A program made the position numbers and the translations under genes. A stretch of DNA of 64,000 bases from Sedimentisphaerales bacterium. GTDB taxonomy: Bacteria; Planctomycetota; Phycisphaerae; Sedimentisphaerales; SM23-30. The notes beneath the pieces were generated by a model. The model was not told where the DNA came from, did not search any database, and saw only the letters and a program-made list of their open reading frames with translations. The DNA lies in assembly GCA_963666285.1 (NCBI GenBank), contig OY762711.1; one strand, 5' to 3'. Below are positions 1-64,000 of the stretch, piece by piece. Within the stretch, counting starts at the first letter, position 1; every line of letters begins with the position of its first letter.

Positions 1-1
1 T

Positions 2-532
2 GTGTTTGGCATGTTCGGCATGGCTTTTTTTGTGCTTTGGGCACAACCTCAATTTGAAATCGATCCAGAAGCGTGTATACTGGCCGGTTCACTGACACTG
101 GCCCTGCTGACACTGCCTGTAATGATAAGGTCAAGTGAAGAGGCTATACGTTCAGTACCTCAAACCTATAAAGAAGCATCATTGGGACTGGGAGCAGGAA
201 GAACGCGAACATTTATATTAGTTACGTTACCAGCGGCACTGCCGGGAATATTGACCGGAATAATATTAAGTTTAAGCCGTGTAGCTGGTGAAACCGCCCC
301 GGTTTTATTGACCGCAGCGGTTGCTGTTGGCGAAGTACCGGATAGTATTCTCGACCCAACCCGAACTCTGGCAACTTCCAGTTACTATATGGCAATTGGC
401 GATAGAATTGCAGCAATGGTACCACATAAGCAATTCGGAATGGTAGTAACCTTGATAACTATGGTATTGCTATTGAATGCTGCCGCTATTATACTACGTG
501 CAAGAATTTTCAAAAAGCTAAAAGGACATTAG
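2..532 (+). CDS. pstA: Phosphate ABC transporter permease PstA (5'-truncated by window edge)
   Basis: EAA-type loop ([10 protein letters not shown]), '[21 protein letters not shown]' motif, hydrophobic; directly upstream of pstB. Confidence 0.9.
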
Positions 533-533
533 A

Positions 534-1295
534 ATGCAGGGAAATACAATCCTAAGTGCAAACAAATTCAGTTTTTACTACGGTGCCAAAGCCGGTGTAA
601 ATGAAATAACAATGGACATCTATCAGAAAGGTGTTACAGCGATTATTGGTCCCAGCGGCTGCGGCAAAAGTACTTTTTTGCGTAGTATTAATCGTATTAA
701 TGATTTGATACCCAATACTTCCACTGAGGGAGAGATCATATATAAAGGTCATAACATCTACGATAAAACTACGAATTTGATTGAGTTGCGTCAGCAGATA
801 GGTATGGTTTTCCAAAGGCCAAACCCTTTTCCAAAGAGCATATTTGACAATATTGCTTACGGACCAAGGCTCAAAGGAGTAAAAAATCGTTCTGAGCTGC
901 AGATGATCGTCGAAGAAAGTCTCAAAAAATCAGCACTATGGGATGAAGTAAAGGATAATCTTAAAAAATCTGCCCTGGCACTGTCAGGCGGACAGCAGCA
1001 AAGATTATGTATTGCTCGTGCCCTGGCCACAAAACCGGAAGTCCTGCTGATGGATGAGCCGTGTTCAGCCCTGGATCCGATAGCAACATCAAAAATAGAA
1101 GACTTGATTGAAGAGCTGAAAACAAGCTATACTATAATTATAGTTACACACAGTATGCAGCAGGCTGCTCGAGTGAGCGATCATACAGCATTCTTCTGCC
1201 TGGGAAACCTGATAGAATACAATAATACCGATTTGATTTTTACAAATCCAGAAAACAAACAAACTGAAGACTATATAACAGGAAGGTTTGGTTAA
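534..1295 (+). CDS. pstB: Phosphate ABC transporter ATP-binding protein PstB
   Basis: Walker [50 protein letters not shown]-terminal [10 protein letters not shown]. Confidence 0.97.
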
Positions 1296-1306
1296 ACTTG
1301 GAAAAT

Positions 1307-1654
1307 ATGCCAAAAGAAAAGAACCATATTTGGAAAATTCGTACAGTTAAAAATTATTCAGAAGCCAGTAACCATATAATAATTGGTAAGGTTCTGTCAT
1401 GTAATACAGCATTTATTCGTTTACATTGCAGGACATTTCATTTTAGAAAAAATGCTCATAACCCAAATGATTTCAGGATCGGTGAAGAAATGATCAGGAT
1501 TATACCATGGTCCAAAGTTGAAATCATTAATGAACTTAACTCAGAATTTAACTACTTAAATTCTGAGCTTATATCAGGCGAAAACGACGAAGTATTACTA
1601 ACAGACAATAAATATAAGTACACAATGCAATCAGTTTACGAAAAGAGTTTCTAA
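1307..1654 (+). CDS. Hypothetical protein inside the pst operon (ATG 1307; alternative TTG 1298)
   Basis: ~115-aa ORF tightly packed between pstB and phoU on the same strand; no family recognised. Confidence 0.7.
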   Translation: MPKEKNHIWKIRTVKNYSEASNHIIIGKVLSCNTAFIRLHCRTFHFRKNAHNPNDFRIGEEMIRIIPWSKVEIINELNSEFNYLNSELISGENDEVLLTDNKYKYTMQSVYEKSF

Positions 1655-1691
1655 GACAGATTTGCGTGTAATAAAATAAAAAGGTGGCAAT

Positions 1692-2348
1692 ATGGCATTA
1701 CATTTACACAGGGATATTGAAAGATTACAGGTAAAAGTGTCACGTCTGGGTGATATGGTAGAAACTTCACTGCATAGTGCGGTACAAGCATTTTTGACAA
1801 ATAATACGCACCTGGCAGAGCAGGCTTACCAGATAGATGAAGAAATTGACGAACTGGAAGTTGACATCGAAGAAGAATGTCTTAAATTGCTTGCACTTCA
1901 CAAGCCGGTAGCAGCAGATTTAAGATATATAATCAGTATATTAAAACTAAATAATGACCTTGAAAGAATTGGTGACCTTACGGTTAAAATTGCCAAAAAG
2001 AGAATGCCTGAGGAAAATCGTAATTATATTAATGTTGATCAGGAACTAACAGAGATGTCTGATTTGGTTAAGCAGATGCTGAAAACCTCACTCGACTCAT
2101 TAATAAATTGCAGTGAGCCCAAAGCCCAGGAAGTTCTTAATATCGAGCCCAGGGTTGATGAACTAAACGGTAATATTCATCAGCGAGTACGGGATTTCTA
2201 CAGTAAGAATATAGAAAGATTGAAATATTCATTAGAAATTTTAGCTGTGGCACGCACTTTGGAAAGAATCGCTGACCATACGACCAATATTGCAGAAGAT
2301 GTTATATACATGGTTACCGGTAAAATCATCAGACATGTATCTAAATAA
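1692..2348 (+). CDS. phoU: Phosphate signalling protein PhoU
   Basis: Two PhoU repeats (PVAADLR...NDLERIGDL; LERIADHTTNIAEDVIYMVTG); pst operon context. Confidence 0.96.
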   Translation: MALHLHRDIERLQVKVSRLGDMVETSLHSAVQAFLTNNTHLAEQAYQIDEEIDELEVDIEEECLKLLALHKPVAADLRYIISILKLNNDLERIGDLTVKIAKKRMPEENRNYINVDQELTEMSDLVKQMLKTSLDSLINCSEPKAQEVLNIEPRVDELNGNIHQRVRDFYSKNIERLKYSLEILAVARTLERIADHTTNIAEDVIYMVTGKIIRHVSK

Positions 2349-2362
2349 TGTTTCTAAGATTG

Positions 2363-2579
2363 TATTAGTGCGGTTTATGCTTCGCATCATATGCATGTCG
2401 CACTTTTGATTGTTCAACATTATACGCAAAGGCCGGAACAGGGCCAACTAAGTGAAAATTTATGATGTTCGACTATAGTCTCACGCTTTGTTTTAAACAT
2501 AAGCGTTGCAGGAAGGCCATTTTAGGCGATTTACCAGAGGCACTTCGTTATTGCAACTTAAAAACTGCGAAAGTAAACT
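2363..2579 (+). repeat. Dispersed structured element, copy 1 (candidate ncRNA or non-autonomous element)
   Basis: Shares TATTAGTGCGGT, a 45-nt block (42/45 identical) and a 78-nt block (73/78) with 15871-16076; lies between convergent phoU and mnmE. Confidence 0.85.
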
Positions 2580-2604
2580 ATTATGCGGTTCTAATTGCAC
2601 CACT

Positions 2605-4011
2605 CTACTTGCCAATACAAAAATTAGAAAAGATTTTACCTAGAACATCATCGCTGGCTATTTCACCGCTGATAGAGCCAATAAAATCCAGGGCTTCTCT
2701 AAGACTGAGAGCAATGATTTCTTCTTCGGTCAGACCATTATCAATATCTTCTGATAACTTCGAGAGTATCTCAGCTGTGCTGGCTAATGCAGAATACTGA
2801 CGGTTGGTCAGAGCGATAGCTTCAGACCGGTCAAGGCTATCTGAAAAATGAAGAATTTCTGATAGTTTCTCTAACATTTTATCCAGATTCTCTCCGGTTA
2901 GAGCACTTACATATAGCCGGCATTCAGCGTTGTTATCCATTTCACCACAAACCTTATTTTTAGCATACAGGTCGCATTTGTTGGCAACAATCAAGGTATT
3001 TGACACATTTAATTTATCAATAGATACTAAAAGATCTTTCAATGCCTCCCTGCCTGAAGGGTCCCATACAACCATGACAAGATCAGCAGATTCGAGAATA
3101 TCAATTACTCGCTGCTGACTTTCTTTGGCAAGAGGATCATCGACCTGACCAATGCCGGGAGTATCAATCAGCAGACATTCACCTAATGCCAGTTTTATCG
3201 GTGCAGATAAGATATCCCTGGTAGTACCTGCAATTGAGCAGACTATACTCCGGTCGAGGTTAGTCAGTTTGTTCATAAGAGAGCTTTTACCGGCATTGGG
3301 CGGACCAACCATCACAACTTTAGGCATATTATGCAAATCCTGCCAGCTTACACTATCAGCCAGCAGCTTTGTGATATCTGTATTAACTTCCTTAAGTTTT
3401 TCATTTAATATACTAAGTTCTATAAATGATATATCTTCCTGATCACTAAAATCTATACCGGCTTCTAAAAGAGCGAGCAATTCGGCTAACTTTTGACTGA
3501 CCTGACTGCATTTTCCATGCAATGCACCCTTCAATAGATTTTCAGCTGCTTTCAGTTGTGCATCTCCGGAAGCATGAATAACCTCTGCAACAGCTTCAGC
3601 TTCAGTTAGATCAATACGTCCGTTTAGAAAAGCCCGTGCGGTAAACTCTCCTGGCTGAGCGTCACGTATTGCAGGCAGATTCCTGAAGCCATCAAGAACC
3701 ATCTTGAGAAGTTTGCCGGAACCTGGCAAATAAAATTCTGCCATATCTTCTGTTGTATAGCTGTGGGGCGATTTAAATACTATCAATTTGGCAGGTATCA
3801 ATATATCATCTTTTAATAAAATATGGCCAGGAATATATTGCCGAACAGGATAATCTATATTTTCAACGGTCGAAAAATCAGCTGAATCTGATTTCCAGAT
3901 TTGATTGAGGGCCTTAAATGTATCCGGTCCGGAAAGACGAATAACTCCCTTGAGAGCATTTCCTGGTGCACTGCTTACAGCAACAATTGTATCATTCAAA
4001 TCAAATATCAT
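2605..4011 (-). CDS. mnmE: tRNA modification GTPase MnmE (TrmE)
   Basis: DTIVAVSS, IRLSG, PGEFTARAFLNGRIDLTEAEA, GPPNAGKSS, GTTRD, DTPG, NKCD, C-terminal FSNFCIGK. Confidence 0.97.
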   Translation of the reverse strand: MIFDLNDTIVAVSSAPGNALKGVIRLSGPDTFKALNQIWKSDSADFSTVENIDYPVRQYIPGHILLKDDILIPAKLIVFKSPHSYTTEDMAEFYLPGSGKLLKMVLDGFRNLPAIRDAQPGEFTARAFLNGRIDLTEAEAVAEVIHASGDAQLKAAENLLKGALHGKCSQVSQKLAELLALLEAGIDFSDQEDISFIELSILNEKLKEVNTDITKLLADSVSWQDLHNMPKVVMVGPPNAGKSSLMNKLTNLDRSIVCSIAGTTRDILSAPIKLALGECLLIDTPGIGQVDDPLAKESQQRVIDILESADLVMVVWDPSGREALKDLLVSIDKLNVSNTLIVANKCDLYAKNKVCGEMDNNAECRLYVSALTGENLDKMLEKLSEILHFSDSLDRSEAIALTNRQYSALASTAEILSKLSEDIDNGLTEEEIIALSLREALDFIGSISGEIASDDVLGKIFSNFCIGK

Positions 4012-4020
4012 ATTATTAAA

Positions 4021-4974
4021 TTACTGTTTTGTCCAAATACGCAAATTAAGATTTAAATCATCAACAATACCAATGGCCAGAGTTAAATCATTATAATATT
4101 CTTCCATAGGTTCAAAACTGAGCAAAGTCTTAAATATTCTGGGCTCAAACATATTTTTATTATTTTCGATAGCAATAAAGACGCATGAATGGATAAAGCT
4201 CAGTCGAATATTCTTTTTTGACTTCTCCTTAAAATCCATAATTCGCTGCATAAGTGCCGGGGTTAGGATGTACCTTGCCTCTACCTGGTTATTACTATAA
4301 ACAACAAACTTTTTTTCAAACTGTGGATTTTCAAGCTTAACCAGTTGTCCCCTGCCGCTAAAACTTTGTAATTTCTGGCCAAAACTGCCAAGTAAACCCT
4401 GAGCAATATCAGGTAAAACAAGGGTATAACCGTTAAACTCTTTATTAAAATCGGCTAAGAAAAACAAACCTTTGAATATTGTTACCCAGCTATTACGCTT
4501 ATTGTTACGACTTTTATATTGAGTATGGAGTTCTGAAAAAGCCAGCTTGGTTTTACCGTACTGTCCTTTAATCAAATCTTCTCCGTTGTACCTTTCCAGG
4601 TCACGCATATACAAACGGCTGGCCATATATACGTCTTCTTTGATGTGCTGCTCTGGAAAATAATTTAAGCCGTCATCTACGAATCTAACTAACCTGCCGA
4701 TTATATCATGTTTAAAGTTGCTCTTATATGAACTGATGAAATATTTATAGAGCCAAAACCATAAAACCGCAAAGACACCAATGACACCTATAAATAATCC
4801 CGGTAAATGTGTAAACACTGCAATCACCATAGAAATGATAATAACAAGAGTGACCATTATTATAGTGGTGTTTCTTATCTTGGCAATAACGCTAAGCCTA
4901 ACATTCTCATACCTTTTGAGTAATGGAAGTAAATCTTTTTGATAATAATCGTATAGTTGTCCTTTGCTTTTCAA
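4021..4974 (-). CDS. DUF3137-like membrane-anchored protein
   Basis: Two N-terminal TM segments; 'FKGLFFLADFNK', 'VKLENPQFEKKFVVYSNNQVEARYILTPALMQRI'. Confidence 0.8.
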   Translation of the reverse strand: MKSKGQLYDYYQKDLLPLLKRYENVRLSVIAKIRNTTIIMVTLVIIISMVIAVFTHLPGLFIGVIGVFAVLWFWLYKYFISSYKSNFKHDIIGRLVRFVDDGLNYFPEQHIKEDVYMASRLYMRDLERYNGEDLIKGQYGKTKLAFSELHTQYKSRNNKRNSWVTIFKGLFFLADFNKEFNGYTLVLPDIAQGLLGSFGQKLQSFSGRGQLVKLENPQFEKKFVVYSNNQVEARYILTPALMQRIMDFKEKSKKNIRLSFIHSCVFIAIENNKNMFEPRIFKTLLSFEPMEEYYNDLTLAIGIVDDLNLNLRIWTKQ

Positions 4975-5059
4975 AGGCTAATATCCTTAATTACAACAGT
5001 TTAGTTTCATTTTACATTAAAAATATTATAGCTGATAATAGCCTAAGAAGCCAACATTC

Positions 5060-6208
5060 TTATTTAATACGGAAAAAATTGCCCGGCATCTGTTTGATAA
5101 GCCCTTTTAACTGTAAAGCCGTAAGGGCAGAATTTACTTTTCCGACACTTCTACCAGAATGAATTATAACATTATCTATATGCTGAGGTTCTTTTGACAA
5201 TTGCCCCAAAACAATATTTTCATCATCAGACAGATTCAACTCGCCAGCATCAAAAAGAGTCTGTTCAACAGAAGCCTGAGCCTTGGCAGATTCTTTATCA
5301 ACATAAGGTTTAATGGTGTTTCCAATAGCACCAAGCGTTTCCATAATATCATCTATACCGGTAATAAGCGTAGCACCGTCTCTGATTAGGCTGTTTGGCC
5401 CTTCACTGCAAGGATTATCAATCCTGCCAGGAACAGCCATCACGTCACGATTATATTCCATAGCCAAACGTGCCGTAATTAATGCACCACCACGCTTTCT
5501 TGCTTCAACAATAATTGTTGCCAGAGACAACCCGGCAATAATCCTGTTTCTGGCCGGGAAATTGGCTCCAATCGGCTCAAAATCGATAGGAAGTTCACTA
5601 ACCATAGCACCATTATTAGTTATTATATCGGCCAAATCTTTATTTTCAGGCGGAAAGACTCCGCCAAGTCCCCTTCCCTGAACCGCGATAGTTCTTCCTC
5701 CTGCAGCTATCGCCCCCCTGTGAGCAGCAGTATCAATTCCTCTAGCCAGGCCAGAAACAATCGTAAAGCCGGAAGAGGCTAGCAAATGAGCAAAGCGGGA
5801 AGCCTGTTCAAACCCATACTGGCTGCAAGTTCGTGAACCAACAATTGCTACTGAAAGATTATCCTGTCTTAATATATTTCCTTTCACAAAAATAACATGG
5901 GGAGGATCGTCTATCTGAGAAAGCAGCTTCGGATAACTTTCATCTTCAATTGTAAGAACATCTATCCCAAGCTTTTGAGCTAAATCCAGCTCTTTTTTTG
6001 CTATACTCAAGTCTCTTATCGAATTGTAGATAAATTCAGCTTTTTTCTGAGAAATCCCCTTTACTGATGCCAGCTGAAAAATACTCGCATCATAAACACC
6101 CTGAATCGATCCAAATGAACTAAGAAGGTTAGCAAATGTTTTTGGGCCGACATCCTTGACCAAATGCAGATTAAGCCACTTTAACGTGTTTTCAGACCAA
6201 TTTGCCAT
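5060..6208 (-). CDS. dprA: DNA-processing protein DprA (likely start ATG 6208)
   Basis: YPKLL..IDDPP, AIVGSR, VSGLARGIDTAAH, FPARNRIIAGLS, GALITA, C-terminal winged helix; AGGGGG SD before ATG 6208. Confidence 0.95.
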   Translation of the reverse strand: MANWSENTLKWLNLHLVKDVGPKTFANLLSSFGSIQGVYDASIFQLASVKGISQKKAEFIYNSIRDLSIAKKELDLAQKLGIDVLTIEDESYPKLLSQIDDPPHVIFVKGNILRQDNLSVAIVGSRTCSQYGFEQASRFAHLLASSGFTIVSGLARGIDTAAHRGAIAAGGRTIAVQGRGLGGVFPPENKDLADIITNNGAMVSELPIDFEPIGANFPARNRIIAGLSLATIIVEARKRGGALITARLAMEYNRDVMAVPGRIDNPCSEGPNSLIRDGATLITGIDDIMETLGAIGNTIKPYVDKESAKAQASVEQTLFDAGELNLSDDENIVLGQLSKEPQHIDNVIIHSGRSVGKVNSALTALQLKGLIKQMPGNFFRIK

Positions 6209-6268
6209 AACTATTGCCCCCTGAAACAAGTTAATATAAACTGAAAATCCAATGCAATATCGATTTCT

Positions 6269-6296
6269 ATTATAAGCTTTTTAACAGTAGTGTCAA
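6269..6296 (-). promoter_or_regulatory. sigma70-type promoter for dprA
   Basis: Minus strand reads TTGACA-N16-TATAAT, both hexamers perfect consensus. Confidence 0.7.
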
Positions 6297-6318
6297 TTTA
6301 AGAAATGATCTCCACGCC

Positions 6319-7275
6319 CTACTTCAAACCTGCTTTATTTTTCATTCTTTCTTCTTTGGGCCTGCTTTTCCAACGCCTGTGAACCCACCAGTACTGTTCC
6401 GGAGCCTCACGAATGAAGGATTCAATAGCAGATGTATATTCCGAAGTAATCCAAAGCAACGGCTTTTCCTGCCGAATCCATTGTTCAGGATAAATCACTT
6501 TTGAAATGCCAACTTTAAACTTATATCTATTGTCTATTCGTCTGCAATAACCTACAACAATAGGCAAGTTGTATTGCATAGCCAATAATCCAATACTTTT
6601 ATAAGTACTTGCCTTTCTTCCAAAAAAGTCAACAAAAGCCCCCTTCTTACCCGCATCCTGATCTGCAATGAAAGCCAGCAGAGAATTTTCCTTTAATATA
6701 TCAACCATTTGCTCTGTAGCACCTTTTTTATCGATAATTTTCTGCCCGCGATACTCCCGGATTCCCATTAAATAATTATTGATAAAACGGTTGTCAATAG
6801 GCCTGGCTACACTATAACTTTCAAGTCCAAAAACGGCCAAGGCAAAACCAAGAACTTCAAAATTACCATAATGCGCTGTTACAAGTATAGCGCCTTTATC
6901 GCTGAGCATAACTTCCATTGCTTCACTCATATCATCAAGTTCAATGTATTTATGCCAGGAACCGGGAGTAATATATCGCCCGCTTTTAAGCGCATCGAAA
7001 GCCAGCATAACAATGTGTTCCATTGCAGCTTTTGCAGTTTTTTCAATCCATTCATCATCTTTGTCTGGAAAGCTTTTTTTAAGGTTTTCCCTGGCTCTTT
7101 TTTTCCCACGAGAATATATTTCATAAACACCTCCTCCAAGCCACTTTGCAAAAGCAGTTGAAGTATCAGGAGGAAGCAGATTAATAAATGCAGCAAACAA
7201 CCTCATTACCAGATAGAGCAGGTAATCGAGAATAATGTTGGTTTTTTTCTTCTTTTTTTTCTTTTTTACAGTCAT
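6319..7275 (-). CDS. Lysophospholipid / lipid A lauroyl-type acyltransferase (LpxL/HtrB family; likely start ATG 7275)
   Basis: TAHYGNFE, ADQD, FVDFFGR, IREAPEQYWWVHRRWK. Confidence 0.88.
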   Translation of the reverse strand: MTVKKKKKKKKTNIILDYLLYLVMRLFAAFINLLPPDTSTAFAKWLGGGVYEIYSRGKKRARENLKKSFPDKDDEWIEKTAKAAMEHIVMLAFDALKSGRYITPGSWHKYIELDDMSEAMEVMLSDKGAILVTAHYGNFEVLGFALAVFGLESYSVARPIDNRFINNYLMGIREYRGQKIIDKKGATEQMVDILKENSLLAFIADQDAGKKGAFVDFFGRKASTYKSIGLLAMQYNLPIVVGYCRRIDNRYKFKVGISKVIYPEQWIRQEKPLLWITSEYTSAIESFIREAPEQYWWVHRRWKSRPKEERMKNKAGLK

Positions 7276-7376
7276 AAGCAAATTATCTAATAAGGATGGG
7301 ATATTGTAACAAAAAATGCACATAAAAGAAGAAAAAACGCTAATTCAAGCATATTGATAAGAGGTTCTGTTATGCT

Positions 7377-7405
7377 TTGCAAATCATATAAAATATATGT
7401 ATAAT
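7377..7405 (+). promoter_or_regulatory. sigma70-type promoter for the DUF2752-lipoprotein unit
   Basis: TTGCAA-N17-TATAAT; overlaps ORF-track start 7397, implying the real start is ATG 7418. Confidence 0.55.
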
Positions 7406-7417
7406 GATAATCACGAA

Positions 7418-7903
7418 ATGAACAACCAGATTGAGAAAGAACCGAACGAGCACGTAAATCATTGCTGGGAAGACACTTCCGTTAAAGCGAGATTTGTGAA
7501 CGGTATGTTGGCAATAACATTTTGGGTAATTATTGTTATCGCCTGGAATATTGTTCCTTCTCAACAGGGTTTTGGAAGCCACCAGCAGATAGGGATACCA
7601 CAATGCCAGTGGATAAAGGAAAGCAACACTCCTTGCCCGACATGTGGCATGACAACCGCATACAGCCTCACAGTCAGGGGTAGAATAGTATCAGCATTTT
7701 TGACACAACCGGCCGGATGCATATTTGCAATAGTACATATATTCCTGACGGGATTATTTTCCTGGATAGCAATATCAGGTAAATACCCCTTTTATTTTAC
7801 TGCCTGGGTAAATTACAATACCTACAAAATAATTATATATGTGATATTATTAGTATTGTCAGGATGGGGTTTCACATACCTGAGAATAAAATATTTCAAT
7901 TAA
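7418..7903 (+). CDS. DUF2752-like membrane protein
   Basis: C-x7-PCPTCGMTTA motif with flanking TM helices. Confidence 0.8.
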   Translation: MNNQIEKEPNEHVNHCWEDTSVKARFVNGMLAITFWVIIVIAWNIVPSQQGFGSHQQIGIPQCQWIKESNTPCPTCGMTTAYSLTVRGRIVSAFLTQPAGCIFAIVHIFLTGLFSWIAISGKYPFYFTAWVNYNTYKIIIYVILLVLSGWGFTYLRIKYFN

Positions 7904-7927
7904 AAACACGGTAAACAGGATAATGAA

Positions 7928-8596
7928 ATGTACCATACAAAAAAATTCAAAATGAAATTTGCATTGAGCTTAATACTGGTTTCTTTGCTAATATCTATGG
8001 GTTTTATGCTGGGCGGATGTGAAGCATTAGGATACGGCGCATATGTACTTGTGGGTGACCAGGGCCAAAAATCAAAAGCAATATATGAAGGACTTGAAAA
8101 CCAGAAAGTATTAATACTCCTTAATACTCCTGCCGGCATGGAATACTCATTCCCCCAATCAAGAGAAAGCCTGCATCTGGCTTGCCAAAAGATATTAAAA
8201 GAAAAGGTTGACGGCATATCGTTTAGCGACTATGACATGGTCGAAAATTTTATCATGCGAGAGCTCGACTGGATAAGTATGCCGATAAGTGTATTAGCTA
8301 AGAAATTTAGTGCACAAAGAGTGATTTACATCGACATATACGAGTTTACACTTCAAGACTCAAACAGCATAGGAATATACCAGGGCCAAACCAAGGCAGA
8401 GGTAAAAGTATACGAATCTGATAGTCAAACTCCAAATACACCTGTATTCAACTACTATATAGATTTCAAATATCCTGAAAATCACCCTGTTGCCGCCAGC
8501 CCAGATGCGAAATACAGAGTCTTAACCGGAACTCTTAAACAAATTGCATACCAAACATGCAAAAGATTTTTTGTCCATAAAGAAAAACAAGAATAA
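7928..8596 (+). CDS. Putative lipoprotein
   Basis: Basic N-terminus, hydrophobic stretch, LGGC lipobox. Confidence 0.7.
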   Translation: MYHTKKFKMKFALSLILVSLLISMGFMLGGCEALGYGAYVLVGDQGQKSKAIYEGLENQKVLILLNTPAGMEYSFPQSRESLHLACQKILKEKVDGISFSDYDMVENFIMRELDWISMPISVLAKKFSAQRVIYIDIYEFTLQDSNSIGIYQGQTKAEVKVYESDSQTPNTPVFNYYIDFKYPENHPVAASPDAKYRVLTGTLKQIAYQTCKRFFVHKEKQE

Positions 8597-8610
8597 TATA
8601 AAATATAACT

Positions 8611-9225
8611 ATGAAAAAAGTACTAATACCAACCATTATATCAGCCTTAATGATCGTAATAAACGGTTGCGGTCCGGCTATCGGACTGGTCATGGACATT
8701 TTACCCAAACCTGATATTCCGGCCAAATATACGATGGAAGATAAAAACGTTCTCGTATTCGTAGCCAGCCTGACTACATCCGAGACCGGCCCTGTATTTT
8801 CCCATGCATTATCTGATCAGGTCACCTCCGAGCTGGTTAAAAACAAAGCGGTTGCCTCAACTGTAAAATTTTCACAATTAAGTGACTTAATGCTAAACAC
8901 CAGCGATATGATAACAGCAGAGTATGCAGGTAGAGAGTTAGGAGCAGACCTAATCTTAAAAATTGAAATCCAGCACCTGACGTTCGACTACAGAAGTGCT
9001 GATAACTGTCGCGTTGGCCAGGCGTTATGCTTCGTCTCGGTACTGGATGGAAAAACAGGCAAACGCTATTGGCCTGAAGATAAAATCAAGGAATCCTTGA
9101 TGATCAACAGCAAACTTGAAATTAATGCTGACGATAAGCTCTCACTGAGCAAAATACAAAGAGACCTGGCCAAGAATGCCAGTCTGCAAATATCAAAACT
9201 GTTTTACAAACATAAAGACGAATAA
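8611..9225 (+). CDS. Putative lipoprotein (probable distant paralog of the upstream gene)
   Basis: MKK + hydrophobic stretch + INGC lipobox; similar layout and C-terminal 'F..HK' to 7928-8596. Confidence 0.7.
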   Translation: MKKVLIPTIISALMIVINGCGPAIGLVMDILPKPDIPAKYTMEDKNVLVFVASLTTSETGPVFSHALSDQVTSELVKNKAVASTVKFSQLSDLMLNTSDMITAEYAGRELGADLILKIEIQHLTFDYRSADNCRVGQALCFVSVLDGKTGKRYWPEDKIKESLMINSKLEINADDKLSLSKIQRDLAKNASLQISKLFYKHKDE

Positions 9226-9264
9226 ATCATAGCAATATATTTTGATCCAAGTTTGTATAATTTC

Positions 9265-9292
9265 TTGACTTACAAATAATTTTAGATATCAT
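9265..9292 (+). promoter_or_regulatory. sigma70-type promoter directly upstream of lysS
   Basis: TTGACT-N16-TATCAT, with 7 nt between it and ATG 9300. Confidence 0.55.
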
Positions 9293-9299
9293 TTTTGAC

Positions 9300-10781
9300 A
9301 TGAAAACAAATAGAATAATAAGTGAATACGAACAGGCAAGACTAGATAAACTGGTTAAACTAAAGGAATTAGGAATAGACCCTTACGGCGGATATTTTCC
9401 TGATACAGATACAATTTCAGACGTTCTGGCAAAATTTGACCCGGAAAATGAAGAAATAAATGTCTGTGCAGCGGGCCGAATCATGCTCCACAGAACAATG
9501 GGAAACCTGATGTTTTCCACTATTAAGGACTGGACTGGCAGCATCCAGATAGGTATCAGTAAAAAATTGGTAGGTGACGGCTGGAATATTGCTAAACTAC
9601 TCGATTTGGGCGATATCGTAGGCATTAAAGGTGTACTAGGTCAAACAAAAACCGGTGAAATCACTATTTGGGTCAAAGAGCTTACTATTCTCAGTAAGGC
9701 TACCTTGCCACCGCCTGATAAGTTTTCCGGTTTACAGGATGTCGAAAGAAGATACCGCCAAAGATACGTGGATCTATTCACCAATCAGGATGTCATGTCA
9801 ACATTCAAGGACCGCAGCAAAATTATTGCCGATATAAGATCTTTGCTCAGAAGCAAAAGTTTTATTGAGGTTGAAACTCCTATGATGCAGTCCATAGCAG
9901 GTGGAGCTGCGGCAAGGCCGTTTATAACACACCACAACACTCTGGATATGCAGCTCTATATGCGTATAGCCCCGGAATTGTTCTTGAAACGATTGCTTGT
10001 TGGCGGCATGGAAAAGGTTTTTGAAATCAACCGTAATTTCAGAAATGAAGGGTTTAGCACCCGCCATAACCCTGAATTTACCATGTGCGAACTTTACCAG
10101 GCATATGCCGATTATAATGTTATGATGGATATTATGGAAGATATCACATGCCATTTGGTAGAACAGCGATCTGATAACATGAAGCTTGAATACAATGGAC
10201 GTGAAATTGACTATTCACGACCATGGCGTCGAGCAACTTACGCAGAACTGTTTAACGAACATTGCCCGTGTAACATTGATGATATCGGTGCTGTACGTGC
10301 AACAGCTAAATCAATTGGAATTGAAGAAGCTAAAATGGATGACATAGTTGTAATCAATGAAGTGTTCGAGCATTATGTCGAAGAACACCTGATAAATCCG
10401 ACATTTGTCAAAGATTATCCTTCAGAGCTATGTGTACTGACAAAACAAAAGGCTTCAGACCCTTCAATCGCTGAAAGGTTCGAGCTTTTCATCTCAGGCA
10501 TGGAAGTTGCGAACGCATATACAGAATTGAATGATCCGGCTGTCCAGGAAGCCAATTTCATGAACCAGCTTAAAGGCCAGGAAGAAACTGAAGCTCAAAT
10601 GGATGAGGATTTTGTCGAGGCATTGAGATATGGAATGCCACCGGCCGGAGGTTTAGGTTTTGGAGTTGACAGGCTTGTTATGCTGATGACAAATAATCCA
10701 AGCATACGAGATGTTATCCTGTTTCCACTTATGCGGCCCCAAACAGAAGAACCTGCCAAACAGGAATCTGAAGAAAAATAG
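9300..10781 (+). CDS. lysS: Lysine--tRNA ligase (class II)
   Basis: RYRQRYVDL, EVETPMM, GGAAARPFITHHN, FRNEG..RHNPEFT, ERFELFI, YGMPPAGGLGFGVDRL. Confidence 0.98.
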   Translation: MKTNRIISEYEQARLDKLVKLKELGIDPYGGYFPDTDTISDVLAKFDPENEEINVCAAGRIMLHRTMGNLMFSTIKDWTGSIQIGISKKLVGDGWNIAKLLDLGDIVGIKGVLGQTKTGEITIWVKELTILSKATLPPPDKFSGLQDVERRYRQRYVDLFTNQDVMSTFKDRSKIIADIRSLLRSKSFIEVETPMMQSIAGGAAARPFITHHNTLDMQLYMRIAPELFLKRLLVGGMEKVFEINRNFRNEGFSTRHNPEFTMCELYQAYADYNVMMDIMEDITCHLVEQRSDNMKLEYNGREIDYSRPWRRATYAELFNEHCPCNIDDIGAVRATAKSIGIEEAKMDDIVVINEVFEHYVEEHLINPTFVKDYPSELCVLTKQKASDPSIAERFELFISGMEVANAYTELNDPAVQEANFMNQLKGQEETEAQMDEDFVEALRYGMPPAGGLGFGVDRLVMLMTNNPSIRDVILFPLMRPQTEEPAKQESEEK

Positions 10782-10798
10782 TTATAATTTGCACTTTT

Positions 10799-10830
10799 AA
10801 AACGCAGGACTAATCCTGCGTTTTTTTTTT
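10799..10830. terminator. Intrinsic terminator (probably bidirectional) between lysS and the pectate lyase gene
   Basis: AAAACGCAGGA-ctaa-TCCTGCGTTTT running into a T10 tract. Confidence 0.85.
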
Positions 10831-10844
10831 GGGGACTCAATAAG

Positions 10845-13800
10845 CTATTGACATTCACTAGGAACAATATCTGCACCGTTGATCATTATGTAATCGATAT
10901 TAGCCAGTCCGCCACTATTGACAGCCTGAAGTCGAATAGAATGGATCCCCACCGTCAGATATAAATCTTTGGAAACCTGTGACCAAGTCGTCCAGTCCCC
11001 TGTTCCCGGAAAACTCACCTCTTCAATACTAATAGCGTCGACAAGTATTATACCCGGACGATCACTGCTGCCGTTGGCATAACGCCATGAAATAGTATAA
11101 ACACCGGCTTGAGCAACCTCAACAGACCAGTTGACGCCTTCTCCGACAGCATTTTGAGTATTAACAAAACCGTCTCCGGTAAAACCGGAATTGTTACTAT
11201 CGATACTGCCTCCTGAATCAACACTGCAATAGCCAGATTCATTTTCCTGGATAATAATAGTAACATATGAATTTACTTCACCAGAAACAAGTACAGAAAC
11301 AGTATCAGTGAAAATTACAGAATCCGTTTCAATAGTAAAATCGAAGCTGGCCAAGCCAACAAAGTCATTCGCTGGTATAAAGCTAACGGTATGGCCGTCT
11401 GCTAATAAGACAGCAGATCCATTATTAATATTTGAAATAGTATAAGTACCTGTTTCAAATCCACTTGTGTAATATTCAAGATCAATATCTATCTGAGTAT
11501 TTTTATCTGTGTGGCCATGAGAACAAGCAAGCCAGTTAAGATATTCTTCAAGATTTGTATATCCATCATTGTCAAGATCCCCATTATTGTCAGCAGCCAT
11601 TGAATTAAGACCGGCAATAGAATTTTCCCAATGATCCGGCATGCCGTCCTGATCGGAGTCCTGGGGAGCGATACCGCCAGAAATTACAGATGGTCCGCCG
11701 ACATCCTCATAACTGTATATTATTCCTCCTGTCTGGGTGACAACCTGATCAATAATTCGCTCATCAGTAGAGTCACGGTCCTGCCAGCAACCAACTTGAG
11801 AAAGCACTCTCTGATATGCCAGTTCGGGCGAATCAGTCTGAACCGGTGGGAATTCATATGGAATAGAAACAATATCAGGTAAAGCATCCGGCTCAAGCAT
11901 ATCATATCCCAGGTCAACAGCATTTGCAATACCATCTCTATTTGAATCAATTCGATTATCATTGAAATAAAGATGGTAATTGGAATTACCGGTAATTACC
12001 ATTATACCATCATCTGTCGTCGTACTTGATCCTGCTATGTAATAATTACCAATACAATTTGCATGGCATTGGGCTCCAGTATTTCCACCTGCAATATACG
12101 GAGCAAAACCCCAGTCATACGCAACATTATTTCTGTAATCAAATTCACCTTTATTTTTCGGATTTCGATCATTATTATGGGCATACAAACAATGATGCAT
12201 TGACAGGACCGGCATCTCAAGCAGACTGCCCTTGGAATGCCCAAGAATATTCTGCCCTTCGGTGATCATACACCATTGAGCGGTAATATTTTGTGACTTA
12301 TTCATTGAAAATACTTCATCTGTACCCCATGAGACAGATAGATGGTCATATATATTATCCGAACATGTATCATTCAGACTCAATGCATCATCCTGTTCAC
12401 TATTATTGGTATACCGGATACGTAAATAACGCATTATTAAATCGTCAGCACCAATAGACACTCCGGGACCTACAATAGATATTCCCTCACCAGGAGCGGT
12501 CTGACCGGCAATGGTCAAACGGTTTGCAGTAATACTCAAACGTGAAGATAATGTAATCTGTCCACCAACATCAAAAACAATAGTTCGGTCACTCTGACTG
12601 ACAGCATCTCTTAAACTGCCAGAACCAGAGTCATTTAGATTCGTTACATGATAGACTGAACCACCTCGACCTCCTTTGGCAAATCTGCCAAAACCTTCTG
12701 CAAAAGTAAATGCCGGCGTAGTAGTTGTAAACTGCCATACAGAGCTTATTGAAGTACCGGACGCACTAATACATTTTACCTGCCAGTAATATTTTGTATT
12801 TGCCTCTACCACCGGACTGAGTATAGACGAATGACTTGTCGTCATATAAAAATCAGGAGGATTTTGAGTACCAAAATATACTACAAATGAATCAGGCTGG
12901 AAACCACTATCCCAGCTTAGCTGCACTGCCTCAAGAGGATATTTTACTTCTGTCTCTCCATTCGAAGGGGAAGGAGATACAGCCTGCATTTGACCGGTAG
13001 TAAATCGCCAGAGATTGCCATTATAAATATTATTATCGTTTATTGAATCTATCCGCCAATAATAAGTTGTATTAGGCAATAATGAAGGGGAATAAACCTT
13101 ACCTTCAGTGCTGGTAGTATAATATTCCGGCTCAATTGAAGTGCCAAAGTAAATATCAAAAGATTCAGCTCCAAATCCGGGAGTCCATCTCAACTCTACT
13201 GAATTTGAATCTACTTCAACATAAGACTCTCCATTTTCAGGCGATGGTGAAGTTGCCTGAGAAGAGCCAGTGGTAAACTGCCAGATATTTCCCTCATCAA
13301 TTTCAGAGCAGTTTGCACTTGCAACACGCCAATAATAAGTAGTTTCTGGCAAGAGACTGTATATTTCGGGATCAGAAATAACCATTTCCTGAGTACTCCC
13401 TAAAAATGTTGAATCACATTCATTTAGCCAATCATAGGCAAGAATAGCCAAATCTGTAAAATCAACCTGGCCATTTAAGTCAAGATCAGCACAAGGATAA
13501 AACGGTTTTTGCTGCCATGATGATGCCATATGGCCGAAATCATTTATATCAACAAACCGACTGCCGTCAATATCCCCTGATAACTTTTGAGCATTATTTA
13601 CAATGCTGCTGCTACCGCCGAAATAGATATCACTTGAATCTGCTACATAGCCTTTGGACCATTTCAGAGCCTCAGGAATTTCTAAAATAGTGGAATTATC
13701 TGCTGGAAAAGGCTTAAAGGCATAATGGGGTATATCAGACAGGTGAGTTATCTTGATTTCATCAATCATACCGCGAAAGTTCCTATTAGCCGGCTTACTT

Positions 13801-14474
13801 CCTACAGATGGTCTGGTAGAGCCAAATGTAATATCGGAGGAAGTCGCTTTTAAGTCATAACTGCCAATATCGGATACAACTTGCTCAATACCTGTCGTTG
13901 TATCGAGTATAGAAAAAATCAGATTATGGTTTTTATCATAAGAACCCTTAACATACAACCATCTATCTTTCAGGTCTCCAATTATTATTTTAGGGTTAAT
14001 ATTACCACTGCTGAGAATAACCTTAAAATTCATGTAATCACTTTCTACGCCGCTGCCTCCTGGCCAAATACCCATTTCAAATACAGAAGAAGAAAATAAA
14101 TAAGTTACTGCAGCATCAAGCTCTGTTGGTAACGCAGAGATATAAATCATATATTCAATAAATAACTCATTGTATGAAGAAGACCAGAAAGAACCGCAGT
14201 TAGCAAACTGTCCGCCTTCGAACAATAACGCATTACCCTGATATCCCGGTACTACAGACGGTGGTGTTTCATTAAGTCCGGAGCGAAATAAAATGAAATT
14301 ATGATCTCGACCCTGATTCAAATAATCATCGTCAGCCGTATAAGGCATATCATCACTATAGTAAACTGACTCCATATGCCAAAGGCCGACTGTTGCAATA
14401 TCATCAGAAAGAGGAACTGCAAAAGCGAAAGTATAAAAAATGACCACTAGAAATAAGCTGCAAAAATATTTCAT
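10845..14474 (-). CDS. Secreted multimodular polysaccharide lyase (PL1-type): LamG-like, dockerin-like pair, 3 Fn3-like modules, PL1 beta-helix, cadherin-like, C-terminal CBM35/CBM6-like
   Basis: Signal peptide; PAF..AEGFG..A.GGRGG.VYHVTNLNDSGSGSLRDAV, TIAGQTAPG, DHLSVSWGTDE, RNP; DSDQDGMPDHWE; GFTGDGFVN..RYANG..TGDWTTW. Confidence 0.85.
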   Translation of the reverse strand: MKYFCSLFLVVIFYTFAFAVPLSDDIATVGLWHMESVYYSDDMPYTADDDYLNQGRDHNFILFRSGLNETPPSVVPGYQGNALLFEGGQFANCGSFWSSSYNELFIEYMIYISALPTELDAAVTYLFSSSVFEMGIWPGGSGVESDYMNFKVILSSGNINPKIIIGDLKDRWLYVKGSYDKNHNLIFSILDTTTGIEQVVSDIGSYDLKATSSDITFGSTRPSVGSKPANRNFRGMIDEIKITHLSDIPHYAFKPFPADNSTILEIPEALKWSKGYVADSSDIYFGGSSSIVNNAQKLSGDIDGSRFVDINDFGHMASSWQQKPFYPCADLDLNGQVDFTDLAILAYDWLNECDSTFLGSTQEMVISDPEIYSLLPETTYYWRVASANCSEIDEGNIWQFTTGSSQATSPSPENGESYVEVDSNSVELRWTPGFGAESFDIYFGTSIEPEYYTTSTEGKVYSPSLLPNTTYYWRIDSINDNNIYNGNLWRFTTGQMQAVSPSPSNGETEVKYPLEAVQLSWDSGFQPDSFVVYFGTQNPPDFYMTTSHSSILSPVVEANTKYYWQVKCISASGTSISSVWQFTTTTPAFTFAEGFGRFAKGGRGGSVYHVTNLNDSGSGSLRDAVSQSDRTIVFDVGGQITLSSRLSITANRLTIAGQTAPGEGISIVGPGVSIGADDLIMRYLRIRYTNNSEQDDALSLNDTCSDNIYDHLSVSWGTDEVFSMNKSQNITAQWCMITEGQNILGHSKGSLLEMPVLSMHHCLYAHNNDRNPKNKGEFDYRNNVAYDWGFAPYIAGGNTGAQCHANCIGNYYIAGSSTTTDDGIMVITGNSNYHLYFNDNRIDSNRDGIANAVDLGYDMLEPDALPDIVSIPYEFPPVQTDSPELAYQRVLSQVGCWQDRDSTDERIIDQVVTQTGGIIYSYEDVGGPSVISGGIAPQDSDQDGMPDHWENSIAGLNSMAADNNGDLDNDGYTNLEEYLNWLACSHGHTDKNTQIDIDLEYYTSGFETGTYTISNINNGSAVLLADGHTVSFIPANDFVGLASFDFTIETDSVIFTDTVSVLVSGEVNSYVTIIIQENESGYCSVDSGGSIDSNNSGFTGDGFVNTQNAVGEGVNWSVEVAQAGVYTISWRYANGSSDRPGIILVDAISIEEVSFPGTGDWTTWSQVSKDLYLTVGIHSIRLQAVNSGGLANIDYIMINGADIVPSECQ

Positions 14475-14930
14475 TAAACTTTTCTCCGTGAAAAATGGGA
14501 AGACACTGATACTCCTACTCTACAGATTTCAAATATACTATATTCATGACATGCAAGTCAAGATAATTTAATTACTGCAGAATATAACACAAATCAACAG
14601 TAATATCATTACGATGTAACTGCAAAAACACAATTATAAGACTCTAGGTATAATATATTTATGAACAACAACACATATGAAATCAACCGGAAACAATATG
14701 AGTTTAACACATAACTGGCTGCATTCTAAGCCATTTACATAGTAATAGGTTACAGATTCCATTGCGCAAGATTGCTTTTTTTTTGCGCAAAATACGCTTG
14801 AATTATAAGTAGTAAGGTTTAAAATTAAATTATAGTCATTAAGGTTAATTTCTGTAATCAATAGAAGCGGCGTCTTTGGATGCGGTATCTAGAGGCAATG
14901 TGTCTGGTAATATATTTGAGGTTTGGAAAG

Positions 14931-15647
14931 ATGAAAAAGTTACTATTGGTCATTTTCACAACGGTATTCTTAACGCAATCACTGCATGCTGCTCTTTTGC
15001 CTGCTGAAGTAAGTGCGCGTACCGAACTGTACAATGGTTCAGAATTTAAAGCAGATGAGTCAAGGGATGACGCTAGCAAGCTCAGTGTTAGAGGTGATGC
15101 TAAAGCTATGAAGTCCTGGATCAGGTTTGACTGCAGTTCCATTGACATAAGCTCTCTGATTAGTGCCGAGTTAAGAGTTACTCTACACCAGGATAAAAGC
15201 AGTTCATGCTCTGTGTCTGTTGTTAATGATGACTACTTGACAAACATTGACTGGGAAGAGGGCGACATTACCTGGAATAATGCTCCAGGAAACTATACTG
15301 CCACATGGGACGAAGTTAATGAAATCGCTGTTCCAGACAATGGTATTTCTGATAATGATCTACAAAAGAATCTGGACCCGACAGCTACAACAGTGATCGG
15401 CACCCTGAATTATGATGGTGTTGCTGGCGACCAGTTTACTATCGACGTACTTTCAGCTCTTCAGGCTGATACTGATGGTATTGTTCAGTTTGTACTTCAC
15501 GGTGCAGGCGGTAGCACAAGCTTTTCTACTCACGATCATCCTAGCGGAGCAGAATACTGGCCAACACTTGTATATGAAGTTCCGGAACCGGCTACCCTTG
15601 CCCTTATTGGCTTTGGCAGTCTGGCAGCATTAAAGAGACGTAAATAA
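14931..15647 (+). CDS. PEP-CTERM protein with DNRLRE/CBM96-like domain (likely start ATG 14931)
   Basis: MKK signal peptide; KSWIRFD...AELRVTL...ITWNNAP; C-terminal VPEPATLALIGFGSLAALKRRK. Confidence 0.85.
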   Translation: MKKLLLVIFTTVFLTQSLHAALLPAEVSARTELYNGSEFKADESRDDASKLSVRGDAKAMKSWIRFDCSSIDISSLISAELRVTLHQDKSSSCSVSVVNDDYLTNIDWEEGDITWNNAPGNYTATWDEVNEIAVPDNGISDNDLQKNLDPTATTVIGTLNYDGVAGDQFTIDVLSALQADTDGIVQFVLHGAGGSTSFSTHDHPSGAEYWPTLVYEVPEPATLALIGFGSLAALKRRK

Positions 15648-15661
15648 TTATTTTCAGATAT

Positions 15662-15703
15662 TTTATAAATGACACCGGTAATAATACCGGTGTCATTTAT
15701 AAA
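15662..15703. terminator. Perfect 19-bp inverted repeat after the PEP-CTERM gene (terminator-like)
   Basis: TTTATAAATGACACCGGTA-ataa-TACCGGTGTCATTTATAAA. Confidence 0.7.
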
Positions 15704-15870
15704 CAAATAAAATAGAACAGTTATTAACATAACCTCTAAATTTCTTTTATAAATAGCTAAGTATTGTTTTTTTATCAAATAATGTGAGACAATAAGTTTC
15801 TACTAAGATATCGCTTTATTTGCTAAATTATTATATATATAGATTTTATAAAAGTAATTTTGAGGTTCAT

Positions 15871-16076
15871 TATTAGTGCGGTATCACACTTTTGACTGTT
15901 CAACATTACACGCAAAGGCCAGAACAGGGCCTTGTGAATGAAAAACTTTATATTTAAGTGTATTTCCGAGCTATTTCTCGAAAGTATATTTAATTCACAG
16001 CGTTGCAGGAAGGCCCTTTTAGGAGATTTACCAGAGGCTCTTCGTTATTGCAACTTAAAGACTGCGAAAGTTAACT
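15871..16076 (+). repeat. Dispersed structured element, copy 2
   Basis: Same conserved blocks as 2363-2579 (15887-15931, 15999-16076), with an unrelated but base-paired central insert. Confidence 0.85.
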
Positions 16077-16463
16077 TTTATATAAATAATACAATTGCAA
16101 ATACTTATTATTACTGAGTATTTTTATATATACAACAAGTATCGTTTATAATATTAATTACGAAAGAATTCTTATAACCTGTAGTTCTGAAACAGGTTGA
16201 ATCCGGCTAGAGTGTTAACAACTTATGACTGTCAGATCAAATAATTTTGTTGTGTCTAGATTTTTCTTTTTTATCTAAATTGAAACTAAGCTGTCTACTA
16301 AATCATAGTACGTATATTCCATGTTTTATAGATAGATAATATTTTGAATTAGATGTTAATTATGAATAGGTAAGAATTTATGCCTGGTTTTTATGCTGGC
16401 GGGTGCGTAGCCCAAAACACCAGGAATTAAATGATAATATTTTTCACTTTCAGGAGATCTGCT

Positions 16464-18554
16464 ATGAGAAAATTATGGTTTTTCCTTCTTATGTTATGTG
16501 TGGTTTGCAGCAGTAATCTGTCTGCAGCCTCACTAGTTGCGGTAGACAGCTGCAGAACGTCATTGAATAACGGTACAACATCCGATGCTGATACCGTAAA
16601 AGCTGATTCGAACAAGCTTAGTGTTCGCGGTGATGCAAAAGCAGCAAAATCATGGATAAAGTTTGATATAAGCAGCTTGGACGTAGGTTCGTTAACAGAA
16701 TGTAAATTACAGATCAGTTTGTATAAAGCCAAAAGCAGCACCTGCCTGCTATCGGCAGTTAACGACGACTATACCACCAATATCAGCTGGTCAAATGCTG
16801 ACCTGACATGGAATACCGGTCCAGGTAACTATACCAGCGCAGATGGTGTAAATGCAGATATAACAAGCGTTTCACAGGGTGATTTACAAGATAACCTTGA
16901 CCCAAGTCAAACAACACTGATAGGTACAGTAGACTACACAAATGGTGCCGCAGGCGATAGTTATCTGATAGATGTGCTACCAATCCTACAAGCTGATACA
17001 GATGGTATTGTACAGTTTGTATTGCATGGATCTGGCGGATCTACCGATTTTGCCACTCACACTGCCGATTCAGGAGAAGAAACATATCCTATGCTGGTAT
17101 ATGAGACAATTCCCGGCGGTGATTGCCCAGACTATGGTACTACCTATGTGAACTACGCAAGCCAGAGCTGTAGAACAGAGCTTTTTGACGGAACAAATGC
17201 AAGAGTAGATGATGTTAGAGCAGATAACAATAAATTATCTGTCAGAGGCGACAGCAAGGCCAGTAAATCATGGATCAAATTTGATATAAGTGATCTTGGC
17301 ATTGATACAAGCCTGGTAAAATCTGCTACTATAAGAGTGACACTTTATGCGCCAAAAGACAATACATGTTTGCTTTCTGCAATAAATGATGACTACCTGG
17401 ATAATATCGACTGGACAGATGGCACTCTGACCTGGAATAACGCACCTGGTAATATTACCAGTACAGATGGCGTAAACCCAGAAGATACAAGTTATTCTAC
17501 CGATGACCTGCAGGACAATCTCGATCCAGGCAAAACTACGCTAATTGGAACGGTTGATTACTCAGCAGGGTCAGGCGGTGTAGCAGGCGATCAGTACTTC
17601 CTGGATGTAACATCAATTGTTAAGTCAGATACAGACGGTATAATCCAATTTGCACTGCATGGTGCAGGTGGATATACTACATTCGCAACTCACGACATGA
17701 GTACTGTTCCTGTTACTGATGGAGAAGCTGTAGATTATTATCCTCAACTGACAATATTAGAAGGTCCGGCTGGTGCAGATAATCCATATCCATGCCAGGA
17801 TGATATAGTATCCTCAGATTTAGTAGGCTTGTCCTGGTCAAACCCTGACCCAAATACAGTTTCCGGTGCAATTACCCCTACTGTTTATCTGGGAACAACA
17901 GATAATAAAGCCGAAATGGACAGCGTAACCCTGGCTCCTAATGCACAGGGCGTATTACTAAATACAGCTAATTTCCCAAATTTTGGAAATCTTCAAAATC
18001 TAACTGATTACTACTGGACCGTTGATTGCTATGATAACAGTCCGGGTGAAGAACACACCAAAGGCGGTGATACCTGGCATTTCAGAGTCAATAATAATGA
18101 TGCTCCAATAGTTGATGCCGGCCCAGACATTACCGTATGGCTAGGCATGAGTGGAACAGCCGGTCAGGAAGCTGTAGATGTTGATGCTACAGTAACCGAT
18201 GACGGTCTGCCCAATCCACCAGCAGCATTTACAATGAAATGGACACAGGTCGATAATGGTGCCGCTCACGTTGGTATTGACCCTAATGACGTTGAAGATA
18301 TTTCTTTAACATTCAGTGAACGCGGCGATTATGAATTCCTGCTAACTGCTTCTGACGGAGCGGTAGAAGGATCAGATACAGTTCGTATTGTTGTTGGTGA
18401 TACACCATGCGATGCATCGCACATGGAAACAGGCGAAGATTTTGCAGCAGGCGATTCAAATGATGACTGCCTGGTAGATCTGCAGGATCTTGTTATGCTG
18501 ATCATAAACAACTGGCTAGATTGTACAGATGCTTTAACCAACTGTGAAGACTAG
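16464..18554 (+). CDS. Secreted protein: two DNRLRE/CBM96-like domains, Fn3-like and PKD-like modules, C-terminal dockerin-like tag (likely start ATG 16464)
   Basis: AGGAGA SD; signal peptide; two KLSVRGD.KA.KSWIKFDIS domains; APIVDAGPD..VTDDGLP; GDSNDDCLVDLQDL...WL. Confidence 0.8.
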   Translation: MRKLWFFLLMLCVVCSSNLSAASLVAVDSCRTSLNNGTTSDADTVKADSNKLSVRGDAKAAKSWIKFDISSLDVGSLTECKLQISLYKAKSSTCLLSAVNDDYTTNISWSNADLTWNTGPGNYTSADGVNADITSVSQGDLQDNLDPSQTTLIGTVDYTNGAAGDSYLIDVLPILQADTDGIVQFVLHGSGGSTDFATHTADSGEETYPMLVYETIPGGDCPDYGTTYVNYASQSCRTELFDGTNARVDDVRADNNKLSVRGDSKASKSWIKFDISDLGIDTSLVKSATIRVTLYAPKDNTCLLSAINDDYLDNIDWTDGTLTWNNAPGNITSTDGVNPEDTSYSTDDLQDNLDPGKTTLIGTVDYSAGSGGVAGDQYFLDVTSIVKSDTDGIIQFALHGAGGYTTFATHDMSTVPVTDGEAVDYYPQLTILEGPAGADNPYPCQDDIVSSDLVGLSWSNPDPNTVSGAITPTVYLGTTDNKAEMDSVTLAPNAQGVLLNTANFPNFGNLQNLTDYYWTVDCYDNSPGEEHTKGGDTWHFRVNNNDAPIVDAGPDITVWLGMSGTAGQEAVDVDATVTDDGLPNPPAAFTMKWTQVDNGAAHVGIDPNDVEDISLTFSERGDYEFLLTASDGAVEGSDTVRIVVGDTPCDASHMETGEDFAAGDSNDDCLVDLQDLVMLIINNWLDCTDALTNCED

Positions 18555-18589
18555 AAATTACCAATAAATATATCAGGAGAAATATAAAA

Positions 18590-19933
18590 ATGAAAAAATT
18601 AAGTTTTTTATTAATATTGTGTTTTCTTGCAAGCAGTGTATGGGCTGACGATACAATCATATCCGCATCAGTCAGTTGCCGTACAGACAAACTTCAACCA
18701 GATACTAATCGTTCAGATTCAAGCAAACTTAGTATCCGGTCAGACAATGAAGCTGCAAAATCATGGATCAAGTTCGAAATTACCGATTTTGCTCCAGAGA
18801 CATATCGCAAAGCAATACTACGTCTGGCCTTGCAGGATCATGGAGAGACAGCATCAACCTTTAGCGTTTCAGCAGTAAATGACGACTATCTTGATAATAT
18901 CGTCTGGGCAGAAAGAGATATAACCTGGAATAATGCCCCAGCTAATGACACAGCCAGCCAGACAGATCTATTGCCTGGTACAACTACCCTTATGGGCAGC
19001 ATTTCATATCCGGATGGTACAGTTCAAGGCGACCAGTTTTATATCGATGTAACAGATGCGATACTAGCTGATACAGATGGTATAATACAGTTTGTTTTGC
19101 ATAACGGTTCAGGCTTGATCAATATTTGTACTCACGATCATAGTTTAGGTGCCGATGTATGGCCAACATTAATACTGACACCAAGACCGGCAGGAGCAGA
19201 TTACCCTGTTCCAGATTATGATGAAGTTGTAGCACCAACATTATCAGAGCTATCCTGGAAGAATCCTGATCCGAATGACGGAGCCAGCCTGATTACCTGC
19301 GATGTATACCTGACGACAGATCCAAATATGTTAACAATGGATATGGTTACCTTAGCGGCCGGTGAAAATTCGGTTGCTATAAACACAACAAACTTCCCGA
19401 ATTATGGTAACCTAGCTGATAATACCATGCATTACTGGAAAGTAGACTGTCATGATCCGAGTAGAGATAATATGATTCCGGGCGAACCATGGAATTTCTA
19501 TGTTGGTGCCCCTCCTGCAATTGATGCCGGTGAAGACCAGATATTGTGGCTTGACGGTGCTTCAGAAATAACTGTTAATCTTGACGGAACCAGTTCAAGC
19601 AGTACAACCTATACTGTTGAATGGACTCAAGTTACAACAGGTGCCCCTACAGTTGCTATTGCCCCTGCTGATGCTGATGATACATCGTTAACAATAACAG
19701 CTCGCGGTGATTATGAGTTTATGCTGACAGGTAATGACGGCATTCTTGTTGGCTCTGATACCGTTCGCATCGTGGTTGGTAATGATGCATGTGATGCATC
19801 ACATATTAATTTTGGTGATGCTTACAATGAAGCTGACCAGAATCAGGATTGTGTAGTTGATCTGCTGGATTTCGTGGCACTTATCGCCTCTGACTGGCTA
19901 GGCTGCACAGATACACTTACAAATTGTAATTAA
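18590..19933 (+). CDS. Secreted protein: one DNRLRE/CBM96-like domain, Fn3/PKD-like modules, dockerin-like tag; paralog of the upstream gene
   Basis: AGGAGA SD; MKK signal peptide; AAKSWIKFEI, ITWNNAP; GDYEF.LT..DG...GSDTVRIVVG...CDASH shared with 16464-18554. Confidence 0.8.
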   Translation: MKKLSFLLILCFLASSVWADDTIISASVSCRTDKLQPDTNRSDSSKLSIRSDNEAAKSWIKFEITDFAPETYRKAILRLALQDHGETASTFSVSAVNDDYLDNIVWAERDITWNNAPANDTASQTDLLPGTTTLMGSISYPDGTVQGDQFYIDVTDAILADTDGIIQFVLHNGSGLINICTHDHSLGADVWPTLILTPRPAGADYPVPDYDEVVAPTLSELSWKNPDPNDGASLITCDVYLTTDPNMLTMDMVTLAAGENSVAINTTNFPNYGNLADNTMHYWKVDCHDPSRDNMIPGEPWNFYVGAPPAIDAGEDQILWLDGASEITVNLDGTSSSSTTYTVEWTQVTTGAPTVAIAPADADDTSLTITARGDYEFMLTGNDGILVGSDTVRIVVGNDACDASHINFGDAYNEADQNQDCVVDLLDFVALIASDWLGCTDTLTNCN

Positions 19934-19983
19934 TACCTCCTGTTCCAAGAAGTAATTAAATCTTAGAACAAAATTGTATTACC

Positions 19984-20017
19984 GGGCTCGTAAAGTAGAT
20001 TTACGGGCCCATTTTTT
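19984..20017 (+). terminator. Intrinsic terminator
   Basis: GGGCTCGTAAA-gtaga-TTTACGGGCCC followed by ATTTTTT. Confidence 0.8.
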
Positions 20018-20057
20018 ATATGTGGAAAGCTATATACCAGGCAAGGGATGGAACAGA

Positions 20058-21891
20058 CCTCGCTTCGCTCGGACCAGACATAGTCTGGACTAGGCCTCGC
20101 TTCGCTCGGAGACGAATTGAAATTGTAATGTCTAATAACCGTTCATTCTGAACGGAAAGGCCAGTGACAAATCGTTTTAATATTCTGTTTTTATTGAGCG
20201 TTGTTTATGTTTAAGACGAAGTTTTCGTCGTTGTTATGTTTTAACGAGAGCTGATTTTTGCTGGTAATCATTTTTTGTTGGCTCTCTACTATTGGAAGGT
20301 ATGTCGAAAGTGCGCTGATTTTATGGGTGGGATGGTTGGTGTGGAAATTTGTAAGGTGTTGGGGATAAGCGGGATAAAATTTTTGAAGATTTTAGATTTT
20401 CGCGTTTTGGTGGTTGTAAAAACGCGGTGATTTTTTCGAGAAAATCAGTGGCCAGGAATCAGGTTTCAGGTGCCAGGGAAGGTTGCTCGCTACCGATCGC
20501 GGGTAATTGATGGATGTCGGGAGGTGTGTGGGATATAAACGAGGCAGCGCGGCGGTGGGACGGCGGTGAAAAGGGTAACGGATTTGAGCGGCGGGGAATT
20601 GCGGGCTGCGGGCAGTATACGGCGGAACGTTGAATGGGTGCGGCGGTATACGGACGGGAACGGAGCGGAGACGCGGGAGGCAGGTAAAAAGTAAGAGGTA
20701 AGAGGTAAAAGGTGAGGTGTCTTGTACCGTACGGTACAGGACCTTATTTTAAGCGGCTGACGCCTTAAAAAAAGAGAACCACAGATGAACGCAGATGCAC
20801 ACTGATAAAGAAAGAAATGGAAAGCGTTTCTGAAGTATCAAGTATAAAGGATAAAGTATAAAAAATCAAGAGAGCTTGTCAGCAGCGAGTTGCCAGCGAC
20901 CAGCAACCAGCGGTCAGTTAAGAGGAAATACGTGCCGAGCGACGGAGGTCGCTGAATAGTTGACAGGAGAAAAGGAGAACAGGCAATCAGCTACGAGCTG
21001 CGAGCGGTCAGCTGCCAGCAGATAAAATTCGTGCTACGCACTCTGGCACATCATTGGATGAGTCCAATGATGTGAAGGAGTCGCTGACGCGACCTGTTTA
21101 AATAATGTGCCGAGCTTGTGCTCAGCGTTCCCAGGGGGAAAGAAGGTATTAGGTGTTGGGTATTTGGTATTAGGAAAGGTAACGGCTTCGCCGAGGCTAA
21201 TTGATATATAAGTGAGAGTATTGGGGTGAAGGATGGGTTAAAAAACGGAATGAAATTGAAGGGTGCGGAGATGTTATGCCGGGTGCGGGAAGAATAACGG
21301 TGGGCTGGGAATTTTGCGGGAATTGTTGTAAGTTGTTATTTTGGGTTTGTGGGCGGACCAGACAGGTGCCGTGAAGCGGCATCTGAAGTCTGAAGTTTGA
21401 AGTCTGAATTCTGAAAAGATGGTGTTCGCCTGGCGGCGAGCTACGCTAAATGAAAAATGAATAATTAAAAGTGAAAAATTAAGGTGTCCGCTTCGCGGAT
21501 GGCTTGTTTTAAATGGCTACCGCCGAACGACCGAAGGTCGTTAGAGATTAGAGCAGATGATAGTAGAACAGGCAATCAGCGACGAGCTACGAGCGGCCAG
21601 CGGTCAGCGGTCAGTGAAGAGGAAATACGTGCTGCGCACTCTAGCGGCGAGCGAACAGCAAGCAGCCAAGCTGCTAGAAATTATAATCTCGATGTGCAAC
21701 TGGATTTCGCTATGCTCAACAATTGGTACTCGTGGCGATGTTGGATTGGATGGAAAAAATATTATTCAGGAAGAATAAATCGGTTGCTCGCAGAGGCCGC
21801 AAAGCTCGCAAAGAATATTACTTGACCATGAAGGAAGTGAAGAGCTTGAAGAAAGAAGTTTAAATTAAGAATTCAAAATTAAGAAAACAAT
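20058..21891. repeat. Gene-free mosaic of short tandem repeats (7-10-mers) and mini-hairpins
   Basis: More than 12 degenerate tandem tracts, e.g. GGTAAGA 20683-20717, AGTATAA 20834-20861, GGTATTA 21145-21174, TCTGAAG 21382-21416, AAATGAA 21448-21482, 10-mer CACAGATGAA 20780-20806, 9-mer CTCGCAAAG 21787-21813; many hairpins. Confidence 0.85.
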
Positions 21892-21957
21892 TGTCTGGTC
21901 CTGTGATAAGTTGTCACATTATAGATTTAATGTTTTAACAAATAACAGGAGACAACA

Positions 21958-22377
21958 ATGTTGGTAAGTAAACGAACTTATAATCGCTACAGCGAAGCCT
22001 TTAAATTACAGGTGGTAAATGATCTTGAATCTGGTAAGCTAAGCAGTATTTATGAGGCTAATTCCCGCTATGGGATTTCTGGTACAACAACAGTAAAGAG
22101 TTGGCTAAGAAAATATGGCCGTAACCATTTGATACCAAAGGTGATACGCGTGGAAAAACTAGATGAACAAGATCATGTAAAGAAGTTAGAATCAGAGATT
22201 AAGCAGCTTAAAGAAGCGTTAGCAGACAGCCATATAGAGAATATTGTAAGTGAAGCCAGGTTTCAGGTTATTTGTAAAGAATACGGGCTGGATCCCGAGG
22301 AGTATAAAAAAAAAGTCGATACCAAACGGTTCAACAAGCGTCCGAGGCAACCGTTGAAAAGAAAGAGGAAAAAATAG
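21958..22377 (+). CDS. IS3-family transposase OrfA (HTH + coiled coil)
   Basis: RYSEAFKLQVV...YGISG.TTV..WLRKY; AGGAGA SD; A9 run at 22306-22314. Confidence 0.9.
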   Translation: MLVSKRTYNRYSEAFKLQVVNDLESGKLSSIYEANSRYGISGTTTVKSWLRKYGRNHLIPKVIRVEKLDEQDHVKKLESEIKQLKEALADSHIENIVSEARFQVICKEYGLDPEEYKKKVDTKRFNKRPRQPLKRKRKK

Positions 22378-23150
22378 CGATAACTTCCTTATGCAAAGCT
22401 GTTGGCATGAGTCGTCAGAATTATTATAAATCACATAAAGTTCGGCGCAGGCGGCACTATGAAAAAGACCTGATAATATCTTTGGCCAGGCTGGAAAGAT
22501 CATTGCAGCCTGAGATGGGTTGCAGAAAGGTTTTGAAGCGTATAAAGCCCAAACTGGCAAAAGCCGGTATTAGTATAGGGCGAGATAGATTTTATGAAAC
22601 GATGTCAGAAGCAGATATGTTGATAGAGCGTAAAAAGCGAAGTGTGACAACGACAGACAGTCGTCATAACTTTAAGACTTATAAGAATATACTGAAAGAT
22701 GAAGAGCTTACAGGAGCCAATCAGGCCCTGGTAAGTGATATAACGTACATATATACAGATGAAGGATTTATGTATCTGTCGTTGATAATGGATGCATTTA
22801 GTCGCAAGATAGTTGGCTATGACTGTAGTGATAGTTTGGAAGCAGAAGGTTGTTTGCGTGCATTAACAAAGGCGATAAAGCAATTGCCCAAAGGTAGTAA
22901 TACGATACATCATTCAGATCGTGGCAGTCAGTATTGCTGCCATAGATATATAGATAAGCTTAAAAGAAATGGGCTGCGAGTTAGTATGACCGAAGATAAT
23001 CATTGTTATGAGAATGCCCAGGCCGAGAGGTTAAACGGTATATTGAAGCACGAGTATGGATTGAAGAATACGTTTAAGAAAAAAGCTCATGTTCATGCTG
23101 CGGTTAAACAGGCGATAGAACTGTATAATACCTATAGAAACGGAAAGTGA
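22314..23150 (+). CDS. IS3-family transposase OrfB (DDE), reached by -1 frameshift; C-terminus looks shortened
   Basis: -1 frame open from 22314 (LCKAVGMSRQNYY), VSDITY, HHSDRGSQY, ENAQAERLNGILKHE; stop codon lies inside IRR. Confidence 0.9.
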   Translation, partial: SRYQTVQQASEATVEKKEEKIAITSLCKAVGMSRQNYYKSHKVRRRRHYEKDLIISLARLERSLQPEMGCRKVLKRIKPKLAKAGISIGRDRFYETMSEADMLIERKKRSVTTTDSRHNFKTYKNILKDEELTGANQALVSDITYIYTDEGFMYLSLIMDAFSRKIVGYDCSDSLEAEGCLRALTKAIKQLPKGSNTIHHSDRGSQYCCHRYIDKLKRNGLRVSMTEDNHCYENAQAERLNGILKHEYGLKNTFKKKAHVHAAVKQAIELYNTYRNGK

Positions 23151-23291
23151 CAACTTTAAATCAGGACTTGACAAATTGAAAAATAACCTCTCCATCAATA
23201 ATCTTTAATAAATTATGCCATGACAAAAATGCCAGGCTTAAACATATCTCTATATGTACCGACAGGTTAAACAAATACACGCCAATAATTA

Positions 23292-24254
23292 CTACTTTAA
23301 ATCTCTACCAACAACTAGCACATTAGGTAAATTTTCTTTTAAATATTGATAACCATGCTTTGTGATACCTGTCCTACTAATATTTAAGCTACCAAGCTTA
23401 GGAAAAGAAATAAGATTCTGTATTGAATTATCCGTTATCTTGGTGCCATCTAATGACAGATTTTCTAATTTTTTAATCCCTATTAAATGCTCAACTCCAA
23501 CGTCTGTTAGATTGGTATCACTTAGTTTTAATTTATACAGTTTTTCTAAATTCCGCAAATTTACAATTGCATCATCATCAATTTCCAAATTGGAAACAAA
23601 CAACTCTTCAATATTTTGGAAATTAAATATTTTTTGCATTCCACTATTTGTTACTTGCGTACCAGAAATCCTTAATGCTTTAAGCCCTGTAGTTCTACTT
23701 AACATTTCCTCCAAAGCAATATCACAAAAGTTTGTTTCATTTGCATTCAAACAACTCAAAGCGTATAAAACTTTATCTAATTTCAAGACACCTTGCGAAG
23801 AAATATTGTTTTTTGACAAAGCTAAATCGTTTAGATTATGAAGATTGCCTAAATAAACTAATCCTTCATCGGTAATCATATTACCATCTAACCATAGCGT
23901 ATCTAAAGACTCAATATTTCCTACATGTACCAAACCTTCATTATGTAAACTCACATTATCTAAATCCAGTAAATATATATTAACATTTTGAACTAATTTT
24001 AAAGCATCTTCATCAAACTGTGAGTCATGCAGGAAAACTGATTCAACCTTATTTAATTTTGAAATCACTTCAAAAATGGTTTTATCAACTTGACAATTTT
24101 CTAAATGGATAGATCCAATAGCATAGTATTTTCTCCAGCCCGGCAAATCCCACATATCCGGTTCTTTGAGATTATGTATAACCTCAATATAACCACCGGC
24201 AGCTTCAACTGCCTTCCTAACTTCTTTTAAAACTTTTCTATCTTCCATATACAA
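23292..24254 (-). CDS. Leucine-rich repeat protein
   Basis: Repeated LxxLxLxxtxItDxGLxxL units; visibly AT-rich relative to neighbours. Confidence 0.9.
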   Translation of the reverse strand: MYMEDRKVLKEVRKAVEAAGGYIEVIHNLKEPDMWDLPGWRKYYAIGSIHLENCQVDKTIFEVISKLNKVESVFLHDSQFDEDALKLVQNVNIYLLDLDNVSLHNEGLVHVGNIESLDTLWLDGNMITDEGLVYLGNLHNLNDLALSKNNISSQGVLKLDKVLYALSCLNANETNFCDIALEEMLSRTTGLKALRISGTQVTNSGMQKIFNFQNIEELFVSNLEIDDDAIVNLRNLEKLYKLKLSDTNLTDVGVEHLIGIKKLENLSLDGTKITDNSIQNLISFPKLGSLNISRTGITKHGYQYLKENLPNVLVVGRDLK

Positions 24255-24484
24255 CTAAGCCCTAATTATCTCTCTTTGTAAAACCATATATTTCTGAGTG
24301 ATAATGATAAGGGGAAAATGGGAACGGGTCAAATGGTATTTGTAAGGTGTTTGGATGTAGGCAGATTAAGGTGAAAATACCAAACTTGGTTAAAAGGTGT
24401 GCCATGATTGACTTTTGGGAAAGTGAGGCTAATAATAATTTTACGGTTTTTTTTGGAATAATTTTAGCTACAGGAGATTATGTA

Positions 24485-26029
24485 ATGTTTAAGTATGGTT
24501 ATTTCATATGGTTAATTGTAACATTAATATCAGTTATAAGTTTTGGTGCGAGCTGTCCGCCGCTGGATTTCGAGGAGCTGCCGTTAGATACGGCAGTTAC
24601 AAATCAATATACGGGCGTGACATTTTCGGTTCAACCACAAAGCTGCGTCGGTTCGCCAAAGCTTTATATGCGAGTTAAAGAGCCGACATCAGGCGGGACA
24701 TCATCAGGCGACAATGCGTTGATAATCGATACCGGTTGTCCTGATTTCAGCAGTGATTATCTCAGGATGGATTTTCAGCAGCTGCAGAGAAGTGTGAGCT
24801 TCTTCCTGGGAGCGATAGACGGCGGCAGCGGCATAGCATATAATGTTCGCAGCTATGACTCAAACTATACATTACTATCGTCAGTAATATACGTGAGCAC
24901 AACCGGGGTAAATAAGCTGGTAACCGTAGATAGTGATGATGGAACATTTAAGATAAAAAGGATCGAAGTGGAGTCAACTATTGGATACTGGGAGGCCATA
25001 GATGACCTGGTGTATGAGATGCCGGTAAATGTGATAATCGATTCTCCGACATTTCTCGAAACGGTCTGCGAGGAAGTAGACATCTACGGGATAGCCTGTT
25101 ATGGGTCAGGCGAAGATAAACTGGAATATTTGAAATGTACCGACCCGCCCGGAACGGACTGGACGCTGGTAAAAGAATATCATAACCCGGTATGCAGTTC
25201 AGGTTTATTGTATACCTGGGATACGACCGGTTTGGACCATGGCTATTATTATGTAAAAGTTACGGCGACTAATAGCTGTGGGTATTCGGCTTCCAATACG
25301 GTAACTGTTTTTGTCGATAAGCTTTTTAATACGGTTGAGATCCAATATCCCCAGCATAAAAGCATAAAAGGCGGTAACGCCCTGTGTATTTACGGTACAG
25401 CCTGGGATAACCATAGTTTCGATGAGTATACAGTTGACTACAGCGAGGATGGGTCAACATGGATGCCGGTAGATGCCGGTTCGCCCAGCTACAGTTCATC
25501 GAAGATCAATGAACGGCTGGCAACCTGGGACACAACCAGTTTGGCTGACGGTATATACCAGATAAAGGTAACCGGCGTGGATGAGTGCGGTAATGCAGAA
25601 GATGAGACATATAAGATCATAATTGATAATACTGTGCCGGTAGTAGATATCAGCAATCCATCCCCCTGCGATACAATAATCGGACCGGTAACGGTAAAAG
25701 GGATAGCGTATGATGACAATATAAGCAGATGGGTTCTTCAGTACACAGGCGGACCGTATGATGGCTGGGTAACCCTCGCGAGCGGTACAAGCAGCGTGTG
25801 GAAAGATACACTGGCAGTAATCGATACTTCAGGCTGGGACCCCTGCTGTTATACCCTGCGTCTGCGGGTATGGGACCAGGCACAACTTAACTGCATGAGT
25901 GATGATTATAATTATAATGAATACCTGGTATCGTTCAAGGTTGGATATATTGCAGATATTAACAATGACGGAAGGGTTGATATGGCAGATTTCAGATACC
26001 TGGCGGAACAGTGGCTGCTGGGAACTTAA
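24485..26029 (+). CDS. Secreted Cys-containing protein with three Ig-like repeats and a C-terminal dockerin-like tag (likely start ATG 24485)
   Basis: CAGGAG SD; signal peptide; three (W/I)DT(T/S)..(G/C).Y.(I/L/V)(K/R) repeats; ADINNDGRVDMADFRYLAEQWL. Confidence 0.8.
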   Translation: MFKYGYFIWLIVTLISVISFGASCPPLDFEELPLDTAVTNQYTGVTFSVQPQSCVGSPKLYMRVKEPTSGGTSSGDNALIIDTGCPDFSSDYLRMDFQQLQRSVSFFLGAIDGGSGIAYNVRSYDSNYTLLSSVIYVSTTGVNKLVTVDSDDGTFKIKRIEVESTIGYWEAIDDLVYEMPVNVIIDSPTFLETVCEEVDIYGIACYGSGEDKLEYLKCTDPPGTDWTLVKEYHNPVCSSGLLYTWDTTGLDHGYYYVKVTATNSCGYSASNTVTVFVDKLFNTVEIQYPQHKSIKGGNALCIYGTAWDNHSFDEYTVDYSEDGSTWMPVDAGSPSYSSSKINERLATWDTTSLADGIYQIKVTGVDECGNAEDETYKIIIDNTVPVVDISNPSPCDTIIGPVTVKGIAYDDNISRWVLQYTGGPYDGWVTLASGTSSVWKDTLAVIDTSGWDPCCYTLRLRVWDQAQLNCMSDDYNYNEYLVSFKVGYIADINNDGRVDMADFRYLAEQWLLGT

Positions 26030-26148
26030 TAACACGAACTTACCTGTGGCTAATTTGAGAGGTATCGTTGGGCACAAGGCGAAGAGTTGCTAAAGCAATT
26101 GATAATATAAGGTACTTCACAATATAATAACAAAGACATGTATTAAAA

Positions 26149-26190
26149 AAGGTCTGGCCCGTTACACAAACAGGTCAGACCTTGTATTTT
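26149..26190. terminator. Bidirectional terminator-like hairpin between convergent genes
   Basis: AAGGTCTGGCC...GGTCAGACCTT with A-tract before and T-rich tract after. Confidence 0.65.
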
Positions 26191-26209
26191 ACATATCAGG
26201 ACACATTTG

Positions 26210-29200
26210 CTAGATCCTGGTCGGGAATAATGCTTTCAGATCGCTGAAAGATGCCGAACTGTTGTATGTGCCGAGCCCCATGCCGCCATCTGTGACGGAG
26301 GAATCGAAAGTGAAAGCAACAGTCTTTGAGCTATCCAGCATGATACTGGCGACATTACCATTCAGCACGAGTCTGAGGCTATAGTCGGTATCCTTTTTGA
26401 GCTTAGCAGAGACCCTGGAATCGATAACCCAGCCATCTTCGGTTCTATGGCCGATTACCAGTTTATTCTTTGAAGCATTGATACCGGCAAATTTGAAGTT
26501 AGTTTCACTGACATAGTCGAAGATAATATACCCTTCAATCGAATAGCCGCGGCCAAGACTGTCGATATTGACAGTAGCAGAGATTTCAGAATAGTCAGCA
26601 AGTGTGCCGGAATCGAGCAGCTGCATAACAGCCTGAGTTTTCTTTTCGGTAACGGCGACCGTAACAGCTTCGTCCAGCAGGTCAGACTGTGAACCGGCCG
26701 GCATAGAAGAAAGGTCCAGCCTCATGCCGATAGCATGGTTGAATACCAGCTCTGCCCTGTCGGATATGGCAGAACTCTCAGTATCAAGCAGTACTTTGCC
26801 CTGAGAATCGATAGAATTGAACAGGAGGCCGCCGATAAGCTCGTTATAGGTTGGTGAAAGAGTATTAGATCCGCCATTGGAGATACTGCCGAGAACGCTG
26901 TCGATCTGGTCTTTACCGGTACCGCCGATAAGAACGGAATCTTCAGAGGTTGATGTCATAACATCATCGCCCCACTGGCCCAGGACAAGCGAAGCACCAT
27001 CAACACTAATATTTTCACTATCTATAGTGCTGGTACTGGCATCGTAATCCTGCAGGGTATGTTTAAGCTGCCTGGAAACATCCAGATTGGCAACATTAAA
27101 TTTGATATTTCTGTCCGGCAGATAGGTATCAGACAGGCCAGAGGTGACAATGCCAAAGATAGAAGCACTATCGCCAAAGATAATGTCCTGAGACGATGTA
27201 CTGACGATAGTATCATTACCGGCATTGAGGGTGATCTTTGTCTTGTTGCCGCCGCGATCGATGTAGTTGTTATGATGCCAGGTAGAAGGCGAGATAGAAT
27301 ACTGGGTGTCATACCTGTCATTGATAAAGGTTGACAGATCTTTGAGCAGGTTAGAAATATCCCTGTCAGCCAGTTTCTGATCTTCGTAACTGCCGAGGTC
27401 AACAACCGGAACTGCGATAACCGCAGCATTACCAAAGATTATATCCTGACCATCCTCGTTTTGGATGATATTGTTATGAATAGACTGGGTATAGCTGTAA
27501 TCCCAGGTAATATCATCAAGCTGGTTGTTGGCATATTTCAAACTGTCGAGTTTGAGTGAATTCTGATGTTTTTTGAGATCCTTGAGCCAATCAGAAGCAG
27601 ATTTGGCCAGTATGGAATCGACATTACTTACCAAAGAAGGGTCTATATCAGAATCATCACCGGCAGTATAAGGTCCGGCATCGACAGAAGCTGATATTAA
27701 TGTACCATTATCGCCAACAACGAGGTCGTTACCCAATCCGGAATCGATAATGTCGTTATTGACAACCAGAGCATGAAGGTCAGGATCAACCTGGTCGGAA
27801 GCGGCAATCTTATACTTTTTACTGTTTTCGGCACCAACATCCTCGATCATATCACCAATAACCTGATGGTGCATCTGGAATAAGGCTGAATCGATATCGG
27901 TTGCTACCCAGGCAGCATCCAGCAGATAGTCTTGCAGCTGTTTGGCCTGATCCATATACCTGTATTCGAGGTCCGGCATGCCATTGACGAAAGATTTTAC
28001 GATAAGACCGTCATCGCCAAAGATAATATCATCACCGGAACCGCCAATGACAGAATCGTTACCAACTTCGAGATAGTAGGTATCAGCATTTGCTCCGGTC
28101 AGGTATTCATAGTCAAGAGCCAGCCCTGAGAGACTGTAGGAAAGCTGCTGGATAGAATCCCAGACGGTATCCCTGGCGTCAGTTATGGAATCCAGCTCGT
28201 AGGTGAGTTCAGACTGGAAAGTACCGCCGTCGGCCATGACAAGGTCATCACCATCACCGGCTTCGATAATATCCCTGCCGTCGAGGACATCGGTATGCCC
28301 GGCGACATCAGGAATAATAGAGAAATACGGCCGGAGAGATGTACTGTCGTCGAGGGGTATATCAGAGACATCGTTATCCAATACATACTGCTGGACGCTA
28401 TCGGGCAGGACCGAACCTATAGCAGAACTGTAAACAAACGGAGAAGCAACATTGACACTCTGCGGTTCAATAGTGACCGGAGAAGACAAAACAGTACCGA
28501 GCTGGCTAATAACAACACCAGAGCCTTCCTGGGCAATATCAGCAATGAGCCTGACACCGTTGTAAATATACGGGAGATCAGAGTCGGTAGTAACAATATT
28601 AGACGCAGAATCGCCAAATATGGTATCATTGCCGTCGCTGCCGTAGAGATAATCGTCGCCACGATAGCCGAAGATATAGTCGTTGCCATCGCCGCCATCA
28701 ATAGTATTGGAGACAATCTGGAGGATATCTATGCCCAGCAGGTAAGTCTGCCAGGTATTGTCGCTGGTAACCTTGGAATTGTCCTGGTTAAACTGCCCTA
28801 CCGCAATGACCATATCAGATTCGAACAGCATAGAGGCAATAAGCTGATCTGCCAGATCAAGTCTGCCGCTGGTAGAAATAATGGAAGTAACCTGGGCAAT
28901 GTCTTCCAGCATAACATCTCTATGCCAGGAGCCGTCCTCGTTGATCAGCGGGTTACCGGAGTCATCATAGCCGCGATAAATAGTACCTTCATTGGCAATA
29001 AGAATATCGCTTTCGGAACCGCCTGAGATATCGTCACTGCCGAGACCGCCGATAATCTCATCGTTACCGGCATTGCCATAGATAGTATCATCACCATATT
29101 GACCGAAAATGCGGTCATCGCCGAGTCCGCCTGTGATAATATCATTGCCATAGACACCAGGGGTGACAAGATTGCGGGTAACATCGCGGATGACATCAGC

Positions 29201-32200
29201 AAATGGTTCTGGATAAGATAGCCACTGGTCGGAATCGTAACGCCTGCTTATGACAGCATTATCGCCAACAATAACATCTGCATCATCACCACCATCGATT
29301 GTATCGCTGCCGTCAACAGCGTCGAACATGTTGTGACCGCCGAAGATATCATCCTGACCGGCGTTACCATAGATAGTGTCATCACCCTGCTGGCCCATAA
29401 TGAAGTCATCACCATCGCCACCAGATAAGGTATCGTTACCACCGGTGATATCATCGGCCAGACTAACCATACGTTCGTTTGGATCTGCGGTACTGTTGTA
29501 TGAGCCGTAATCGCCAAGGATATGGTCGGAACCGGCACCGGCAGAGATGGTGTCATCACCAAGACCGCCAAAGATTACATCATCGCCCTGGCCGGTAGTT
29601 ACAGTATCATCATCACCAGAGAGATAATCAATAGTTTCGATTGTAATAGACGTTATGGCGGCATCAAGCGTATCGTATTGAGCCGAGGCATTGTCAGCAG
29701 CAACAAAAGCAGCTGTTTCAGCTTCAGCAGTGACATTGTCTTTACCAGAACCGGCAATAACAACGGCATGGCTGGAAGTAATATTAACAGTATCATCACC
29801 ATAATAATCCGGATCGACAGCCTGGACATTATACAGTACAAAACCGGTTTCAGAGTTACGGGAATACGTAATAGTTCCATTATCAGAAATAACAGAGCTC
29901 AGGCCGCCGGTAATAGTGATATCGTCACTGCCGGAACCGGCAATAACGTCGTTTATGCCAGTACCAAGTTCTATGGTATCATCGCCGCCGAGAGCAGTGT
30001 CTATTGCAGAGAAGTTTGTAATCAGTGCAGTATTATCGCTGCTCTCAAACTGGATAGAGGCCCGATCACCAGCGACAGTATGATTGCCGGTGGCAGCTTT
30101 GATGGTATCGGAGCCGAGCCCGCCAATGGCAACGAGGCTACCGATGAGTCCGTCAATGATATCATCGCCGAAGCCTGGTGCTTCGACTGAAGATATGTCG
30201 TTATAGAGCCAGATATTCTCAGCCGAGGTATTTACAGCGAGTCCATTACCAAGAACAAAGTTATCAGTTGTTACCAGGCCGCGGTCAGCAATAATAATAT
30301 CATCAGCCTGGGAGCCGGTAATGGTATCATTGCCCTGGCCGCCGAAGATAATAAGCGGCAGTGTAGACTGAGAGGCCTCGACAGTATCATTATCAGAAGC
30401 AGAACCGGTTAACAGATTTCTGCCCTGGGTATCAACGATCAGCCGACCATCTGAGCTATCGGCAAGAGATATGGCAACAGAGTCATCGCCAAGACCGGTG
30501 ATAAGACCGGTGACAGTCTGGATACCCTGGCGATAATGAGCGGCATCAATATTCACGGTATCGGCACCAGAGCCGAGGAAGTAAGTTATGCCGTTAACAA
30601 AATCGCCAGCCGGATTGGCGGAATAGCTAATAGTGCCGGGTGCCAGGTTTATGATGGAAATTTCGCCGCTGACTGCAGTATCATCTGGAGTGTTGGTAAT
30701 CCTGATATCATCGTAATCGGCAGTGTCGGATTCGTTACTAACCTGGAGAGTATGGCTACCGGAACCTGCGATAATGTTCAGATTTCCATTTATGGCATTT
30801 ACGTTGCCGGTGAGATAATCATTATGTTCGGCATTAGTCAAAGCCGCATCAGAAGATACATAAATACTTTCGTCACCATCATTCAAAGTGAGCGTGGTAT
30901 TAGCAGAGGTAGATTTGACATTGACAATTTCTGAGCCAAAACCAAGGTTGACATTGAGGAAAGCGATATTGTAATAATTTATCGCATCTTCAAGGGACAG
31001 GCCGGTAATGGCGTCCGAGGTGAGATTCAGGATATCATCATCAGTACTCGCGGTATTGTCAACATTAACGGTATCAAGACCGGAGCCATTTATAACGAGC
31101 AGGCTGTTAATGTCTGCGACAGTACCGTTGGTATCCGGAGCATTTGTTCCAATATTAACCTGGTCGGCACCAGCAGAATTATTAAGCTCGGTATAACCTG
31201 AAATTTTCTTAATATTGATCTGGTCGTTACCGACAGCAGAATTGATAATTGTCTTTTCCAGGTGGGTATCGATAATGTCAATAATATCATTTCCAGAACC
31301 GGCCAGCAATTCAATCTGTTCGAATGAAGTGTAGAACAGTCCGCTTTCTGAAAGGCCAAAGCCAGTGATGATATCGGCATTAAGAACAGCTGTATTGTCA
31401 ACAGTATCGCCGGAATCATCAAGATACAGGATATCTGAGCCGATACCGGCTTCCAATGCCAGGTAATCATCGATAGAATCAACAGTATTAGAATCATCGG
31501 ATATAGTGACAGTATCATCATCGGCACCGGTATCGAGGTTAAGCTGTCCCTGGATAGTCTTAATAGAAACAATATCATTACCAGAGTGAGTATTGATAGA
31601 GTTTGTGCCGGTAATGATGCTTTCAACTGTAACATTATCTGCCGCTTTGCCGGTGTTCAGGTAGAAGGCTTCGAAATCGGCATAAGTGATACTTTCGGAA
31701 AGATTACTGATGCCGAAACCGGAAACAGTATTGCCGGTGACAGTACCAAGGCTGTCGAGAGACTCGTCGGAATCATCGAAGAATATAGTGTCATCACCAC
31801 TACCGGCAGAAACTGCCAATGAACCGCTGATGTCGTTCAGCAGTCCGCTATTACCTGTAACGCTTTCAGTAGAATCATAGAGAGAACCAATGCTGACAGT
31901 ATCATTATCATTACCGGTATCAATTTGGATTTCACCGCTGACAGAAAGAATTTCGACAATGTCATCGCCACTATTGGATGAGATATTTGCAGCAGTTGAA
32001 TGGGTAGAGTGGACAGTAAACCTATCGGCACCATTGGAGAGGGAGATATCGATATTCTCAAGCTGTGAATAGTAGATACCAAACCCGCTCATGCCAAGAC
32101 CGGAGATCAGAGTATCAGTAAGCTGACCAATATTGGAGTTGTAATCACCAGAGTCATCAAGAGATAACAGGTCGGTTCCGGCACCACTGCCGGCGTAGAT

Positions 32201-35200
32201 ATTCAGCCTGCCGGAGATACTGTCGAGAGTACCGGAGGTATTCGAAGAATCATGAGCATTGGAACCAACGTTAATCGTATCAGAGCCGCTACCGGTATAG
32301 ATACTGGTAATATCGGTATCATTTCTCCTGACATTTATAATATCATTACCGGAGCCCAGGTAGATATTTGCATTTTCCATATCATGGAAGACTAAACCTG
32401 CCGGATATACAACATTACTAATAGTTGCAGAGTCTGGCAAATTGAAACCATAGAAATTATCACCGGTTAAAACACCACTCTGTGCGGAATTAACGCTGTC
32501 ATTATAGATATTCAGGGTATCCTGAGACTCCTGCTCATTTATGTCAATGCCGGTGTTATTATCGAAAGACTCATCATCTTCGTTTTCACCCGGCAAAGTA
32601 ACGGGATCATACAGGGCACTAAGATCATCATCCTGACCACTCCCACCTTCAATCCTGACAGGACCGTTTATGCCGTCAAGATTGTTATTGGCAACCAGGT
32701 TATCGCCAGAGCCGGTAACGACAAGATCGTTGAGATTTACACCTGCCGGTGCACCACCGATATTGAAAGTATCATTCCCGAAGCTGCCGAGCAGAACAGT
32801 TGAAAATACAGAGCTGGTAGAGAGAACATAGATACTATCATCACCAAGCTCACCGTCAAGCAGCAGGGTCTCAACGTTATTCATTTTAACATCAAGTCCT
32901 GCACCATAGATATGGTCCTCAGTGACAACAAAAATATCATCAAGCTCGGTACCAAAGAGTACAAGACGGTCGTTTCCATCACCACCATCAATATAAACAG
33001 GTGAATTTACGGCATATTTGAAGGTATCAACGCCCTGACCGCCAGAAATATTGGTTGTACGGTCAACGAAGGCACGAACAATAAAGGTATCATCGCCATC
33101 TTCGCCATTGAGGTTCAGAGTAGCAAGGTTATGATAGATATTAAATTCGTCATTACCATCACCAGAGTTGACAGTAGTTTCATAACTAACGCCATTGGTG
33201 AGATAACCCTGGGTAACCTTGATAGTAGCAGGTCCGGACGGCTGAGTTGCATAAAGCTGGCCGACCTGGATACGGTCTGCGCCGATTCCGGTGTTAATCT
33301 CTGTGAGAGCGGAATTATCATCTACTGCCACGGTATCATCGCCGTCAAGAGTATTGATAACCAGCTGATCGATAGCATTATTGTAAGAAATCAGCTCATA
33401 ATCATCGGCATAAAGCTGTTTGCCGTACTGATTGAAGCCGTCCGGATGGACCAGAGCGATATAGTCCAGGCGTGACAGTAAGGTATCGTCATTGCCTGTG
33501 GCATTGACAGTGAGGGTATCAGAACCAGTTATGCCGGAATCGAGTATGCTTATATCACTGCTGCCGGTACCTGAGAGATTTATAGTATAGCTATCAGAAC
33601 TATTAGCACCATCGAGCAGCCAGCTTTGAATACCGACGGTATAAGAGACTGTATTTATTACAAACTGATCGCTAGCGGTATTGCCGTATGCCTCGAGCGG
33701 CACATTAAACACATTGTTAATTTCGATGTAAGTACCGGCATTCTGACTGTCACTATCACCCTGAAGGACAATTTTCTGAGCGTTTTGGACACTATCACTA
33801 TTGTAAACATAAATATCACCGGGAACATTAAACCTGACTGTGCCGGATGGAGCCTTGATAAGATTGTCACCACCGGACAGCGATAAATCATTGCCGGAAA
33901 CCTTAGAACGATTAATAGTAAAGGTAATATCGCCGGCGGCCGATTCCATGACAAGATTATCAGTCAGGGTAAATGAACCGCTACTGTAAGCAATATCGAT
34001 ATTATTCAAGGTATTTATATTCAGTACCGGGCTATTGGCAGTATTGAAAGTAAAATCAAGGTCACTCTGGGCAGAACCAACCGCCCCGTTTGGAGCAGAG
34101 ATAAGTATATTGTCAGAAATTAGATCTCTAACAGAATCGACGATATCGTCAAGAACAGAGCCGTTATCAGTGGATAGCACAATAGCAGTATCAGATGAAA
34201 CAGTACCAACAATTATATTACCATTTGAGGTATGGATATCAACCGTACCATCAGCTGAAATTGTACCAATAACAAGGTCGGCAGCATTGAACTGTCTGGT
34301 TCCTTTGCTGATCGAACCTTCATCCTGATTGATAGTAATATCGCCCGGAGCATAAGCTGAAAGAGTACCGGTTGCGGCAATAGTAACATTAAACGGTGAA
34401 ACACCGTCAGTACTTTCGATATCGCCGGAAGATATAAGTATAACATCATCCAACGTGGCAACAGCACCGCCGGAGGAAGCAGCATCATCGAGAATACTAC
34501 CGTCAGAGACAATCCTGACTTTCCCATTCGAGTGAATTCCGGCTATAGAAATATCACCCTCTGTTTCCAGAGCAACACCACCTGCAGAATCAACAATTAT
34601 GGTTCCAGAAGCTTTAACATTGACATCAGCCCAGGTTTGTAATACCAGGCTGGTAACAACATTTATATCAGCTACAATCTGGCCGGATTTGAGGTCGGCT
34701 GTACTGCCGGAGGCATTGGTATAGTCATAGCTGAAAGGTTTCCAGGTCTGCTGATCGGAATAATCCTGGGCAGCCAGGTTAACTGACCCGTTTGCTCCCT
34801 GGTATTCATACAGGCCATACCTGGCACTGTCATACTGCATCAGTACAAGCTGGCCGGTATTAATTGAAACAACCTGATCTGTTTTTTCCAGATTGGTAAT
34901 GAAATCATAATTTATCTGAGTCCAGCCCGGATCAGTAAAGTCAACCATAGACAGGTCAACAGAATTTGCATTGGAGCCAGAGTAAACATACATGGCATAC
35001 TGGAAGCCAAAGATATCATCAACGGTTGCAGATGCCAGCAACTGTTTCTGGCTGTCAGTCAGCAAAGGATCATCAAAACCATTTGACAGGTCGATATAAA
35101 CCGGCTCGGTAATAAAGCCTACCTGACTATCAGTGCCAGAAGTTGTTATTGTAATATTATTGGCAGAAATATTCAGTAACTCTGCAGAAGAACCAGTACT

Positions 35201-38200
35201 GCCACGAACATAGGCGTCAGGATAAAGATATTTCATCAGGGACGGAGACAGAACAAAATCTGCACTCTGGAGTTCGCCGTCGGCAATTTTGGCCTGAACT
35301 TCAGGCGTCAGGTCGGCGGTATTAATCACTGAAGATGGGTTATACTGTTCGGAAATACTATCCAGAACAGAACCGGAAATCACATCAAGAACAACATCAC
35401 CGGTTTCAGAAAGAATTGATATATCAACATTATCTCTATACTCAGGCTGAAGCAGGTTAAGATCTCCGGCGACTTCGGTAACATAGATATCACCATCAGA
35501 CAGAACAGACAATCCTCCGGAACCGGCAACATCGCTATCGATCAGAAGCGGCTGAGCAGCAGAACCTACAGAGCCGTTATCAGCATATATTTCAATTCGA
35601 TTACCAGAAATAATCGAGTTCTGATCGTAAGCGATAATACCATCAGGAGCATTAATATAGATATTACCATCAGTAGTGATAGACTCAACACGAAGCTGGT
35701 TGTCATCGCTGCCGGTAGAAATAACGTTAATAACAATATCACCGGTAGTATTGAGGTTAATCGGGTCATGACCACCCTCAACATTTATAACAACAGAACC
35801 TGCCGCCAGAACCGGGTCAGTATCAGCCTTGGAAACTGAAGAAGTTTTTGTAGTACTGCCGGTAATAATTGTCGGTGAAACGCCAAACACCGCTACAGTA
35901 TCAACCCCAGAGATAGAACCGGATTTTGAATTTAAGGTAACACTGCCTTGCTCAGGAGAGGTAATATTTCCCTGCATGTAGATTGACCCGACACTGGTAA
36001 TGTTAATCGAAGGTGTATCAGAGCCATGGACAAATGTAATATCAATCGGATAATCAGCTTTGAGGGCATGCGTATAATAATCTACCTTACCGCTGATCTC
36101 TGTTATCTTGGTATGGACGGTTTTTTTCCTGAGCCAGCCACCGCCGGTAGTCCACTGAACCACACTGTAGGAACTATTAACATAGTCCTTGTCATATTTA
36201 TCTAAAGTCGGATCTTCGAATTGATCGCCAACAACAACCCCATTAGGCGTCCATAGAGTAGTATCAGTAAAATCTACGGTAGATAACAATACACTATCAA
36301 TCTGTTCGGTACCGGTAAATTTATAAACAACAAAGTTGGTATCTCTTACCTGGGTAACACCCGGTACAAGGTCTACCCCGGTATTGTCCTTCTGCTCGTA
36401 ATCAATGGCATACACGGTACCATCAGCATAGTCAGGCATCTCACTTGTACCAGCCATAACCAGTGATTCAGATTCAAGCAGCGGCTGACCGTCAATATAT
36501 TTAGTTACCTGCCAGGCATAACTGTTATCCTTACTGAGCCAATCAGCGAGGGCATTATCACCGAAAAGGTTGAAGCTGTTCTTTTCATACTTAGTAACAG
36601 TAACATCAAGCAGTTCCTGCCCCTCGACCCAGACATAATACAGGCCTTCCCTGGTTTCATATTGAATACTATCATTTATGCCATGAGTTGCAGAAGCGTT
36701 TTGGTCAAGTGTGTAGCTGATGGTAGAGACAATACCACCTTCAGAAGAGCCGGTGGAAGTCTTTTCGCCATTATATACATTTTCCAGGACAGTATCACCG
36801 CTAACTACATATTCGGTTTTGACAAGGGTAGCAGTATCAATAATAGTAATCTTACCAACCCGGTCTGTTGTAGTATCAATTTCACCAAGTATAAGCTCAT
36901 AGGCACTATTGTTAACAATTTCGACACTGGTATAGCCATGAGCAACACGGATTTCGCCGTTGCCAGTACTCATTATCTGACCAGCCAGAGTGATATTGCC
37001 ACCAGCTGGAATAATATCGTCAAGTACGATAGCCTGCTTAGCAGCATCGAAATAGCCATCAACCGGAACATTATACTCACCGAAAGAAAGGCCATCCAAA
37101 GCGTTGCCTTTGGCATCTGTGAAAGTAACAGTCTGATTGCCAGGATTGAAATCAGCATCAATAGTAAGAGTGATAGTATCAACACCACTCTGGATCAAGC
37201 CGTTAACATTGAGATAACGAGCGGTAATGGATATGTTACCCTGGGCTAGGATAGCCGAACTGCTCTGGTCAATTGCATCATCCAGCCCGGAAACACCACC
37301 GGTATAACTATAATATGTAATTGGATCGGAGCTGTTGTAGGCAGATTCTCTGAGTGCGGTATAGTCGATATACTGGCGAGGATCGCTGCCAGTATGGAGC
37401 CAGTCGTCCGAGTTCAGATTGAAATCAACACCAGCATGGATTTCAACCTGCTCAGCCCTAATTTCGCCATTTACGTTAATACTACCCTCAACATTACTGA
37501 TATATACATCACCATTTTCATTTACTATATCACCGGTAACATAAATATCCTGACTGATAGAAGGCAGATCAAGACTGCCCAGATCATAAGCACTTGCACT
37601 ATAAGCATCCTGATTAACAGTGATTTCCTTGACGGTATCGGTATCGGTAACACTGGTAAGCTGGTTGTTATTGACATAGACATTACCAGGCTGCTGAACG
37701 GTAAATATACCATCAATAATAGTAACTTTCTTATTATCGCGGATTACAGTATCATTCAGCGACATGGTAAACGGAGTCTTGTTGAGTATCTCAATCTGAG
37801 CCCCGCTGCGAGCAACAAGCTGAGTGCCAACAAGATAGTCGTAGTCAGAAGAATCCTTGCCGTCAACATCAATAAAAATTGAGCCCGGTACAGCATATAT
37901 TTCCGGCAGCTCAATAAATACTGTGTCAAGTTCGGTATTAATAACAGTCGTGGTCTGGCCGTTACTGGTAACGGTTTCAAGCAGGCCAAGATCAGTTAGA
38001 GCCTGGTCAATCAGGTCGAGCTGGACCTGGTAACGTGCCAGTGCCTCAGAATTTGTGGAATGGCTAACCATCCACTGGACGATAGTATTTCGCTGCTCAA
38101 CAAGTAAATTACCCATATTCACAAATGATAAGGTCGGTGCATCCATAGCAACCGGCTTGATAACATAGAATTTACCCTGCAATTCATCCTTGAATATGGC

Positions 38201-41200
38201 AGTAACATCACTGTCATAAACGGCATTATCTTCTACCTGTTCATCTGTCAAGGTTGCGCCAAGATGTTCCCACCTGGAGGTATCAGAGAAATCTTCATTC
38301 TGCAGAATAATACTATCAGAATTGCTTTCCAGCGAATTCAGGTCAGAGTCAGAACCAGAGCCGATATAGCTGTAGTAATGATCGACAATGCCACCGCTGT
38401 TATAACCGGAGATAACTTTAATTATCGTATCAGATGTAATATTGAAGCTAATATCATCAAGGTTTATCGCGGCATATTCATAATTCAGACTGACATCGAG
38501 GCCTAAATCGGCTTTTTCACTATCAGTTAGAGGCTGGCCTAACCTAGCAGGGTCAAGCTGAGCTTCACCATTAAGGGTCATAGGCAGAATATGCAGGAGC
38601 GTAACATTGTTTACACCGGCTTCAATACTGACAGTATCCGCGATTGTAACATCATTTACACTGGAAACAGATTTTTGGCCGGTAACCTCTTCACCATAAG
38701 GGATAAGAGATAATGACAGCGATAAACCGCTGGTAGCGGCCCTGTCAGAACCGCCCAGCCCTTCTACGGCGGTAAGCTGAACATCTTCGAGCGACCGGAT
38801 AATGGTGTTTCCGGTCAGATTGACGGTATTAGTCTCGGCGATATACGACTGCGGGTTCGGCAGTACGATATTTGGTGCCAGAGAAGCAGCTGTCAGCTCG
38901 GTATTGGCAAGGCTATCGATCAGATTTGGAATCAAACCGCTGCTTTGACCGGCGAATATGTTGATATCGCTGCCCTTGATAGTTGAATTATTAACTGTGA
39001 TGCTATTATCAGCGTGAGTATCAGCTTTGGCCTCGGCAGAAACCAGTGTGGAAACGGCCGCGATAGAAAGCATATTAGCGGAAGGATTGGCACTTGAGTT
39101 TGTCTTTGCCCCAAGAGAAACATCGCCAGAGACGTTTTCCAGGACCGCACCATCAAGGTTAATGGAGCTGTCGGTATAGGTCGTAATAACAGACTCGCCA
39201 ATCGAGAGGCCAAGCCCGGAAACAGTTTCGATCCTGATATTATCGATAGCCAGCACATCAGTTAAGGCATCGATCTGGATTATGCCGGGCGAGGAATTGC
39301 TGCCATTGGCTTTTAGCGTTGTGCCCTGTCCGACATTAACAACGGCCTGGAATTTATCATCAGATTTACCAATATCAGTAGAACTTATTAGAACAGACAC
39401 ATTGCCAATCCCGGCAGAACCGGTACGCAGGTTGCTGGAATCGGCATAGCGGTCTTTAACCAGCTTATTAACGGCATTGATAATGATAATATCAGCATCA
39501 ACAGAGGTATTTTCGCCAATATTTATATTCGCGGAGGTATAGATATCATTGTAAGCACCGGCACCAGCACCAGCAGCCAGGCCAAAGCTATAACTATCGG
39601 CACTGGAATCTACATCCTGCAGGTGATATGCGGTCAGCTGGATAGTATCAACATTTATATCAATATTGTCGCCCAGCTCAACAAGTGTATCCAACTCATC
39701 TGAGATACTGGAATTTGCACCGGCGATACCAATAGCACCGGCTGCACCGGCAACAGTATGGACATGGAGGTCATCATCACTATCAGCATAAACTGTAAGG
39801 AATGAGGTGGAAATAACAGCGTTATCCTTAATAGAGGCTTTAACAGCCCCCTCGGTAACGCTAATATCAGCTACCATAGCACCAATGGCCACACCACCGG
39901 CAGAGCCGCCATCAGCACTGGCTTCAGCGGAAATAGTCGAGACAGCTTTAACCGTTACAGAGTCATTGGTATAAATATCAGAATTACCAATATAGGCATG
40001 AGCCGACGGATTAACAGTTACGAAATTAAACGCGCCTGTACCGGCAACAATACCGGCGGCACCGGAATATACTTCGGCCCTAATATCGGCATCGATCTCG
40101 GCAAAAACTTCAAGATCGTCAACGAGCGACAGAGTCTGCTGGCCAACTTCAACACCATCTGCAATATAGGCATTAACATCGGTTGTATAGGTTGATACAG
40201 CAACAACACCGCCCAAGGCAACAAGACCAAGCGAACCGGAAACACCTTCGGTATGGATATACGGTGAGCTTAAAGCGTGAACAGTTGCCTTTTGTGCCTG
40301 GGCGATCAGTGAACCTGAGCCAATATATGCATTAACCGAACTTTCGATAGTATTGACAACAACCGAGCCGCCGAGAGCAATGGCACCAGCCTGCCCGCTA
40401 AAGGTCAGGTTGTCAATTTCAGCATTATCCGCAGCGTATACTGTGATATCGCTATCGGTCCACAAATCACTTCCGTTTACATAGGAATTTATATCGATAT
40501 CTATCGTATTTACCGAGATGGATGCTCCAACAGCACCAAGCCCGATCTGGGCAGCTCCGGCAACACCTTCGATATAGGAATTGTCTTCGGCTGAAACAGT
40601 TATATCGCCGGAAGCATAAATCTCTGAGCCATTGGTAATACAGGCCCTGGTATCGTTAACTATGGTATTGACAGAAACAGAACCGCCGACAGCTATCATG
40701 GCACCCTGACCGCTGGCAGAGATATTTTTGATATAAGGTGAATTATCAGCATAAACAGTCAGTATATTCACATCGGATACTTCAGTATTGTCAATATAGG
40801 CCTGCAGGTTGTTAGCTATGGTATTGACAGGTACCGCTATGCCATAGGAAGCCGCCGCCGCCAGCTGCACCGAACCGGCAATTGCCTCGATATGGGAATT
40901 ATCAGTTGCAGTGACATATACCCCGTCACTAATCAAATCGGAATTTTCTACTGAGGTAATATTAGAATCGACAATATACGAATTGACATCGTTTACGACA
41001 GTGTTGACAGCTACCGAGCCTCCCTGTGACGCAGCGGCCGAGAGCTGGCCGGAAACCGCAATATTAGCAACCGAGGCATTATCAACGGTCTCGACGCTAA
41101 CCTTTTCAGAAGCCTTAACAGTTGAATTTTCGATATAGGCGTTTATATCTTTAACCGAGGTATTTACAGAAACTGCAACACCCATAGAGGCACCACCGGC

Positions 41201-44200
41201 CTGAATAGCACCGGTTATGGCCGAGATTTTTGAATTATCATCAATTTTGACATTCAAAGTTCCAATATTAACATCAACTGAATCTGACAGGTATGCGGCT
41301 GATTCACTGGTGAGGGTATTAACTGCAACAGAACCGCCGACAGCAGCACCGCCAAGCTGACCGGCAACAGCAATATTATTGATCCTGGTATTGTTTTCAA
41401 CTTGAATAGCCAGTTGGTTATCAACATTAAATACGGTATTATCTGCATATGCATTGACTGTAGAATCAAGAATATTCACACTTACAGCAATACCAACGGC
41501 AGCAACACCGCCCTGGAACGAGCCGGTGATAACGCTATTATTGGAATTGTCTTTGGCAAGAATTTCAGTATCACCGGCGGTAATATTCGAGCCAAAGATA
41601 TACGACTCGGTTGTGCCGGCAACTACATTAACGGCAACAGAACCGCCAACACCTGCTATAGCGGCCTGACCGCTTATAACAATATTATATATAGTTGCTT
41701 CATTGTCAGATTCAAGATTTAGACTGTCGTAGGCAATCACTTTGCTATTGTCAATGTACGCATCTACTTCATTAGCAACAACTGAGACTGATAACGCCCC
41801 GCCAACAGCGGCAAAGGCTGCACCGTTAAAGGCGCCTGTAAAGGTGCCGTTCACAGAGAGATCATGAGCGTCGAGAGTGATATTGTCAGCAGTAACTCCT
41901 TTGTCACCGGTCGTACTGTTGGTAATATAAGCACTGGTATGATTTGCAATGGTATTAACGGCTATTGAACCGCCGACAGAAGCATAAACAGCTGCCCTGC
42001 CGCCAACAGCAACAGAGCCAAGAACAGCCAAGTTATCCGCTTTGATCATTATATCGTTTCCGGCAGACACTTCAGCCGAATCAATGTAAGCTGAGACATT
42101 ATTAACAATGGTATTAACAGAAACCGAGATACCAACCGCGGCATATACCGCGGCCTGGACCGAACCACTGGCAGAGCCAATAACGGAAGTATTTTCTGCC
42201 ATCATATCAATATTGTTATCTGCGTGAACATCTGCATTATTACTGATATACGCTTCGGTATTGCTAACGAGTGTGTTTATGGCAAAGGAACCGCCAACAG
42301 AGGCATAAATTGAAGCCTGACCGGCAACTGCGACATTACCAATTAAAGACATATTCTCAGCTTTGATTGAAATATCATTACCGGCATCAACGGTACTGCC
42401 GTCAATGTATGCCTTGACATCATTGGCAATGGTATTGACTGAAACACCCGCACCAACAGCAGCGTAGACTGCGCCCTGGCCACTACCGGATACACTGCCA
42501 ATGATAGACATATCCCCGGCATAAAGCGAGATATCGTTGGCAGCATCAACATCAGCATCGCCGCTAATACCGGCTATGGTTGAATTGGCAATGGTATTGA
42601 TCGGCAGAGAGCCGCCAACCGCGGCGTACTGGGCAATCTGACCGGCAACCGCAACATTGCCGATTACGGTGCTGTTTTCAGCATAAATATTGATTGTACC
42701 GCCGCCGGTACGAATGACCATAGTAGTTTCAGCGGCATCCGCAACATATTGCAGGTCAACTACTGACTCGGAGTCAGGATTGGTATCACTTAAAGTACCG
42801 GTAACCCGGATAGAGTAATCATCAACCACAACAACGTAATATGTTCTGCCGTCAATCAGCCCTGGCAGGAAACCAATGTCGTTGCTGCTGTAAACCAAAG
42901 TATCGCCGTCATTGAGGTTATGTGGTGATGTAAAGGTTATGGTATCTTCACTGGAAGAGACAGCGGAGGAAGGAATAAAGTCAAGAGTAATCTGTTTTTC
43001 AAAGGTATGATCACTCTCAGTAGCAGGCATTGATATAGTTACGGCATTGCCGGCAACAGCATCGGCATAACTGTCAGCGAGTTTGAAAGAATTTTCATCA
43101 ACATAAATGACATAATATTCCTCATCCTGGTCAAGACCTGTTATTGTAACCTCGCTGCCGCTATGATAGGTAACGATATCGCCTGTAGAGAGTTTATGCT
43201 TAGCCTGGGTTTGAACGACATTATTATCTATATCTGAGCCAGGCTGTACTGTCAGGCTGCTGCTGTAATTGAACTGATAATACGGGTCGAGTTCGGCAAT
43301 ATCAATTGAGGTATCTGCCTGGGCATCGTCAAGTGATTCCGCCAGTTTGATGGTTTTATTATTAACCTTTATGACATAATATGTCTTGTTAGCAGAAATA
43401 TTCTCAATTTCAGATACACCCTGGGTAAATACAATTGCATCACCGGTATCAAAACCGTGATTATTATTAAATGTGATAGTATCAAGAGAATCGCTGACAT
43501 TGACATTACTAAGGGCAAAAGAATGGAGATCGGTTGAGGTTGTATCGGCAAAGACCTTACTATTTTTTATGCCGGAGAATACATCATCTGAAACGGTATT
43601 GACAGAAACAGCCGCACCAATCGCGGCGCCGCCAACGGCAACCTGACCAGAACCGGCGACATTACCGATAACGGCAAGATCATAGGCGTTCATATCAATA
43701 TTACCGGTTGTATAAACATCCGAACCATTTATAATCGCAGCATTGATATCCTGGGCAACAGTATTGACAGTAACAGAACCGCCCAGAGCAAATTTATCAG
43801 CACCCTGACCGCCTAATGCCAGAACAGCAATAATAGAATTGCTATCTGCCAGCAGGTTGATATTAGCGGCAGTGTCGATAGTGCTATTGTCAACCAAGGC
43901 TTCAATAGTGTTGGCGACGGTACAAACCGCCACAGATGCCCCAATAGCGGCTCCACCTGTTGCAACTTGAAGCGAACCGGCAAGAGCAATGTTTATGGCA
44001 TAATCCTCGGCAGTAAGCTCAATATCGCCATAGGAATCAGTGTATACTACTGAGTTGTTTTGTATCCTGGCCTGGGTTTCATTTACTACTGTATTGACCG
44101 TAATAGAACCACCGAGGGCGAATTTACCTGCACCCTGACCACTGATACTGCCTGAGACAATCTCGGAAACATTAAAGGCATCCAACCTTAGAGAGCCGTT

Positions 44201-47200
44201 GCGTGATGACTGGCTGCCATAAATAGTATTGTCAAGGAATGACCTGGTATCAGCCACAAGGGTATTAACTGCTATGGATGCACCAATAGCAGCACCGCCG
44301 GTTGCTACCTGGATGGCACCGGAAACAGCACCAACAACAGCACAATTGAGCGAATACATATCGGCATAGTCAGACAACCAGATAAAGCTGTCTTTGGCAT
44401 AACTCTGCGTTTCTGAAACGAGGGTATTGACTACTAATGAACCACCGGCAGCAAATTTGTCTGCTCCCTGGCCGCTTATCGCGATATTGAAGATTACCGA
44501 GCCGTTTACAGCTTCCATATAGAGACTATCCCCAACATCGGAAGCACTGTTGATACTGCTGGAATCTATATATGTATTTGCATTGTTAACCAGAGTATTA
44601 ATAGATATGGCCGCCCCGGCCGAAGCCTTGCCCTTGGCAGATATCTGGAACGAACCTGCAGCAGAGGCAACAACAGAACCATCGAAGGTCTTCATGGAAA
44701 TGTCATTGGCAACAAATACACTTGAATCCTCGATATATGTCTCGGTATCGGAGGTAAGGGTATTAACCAGCACAGAGCCGCCCAGGGTAAATTCACCACC
44801 GCCCTGACCACTAACGGATAATGCAGCAGTAACAGCACCGTAGCTCGTCTGCATGTCGAGGTTATCACTGTCAGCCGAATAACCGAAAATGACATCGGAA
44901 AGATATGTATCGGTATCATATACAGTTGTACTGATAATAATTGAAGCTCCGGCGGCAACTTTGCCTTCTGAACCGGCTATCTGGATTGAACCGGCCAGTG
45001 AAACAATAACGGAGCCATCAATGGTCTTCATACCGGTATTACCAGATGGATTAACCGCGACATCATGCATAAAGGTGCTGACATCGGTAACAAGGGTGTT
45101 AACGAGAACAGAACCGCCAAGGGTGAATTTGCCACCGCCCTGGCCTGCAACGGCGAAATCAACAAATACCAGTCCGTTAACGGTAGTCATATTTATATCG
45201 TTTACAGCGTCAATAACAAGCTTCTTCAATTGATGAACAGCAGAATTATTATCTGATTGTGCCGGAGCAATATCGATGGCTGTACCTGAAAGAGCGTCTG
45301 CGCTGTCGGCAGCCAGCTTAATGGTCTGATTGTCAACTCTTATAACGTAATAGGTAGTACCATCTGAGAGACCTTCAACAGCAAGACCATCGCCATTGAG
45401 ATCATAAACGACGACATCACCAGTTTGCAGGTAATGCTCAGAAGCAAATGTGATTGTATTATCGTTATCATTAACGGCTGTGTTTGATTCCGGGTCAAAT
45501 TCGCAGTGTGTGCCTGAAATATTGGAGCTTACGTTTGCAACATAAGTCGTAACAACAACCGAAGCACCGGCTGCACCCTGGGCCTTGCTATCAGAATCCC
45601 CCTTGGTAGAGATGCCGAGAGAACCGGCAGCATAGACAACAACCGCACCATTGGTGGTATTCAGATTGATATCACCTGATGAATTAATATAAGTGGTACC
45701 ACCATCTGCTGAAATATAGGATTCCACTTCGGTTACTACTGTGCTAACCGCAATAGAAATTGGCACAGCAACTCCGCCTTTGCTGAAGCCGCCGGCAAGA
45801 GCAATACCAACACAAACAGTAGCATCAATAGTATCTATATTGATATCAGCTGCATTTACGATACTATCAGATATATAGCCGTATGCCGATTCTACCATTG
45901 TGCCAATAACAATCGAGGCACCAACGGCAGCGGTTGTGCCGGATGAAACAGCACCTGCAACAGAAATAATACCACTACCATTTAATGAATAAATATTAAC
46001 ATTACCATTGGCTGTGACAATACTGTCATCGATATAAGCTTTCGTTGTCTGGATAATATTACCGGCAGTGACAGATCCGGCAACAGCTACCCCCTTTTCG
46101 GCACGACATATGCCAAGCGAGAAGCTAAGTTCGACAATGCCGCCGATAGTCATAGAGGAAACATTGATATCACCGGCAACCGAAACTGAAGAATTCTGGA
46201 TATGAGACCTGGTACTGTCAACGATAACATTTATAGTAGCCGCCCCGGCAAAAGCAACGCCCTTCTTGGCTTCCTTTCCTGAATAAGCGACACTACCAGC
46301 AACAGAGACAATACCGGTAGTGTTAACCGCTTTGGCACTGAGAGAATCTGCTCCGGTAATATTAGCATAGTATACCGATGACTGAAGATTTTCTACAATT
46401 ATATTTGCGGTAACAGAGCCTGAAATAGAAGTACCAAACTTCGGCTGGTATTTCTCAGTATCAGGCTGAGCATCTTGGAACTTCTCGTTAAGTTTGTCCT
46501 GCTGGGCTTTATTTATCTTGCTCCAATCGATAGTTTTACCGAATAGAGTACCTGTCTCACTAACGCCGTCTACACCGCCCGGCAGCTTAGTCAAAATAGA
46601 CTTACCTATGCTGCGAGGTATAGACTTCAAGCTGTTTGAAATATCGCGCATGGTCTTCTTCGACTTGGATTCCTGACCGCTCTTGCCTTCCTGAAAAGTA
46701 CCGGCGGCAGCAATAGCAACAATCCCTCCCATATTATCAGCAGAGAGAGAAACGTTACCGGCAGAATAGAGATACCCGGTCGGGTCAGCCTCGTCCAGAT
46801 TGCCAATAATTGCACGGGTATTCCTGACAACAACATTGGCACCAATAGAAACACCAACGGCAGTGTCTTTACCCTTGGAAATAGAACCGGCGATATTGGC
46901 AACTATTGTGGTATCATCGGCATTGACCAATACCGAATCATTTGTCCCTTCGATAATTCCATTGCCAGTGGTAATCTGGGCATCACCATCAATATTAGCC
47001 CGGGTACTATTGACAATAACAATGATATTACCACTGCCGGATATGCCGGCGGATGAACCTTTGCCGGCAGCAGAGGCAATACTAACATTGACATTTGTAG
47101 TTTCGGCATTAACTTTCAGGGTATCGGCATATAGCGAAACACCGCCTTTAATATCCGCATTGGTGATATTAACATTAGCACCAATATAAAGTGAGCCGCC

Positions 47201-50200
47201 CGCGGCATTTTTGGCACCGGAAACGCCAAAGCCAAGCCCGCCGACACCTGTATTAGAAATAATAATAGAAGAAGTCTCAGCCTCAACTGTTACATCCTGA
47301 CTGCCGGATCGGTTAAGGTCTGAGTTAATTACAGCATTTTCGCCAATGTAAGCATTGGCAACATTGACATAGGCACTAATATTAACAGAACCAGCCAGGC
47401 CGGTAGTACCGCCTGAAATGGACGATTTGACATTAGATGTGAACAATCCGCCAATTGAATCGGTAATACCATCCATAATACTGATATCGTTCAGATCGGT
47501 GGTAGTAACCTCGGTAAATACACTTTCTACCTGGGATACAATTGAATCATCACCACCAATATCCTGTAAAGAAGTACCGACACCTTCCCAGCTGTATTCA
47601 AAGTACCATTCATAACCGGATTCGGCATGAACAGTTATATCTTCATAGGCATCAACTACCGCTCCACCGGCAATATATGCATTTGTCAGATTAACATAAC
47701 CGGCCAAAACGATAGAAGCTCCGATACTGGTCGTATTACTGTTTTTATCATTTTCAATTTCACTGGAAGCACCTATCTTTGGAGATAGCATATTTGAAGC
47801 ATCAACAGAAACAGAGCCCATATCAGATTCTACTTTTGCGTTTGAACCGATATAAGCATCCACCATACTGACATGAGCCTGAAGAGCAAGAGCCGGTGCA
47901 AAAGCTATTTTTCTGGACTGAGACTGATTTTTCTGATCATCACCCGTTTTATTCGTGTCTTCAGAATTTGATTTATTCGCATCATCCTTGTTAGCTGCAT
48001 TCTTCTTTTTGACCTTATTGGCAATACCCATAACGGCTTTCTTAGCCAGAGATTGAATATCGCCTGGATTATCGTTATCCTCCGGAAATTCAGTACTGGC
48101 AGAAAGGCCATCACTTTCCATGGTCTGGACGGCAGAAATTGTTACATTACCACCCGCTGTTACAGTACCGTTGAATGATGCCTGGGCTGTGCCAACAAAA
48201 ACTGAAACTGCTACACCGGCAGCTACATAACCATCTTTATGCGTTTCCGCTTCGGCTTCGATACTGGAATCCTTGAATATCTCCGATTTCATATTGAAAT
48301 CGCCGGTAACATCCAAAACTGCACCATCCTGAACTGTAGTAACAGAGGTAGGAACAGAGACACCAATAGCCAAAGCAAAATTGAATACCTGGAGTTTATC
48401 TAATTTTTCCGGTAAAGACGTTCCGTAAAAGATATCATGCTGAACAGAAACATTTACACCACTATAAGCAGAAGAGAGCATATCAAGATTGCCGGAAGCA
48501 TTGATCTGTACCTGATCTTCGACAGTAACTTCGGCGGTAGGAACAGAAACCGCAACACCAACACCAACAAAGATAGACCCGACTGTCACATTAGCTTCAG
48601 AGACTGCCTGGGCATCAATAACAACATTAGCACCATCAATAACCGTACCAGAACCAATAGTAATACGTGAATCGGCAACAGAAACAGATACTCCGCCAAT
48701 GAGCTGGAATATAGTAAGGTCCAGGAAGTCCTGTATATTACCAACCACTTCCTCGGCAACACTGTCTTCTTCCAGATCATAGATCATAGAAGTATCAGCA
48801 ACAGCTTTAATTGTGATATTTTCGCCATGCAGGACTGCATTGTCTATATCGATGCTGACAACATCAACCTCAACTACAACAGGCGAGAATGTCTCCATTA
48901 TGGCAATGCCTATATACTGCCAGATGGCCGAGGCCGTATCAATAGGAGTCTTGGTCGCTGTAAGATTTATATCGCCTCCTGCGATGCCGGAAGCTGTATC
49001 GGCATAGGTCAGAATTTGCGAGCCGCTCTTTAGGTATATATCGGGAGCTGTCAGATTAACTGCTCCAAACTGAGTAAGGACCCCAGAAGGATTGATACGA
49101 GTTGATATAGTAACATTTTCTGCTAATTCAATAGAATCTCCGCTGATCAGAGACAGATCGCCGGCAATGTTAATGTCACTGCTGATAGTAATCTTATCGC
49201 TATCAATAATGGTAAGTGAGCTGTAGTTTCCGTTGAAGTCATAAATATCATTACCTGTACCACAGATCAATACATCATTACCACCATTACCGTTAATAGT
49301 ATCAGAACCACCGGCTCCGTAGATTATATTATCACCGGAATCACCGGTCAGTATATCATCACCTTCGGTACCTTCGATATTTTCGAAGCCTGATATGGTA
49401 TCAGCTCCGGCAGGACCGGATACCTGGCTGGTTTCAAGGTTGACAGTCACGCCGGTATTAGACGCATCGATAGGTGTATTGAGATATGAGACAGTATCAA
49501 CACTACCTTCGCCATAAAGAAAGTCATCGCCAAGGCCGCCAATAATTATATTACTATTGCCATCGCCATGGATAGTATCAACCTGATCGGTACCAATAAC
49601 ATTTTCGATATCAGTAAAATTATCACCCAGGGCATCATTTGTATTAGTACCGTTATTGCCAAGATAAACTGTCACACCAGTAGTTGAAGTTTCATATGAC
49701 ACAGTATCACTGCCGCCCCTGCCGTCAAACCGGTCACCACCGGCACCACCGATAAAGATATTATTTGAACTGTCACCATAGAAGAAATCGGCGTGATCTG
49801 AGCCCTGGAAAACTTCGATACTCACAAAATCGTCACCGGCGGCATGGTAAGTATTATTGGCAGGAATATTCAGGTCTATAGTAACGCCATTAGTTGAGTT
49901 TGCATAGGAAGCAATATCTCTACCGGCACCACCATCAAGAATATCGCCGGCATCCATACCTTCGAGTACATCATCGCCTAAACCACCATATATTTCATTT
50001 GCAGAACTATCACCTGTCAGTATATCATCATAATCAGAGCCAATCAGGATTTCGAGGTTAAGTAATGTATCAGTATATCCATTTTCTGAAGCTGTTGCAC
50101 CAAGCGTTGCGGTAACGCCTGAAATTGAATATTCATAGCTTACCGTATCTTCATTATCGCCGCCATCAATGGTATCATTACCCCAGCTGCCAATCAAGGT

Positions 50201-53200
50201 GTCATTACCGGCAAGACCATAGACAAAATCAGAACCTGCTCCGGCTTTGATGATATTATCCCCGGCATCACCGTAGATCGTATCGCCATAGCTTGAACCA
50301 ATTACATTCTCTATTCCGTTATAGGTATCACCTCCTGCATCACTTCCAGAACTTAAACCGTTTGCAGAATCCAGATAAACCGTCACCGGTCCGCTGTCCT
50401 GATATGACACCCAGTCGCTGCCATCACCACCAATTAATGTATCACCACCGGCACCACCGGTTAAGACATTGGAATATTCATTACCAATAAGTATATCAAT
50501 TCCAGGAGAACCAATAATATTTGAGATATTGGCAATTGTGTCATCATTAGCTGCAGTCACCGGTTGAGCATCTGTTATTGACAGATTGACTGTAACACCG
50601 GAATACAGTTCATAACTTATAGTATCATCACCAAATCCACCATCGACAATATTGTCACCGTCATTAAGAATAATAAGATCGTCACCCAGTCCACCGGAAA
50701 TATTACTGCCAAGCGAGGAACCGATAAGCCTGTCATTATACGGGCTGCCGATAACATTGGTAATATTTGTATAAACATCTCCTTCTGCATCACCGCCCAG
50801 GCCGGTACCTGCTTCCAGATCGACTGTTACTGCTTCTTCTGACCCTGCAAACGAAACCGTATCAGCTTTATTTCCACCACCGCCATCAATTGTATCAGCG
50901 CCACCGCCGCCAATAATTATATTACTTTCATCGGCACGCCCATAAAGAAAATCATTTTGGGCAGAACCTTCCAGGTTTTCGATTGAGTCAAATACATCGC
51001 CAACAGCATCACCTAAAGCCGGATTTGTGCCAGATAAGTCAACCTGCACCATTTCCGTACTATTGGCATAAGATGCGGTATCGGAACCTTCACCGCCATT
51101 TAGAGTATCAGCTGCCCCGCCGCGTCCTTCCAGTATATCGTCACCATCGCCGCCATTTATGATATTGTCTTCGGAATCACCACGCAGGATATCATCATAG
51201 GCACTACCGGTTAGATTTTCAAATCCCCTGATCTCATCATTATCAGCACCATAGGTGAACTGAGAAGTCAATATCGACAAATCAACTTCCACTTCCATTT
51301 CAGCGGAAGCATATGAGACGGTATCAATACCGCTGCCGCCAACCAGCTCATCATCGCCATAGCCACCCTCAACAATATCATCGCCATCTAATGCAGTAAT
51401 ATAGTCATCACCATCACCACCAGTAAGAATATTAGCTTCGTTTGAGCCATAAATAAAGTCATCATATTCTGAACCAATTGCATTTTCAAAGCCGGCTATA
51501 ACTTCAACATTTTCTTCTCCATCAATAGCCTGACCATTAAGCAGATCGACCACAATACCGCTTATATCATCAGCAAACGATATGGTATCATTTTCAGAAC
51601 CGCCATCAAGTGAATCAAGACCAAGGCCGCCCAGGATAATATCATCACCGGCCTGACCCAGGATAGTATCGTTGCCTTCACCACCATAAACTATATCATT
51701 ACCGGCAGCAGCCTGGATATTATCATTTCCGCCAAGTCCATATATTATATTATCATGGTAATCACCGTAAATAATATCATCATATTCTGATCCGGTAACA
51801 TTGCTTATACTGACAAGTTCATCGTTATCCTGACCAGTTTCATCCATGCCGAAAGACAGCCCAAGATTGACAATAACATAATTTTCCGAATATTCATACG
51901 ATACTGTGTCAGAGCCATCCTGACCATTCAGATAGTCATTGCCATAACCACCTATAAGAGTGTCTGCACCGTTACCACCGTAGATTTTATCATCGCCTTT
52001 GCCGCCATCAATGATATTGTCATCACTATTACCAGTCAGAATATCATTATATACCGACCCGGTAATATTGGCGATATCTACGAGATTATCAACACCAATA
52101 AAGACACCCCAGGCACTTCCGGATAAAAGATCGACAGTTACAAAATTACTGCTGTCGACATATGAAATGGTATTTGAACCATCCTGACCGTAAATATTGT
52201 CATTACCAAGCGAACCGATTATGGTATCATCGCCATCGCCACCGTAAATATTATTACTAAAGACACTACCGGAGAGAGTATCATCATATTCCGAACCGAT
52301 TAGATTATATATGCCGGAAAGAGTATCGATATTGCTATATCCATCTTCAGCCTCACCATCGAGACTGACAGTAACAGCTGATTCATCATTGGCATAACTT
52401 GCGGTATCGCTGCCGCCGCCGCCGATGATAATATCGGCTCCTTCTCCACCTTCAAGGATATCAGCAGCCAGACCGCCATAAATGTAGTCATTACCAGAAC
52501 GGCCAAAGATGTAATTAGCATTTGAATCGCCGAAAAGGATATCATCATAATCAGAACCAATAATATTCTGAATATTAACATAGCTGTCACCATCAGCTTC
52601 ATCACCGGTACCGGTAACACCACCGCTAAGTCTGACGGTAACACCAGTTGCGGCATCCGCAAAAGATATGGTATTGGTACCACCAAAACCATCTATAGTA
52701 TCAGCCCCTAACCCGCCAATAATAATATTATCATTAGAATCACCAGTAATAGAATCAGCAAATGCCGAACCGATAATATTTTCTATTGAATCAAGATCGT
52801 CAGTATATATCCCATCAGAACCAGTAAACACGTCCAAGTTAACAGTTACAGCACCACTATTAACATATGAAACCCAGTCGCTGCCATCCTGACCGTATAA
52901 TTTATCGCTGCCGGATGAACCTTCGAGAGTATCATCACCATCACCACCATAAATATAATCTATGCCATCACCACCAATTAAATAGTTATCTGCACTGTCA
53001 CCTGTAATCGTATCAGAATATGCAGTACCAATTACGTTTTCAATTGATTCATAACTATCACCGGCAGCAATACCGGTATTATTAGATGGCGATGCCAGGT
53101 TAATAGTCAGGCCCTGACCGGCCAGCTCATAGGTAATTACATCGGTACCGGCATCACCGTAAATCTCATCTGCACCGGTCGAAGCAAAAATTATGTCATC

Positions 53201-56200
53201 GCCGCCGCCGGCACTAATTACGTTATCAGAATCATTACCGTAAATAGTATCAGCATAATCGGAACCAATAATATCGTTGATAAATACCAGGGTATCAACA
53301 CCGGCACCATAAGTATTCTGACTGGAAGCTTTGCCCAGATCGACAGTAACCCCGGCAGAAGCACCGGCATAAGATACAGCGTTTGTACCACCACCACCAT
53401 CAATGATATTTATACCTTCATTACCAGCAATAACATCGTTATCGGCACCACCATACAATTCATCATCACCACTGCCGCCATAGATCAAATCATCGCCGGC
53501 TTCGCCGTAAACAGTGTCATTACCACTGCCGGAGAAAATAATATCAGAACCACCGGCACCATAGATAGTATCATTACCGGCACCTGTAATTATTTTATTG
53601 CTTGCCTGGTTACCATAAATCGTATCATTTAAATCGGAACCTATAACATTCTGGATATTATACAGCTCATCTATATCATTCTGGCCATTATCCTGCTGCT
53701 TCTGGGTAAGCTTGATAGTAACACCAGTCATTGATTTCTGGTATGATACTGTATTGACACCCTGACCACCAACGATAGTATCATTACCCAATCCACCTTC
53801 AAGGGTATCATCGCCATCAAGACCGTAAATCTCATCATTACCTTCGCCACCAAAGATATAGTTACCTTCATCATTACCGGTAAGGATATCAACTTCATCG
53901 GTACCGGTAATATTAGTAATACCGCTAATTGTGTCCAAACCGGCACCGGTATCCTGGGCACCGCTGATTGACAGATTTACAGTAACACTGGTTGTCATAT
54001 CAGCATAGGAGACTTCATCTGTGCCTTCACCGCCGGAAATGGCATCATCGCCAAGTCCGCCGTAGATAATATCGTCACCTTCGCCGCCTTCCAGGTTGTC
54101 GTTATTATCGCCACCATAGATTGTGTCGTCACCGGCACCACCAAGAACCGAATCATCACCGGCACCGGCATATATTACGTCATTTCCCTCACGACCTTCA
54201 ATTGAGTCATCACCGGCATTACCGTATAGATAATTGTCTCCACTGCCGCCGACAATAGTATCATTACCGCTGCCGCCATAGACATTATCGACAAACCTGA
54301 CACCATCGGTACCTTGAGCCTGTGCCAGGGTCTCATCATCCTGAACATCAAGATTGACTGAAATGTCTGTGGTATAGCTGCTGTAGTCAAGTGTCAATAT
54401 GCCGTCAGTTGTACCTTCGATAGTACCGGCAAACTCTGCACCATCTTCAAAAGCGATAATTGTTGTGCCAAGAGAGGCAATAATTTTCTCTATATTTCCA
54501 ATATGGCTAATTATGGTATTGTTATTTACAGCTAACGATACGGTCTGGTCTGTGTGAATTGTTATGGTAACATCTGAACTGCTCGTTGAAAAGTCCAGCA
54601 CATCCTCTGAATCGCCCAGCGACTCTTCTGCATCATTTTCATAGTCCGGTGCCACTTCCAGTATTGTATCATTATCCCAAAGGTCGCCAAACTGATAGGT
54701 GTCACTGCCGCCGCTGCCTATCAAAGTATCATTACCAAGATATCCTTCCAGAATATTAGAGGTATTATTACCAACAAGGATATCATCAAATTGTGAACCG
54801 ACCAACCCTTCAATCCCGCTTAGGGTATCCAGACCGGCTGATAAAGTGTCTTGTTCTTCGCCATCAGCATCAAGGGTAACAGCTACCGCAGAGCCGGAAA
54901 GCCTATATGATGCAATATCAATACCTTCACCGCCGATTATGATATCATCACCTGTCAGCCCTTCGATAATATCATTTCCTTCGCCACCATCAATGACATT
55001 ATCCAGAGAACTGCCGGTTAAGATATCATCAAAAGCAGAACCGGTAAGATTGGTTATCTCGAAATACTCATCTCCATCATTACTGCTCCCGCTCGCCAGA
55101 TCGGCAATAACGCCGATTGTGGAATATATATATGCGGCTGTATCGTTTCCGCCATTACCATAAAGCTTATCAGCACCGCCGTTACCAATAAAAATATTAT
55201 CTTCGCTATTACCATAAAGAGTGTCAGCAAAATCAGAACCTTCGAGGTTCTCTATGCCGTCAAAAGTATCACCCAGGGCATAGCCGGTATTGGTACCATT
55301 ATTGCCAAGATAAACAGTAACTCCGACCGGTGCAAACCGATATGACGCGGTGTCACTGCCACCACCGCCGGTTATTTCATCGGCTCCGGCACCACCGACA
55401 ATAATATTGTCGCCAGAATCACCTGTCAGGAAGTCACCATAACTGCTGCCGTAGATATTATCTATCTTAGAGACAGAACCAGCTACACCATCCGCTGATT
55501 TAGATGACAGATTTACTGTAACTGAGCTATTGTATTGACGGTAATCCAGGGTTGCAGTACCAATCGTATCATCATTAGAACTGCTGCCAACTATATCACC
55601 ATTAAATACCGCACCATCTTCGAATGTATATATATTATCGCCGGAACCGCCGATTATTTTCTCAATATTTGCCACATAATATAAACTGCCATCTTCAGAA
55701 CTTACCGAAAACGTACCGTCGACATGGAAAGTAAAGACGATATCAGTAGTAACCTGACTGAAATCGAGAGTATCGGTTCCTTCATCGGCATTTTCGATAA
55801 CAGTATCGACGCCCCAGCTGTCACTAAAGATATATTTATCGTTACCATCTTTACCGGTAAGGGTATCGTTGCCTTCCAGACCGATCAGTTTATTGTTGCC
55901 ATCACTCCCCAGCAGTATATCATCGTAGGCAGAACCGTCCAGATTAACCACACTGGTAAAACTATCCTGCCCGGAATCACCGACCTGCTCCTGGCTGCCC
56001 GTGCCAAGATTTATTGACACACCGGATTCTGAGCCTTTATAGGATATTTCCGTATCAGCACCACCGATAATCGTATCATCACCCTGAGAACTAACGATAA
56101 TCTCAATACCGCTGATACCAGATGTAGCAGCTGCTAAACCGGCAGGAATATCAACTGATATGCCGGTTGAATAAGCAGAATAATCAAGGGTATCATCTCC

Positions 56201-57796
56201 ATCACCGGCAGCAATAGTTCCGTTAAGTACAGCCCCATCGGTAAAATCAAAACTGTCATTGCCGCTGCCGCTGATAATTTGAGAAATGCCATTATCGATC
56301 TTTATTGTGTTTATGCCGTCCGGGGCATCATACAAATCTGAATCAGCAGAAATAAAACCGGCACTATCTAAAGGATTTTCACCGTCAGAGATAAATATAC
56401 CACCATCAACATCTATAGAATAAAATAAATCCGAATCTATGAGCGACAAATCAAGGATATTTTCATTATCACCATTTTCATAAATCAGATTATCTCCCCA
56501 AACATCACTATACAACTCTAAATTGTCAGTCCAGATATACTGATAGACATATCGATCTGCACCATCCCGACCGTAAATCCGATCATTTCCTTTGCCTATG
56601 TATATAGTATTGGCAAAATCATCGCCATAAATTTCATCATCATAATCACTGCCGATTATGATTTCAAAGTTTGAGACACTGTCAGTGTTATCAGCACCGT
56701 CAGTTGCCTCATTTTTGGCAAGATCAATCCATATACCGGCAGTATCATTGATATAACTGATAATATCGGTTCCAGCTTCACCGTCGAGAGTATCTGAGCC
56801 GACATCACCGATAATATAGTCATTACCACCACCGCCATAGATAGTATTGTCATACTGATTTCCGACAAGTATATCGGCGTAATTTGTACCAATTATCGAT
56901 TCAATAGAAGTAAGCTCATCTTCATCACCAAAACCATCTGCAGCCTTATCTTCACCAAGATAAACCTCTACCCCGGATGTATCACCGGCAAAAGAAACAA
57001 AATCATTACCGGCACCACCATCAAGATAATCATCTCCACGACCACCATTAAGAGTATCATCACCATCGCCTGCCTCGATAGTGTCGTTACCAGTACCACC
57101 ACTGATTATGTCATTACCGCCATTACCGACAAGGTAGTTATCTTGTGAGTTACCAGTGATAATATCATTACCTTCACCGCCAAAAACAGTATTAAAACCT
57201 GTTGCTCCGCCGGTATAAGATGCTGTACCGGCAGAAAGGTTAACATTTACATCATATTCACTGGTAAGATCCGAATAATCCAGCGTATTGCCAGAGCCCA
57301 AAGAACAGTCGATATAGCCGGATATGGAACCACCCGGTTCAAAGACAACCGTATTGGAACCGGTACCACCAATGATGTTTTCAATATTCGCCGCTTCCTG
57401 GATAGTATTTTCACCATCAGAAACAGATATGGAGCCATCTTGATGAATTGTAAAGGATAGATCAGCTGAAACCTGTGAGAAATCAAGAGTATCATTACCG
57501 CCATCAACAGCTTCGACAATTGTATCTATTTCCCAGGAGTCCTGGAATTTATAAACATCATTGCCAAGCATGCCTTTCATCAGATCCTGGGTATCCGCTA
57601 CACTCAGCAGTATATCATCCGAATCTGTACCCAGGACTTCATTTAATTCATTCTGGTCATTGGAAGAACCGTTAAGCAGCAATCGCCGCTCAAGAAATTC
57701 GAGGGATAAATTTTTGTTTATGCCTATCTCGCGTATTTTATCACGACGGGAATCACGTTTTTTCTTTCTCCAAAATAATTTTTCTAAACGGTTCAT
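26210..57796 (-). CDS. Giant (10,528 aa) extracellular adhesin: LExRxLL N-terminal motif, RTX Ca-binding repeats, long beta-helical filamentous region, C-terminal lectin-like domain
   Basis: Uninterrupted 31.6-kb ORF; SLEFLERRLLL after a basic N-terminus; very many GGxGxDxL repeats; AVGGSVxVNT repeats; GGAG SD before ATG. Confidence 0.92.
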   Translation of the reverse strand: MNRLEKLFWRKKKRDSRRDKIREIGINKNLSLEFLERRLLLNGSSNDQNELNEVLGTDSDDILLSVADTQDLMKGMLGNDVYKFQDSWEIDTIVEAVDGGNDTLDFSQVSADLSFTIHQDGSISVSDGENTIQEAANIENIIGGTGSNTVVFEPGGSISGYIDCSLGSGNTLDYSDLTSEYDVNVNLSAGTASYTGGATGFNTVFGGEGNDIITGNSQDNYLVGNGGNDIISGGTGNDTIEAGDGDDTLNGGRGDDYLDGGAGNDFVSFAGDTSGVEVYLGEDKAADGFGDEDELTSIESIIGTNYADILVGNQYDNTIYGGGGNDYIIGDVGSDTLDGEAGTDIISYINDTAGIWIDLAKNEATDGADNTDSVSNFEIIIGSDYDDEIYGDDFANTIYIGKGNDRIYGRDGADRYVYQYIWTDNLELYSDVWGDNLIYENGDNENILDLSLIDSDLFYSIDVDGGIFISDGENPLDSAGFISADSDLYDAPDGINTIKIDNGISQIISGSGNDSFDFTDGAVLNGTIAAGDGDDTLDYSAYSTGISVDIPAGLAAATSGISGIEIIVSSQGDDTIIGGADTEISYKGSESGVSINLGTGSQEQVGDSGQDSFTSVVNLDGSAYDDILLGSDGNNKLIGLEGNDTLTGKDGNDKYIFSDSWGVDTVIENADEGTDTLDFSQVTTDIVFTFHVDGTFSVSSEDGSLYYVANIEKIIGGSGDNIYTFEDGAVFNGDIVGSSSNDDTIGTATLDYRQYNSSVTVNLSSKSADGVAGSVSKIDNIYGSSYGDFLTGDSGDNIIVGGAGADEITGGGGSDTASYRFAPVGVTVYLGNNGTNTGYALGDTFDGIENLEGSDFADTLYGNSEDNIFIGNGGADKLYGNGGNDTAAYIYSTIGVIADLASGSSNDGDEYFEITNLTGSAFDDILTGSSLDNVIDGGEGNDIIEGLTGDDIIIGGEGIDIASYRLSGSAVAVTLDADGEEQDTLSAGLDTLSGIEGLVGSQFDDILVGNNTSNILEGYLGNDTLIGSGGSDTYQFGDLWDNDTILEVAPDYENDAEESLGDSEDVLDFSTSSSDVTITIHTDQTVSLAVNNNTIISHIGNIEKIIASLGTTIIAFEDGAEFAGTIEGTTDGILTLDYSSYTTDISVNLDVQDDETLAQAQGTDGVRFVDNVYGGSGNDTIVGGSGDNYLYGNAGDDSIEGREGNDVIYAGAGDDSVLGGAGDDTIYGGDNNDNLEGGEGDDIIYGGLGDDAISGGEGTDEVSYADMTTSVTVNLSISGAQDTGAGLDTISGITNITGTDEVDILTGNDEGNYIFGGEGNDEIYGLDGDDTLEGGLGNDTIVGGQGVNTVSYQKSMTGVTIKLTQKQQDNGQNDIDELYNIQNVIGSDLNDTIYGNQASNKIITGAGNDTIYGAGGSDIIFSGSGNDTVYGEAGDDLIYGGSGDDELYGGADNDVIAGNEGINIIDGGGGTNAVSYAGASAGVTVDLGKASSQNTYGAGVDTLVFINDIIGSDYADTIYGNDSDNVISAGGGDDIIFASTGADEIYGDAGTDVITYELAGQGLTINLASPSNNTGIAAGDSYESIENVIGTAYSDTITGDSADNYLIGGDGIDYIYGGDGDDTLEGSSGSDKLYGQDGSDWVSYVNSGAVTVNLDVFTGSDGIYTDDLDSIENIIGSAFADSITGDSNDNIIIGGLGADTIDGFGGTNTISFADAATGVTVRLSGGVTGTGDEADGDSYVNIQNIIGSDYDDILFGDSNANYIFGRSGNDYIYGGLAADILEGGEGADIIIGGGGSDTASYANDESAVTVSLDGEAEDGYSNIDTLSGIYNLIGSEYDDTLSGSVFSNNIYGGDGDDTIIGSLGNDNIYGQDGSNTISYVDSSNFVTVDLLSGSAWGVFIGVDNLVDIANITGSVYNDILTGNSDDNIIDGGKGDDKIYGGNGADTLIGGYGNDYLNGQDGSDTVSYEYSENYVIVNLGLSFGMDETGQDNDELVSISNVTGSEYDDIIYGDYHDNIIYGLGGNDNIQAAAGNDIVYGGEGNDTILGQAGDDIILGGLGLDSLDGGSENDTISFADDISGIVVDLLNGQAIDGEENVEVIAGFENAIGSEYDDFIYGSNEANILTGGDGDDYITALDGDDIVEGGYGDDELVGGSGIDTVSYASAEMEVEVDLSILTSQFTYGADNDEIRGFENLTGSAYDDILRGDSEDNIINGGDGDDILEGRGGAADTLNGGEGSDTASYANSTEMVQVDLSGTNPALGDAVGDVFDSIENLEGSAQNDFLYGRADESNIIIGGGGADTIDGGGGNKADTVSFAGSEEAVTVDLEAGTGLGGDAEGDVYTNITNVIGSPYNDRLIGSSLGSNISGGLGDDLIILNDGDNIVDGGFGDDTISYELYSGVTVNLSITDAQPVTAANDDTIANISNIIGSPGIDILIGNEYSNVLTGGAGGDTLIGGDGSDWVSYQDSGPVTVYLDSANGLSSGSDAGGDTYNGIENVIGSSYGDTIYGDAGDNIIKAGAGSDFVYGLAGNDTLIGSWGNDTIDGGDNEDTVSYEYSISGVTATLGATASENGYTDTLLNLEILIGSDYDDILTGDSSANEIYGGLGDDVLEGMDAGDILDGGAGRDIASYANSTNGVTIDLNIPANNTYHAAGDDFVSIEVFQGSDHADFFYGDSSNNIFIGGAGGDRFDGRGGSDTVSYETSTTGVTVYLGNNGTNTNDALGDNFTDIENVIGTDQVDTIHGDGNSNIIIGGLGDDFLYGEGSVDTVSYLNTPIDASNTGVTVNLETSQVSGPAGADTISGFENIEGTEGDDILTGDSGDNIIYGAGGSDTINGNGGNDVLICGTGNDIYDFNGNYSSLTIIDSDKITISSDINIAGDLSLISGDSIELAENVTISTRINPSGVLTQFGAVNLTAPDIYLKSGSQILTYADTASGIAGGDINLTATKTPIDTASAIWQYIGIAIMETFSPVVVEVDVVSIDIDNAVLHGENITIKAVADTSMIYDLEEDSVAEEVVGNIQDFLDLTIFQLIGGVSVSVADSRITIGSGTVIDGANVVIDAQAVSEANVTVGSIFVGVGVAVSVPTAEVTVEDQVQINASGNLDMLSSAYSGVNVSVQHDIFYGTSLPEKLDKLQVFNFALAIGVSVPTSVTTVQDGAVLDVTGDFNMKSEIFKDSSIEAEAETHKDGYVAAGVAVSVFVGTAQASFNGTVTAGGNVTISAVQTMESDGLSASTEFPEDNDNPGDIQSLAKKAVMGIANKVKKKNAANKDDANKSNSEDTNKTGDDQKNQSQSRKIAFAPALALQAHVSMVDAYIGSNAKVESDMGSVSVDASNMLSPKIGASSEIENDKNSNTTSIGASIVLAGYVNLTNAYIAGGAVVDAYEDITVHAESGYEWYFEYSWEGVGTSLQDIGGDDSIVSQVESVFTEVTTTDLNDISIMDGITDSIGGLFTSNVKSSISGGTTGLAGSVNISAYVNVANAYIGENAVINSDLNRSGSQDVTVEAETSSIIISNTGVGGLGFGVSGAKNAAGGSLYIGANVNITNADIKGGVSLYADTLKVNAETTNVNVSIASAAGKGSSAGISGSGNIIVIVNSTRANIDGDAQITTGNGIIEGTNDSVLVNADDTTIVANIAGSISKGKDTAVGVSIGANVVVRNTRAIIGNLDEADPTGYLYSAGNVSLSADNMGGIVAIAAAGTFQEGKSGQESKSKKTMRDISNSLKSIPRSIGKSILTKLPGGVDGVSETGTLFGKTIDWSKINKAQQDKLNEKFQDAQPDTEKYQPKFGTSISGSVTANIIVENLQSSVYYANITGADSLSAKAVNTTGIVSVAGSVAYSGKEAKKGVAFAGAATINVIVDSTRSHIQNSSVSVAGDINVSSMTIGGIVELSFSLGICRAEKGVAVAGSVTAGNIIQTTKAYIDDSIVTANGNVNIYSLNGSGIISVAGAVSSGTTAAVGASIVIGTMVESAYGYISDSIVNAADINIDTIDATVCVGIALAGGFSKGGVAVPISIAVSTVVTEVESYISADGGTTYINSSGDINLNTTNGAVVVYAAGSLGISTKGDSDSKAQGAAGASVVVTTYVANVSSNISGTHCEFDPESNTAVNDNDNTITFASEHYLQTGDVVVYDLNGDGLAVEGLSDGTTYYVIRVDNQTIKLAADSADALSGTAIDIAPAQSDNNSAVHQLKKLVIDAVNDINMTTVNGLVFVDFAVAGQGGGKFTLGGSVLVNTLVTDVSTFMHDVAVNPSGNTGMKTIDGSVIVSLAGSIQIAGSEGKVAAGASIIISTTVYDTDTYLSDVIFGYSADSDNLDMQTSYGAVTAALSVSGQGGGEFTLGGSVLVNTLTSDTETYIEDSSVFVANDISMKTFDGSVVASAAGSFQISAKGKASAGAAISINTLVNNANTYIDSSSINSASDVGDSLYMEAVNGSVIFNIAISGQGADKFAAGGSLVVNTLVSETQSYAKDSFIWLSDYADMYSLNCAVVGAVSGAIQVATGGAAIGASIAVNTLVADTRSFLDNTIYGSQSSRNGSLRLDAFNVSEIVSGSISGQGAGKFALGGSITVNTVVNETQARIQNNSVVYTDSYGDIELTAEDYAINIALAGSLQVATGGAAIGASVAVCTVANTIEALVDNSTIDTAANINLLADSNSIIAVLALGGQGADKFALGGSVTVNTVAQDINAAIINGSDVYTTGNIDMNAYDLAVIGNVAGSGQVAVGGAAIGAAVSVNTVSDDVFSGIKNSKVFADTTSTDLHSFALSNVNVSDSLDTITFNNNHGFDTGDAIVFTQGVSEIENISANKTYYVIKVNNKTIKLAESLDDAQADTSIDIAELDPYYQFNYSSSLTVQPGSDIDNNVVQTQAKHKLSTGDIVTYHSGSEVTITGLDQDEEYYVIYVDENSFKLADSYADAVAGNAVTISMPATESDHTFEKQITLDFIPSSAVSSSEDTITFTSPHNLNDGDTLVYSSNDIGFLPGLIDGRTYYVVVVDDYSIRVTGTLSDTNPDSESVVDLQYVADAAETTMVIRTGGGTINIYAENSTVIGNVAVAGQIAQYAAVGGSLPINTIANSTIAGISGDADVDAANDISLYAGDMSIIGSVSGSGQGAVYAAVGAGVSVNTIANDVKAYIDGSTVDAGNDISIKAENMSLIGNVAVAGQASIYASVGGSFAINTLVSNTEAYISNNADVHADNNIDMMAENTSVIGSASGSVQAAVYAAVGISVSVNTIVNNVSAYIDSAEVSAGNDIMIKADNLAVLGSVAVGGRAAVYASVGGSIAVNTIANHTSAYITNSTTGDKGVTADNITLDAHDLSVNGTFTGAFNGAAFAAVGGALSVSVVANEVDAYIDNSKVIAYDSLNLESDNEATIYNIVISGQAAIAGVGGSVAVNVVAGTTESYIFGSNITAGDTEILAKDNSNNSVITGSFQGGVAAVGIAVSVNILDSTVNAYADNTVFNVDNQLAIQVENNTRINNIAVAGQLGGAAVGGSVAVNTLTSESAAYLSDSVDVNIGTLNVKIDDNSKISAITGAIQAGGASMGVAVSVNTSVKDINAYIENSTVKASEKVSVETVDNASVANIAVSGQLSAAASQGGSVAVNTVVNDVNSYIVDSNITSVENSDLISDGVYVTATDNSHIEAIAGSVQLAAAASYGIAVPVNTIANNLQAYIDNTEVSDVNILTVYADNSPYIKNISASGQGAMIAVGGSVSVNTIVNDTRACITNGSEIYASGDITVSAEDNSYIEGVAGAAQIGLGAVGASISVNTIDIDINSYVNGSDLWTDSDITVYAADNAEIDNLTFSGQAGAIALGGSVVVNTIESSVNAYIGSGSLIAQAQKATVHALSSPYIHTEGVSGSLGLVALGGVVAVSTYTTDVNAYIADGVEVGQQTLSLVDDLEVFAEIDADIRAEVYSGAAGIVAGTGAFNFVTVNPSAHAYIGNSDIYTNDSVTVKAVSTISAEASADGGSAGGVAIGAMVADISVTEGAVKASIKDNAVISTSFLTVYADSDDDLHVHTVAGAAGAIGIAGANSSISDELDTLVELGDNIDINVDTIQLTAYHLQDVDSSADSYSFGLAAGAGAGAYNDIYTSANINIGENTSVDADIIIINAVNKLVKDRYADSSNLRTGSAGIGNVSVLISSTDIGKSDDKFQAVVNVGQGTTLKANGSNSSPGIIQIDALTDVLAIDNIRIETVSGLGLSIGESVITTYTDSSINLDGAVLENVSGDVSLGAKTNSSANPSANMLSIAAVSTLVSAEAKADTHADNSITVNNSTIKGSDINIFAGQSSGLIPNLIDSLANTELTAASLAPNIVLPNPQSYIAETNTVNLTGNTIIRSLEDVQLTAVEGLGGSDRAATSGLSLSLSLIPYGEEVTGQKSVSSVNDVTIADTVSIEAGVNNVTLLHILPMTLNGEAQLDPARLGQPLTDSEKADLGLDVSLNYEYAAINLDDISFNITSDTIIKVISGYNSGGIVDHYYSYIGSGSDSDLNSLESNSDSIILQNEDFSDTSRWEHLGATLTDEQVEDNAVYDSDVTAIFKDELQGKFYVIKPVAMDAPTLSFVNMGNLLVEQRNTIVQWMVSHSTNSEALARYQVQLDLIDQALTDLGLLETVTSNGQTTTVINTELDTVFIELPEIYAVPGSIFIDVDGKDSSDYDYLVGTQLVARSGAQIEILNKTPFTMSLNDTVIRDNKKVTIIDGIFTVQQPGNVYVNNNQLTSVTDTDTVKEITVNQDAYSASAYDLGSLDLPSISQDIYVTGDIVNENGDVYISNVEGSINVNGEIRAEQVEIHAGVDFNLNSDDWLHTGSDPRQYIDYTALRESAYNSSDPITYYSYTGGVSGLDDAIDQSSSAILAQGNISITARYLNVNGLIQSGVDTITLTIDADFNPGNQTVTFTDAKGNALDGLSFGEYNVPVDGYFDAAKQAIVLDDIIPAGGNITLAGQIMSTGNGEIRVAHGYTSVEIVNNSAYELILGEIDTTTDRVGKITIIDTATLVKTEYVVSGDTVLENVYNGEKTSTGSSEGGIVSTISYTLDQNASATHGINDSIQYETREGLYYVWVEGQELLDVTVTKYEKNSFNLFGDNALADWLSKDNSYAWQVTKYIDGQPLLESESLVMAGTSEMPDYADGTVYAIDYEQKDNTGVDLVPGVTQVRDTNFVVYKFTGTEQIDSVLLSTVDFTDTTLWTPNGVVVGDQFEDPTLDKYDKDYVNSSYSVVQWTTGGGWLRKKTVHTKITEISGKVDYYTHALKADYPIDITFVHGSDTPSINITSVGSIYMQGNITSPEQGSVTLNSKSGSISGVDTVAVFGVSPTIITGSTTKTSSVSKADTDPVLAAGSVVINVEGGHDPINLNTTGDIVINVISTGSDDNQLRVESITTDGNIYINAPDGIIAYDQNSIISGNRIEIYADNGSVGSAAQPLLIDSDVAGSGGLSVLSDGDIYVTEVAGDLNLLQPEYRDNVDISILSETGDVVLDVISGSVLDSISEQYNPSSVINTADLTPEVQAKIADGELQSADFVLSPSLMKYLYPDAYVRGSTGSSAELLNISANNITITTSGTDSQVGFITEPVYIDLSNGFDDPLLTDSQKQLLASATVDDIFGFQYAMYVYSGSNANSVDLSMVDFTDPGWTQINYDFITNLEKTDQVVSINTGQLVLMQYDSARYGLYEYQGANGSVNLAAQDYSDQQTWKPFSYDYTNASGSTADLKSGQIVADINVVTSLVLQTWADVNVKASGTIIVDSAGGVALETEGDISIAGIHSNGKVRIVSDGSILDDAASSGGAVATLDDVILISSGDIESTDGVSPFNVTIAATGTLSAYAPGDITINQDEGSISKGTRQFNAADLVIGTISADGTVDIHTSNGNIIVGTVSSDTAIVLSTDNGSVLDDIVDSVRDLISDNILISAPNGAVGSAQSDLDFTFNTANSPVLNINTLNNIDIAYSSGSFTLTDNLVMESAAGDITFTINRSKVSGNDLSLSGGDNLIKAPSGTVRFNVPGDIYVYNSDSVQNAQKIVLQGDSDSQNAGTYIEINNVFNVPLEAYGNTASDQFVINTVSYTVGIQSWLLDGANSSDSYTINLSGTGSSDISILDSGITGSDTLTVNATGNDDTLLSRLDYIALVHPDGFNQYGKQLYADDYELISYNNAIDQLVINTLDGDDTVAVDDNSALTEINTGIGADRIQVGQLYATQPSGPATIKVTQGYLTNGVSYETTVNSGDGNDEFNIYHNLATLNLNGEDGDDTFIVRAFVDRTTNISGGQGVDTFKYAVNSPVYIDGGDGNDRLVLFGTELDDIFVVTEDHIYGAGLDVKMNNVETLLLDGELGDDSIYVLSTSSVFSTVLLGSFGNDTFNIGGAPAGVNLNDLVVTGSGDNLVANNNLDGINGPVRIEGGSGQDDDLSALYDPVTLPGENEDDESFDNNTGIDINEQESQDTLNIYNDSVNSAQSGVLTGDNFYGFNLPDSATISNVVYPAGLVFHDMENANIYLGSGNDIINVRRNDTDITSIYTGSGSDTINVGSNAHDSSNTSGTLDSISGRLNIYAGSGAGTDLLSLDDSGDYNSNIGQLTDTLISGLGMSGFGIYYSQLENIDISLSNGADRFTVHSTHSTAANISSNSGDDIVEILSVSGEIQIDTGNDNDTVSIGSLYDSTESVTGNSGLLNDISGSLAVSAGSGDDTIFFDDSDESLDSLGTVTGNTVSGFGISNLSESITYADFEAFYLNTGKAADNVTVESIITGTNSINTHSGNDIVSIKTIQGQLNLDTGADDDTVTISDDSNTVDSIDDYLALEAGIGSDILYLDDSGDTVDNTAVLNADIITGFGLSESGLFYTSFEQIELLAGSGNDIIDIIDTHLEKTIINSAVGNDQINIKKISGYTELNNSAGADQVNIGTNAPDTNGTVADINSLLVINGSGLDTVNVDNTASTDDDILNLTSDAITGLSLEDAINYYNIAFLNVNLGFGSEIVNVKSTSANTTLTLNDGDESIYVSSDAALTNAEHNDYLTGNVNAINGNLNIIAGSGSHTLQVSNESDTADYDDIRITNTPDDTAVSGEISIINLAPGTISYSANPAGDFVNGITYFLGSGADTVNIDAAHYRQGIQTVTGLITGLGDDSVAISLADSSDGRLIVDTQGRNLLTGSASDNDTVEASQSTLPLIIFGGQGNDTITGSQADDIIIADRGLVTTDNFVLGNGLAVNTSAENIWLYNDISSVEAPGFGDDIIDGLIGSLVAIGGLGSDTIKAATGNHTVAGDRASIQFESSDNTALITNFSAIDTALGGDDTIELGTGINDVIAGSGSDDITITGGLSSVISDNGTITYSRNSETGFVLYNVQAVDPDYYGDDTVNITSSHAVVIAGSGKDNVTAEAETAAFVAADNASAQYDTLDAAITSITIETIDYLSGDDDTVTTGQGDDVIFGGLGDDTISAGAGSDHILGDYGSYNSTADPNERMVSLADDITGGNDTLSGGDGDDFIMGQQGDDTIYGNAGQDDIFGGHNMFDAVDGSDTIDGGDDADVIVGDNAVISRRYDSDQWLSYPEPFADVIRDVTRNLVTPGVYGNDIITGGLGDDRIFGQYGDDTIYGNAGNDEIIGGLGSDDISGGSESDILIANEGTIYRGYDDSGNPLINEDGSWHRDVMLEDIAQVTSIISTSGRLDLADQLIASMLFESDMVIAVGQFNQDNSKVTSDNTWQTYLLGIDILQIVSNTIDGGDGNDYIFGYRGDDYLYGSDGNDTIFGDSASNIVTTDSDLPYIYNGVRLIADIAQEGSGVVISQLGTVLSSPVTIEPQSVNVASPFVYSSAIGSVLPDSVQQYVLDNDVSDIPLDDSTSLRPYFSIIPDVAGHTDVLDGRDIIEAGDGDDLVMADGGTFQSELTYELDSITDARDTVWDSIQQLSYSLSGLALDYEYLTGANADTYYLEVGNDSVIGGSGDDIIFGDDGLIVKSFVNGMPDLEYRYMDQAKQLQDYLLDAAWVATDIDSALFQMHHQVIGDMIEDVGAENSKKYKIAASDQVDPDLHALVVNNDIIDSGLGNDLVVGDNGTLISASVDAGPYTAGDDSDIDPSLVSNVDSILAKSASDWLKDLKKHQNSLKLDSLKYANNQLDDITWDYSYTQSIHNNIIQNEDGQDIIFGNAAVIAVPVVDLGSYEDQKLADRDISNLLKDLSTFINDRYDTQYSISPSTWHHNNYIDRGGNKTKITLNAGNDTIVSTSSQDIIFGDSASIFGIVTSGLSDTYLPDRNIKFNVANLDVSRQLKHTLQDYDASTSTIDSENISVDGASLVLGQWGDDVMTSTSEDSVLIGGTGKDQIDSVLGSISNGGSNTLSPTYNELIGGLLFNSIDSQGKVLLDTESSAISDRAELVFNHAIGMRLDLSSMPAGSQSDLLDEAVTVAVTEKKTQAVMQLLDSGTLADYSEISATVNIDSLGRGYSIEGYIIFDYVSETNFKFAGINASKNKLVIGHRTEDGWVIDSRVSAKLKKDTDYSLRLVLNGNVASIMLDSSKTVAFTFDSSVTDGGMGLGTYNSSASFSDLKALFPTRI

Positions 57797-58424
57797 GGCA
57801 GCACTCCTGGGTATTTCAAAAATTATTTTTAATGTGTTAAGACACTTATTTTTATATTATTATAAACATGCCTGATAAATAAATTTACAGACATAGATTT
57901 ATATACTTTAAAACTGAAATAATGACCTTCAATAATATTTATTTTCTGTATTTAGTGAAAGCCGCACTCTTCTCAGCCCTGATAATTTTAAGACTCCCCA
58001 GGCAGAATAAAACCTTAACCGGCAGTTTCTCTGATCAAAATATCTCAATAATTTTTGCTAAGAGTAATTACCATCAAGATTTAAATCATATATTCTGCAA
58101 ATATTAATTATATGAAATGAAAGAAGGAAAAACAAATTTAATTCCATTTTTTGCGACACCAAACAAAAAGATAACAGACGACACAAGAGGTTATTGAGCA
58201 ATAGCTTATGAGCATTTACCCAATAAGAAAAAACCTAAATATACTTGCAATAATTGGAATTAAAATGCACAAATTAACAGACAATTTGCATTTAAGGTTT
58301 AAGATAGGTAATCTATGCAAAAAAAATGTCATTAGAATACAAGCATTTATTGTATAAACATTTAATAATTTATTAATATGATTATTTCATCCGCGACTTT
58401 GCTACTGCAATATGTGTAGTTTTT

Positions 58425-60446
58425 TTATTGCAATTCAAAACAAGTATCATCTTTCATAGGATCACACCATAGCCAGTATTTTGCCAAGATCGCCAGGTCA
58501 ATAATATTAACAGAACAATCTTCATTGAAATCTCCCGGCAGGTTTACCCATATGCCACACTCATTTTCCCTGACTAAAGCTGAAACTGAAGCAGTATACC
58601 CATCGTAAGCAGTGTCTGAACTGGATGCAGAAACAGTTAAATCAGGATAGTATATCTGCGACTGAAGCAAAATATCATCAACAGCAGTCACCAGAACAGG
58701 CTGCGGCTGATCCCAATTCTCTGTGGTAAATTCGAGTACTGCCGGATCACATACTATCTCAGCAGGAACAGATCGATCGACAAGACTAACAGAAACATCA
58801 CTTAAAGGTTCAAAATCAAGCGACAATTCAACAGTGACTGTCTGGCCTTCCTCAAACTCCAGTTCAGCAGGATTAACCACAACCAAAGGCGAGAAATATT
58901 GATCATAAAGCCGATCAAAAATCATCTGTAATTGATTATTATTAAGTTGCGTATTATAAATCATAATTTCCGCAATATCACCCTGGAACCAATCTGTTCC
59001 ATAATAGTCTCCGCTAGTACTAAGACCATTACCAACGGTTAAAACATTATCACTTACAAGCAATTCGAAAACATTTTCAGAACCAGCAGTATTATTAAAT
59101 ACCTGCGGACTCAGGTTGTCAACATAATACTTAAGTGAATCGTAAGTGCCTCCTTGTGCAATCTGCAAAGCCACAATATGGAAACCAATAGAAACAGGAT
59201 TATCGGAATTGACAAGTGACTTGCCGTTATTGAACCTGCCACCGGAACCACCGTCAGTGAGAGTGCTGTTGGTTGACATATCCACACCAAGAATGTGACC
59301 GGCATTGCTTTGCCCCTGCCCTATCTGCATCATGCGTTCTGCCGCTTCACCACTCTGATCACCAGTAGCGACAGTAATGACAGTTAATCCGGAATCAATA
59401 TCAGGAATAGTAAATAAACTTCCTGCAAGGGCATCAGCACCGCTAAATCTAACCGCAGGATTGCCATTGAGTGCAAAAGATCGGTAAATGGGAGTGCCGA
59501 CCCCGGATACTGAGAAAACATCTCCAGATACCGTATCTGAAGTTGCTGAATCAAGCCATGCAGTTACAGTATCACCATCGCTCAAACCTGATATATCAGC
59601 AGCACTAAGATGAATAATCATACTTTCGGTAAAATATTTGCGATATAAGTAATCATATACCTGCTGCATTTCAGACGGTACAAGCTGTTTGTTGTATATT
59701 ATTATTTCTGCAATATCACCATGGTAGGCATCACTAGCCATAAGCACGCCCGTCACAGCATTACTGTAACCGGTTCCAATTGATAATTTATTATTATCCG
59801 TTATCAGAGATATCTCATTACCGGCTGACGCCGTATTGTTAAACACCTGCTCCTCTAGATTATCGACATAATATTTGGCAGAACTATAGGTTTGGCCCTG
59901 GTTAATCTGGGCTGCGACAATATGAAATGCGGTTGTAACAGGGTTACCATCTTTTACCAGCATTTTTCCATTATTAAACCTTACACCTGAACCTCCATCG
60001 GACAAAGTACTGTTTGTCGACATGTCAACGCCTAAAATATGCCCGGCATTACTTGCAGTCTGACCTAACTGCAAAACACGTTCAGCCGTCGCCCCGGAAC
60101 CATCTCCGGTAGCAACTACAAATATCGTTAAGCCATCATCGACGGCAGGTATGGAAATAAAATCGCTGACTAGAGCGTCATCCCCCTGCATTCTAACAGC
60201 AGGCTGTCCATTCAGGCCATTCGAAATATAAACTGGTGTAGACCAGCCGAAAACAGCTGAAACATTCCCGGACACCAAATCCGCAGTAGCCGAATCTGAC
60301 CATTGAGAAACCATATCACCATCATTAAGCTCTGTAATAGACCCGGCATCAAGGTGAATGATCAAACCATCCTGAACAGGAATATCAGCAGATACAACAC
60401 AACAGTACAAAACTAACAATACAAAAAATATCATTCTAATATACAT
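58425..60446 (-). CDS. Secreted protein with two tandem LamG-like domains and a dockerin-like tag (likely start ATG 60446)
   Basis: GAGGAG SD; signal peptide; duplicated SNAGHILGVDMSTNSTL.DGGSG.RFNNGK...GDIAEI.IYN; GDFNEDCSVNIIDLAILAKYWL. Confidence 0.8.
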   Translation of the reverse strand: MYIRMIFFVLLVLYCCVVSADIPVQDGLIIHLDAGSITELNDGDMVSQWSDSATADLVSGNVSAVFGWSTPVYISNGLNGQPAVRMQGDDALVSDFISIPAVDDGLTIFVVATGDGSGATAERVLQLGQTASNAGHILGVDMSTNSTLSDGGSGVRFNNGKMLVKDGNPVTTAFHIVAAQINQGQTYSSAKYYVDNLEEQVFNNTASAGNEISLITDNNKLSIGTGYSNAVTGVLMASDAYHGDIAEIIIYNKQLVPSEMQQVYDYLYRKYFTESMIIHLSAADISGLSDGDTVTAWLDSATSDTVSGDVFSVSGVGTPIYRSFALNGNPAVRFSGADALAGSLFTIPDIDSGLTVITVATGDQSGEAAERMMQIGQGQSNAGHILGVDMSTNSTLTDGGSGGRFNNGKSLVNSDNPVSIGFHIVALQIAQGGTYDSLKYYVDNLSPQVFNNTAGSENVFELLVSDNVLTVGNGLSTSGDYYGTDWFQGDIAEIMIYNTQLNNNQLQMIFDRLYDQYFSPLVVVNPAELEFEEGQTVTVELSLDFEPLSDVSVSLVDRSVPAEIVCDPAVLEFTTENWDQPQPVLVTAVDDILLQSQIYYPDLTVSASSSDTAYDGYTASVSALVRENECGIWVNLPGDFNEDCSVNIIDLAILAKYWLWCDPMKDDTCFELQ

Positions 60447-60466
60447 GGTATTCTCCTCAATGCCGC

Positions 60467-61900
60467 TTATTTCAACCAATTCTGTGACATAGTTTCTAAT
60501 TCCCGGATATCAATTATCCCATCCCCGGAACTTTCTATAAGTTTAGGTACAGACCCACGCCAATCCCGTAACTGCCGAAGCATACTCATAGCTTTTTCCG
60601 GATGCTGCTTTTTCAAATCGGTAGTCTCCGACAAATCATCAGCAAGGTTATAGAGCTCTATTTTTCCGGTATCCAGCCTTTCAATCAGCTTCCAGTCATC
60701 ATCCCTGACAGCACTCTGGTTATTATACGGATAATACCAGTAAACAGAGTCCCTGCCTATTGAAGCTTGAACATTGGTAAATAACGGCATAAGAGAAACA
60801 CCATCTATATGCTGATTCTGCGGCAGGGGCAAATCCATAATTTCAGAAAATGTAGGATAAAAATCACAGCTTACCACTGGCTTGCTGCATACAGTGCCAG
60901 CAGAAATATGACCGGCCCAATTCATAATAAGTGGAATACGAATACCACCTTCATACAGGCTGCCTTTTGCTCCTCGCAAAGGAGCATTAGAAGTAACATC
61001 GCCGGCACCGCCATTATCACTGGTAAATATCAGAATAGTATCATCTAATATATTTAGTTCGGACAGTTTGCTTACAATCTGCCCGACACCCTCATCAATA
61101 GTATATAACTGGGCAGCCAGATGGGGATTATTTTCCGGGGCATATTGACCTGTGCCGCTACCTGGCTTACTTTCAAAATGGCTGACCAGATGAGGTTTAC
61201 CATCGAGCTTTGTATGGACGGCATAATGACTTAAATACAAAAAGAAAGGTTCATCTTTATGCCTTTGGATAAAGTTTACAGCTTCATAATTGCAGCGATC
61301 AACCAGAAATTCTTCATCAGGATACAGGGAATCAAGCACTTCAGGTGCCTTCTGCAACTCAGGCATAATCCAATAAGGCTGCCAGTAATCGCCATTACCA
61401 ATATATGTGGTAGCACCAACCATCACTTCATCAAAACCCTGCTGATCCGGAGGAATTGGATCCGGATCTCCATCATCAGCATAACAGGAAACATGCCACT
61501 TTCCAACAATACCAGTTGTATATCCGGCCGTTTTAAGCTGTTCGGCAACAGTTATGTACTGCCGGGGAAGATTTTTGTCAAAATCATTCTTATCAAGCCA
61601 TTTCAAAATACCGATCCTTGCAGGATACTGGCCTGTCAAGAGACTAGCCCGATACGGCGAACAAACAGGAGCAGCTGCATAAGCATCAGAAAAACGCATA
61701 CCGCCTGCAGCAAGACTGTCGATATTCGGCGATTCATTATAAGTATTTCCATAGCATCCCAGCTCATGCCAGCCAAGATCGTCAGCCAGAATATATACGA
61801 TATTAGGCGACCTTGCCTCTAGTATATTTACAGAAACAAGCATACATAATAAAACAGCAAGATACCATTTTGTTCTCTTATCCATAAATTGAAATTTCAT
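60467..61900 (-). CDS. Formylglycine-dependent (Cys-type) sulfatase, secreted, with degenerate dockerin-like tail
   Basis: PNIVYILADDLG, CSPYRASLLTG (CxPxR), GKWH, FTSDNG, KGSLYEGGIRIP, ELYNL..D.SET. Confidence 0.93.
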   Translation of the reverse strand: MKFQFMDKRTKWYLAVLLCMLVSVNILEARSPNIVYILADDLGWHELGCYGNTYNESPNIDSLAAGGMRFSDAYAAAPVCSPYRASLLTGQYPARIGILKWLDKNDFDKNLPRQYITVAEQLKTAGYTTGIVGKWHVSCYADDGDPDPIPPDQQGFDEVMVGATTYIGNGDYWQPYWIMPELQKAPEVLDSLYPDEEFLVDRCNYEAVNFIQRHKDEPFFLYLSHYAVHTKLDGKPHLVSHFESKPGSGTGQYAPENNPHLAAQLYTIDEGVGQIVSKLSELNILDDTILIFTSDNGGAGDVTSNAPLRGAKGSLYEGGIRIPLIMNWAGHISAGTVCSKPVVSCDFYPTFSEIMDLPLPQNQHIDGVSLMPLFTNVQASIGRDSVYWYYPYNNQSAVRDDDWKLIERLDTGKIELYNLADDLSETTDLKKQHPEKAMSMLRQLRDWRGSVPKLIESSGDGIIDIRELETMSQNWLK

Positions 61901-62022
61901 AAAATATTCCCCTCTAATTCATAGACTAATCTTAATCCGGATTAGCATATGTGCTGGATAATATACGGGAGGCCAAATGTTAGGCTTACAGTTCAACGGA
62001 GTAAAACTATAATCAATACCAT

Positions 62023-62057
62023 AATAGTCGGGAAGAATATAATTCTTCCCGACTATT
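62023..62057. terminator. Perfect 16-bp inverted repeat downstream of the 62080 gene
   Basis: AATAGTCGGGAAGAAT-ata-ATTCTTCCCGACTATT. Confidence 0.7.
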
Positions 62058-62079
62058 TAACTTCAAATGAAAAATAGAA

Positions 62080-63999
62080 TTACTGATTGCATTCTATTGC
62101 TGGATACAGATTGCAGTTTAACCATTCCACTGAGAAAAGTGCAAAATCTTTAATATTAACTAAACAATCACCATCGAAATCATATGGATTTGAACTCATA
62201 CAAACTGGTATTTCCAGCATTTCATAGTATAGATCAACAATCTCTTCGTGACTGCGAGCATAGTTATATATCCTTATATCATCGATCTGACCTTTGAATG
62301 GATTGACCAGACCTACAGTGTCATCCACACCGCTGCCGGAACGCTGTAGACAACCAACATACATTGGCACTTCAAGTTCGGTAACTGTAATCGGGTTAAG
62401 ATTTTGAGCAGCAACTTCGCCGTTGATATAAACATAAGCACCTTCAGGGCCGGCAGTAGCTGCAACATGCAGCCATTCATTAAGTGGAAGCGGCTCTGCT
62501 GTTAAAGCTGCAGTAAAGTTAGGAGCATTCAACTGCAAATAACCACTTGTATTTATTTCCATATAGAAGTTACCCTCGCCAGAACCTATCCTGTTGCTGA
62601 CAATCCCCTGCCAGCCGTTAATTTCCTCATAGTAAATCCATGAAGATATTGTTATCTGGCCAGTATATTGAGATGCCGCCCAGTCACCTGAATCAGCAGC
62701 AGCGTCACCTTCAATCGTTAGATCAAGGGCATTGCCAAGCTCAACCGGATCGGCACTGTTAGCAACAAACTGCTCTGCCAGAGGATCTGTATTAGGATCA
62801 GCCGGATAATTACCGGTCTCATCCGGGTACACACCATTTATACTGTCAAATGATTCGAACTTCCAATGTGCCTTCAAGCGTCTAACGCCCATGTCCGCAG
62901 CATCTGACATAACCGGTTCTTCGCCGGCGATAACCGCAGCATTAGTAATCTCGCATAAATAGCTGCCCTCATCTGCTGCAGAAACATCAGCAAAAGACAG
63001 AGTTGCGGTATAAAGCTTTTCATCAGAATCATATACAGGTGCAGCCTGACTGGCCAATAACGGATTTAACGGGTCAGACACATTATACCATTTTACGGTA
63101 GGTTCAGGTGAAAGACTGGTAAAGACACAAGCCAGAACAGCCTCGGCAGGATCAAATAATTCACTCTGGCTATCATAGGTCAGAGTATTAACCGGCTGAG
63201 TAACTATAACTGGTAAAGACTTCAATGTCTGGAATGACCATACCGTACCGGTTATAGTAGCGGCATCTGACGGAGCTGAATCATTAACACTTTCATCGAC
63301 ACGCCAGTAATAAACAGAATCAAAGTCAAGGGCTACCACCTTGGAGACTTCAAATTCACCTGTCACAGCTGGAGGAACTTCTATTGGGGTTACATCAACA
63401 AAGTTTGGCTCATTAATATTGATATATAAATAATGCTTGGTTATATCCGGATTCGGCAACTCGGCATCATCAAGATCACTTCCGGTATTCCAGGAAAGCG
63501 TAACATCAACACTGCCATTGTTAGACACTCCATAGAACCCCTGGTCATTATCTGCCGGTGTAGGTTCGGTAGCCATAGCCCTGTAGTATTTATAGTCAAG
63601 ATAATCAAAGACCTGCTGCATTTGAGAGGTTGACAGCTGGTTATTGTAAATAACTATCTCAGCAATTTCTCCGGTGTATTGGTCTGTACCGTAAAAACCG
63701 CCGCTTGAGTTTAATCCATCACCTATTGTCAACAAATTTCCTGCCGCAATAAAATCGACAGTATTAGAAGGGTTGGCTGTATTATCAAACACTTCCTGAA
63801 CCAGGTCATCAACAAAGTATCTAAGTGAACCAAAGTTTTCTCCCTGGTTGATCTGAAGAATTGCAATATGGTAGTTATTATCCAATGGATTACCTGTTTT
63901 AACGAGTGATTTACCATTATTAAAACGTGCACCTGAGCCGCCATCAGCCAGTCCGGTATCAGTTGAAAAATCTACACCCAGAATATGACCCGCATTGCT
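62080..63999 (-). CDS. Secreted-type LamG/Fn3/Ig multidomain protein with dockerin-like tag; 5' end lies beyond the window
   Basis: Frame stays open to the window edge (SNAGHILGVDFSTDTGLADGGSGARFNNGK, paralogous to 58425 gene); YYWRVDE, DEGSYLCEITN, FKGQIDDIRIYN, DFDGDCLVNIKDFALFSVEWL. Confidence 0.85.
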   Translation of the reverse strand, partial: SNAGHILGVDFSTDTGLADGGSGARFNNGKSLVKTGNPLDNNYHIAILQINQGENFGSLRYFVDDLVQEVFDNTANPSNTVDFIAAGNLLTIGDGLNSSGGFYGTDQYTGEIAEIVIYNNQLSTSQMQQVFDYLDYKYYRAMATEPTPADNDQGFYGVSNNGSVDVTLSWNTGSDLDDAELPNPDITKHYLYININEPNFVDVTPIEVPPAVTGEFEVSKVVALDFDSVYYWRVDESVNDSAPSDAATITGTVWSFQTLKSLPVIVTQPVNTLTYDSQSELFDPAEAVLACVFTSLSPEPTVKWYNVSDPLNPLLASQAAPVYDSDEKLYTATLSFADVSAADEGSYLCEITNAAVIAGEEPVMSDAADMGVRRLKAHWKFESFDSINGVYPDETGNYPADPNTDPLAEQFVANSADPVELGNALDLTIEGDAAADSGDWAASQYTGQITISSWIYYEEINGWQGIVSNRIGSGEGNFYMEINTSGYLQLNAPNFTAALTAEPLPLNEWLHVAATAGPEGAYVYINGEVAAQNLNPITVTELEVPMYVGCLQRSGSGVDDTVGLVNPFKGQIDDIRIYNYARSHEEIVDLYYEMLEIPVCMSSNPYDFDGDCLVNIKDFALFSVEWLNCNLYPAIECNQ

Positions 64000-64000
64000 T

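Follow-up and report, generated by a model that had tools for sequence, protein, structure and literature searches.

The array and its surroundings

The window, i.e., the whole 64,000-nucleotide stretch of DNA analyzed here, corresponds to G000:C1:3136001-3200000, where G000 denotes the genome under study. A run of related, secreted-looking proteins occupies 14880-19933; that encoded at 14880-15647 presumably has a PEP-CTERM-like tail, and that at 18590-19933 has a weak DNRLRE domain match. Downstream of this run lies an array of short repeats, the parts of which, with the zone that follows, are listed below.

19984..20017, +: hairpin and T-run resembling a terminator, for the gene upstream (18590-19933)
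20036..20178, +: optional 5' module, two 37-nt ACCAG..CTCGCTTCGCTCGG copies and a spacer, common to some other copies
20179..20675, +: conserved leader ("starter"), 30 copies, with a sharp AATATT left end and a CGG-rich 3' half
20449..20502, +: exchangeable tract-plus-hairpin module inside the leader; some copies have an AGTGAAG module instead
20683..20770, +: GGTAAGA tract and AGGTGTC-hairpin-TTTTAA junction
20776..20864, +: AGTATAA tract, and a 10-mer tract of the type that accompanies GxxExxY genes in relatives
20879..21100, +: CAGCGA-type tracts, CACATCATTGG hairpin and junction
21107..21370, +: GGTATTA tract and ~170-nt G-rich module ending GTAAGTTGTT..GACCAGA
21382..21640, +: junction hairpins and three tracts (TCTGAAG, AAATGAA, the second CAGCGA)
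21643..21891, +: segment of low copy number, AAATTAA tract and a pair of 9-mer tracts
21892..23173, +: insertion of an IS3-family element where the array ends, 1242 of ~1412 bases matched
24000..60000, +: downstream purine-excess zone on the + strand, +0.12 to +0.24 per 4 kb at fourfold sites

The leader holds two local hairpins and three G(C/G)TGATTT-type repeats, and the GACCAGA end of the ~170-nt module also heads leaderless starters. The IS3 copy in the window is missing ~170 bases near its right end. Leucine-rich-repeat-like ORFs lie directly past two arrays (window 23292-24254, - strand, and the element at C1:3048356); the two are similar and have opposite orientation relative to the leader.

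The original prediction, made from the letters of the window, had listed 13 tandem tracts in this region, and all 13 are present where it placed them (lag-match 0.56-0.86). They comprise the heptamer tracts yCAGGnn (20452-20479), GGTAAGA (20683-20717), AGTATAA (20834-20861), GGTATTA (21145-21174), TCTGAAG (21382-21416), AAATGAA (21448-21482) and AAATTAA (21862-21882), three CCAGCGA-type tracts (20879-20920, 20988-21022 and 21577-21615), a 10-mer tract (20780-20806) and two 9-mer tracts (21787-21813, and nnnnTGAAG at 21825-21851). TRF returned nine period-7 rows in the 64-kb window, eight of them within 20682-21885; the region has eight period-7 tracts, whereas 300 dinucleotide shuffles averaged 0.01 and never exceeded 1. 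The 9- and 10-mers, at only ~3 copies, fall below the threshold of the shuffle test when taken alone (0 observed) and recur in other copies of the element. The + strand of the region is short of C (G 566, A 531, T 450, C 287). Tracts do mostly sit beside hairpins, in that most are followed by an AGGTGT-hairpin-TTTTAA junction, found 204 times genome-wide versus 30 times in the reversed genome.

The region had also been described as free of ORFs, which is nearly right, although three ORFs of 61, 73, and 113 aa exist; a PDB search with the 113-aa ORF returned no match. A single decayed gene is ruled against by indels, by shuffled modules, and by the lack of a PDB match. A CRISPR array had rightly been set aside: rather than a constant repeat with unique spacers, there are many tract types, and the spacers are themselves repeats. 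No Rfam family reached its gathering score in the array region.

Short-read contigs from X1 and X2 matched without difference over 17000-20096, which runs from the upstream flank into the array, and over 133- to 200-bp pieces of the array, and the depth of the repeat in short reads was ~40 times that of single-copy DNA (X1 repeat-to-flank ratio ~40). No X1 or X2 contig spans the array, so that the internal order of modules stands without independent confirmation. Misassembly as the source of the array is disfavored, and the array is confirmed as a real feature. A further run (X3), compared at window 20012-21900 and at L016, has the same sequence; in it, unique DNA was patchy (~0-30x), leaders summed to ~2000-3400x, one 290-bp array piece reached 140x, and a tRNA-like stretch exceeded 20000x, contig depths that cannot show expression.

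A family of 30 oriented elements

A BLAST search with 20179-20675 gave 35 matches, of which 30 extended over 300 bp at 80 to 91% identity. Each leader copy begins at the sharp AATATT end and heads a gene-free element of 606 to 1896 bp after IS removal (median 1277; 30 elements). The conserved leader, its 30 copies, and the 40-kb skew described below were missed in the earlier sequence-only reading. Modules within the elements hold a single orientation, with 6210 same-strand matches and four opposite-strand matches of at least 35 nt, all of one hairpin. The string of modules differs in 30 of 30 elements; 458 of 518 pairwise orders follow the majority (88% versus 64% for the null), indicating a shared backbone in place of an accretion order. 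As anticipated, the modules have numerous counterparts elsewhere in the genome.

Leader alleles form a patchwork, in which linkage falls from an r2 of 0.63 below 5 bp to 0.18 at 20 to 40 bp and 0.03 beyond 160 bp. Among distant site pairs, 92% fail the four-gamete test, the patches that copies exchange are tens of bases long, and leader variants comprise 208 transversions versus 173 transitions. Junctions carry a 28-nt hairpin insert in filled (47) and empty (101) forms, and a 23-nt hairpin insert is likewise found filled (5) and empty (28). An empty/filled pair is also seen between window 20166-20190 and G000:C1:2208040 (- strand), with CGTTTT on both sides; at the latter site, a tract-hairpin unit of ~140 bp is inserted just 5' of the leader. 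Insertion sequences collect in the same places: eight of nine IS3 copies, and six of nine copies of a second family that we take to be IS110-like, lie within 4.5 kb downstream of a starter, DNA that makes up 5.1% of the genome. Several IS3 copies are inserted at junctions, and the TGTC-beginning ends of IS3 resemble the junction AGG-TGTC, a likeness that may explain the targeting of IS3.

Inspection of whole elements by eye revealed neither terminal repeats nor target duplication at their ends, and the right ends are ragged. No leader homologue was found in 40 relatives, which gave short module matches only, and exact motifs had no match in the metagenome, genome, or viral contigs covered. The leader shows no extended conserved fold, and neither the conserved covarying fold nor the Rfam match of a structured noncoding RNA was found. 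G000 encodes two reverse transcriptases of 450 aa and one split reverse transcriptase. Three other contigs of this genome, C2, C3, and C4 (65-67 kb; L011-L014), are related and encode a tyrosine recombinase each; on C4 there is also an ORF of 4905 aa, together with a block of cargo genes whose products look secreted. Judged by their ORFs, C2-C4 resemble phages and not conjugative elements.

Heptamer tracts had been said to flank four-helix-bundle genes, and the 9/10-mers to flank GxxExxY genes. Both associations hold in relatives, where a heptamer tract lies within 200 bp of six of the seven four-helix-bundle genes examined (7 of 18 matches fetched) and a 9/10-mer tract within 200 bp of eight of the 13 GxxExxY genes examined (13 of 19 matches fetched; both are raw counts with no random-gene control). 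At three of these seven four-helix-bundle genes the heptamer tracts form inverted arms, and 9/10-mer and 7-mer tracts in relatives are often palindromic arms. In G000, four of 10 four-helix-bundle matches have a TRF heptamer tract within 250 bp, as compared to 8% of all ORFs, and no GxxExxY gene was found. Neither family was found in G144, a genome from another family of bacteria, yet it has similar oriented mosaics and the strongest skew. Array modules resemble the purine-rich arm of four-helix-bundle/GxxExxY arm pairs; the arrays carry this arm only, never the inverted pairs of an armed cassette, and paired arms were found in G001 and G003. Repeat-armed cassettes of this sort did not turn up in the literature searched. 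Y1/REP transposases had been expected beside modules, but none of five Y1 matches was module-flanked within 350/450 bp. At G000:C1:45310-46200, a four-helix-bundle gene is present as two tandem copies and part of a third, and every junction between them carries a 14-mer tract.

Strand composition around leaders and other starters

Skew was measured at fourfold-degenerate sites outside repeats and normalized for replichore (ori ~5.74 Mb, ter ~2.70 Mb) and for the direction of genes. The purine residual on the leader strand is ~0 beyond 4 to 6 kb upstream, +0.09 at the leader, ~+0.10 out to 20 kb downstream, and +0.02 by 40 to 60 kb, with onset ~3 kb upstream of the leader and an average fade over ~40 kb. 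It is positive downstream of 30 of 30 leaders and exceeds the upstream value at 27 of 30 (p 4.7e-8). The G-C residual is +0.098 (null SD 0.019, maximum 0.06 in 2000 draws). For the copy in the window, the purine residual is +0.18 downstream versus +0.04 upstream; its 24000-60000 zone lies mostly inside one long antisense ORF, and the 20-24 kb bin is -0.06. That ORF (26210-57796, - strand; 10,528 aa), which makes up most of the skewed zone of this copy, has glycine/aspartate-rich repeats that we take to be RTX-like.

The base shift does not differ between sense genes and antisense ones (A +.05, G +.05, C -.035, T -.065). Calculated C:T and G:A ratios barely move across it, such that the shift needs transversions; transitions cannot produce the purine gain. 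Replication forks in G000 leave a G+T replichore signature, unlike the purine (A+G) zones, and the upstream ramp (-5 to -1 kb) depends neither on which way the upstream gene points nor on whether the orientation is leading or lagging. Transcription-linked skew is ruled out by the independence from gene direction, and inversions between replichores by the wrong base signature. Codon selection by gene function was rejected on orthologue skew correlations of -0.46 with G003 (n = 58, 25 of them in a near-identical island), +0.21 with G001 (n = 136), and +0.46 with G144 (n = 30, from half of the fetched loci). IS copies inside zones gave no sign of current hypermutation: over 37 kb they had 49 private differences, 35 being transitions, with no excess of change.

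A composition scan added 40 noncoding CGG-rich tracts of many families (U -0.017, D +0.093, D>U in 35/40), a step that is partly circular, as these starters were picked by G-rich composition; 95 coding matches of the scan lie inside zones (U +0.059). De novo detection gave 121 step peaks, of which 66 with D of at least 0.07 were kept and 55 dropped. These 66 zone starts fall at leaders (16; 4.7% by chance), at leaderless arrays (16), at other modules (18), or at no repeat (16). One leaderless starter, G000:C1:5850137-5851122, lies ~0.5 kb past a tyrosine recombinase match. A family of ~72 copies is oriented inside zones without a step, and 222 of 233 dispersed tracts follow the local sign of the skew. 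Five inverted pairs of same-family starters, 88 to 96% identical and 3.0 to 4.2 kb apart around ordinary genes, were found versus 0.26 expected.

A single kernel placed on 70 starters accounts for 34 to 35% of 2-kb variance versus at most 0.4% for eight shifted nulls, with scales of 2.2 to 2.9 kb upstream and 39 to 45 kb downstream. A "catch" kernel is no better than additive or max kernels (0.344, 0.341, 0.354). Skew before the second of two same-direction starters is below expectation in eight of nine pairs, three of which have weak first starters. Starters are not leading-strand biased (33/59 leading), and their words are mostly not the top over-represented ones; the top 8-mer, GCGCGGCG, is 47% leading. 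Single short motifs (G[GC]TGATTT, GTAAG..TT, CCAGA) were rejected as the trigger, with little or no step outside starters. The word GCAGGGCG, presumably a KOPS-like motif, has 194 copies in G000:C1, 94% of them on the leading strand.

Among 301 genomes, the junction hairpin is multicopy in four (G000 31, G001 16, G144 12, G199 77; others at most 4). Over the 800 kb mapped, G144 forms a patchwork of zones whose G-C residuals reach 0.7, and it has an unrelated G-run leader in 10 copies, five of which were first seen at zone starts; in a held-out test, a switch of sign ~3 kb upstream was found at all of the other five, from mean G-C values between -0.11 and -0.27 to values between +0.18 and +0.38. 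Its base signature differs from that of G000 (G +.20, C -.17, A -.05, T +.02). ORFs directly past a G144 leader at a zone start (L074; G144:C1:885000-889600) are, by their starts, presumably cas9-, cas1-, and cas2-like. G003 has zones with oriented mosaics. In samples of 100 to 800 kb, the purine SD per 5 kb is 0.096 in G000, 0.105 in G003, and 0.121 in G144, and 0.058 in G001, 0.031 in G031, and 0.026 in G037. The modules of G001 form inverted pairs of arms, and no step accompanies them. Nor does the AGGTGTCGC hairpin suffice by itself, as little or no skew is seen at 13 sites in G001 and three in G199. Gene profiling gave distributions of AddB, DnaE, Y-polymerases, ComEC, GxxExxY, and four-helix-bundle genes that do not track zones. 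The polarity of zones at orthologues is inconsistent between genomes. A ~47-kb island of 25 genes (G000:C1:4843668-4890019 and G003:C1:753700-799000; L105-L107), bounded by tyrosine recombinase matches, has proteins 98 to 100% identical between G000 and G003, two species of one genus, and was shared recently (>99%). The island is unskewed though it interrupts a G003 zone, indicating that skew builds slowly in place.

Interpretation and comparison with known systems

The genome thus presents oriented elements with a leader, modules, and a fine patchwork, and a one-sided, transversion-type skew with its geometry. From these we infer that one defined strand is repeatedly made or exchanged from the starters. 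Our preferred reading, held at a probability of roughly 0.4, is that the 30 mosaics are start sites of one-way, recombination-primed, error-prone DNA synthesis. A break-processing enzyme such as AddAB, coming from downstream, would be switched at the G-rich starter in a Chi-like manner; the 3' strand would then pair 0 to 5 kb upstream of the starter, and new synthesis of this strand would proceed back across the starter as far as the break. Purine-purine mispairs, a step that draws on the mispair preferences of polymerases, or strand-specific mismatch repair would yield the transversion skew. Template switching near the primer would shuffle modules, retain none but the purine-rich arms from the ends of four-helix-bundle/GxxExxY cassettes, and leave inverted starter copies 3 to 4 kb upstream.

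Repair synthesis is favored because the two arms of the skew match a pairing tail and a gap to be filled, because skew drops before the second starter in eight of nine pairs, and because G000 encodes AddA of the Gram-positive type and a homologue of AddB; the genome also has MutS, MutL, and Y-family polymerases. Counted against it are the lack of leading-strand bias among starters, the IS copies without extra change, kernels that are indistinguishable, the differing base signatures of G000 and G144, and the 16 of 66 zone starts without a repeat. AddB and Y-family polymerases are present in G031 and G037, zone-free in 100-kb samples, and a lineage factor is therefore missing from this account. 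Chi activity falls off over 2 to 3 kb. Break-repair hotspots in Escherichia coli decay out to ~60 kb by resection and gap filling, and are symmetric around the break, whereas the zones here are one-sided (PMC3607216).

An alternative that we regard as unlikely, though it deserves weight, is that starters are auxiliary one-directional origins, possibly R-loop-primed by a G-rich transcript, from which a nonstandard polymerase copies tens of kb. The sharp divergent jumps, slow convergent decay, and leading-strand-like G>C signature of G144 speak for it, as do a G-rich, C-poor strand and element hairpins with 37 G-T versus eight A-C mispairs (raw counts, uncorrected for composition), and R-loops can prime forks in E. 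coli (PMC3715873). However, the A/T shift of G000 is opposite to that of normal forks, onset falls 1 to 5 kb upstream whatever the direction of upstream genes, RNase H is present, and the leader lacks an extended conserved fold.

Slightly less probable again is that starters are entry points for one strand of incoming DNA (by transformation, transduction, or conjugation), with unequal mismatch repair biasing conversion downstream. Biased repair of heteroduplexes would be expected to give a pure purine/pyrimidine shift, the patchwork is fine grained, ComEC and MutS/MutL are present, and NIME arrays have been proposed to promote exchange of flanking DNA (PMC1797815). Weighing against entry, no MOBP/MOBF relaxase and no VirB4-type match was found in G000, G003, or G144, ComEC occurs in seven of seven genomes tested, and the upstream DNA in which the skew sets in is unrelated and shares no nick site.

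It is doubtful that the repeats are passengers, selfish sequences settling in orientation where a separate process makes zones strongest. The ~72-copy family without a step, the zone starts at no repeat, and the partly circular choice of the 40 CGG starters would be accommodated, but leaders were identified by homology, ahead of any skew measurement, and account for 16 of the 66 starts versus 4.7% by chance, the ~3-kb offset recurs in an unrelated family in G144, held-out copies included, and orthologue zone polarity is inconsistent between genomes. Most improbable is the main reading of the original prediction, that the arrays are an accumulation site or stack of empty cassettes from a four-helix-bundle/GxxExxY mobilization system, or an RNA to which those proteins bind: the arms of such genes in relatives have matching tract types, 280 of 304 tracts have 4 to 5 copies, one G000 gene (C1:5096210) lies inside such modules, the nested 23- and 28-nt hairpin inserts exist in filled and empty forms, and IS elements gather in arrays, but GxxExxY is absent from G000 and both families from G144, arms are single only, and the leader and 40-kb skew are left unexplained. 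Overall, that interpretation was partly supported.

One-way synthesis from starters may extend beyond this genome. With rather less than an even chance of being right, we propose that several bacteria of the order carry dozens of oriented, noncoding starters that launch one-way synthesis or strand exchange over ~40 kb, independent of oriC, transcription, and gene content, that multiply by inverted copying 3 to 4 kb upstream, and that rewrite the base composition of most of the chromosome. If true, this would be a second, distributed replication or diversification system in bacteria. Strand skew in bacteria is commonly attributed to two forks that leave a single origin; the skew found here is larger, differs in chemical type, and runs from dozens of repeats, one way through ordinary genes, in three genomes of two families, which points to an unrecognized, directly testable strand-specific DNA process with mapped start sites. 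Long-unexplained intergenic heptamer repeats would also gain context, with paired arms where zones are weak or absent among the sampled genomes and single purine-rich arms where they are strong.

Several known systems share parts of this anatomy. Intergenic mosaics of hairpins and small motifs are known as REP/BIME with TnpA-REP in E. coli, and cyanobacterial STRR and SDR comprise intergenic heptamer tracts and tiny hairpins nested in tracts and in each other. Neither the alternating palindromes of REP/BIME nor a TnpA-REP gene flanked by modules was found here. Short intergenic heptamer tracts, as here, also occur in Beggiatoaceae (TAACTGA; PMC4679880); relative to such repeats, the present arrays stack many tract types behind a leader, and all go with a skewed zone. 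NIMEs (dRS3 and RS arrays) are gene-free arrays in which a short hairpin-like repeat alternates with varied spacers, are dynamic and IS-collecting, and are proposed to promote flanking recombination (PMC1797815). The arrays here compare in their junction hairpins between varied spacers and in the IS collected downstream of starters. A 500-bp leader, heptamer tracts, strict polarity, and one-sided 40-kb skew have no counterpart in the available part of the NIME account (PMC1797815). By inspection, the dRS3 sequence ATTCCC-N8-GGGAAT is absent, the junction motif here being AGGTGT..TTTTAA.

Integrons differ in that no ORF cassettes are present, and none of 20 tyrosine recombinase matches falls in the window. 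A search for Y2 transposases (IS91/Helitron-like) gave no match, with an equally silent control, and PF03432, PF08751, and PF03135, sought as companions of an oriT, are absent from G000. Segmental gene conversion among repeats and strand-specific G enrichment liken the elements to Borrelia vls, which is one coding antigen locus, whereas here dozens of noncoding sites send skew into ordinary genes (PMC3585125). As an oriented, G-rich signal with one-sided action, Chi with RecBCD/AddAB is like the starters (bioRxiv 2021.07.08.451572 and PMC5041463), and repair synthesis over tens of kb at break-induced mutation hotspots is like the proposed zones (PMC3607216). The Bacillus subtilis Chi, AGCGG, has a GCGG core in common with G000 starter words. 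Measured as composition, the effect here is one sided and orientation dependent. Chi is a dispersed, leading-strand-biased 5-8-mer, whereas ~70 clustered noncoding elements in both orientations here leave a lasting compositional footprint. In a limited literature search, covering few subscription papers and no supplements, skew zones initiated by repeats were not found described for bacteria. In its workings the element resembles both a NIME/BIME mosaic and a Chi-type polar signal, yet lacks defining features of each. Its anatomy alone is a variant of known mosaic repeats, and the claim to novelty rests on the start-site property and on that limited search. New here are the geometry of the skew around its start sites, its transversion signature, and its test in further genomes.
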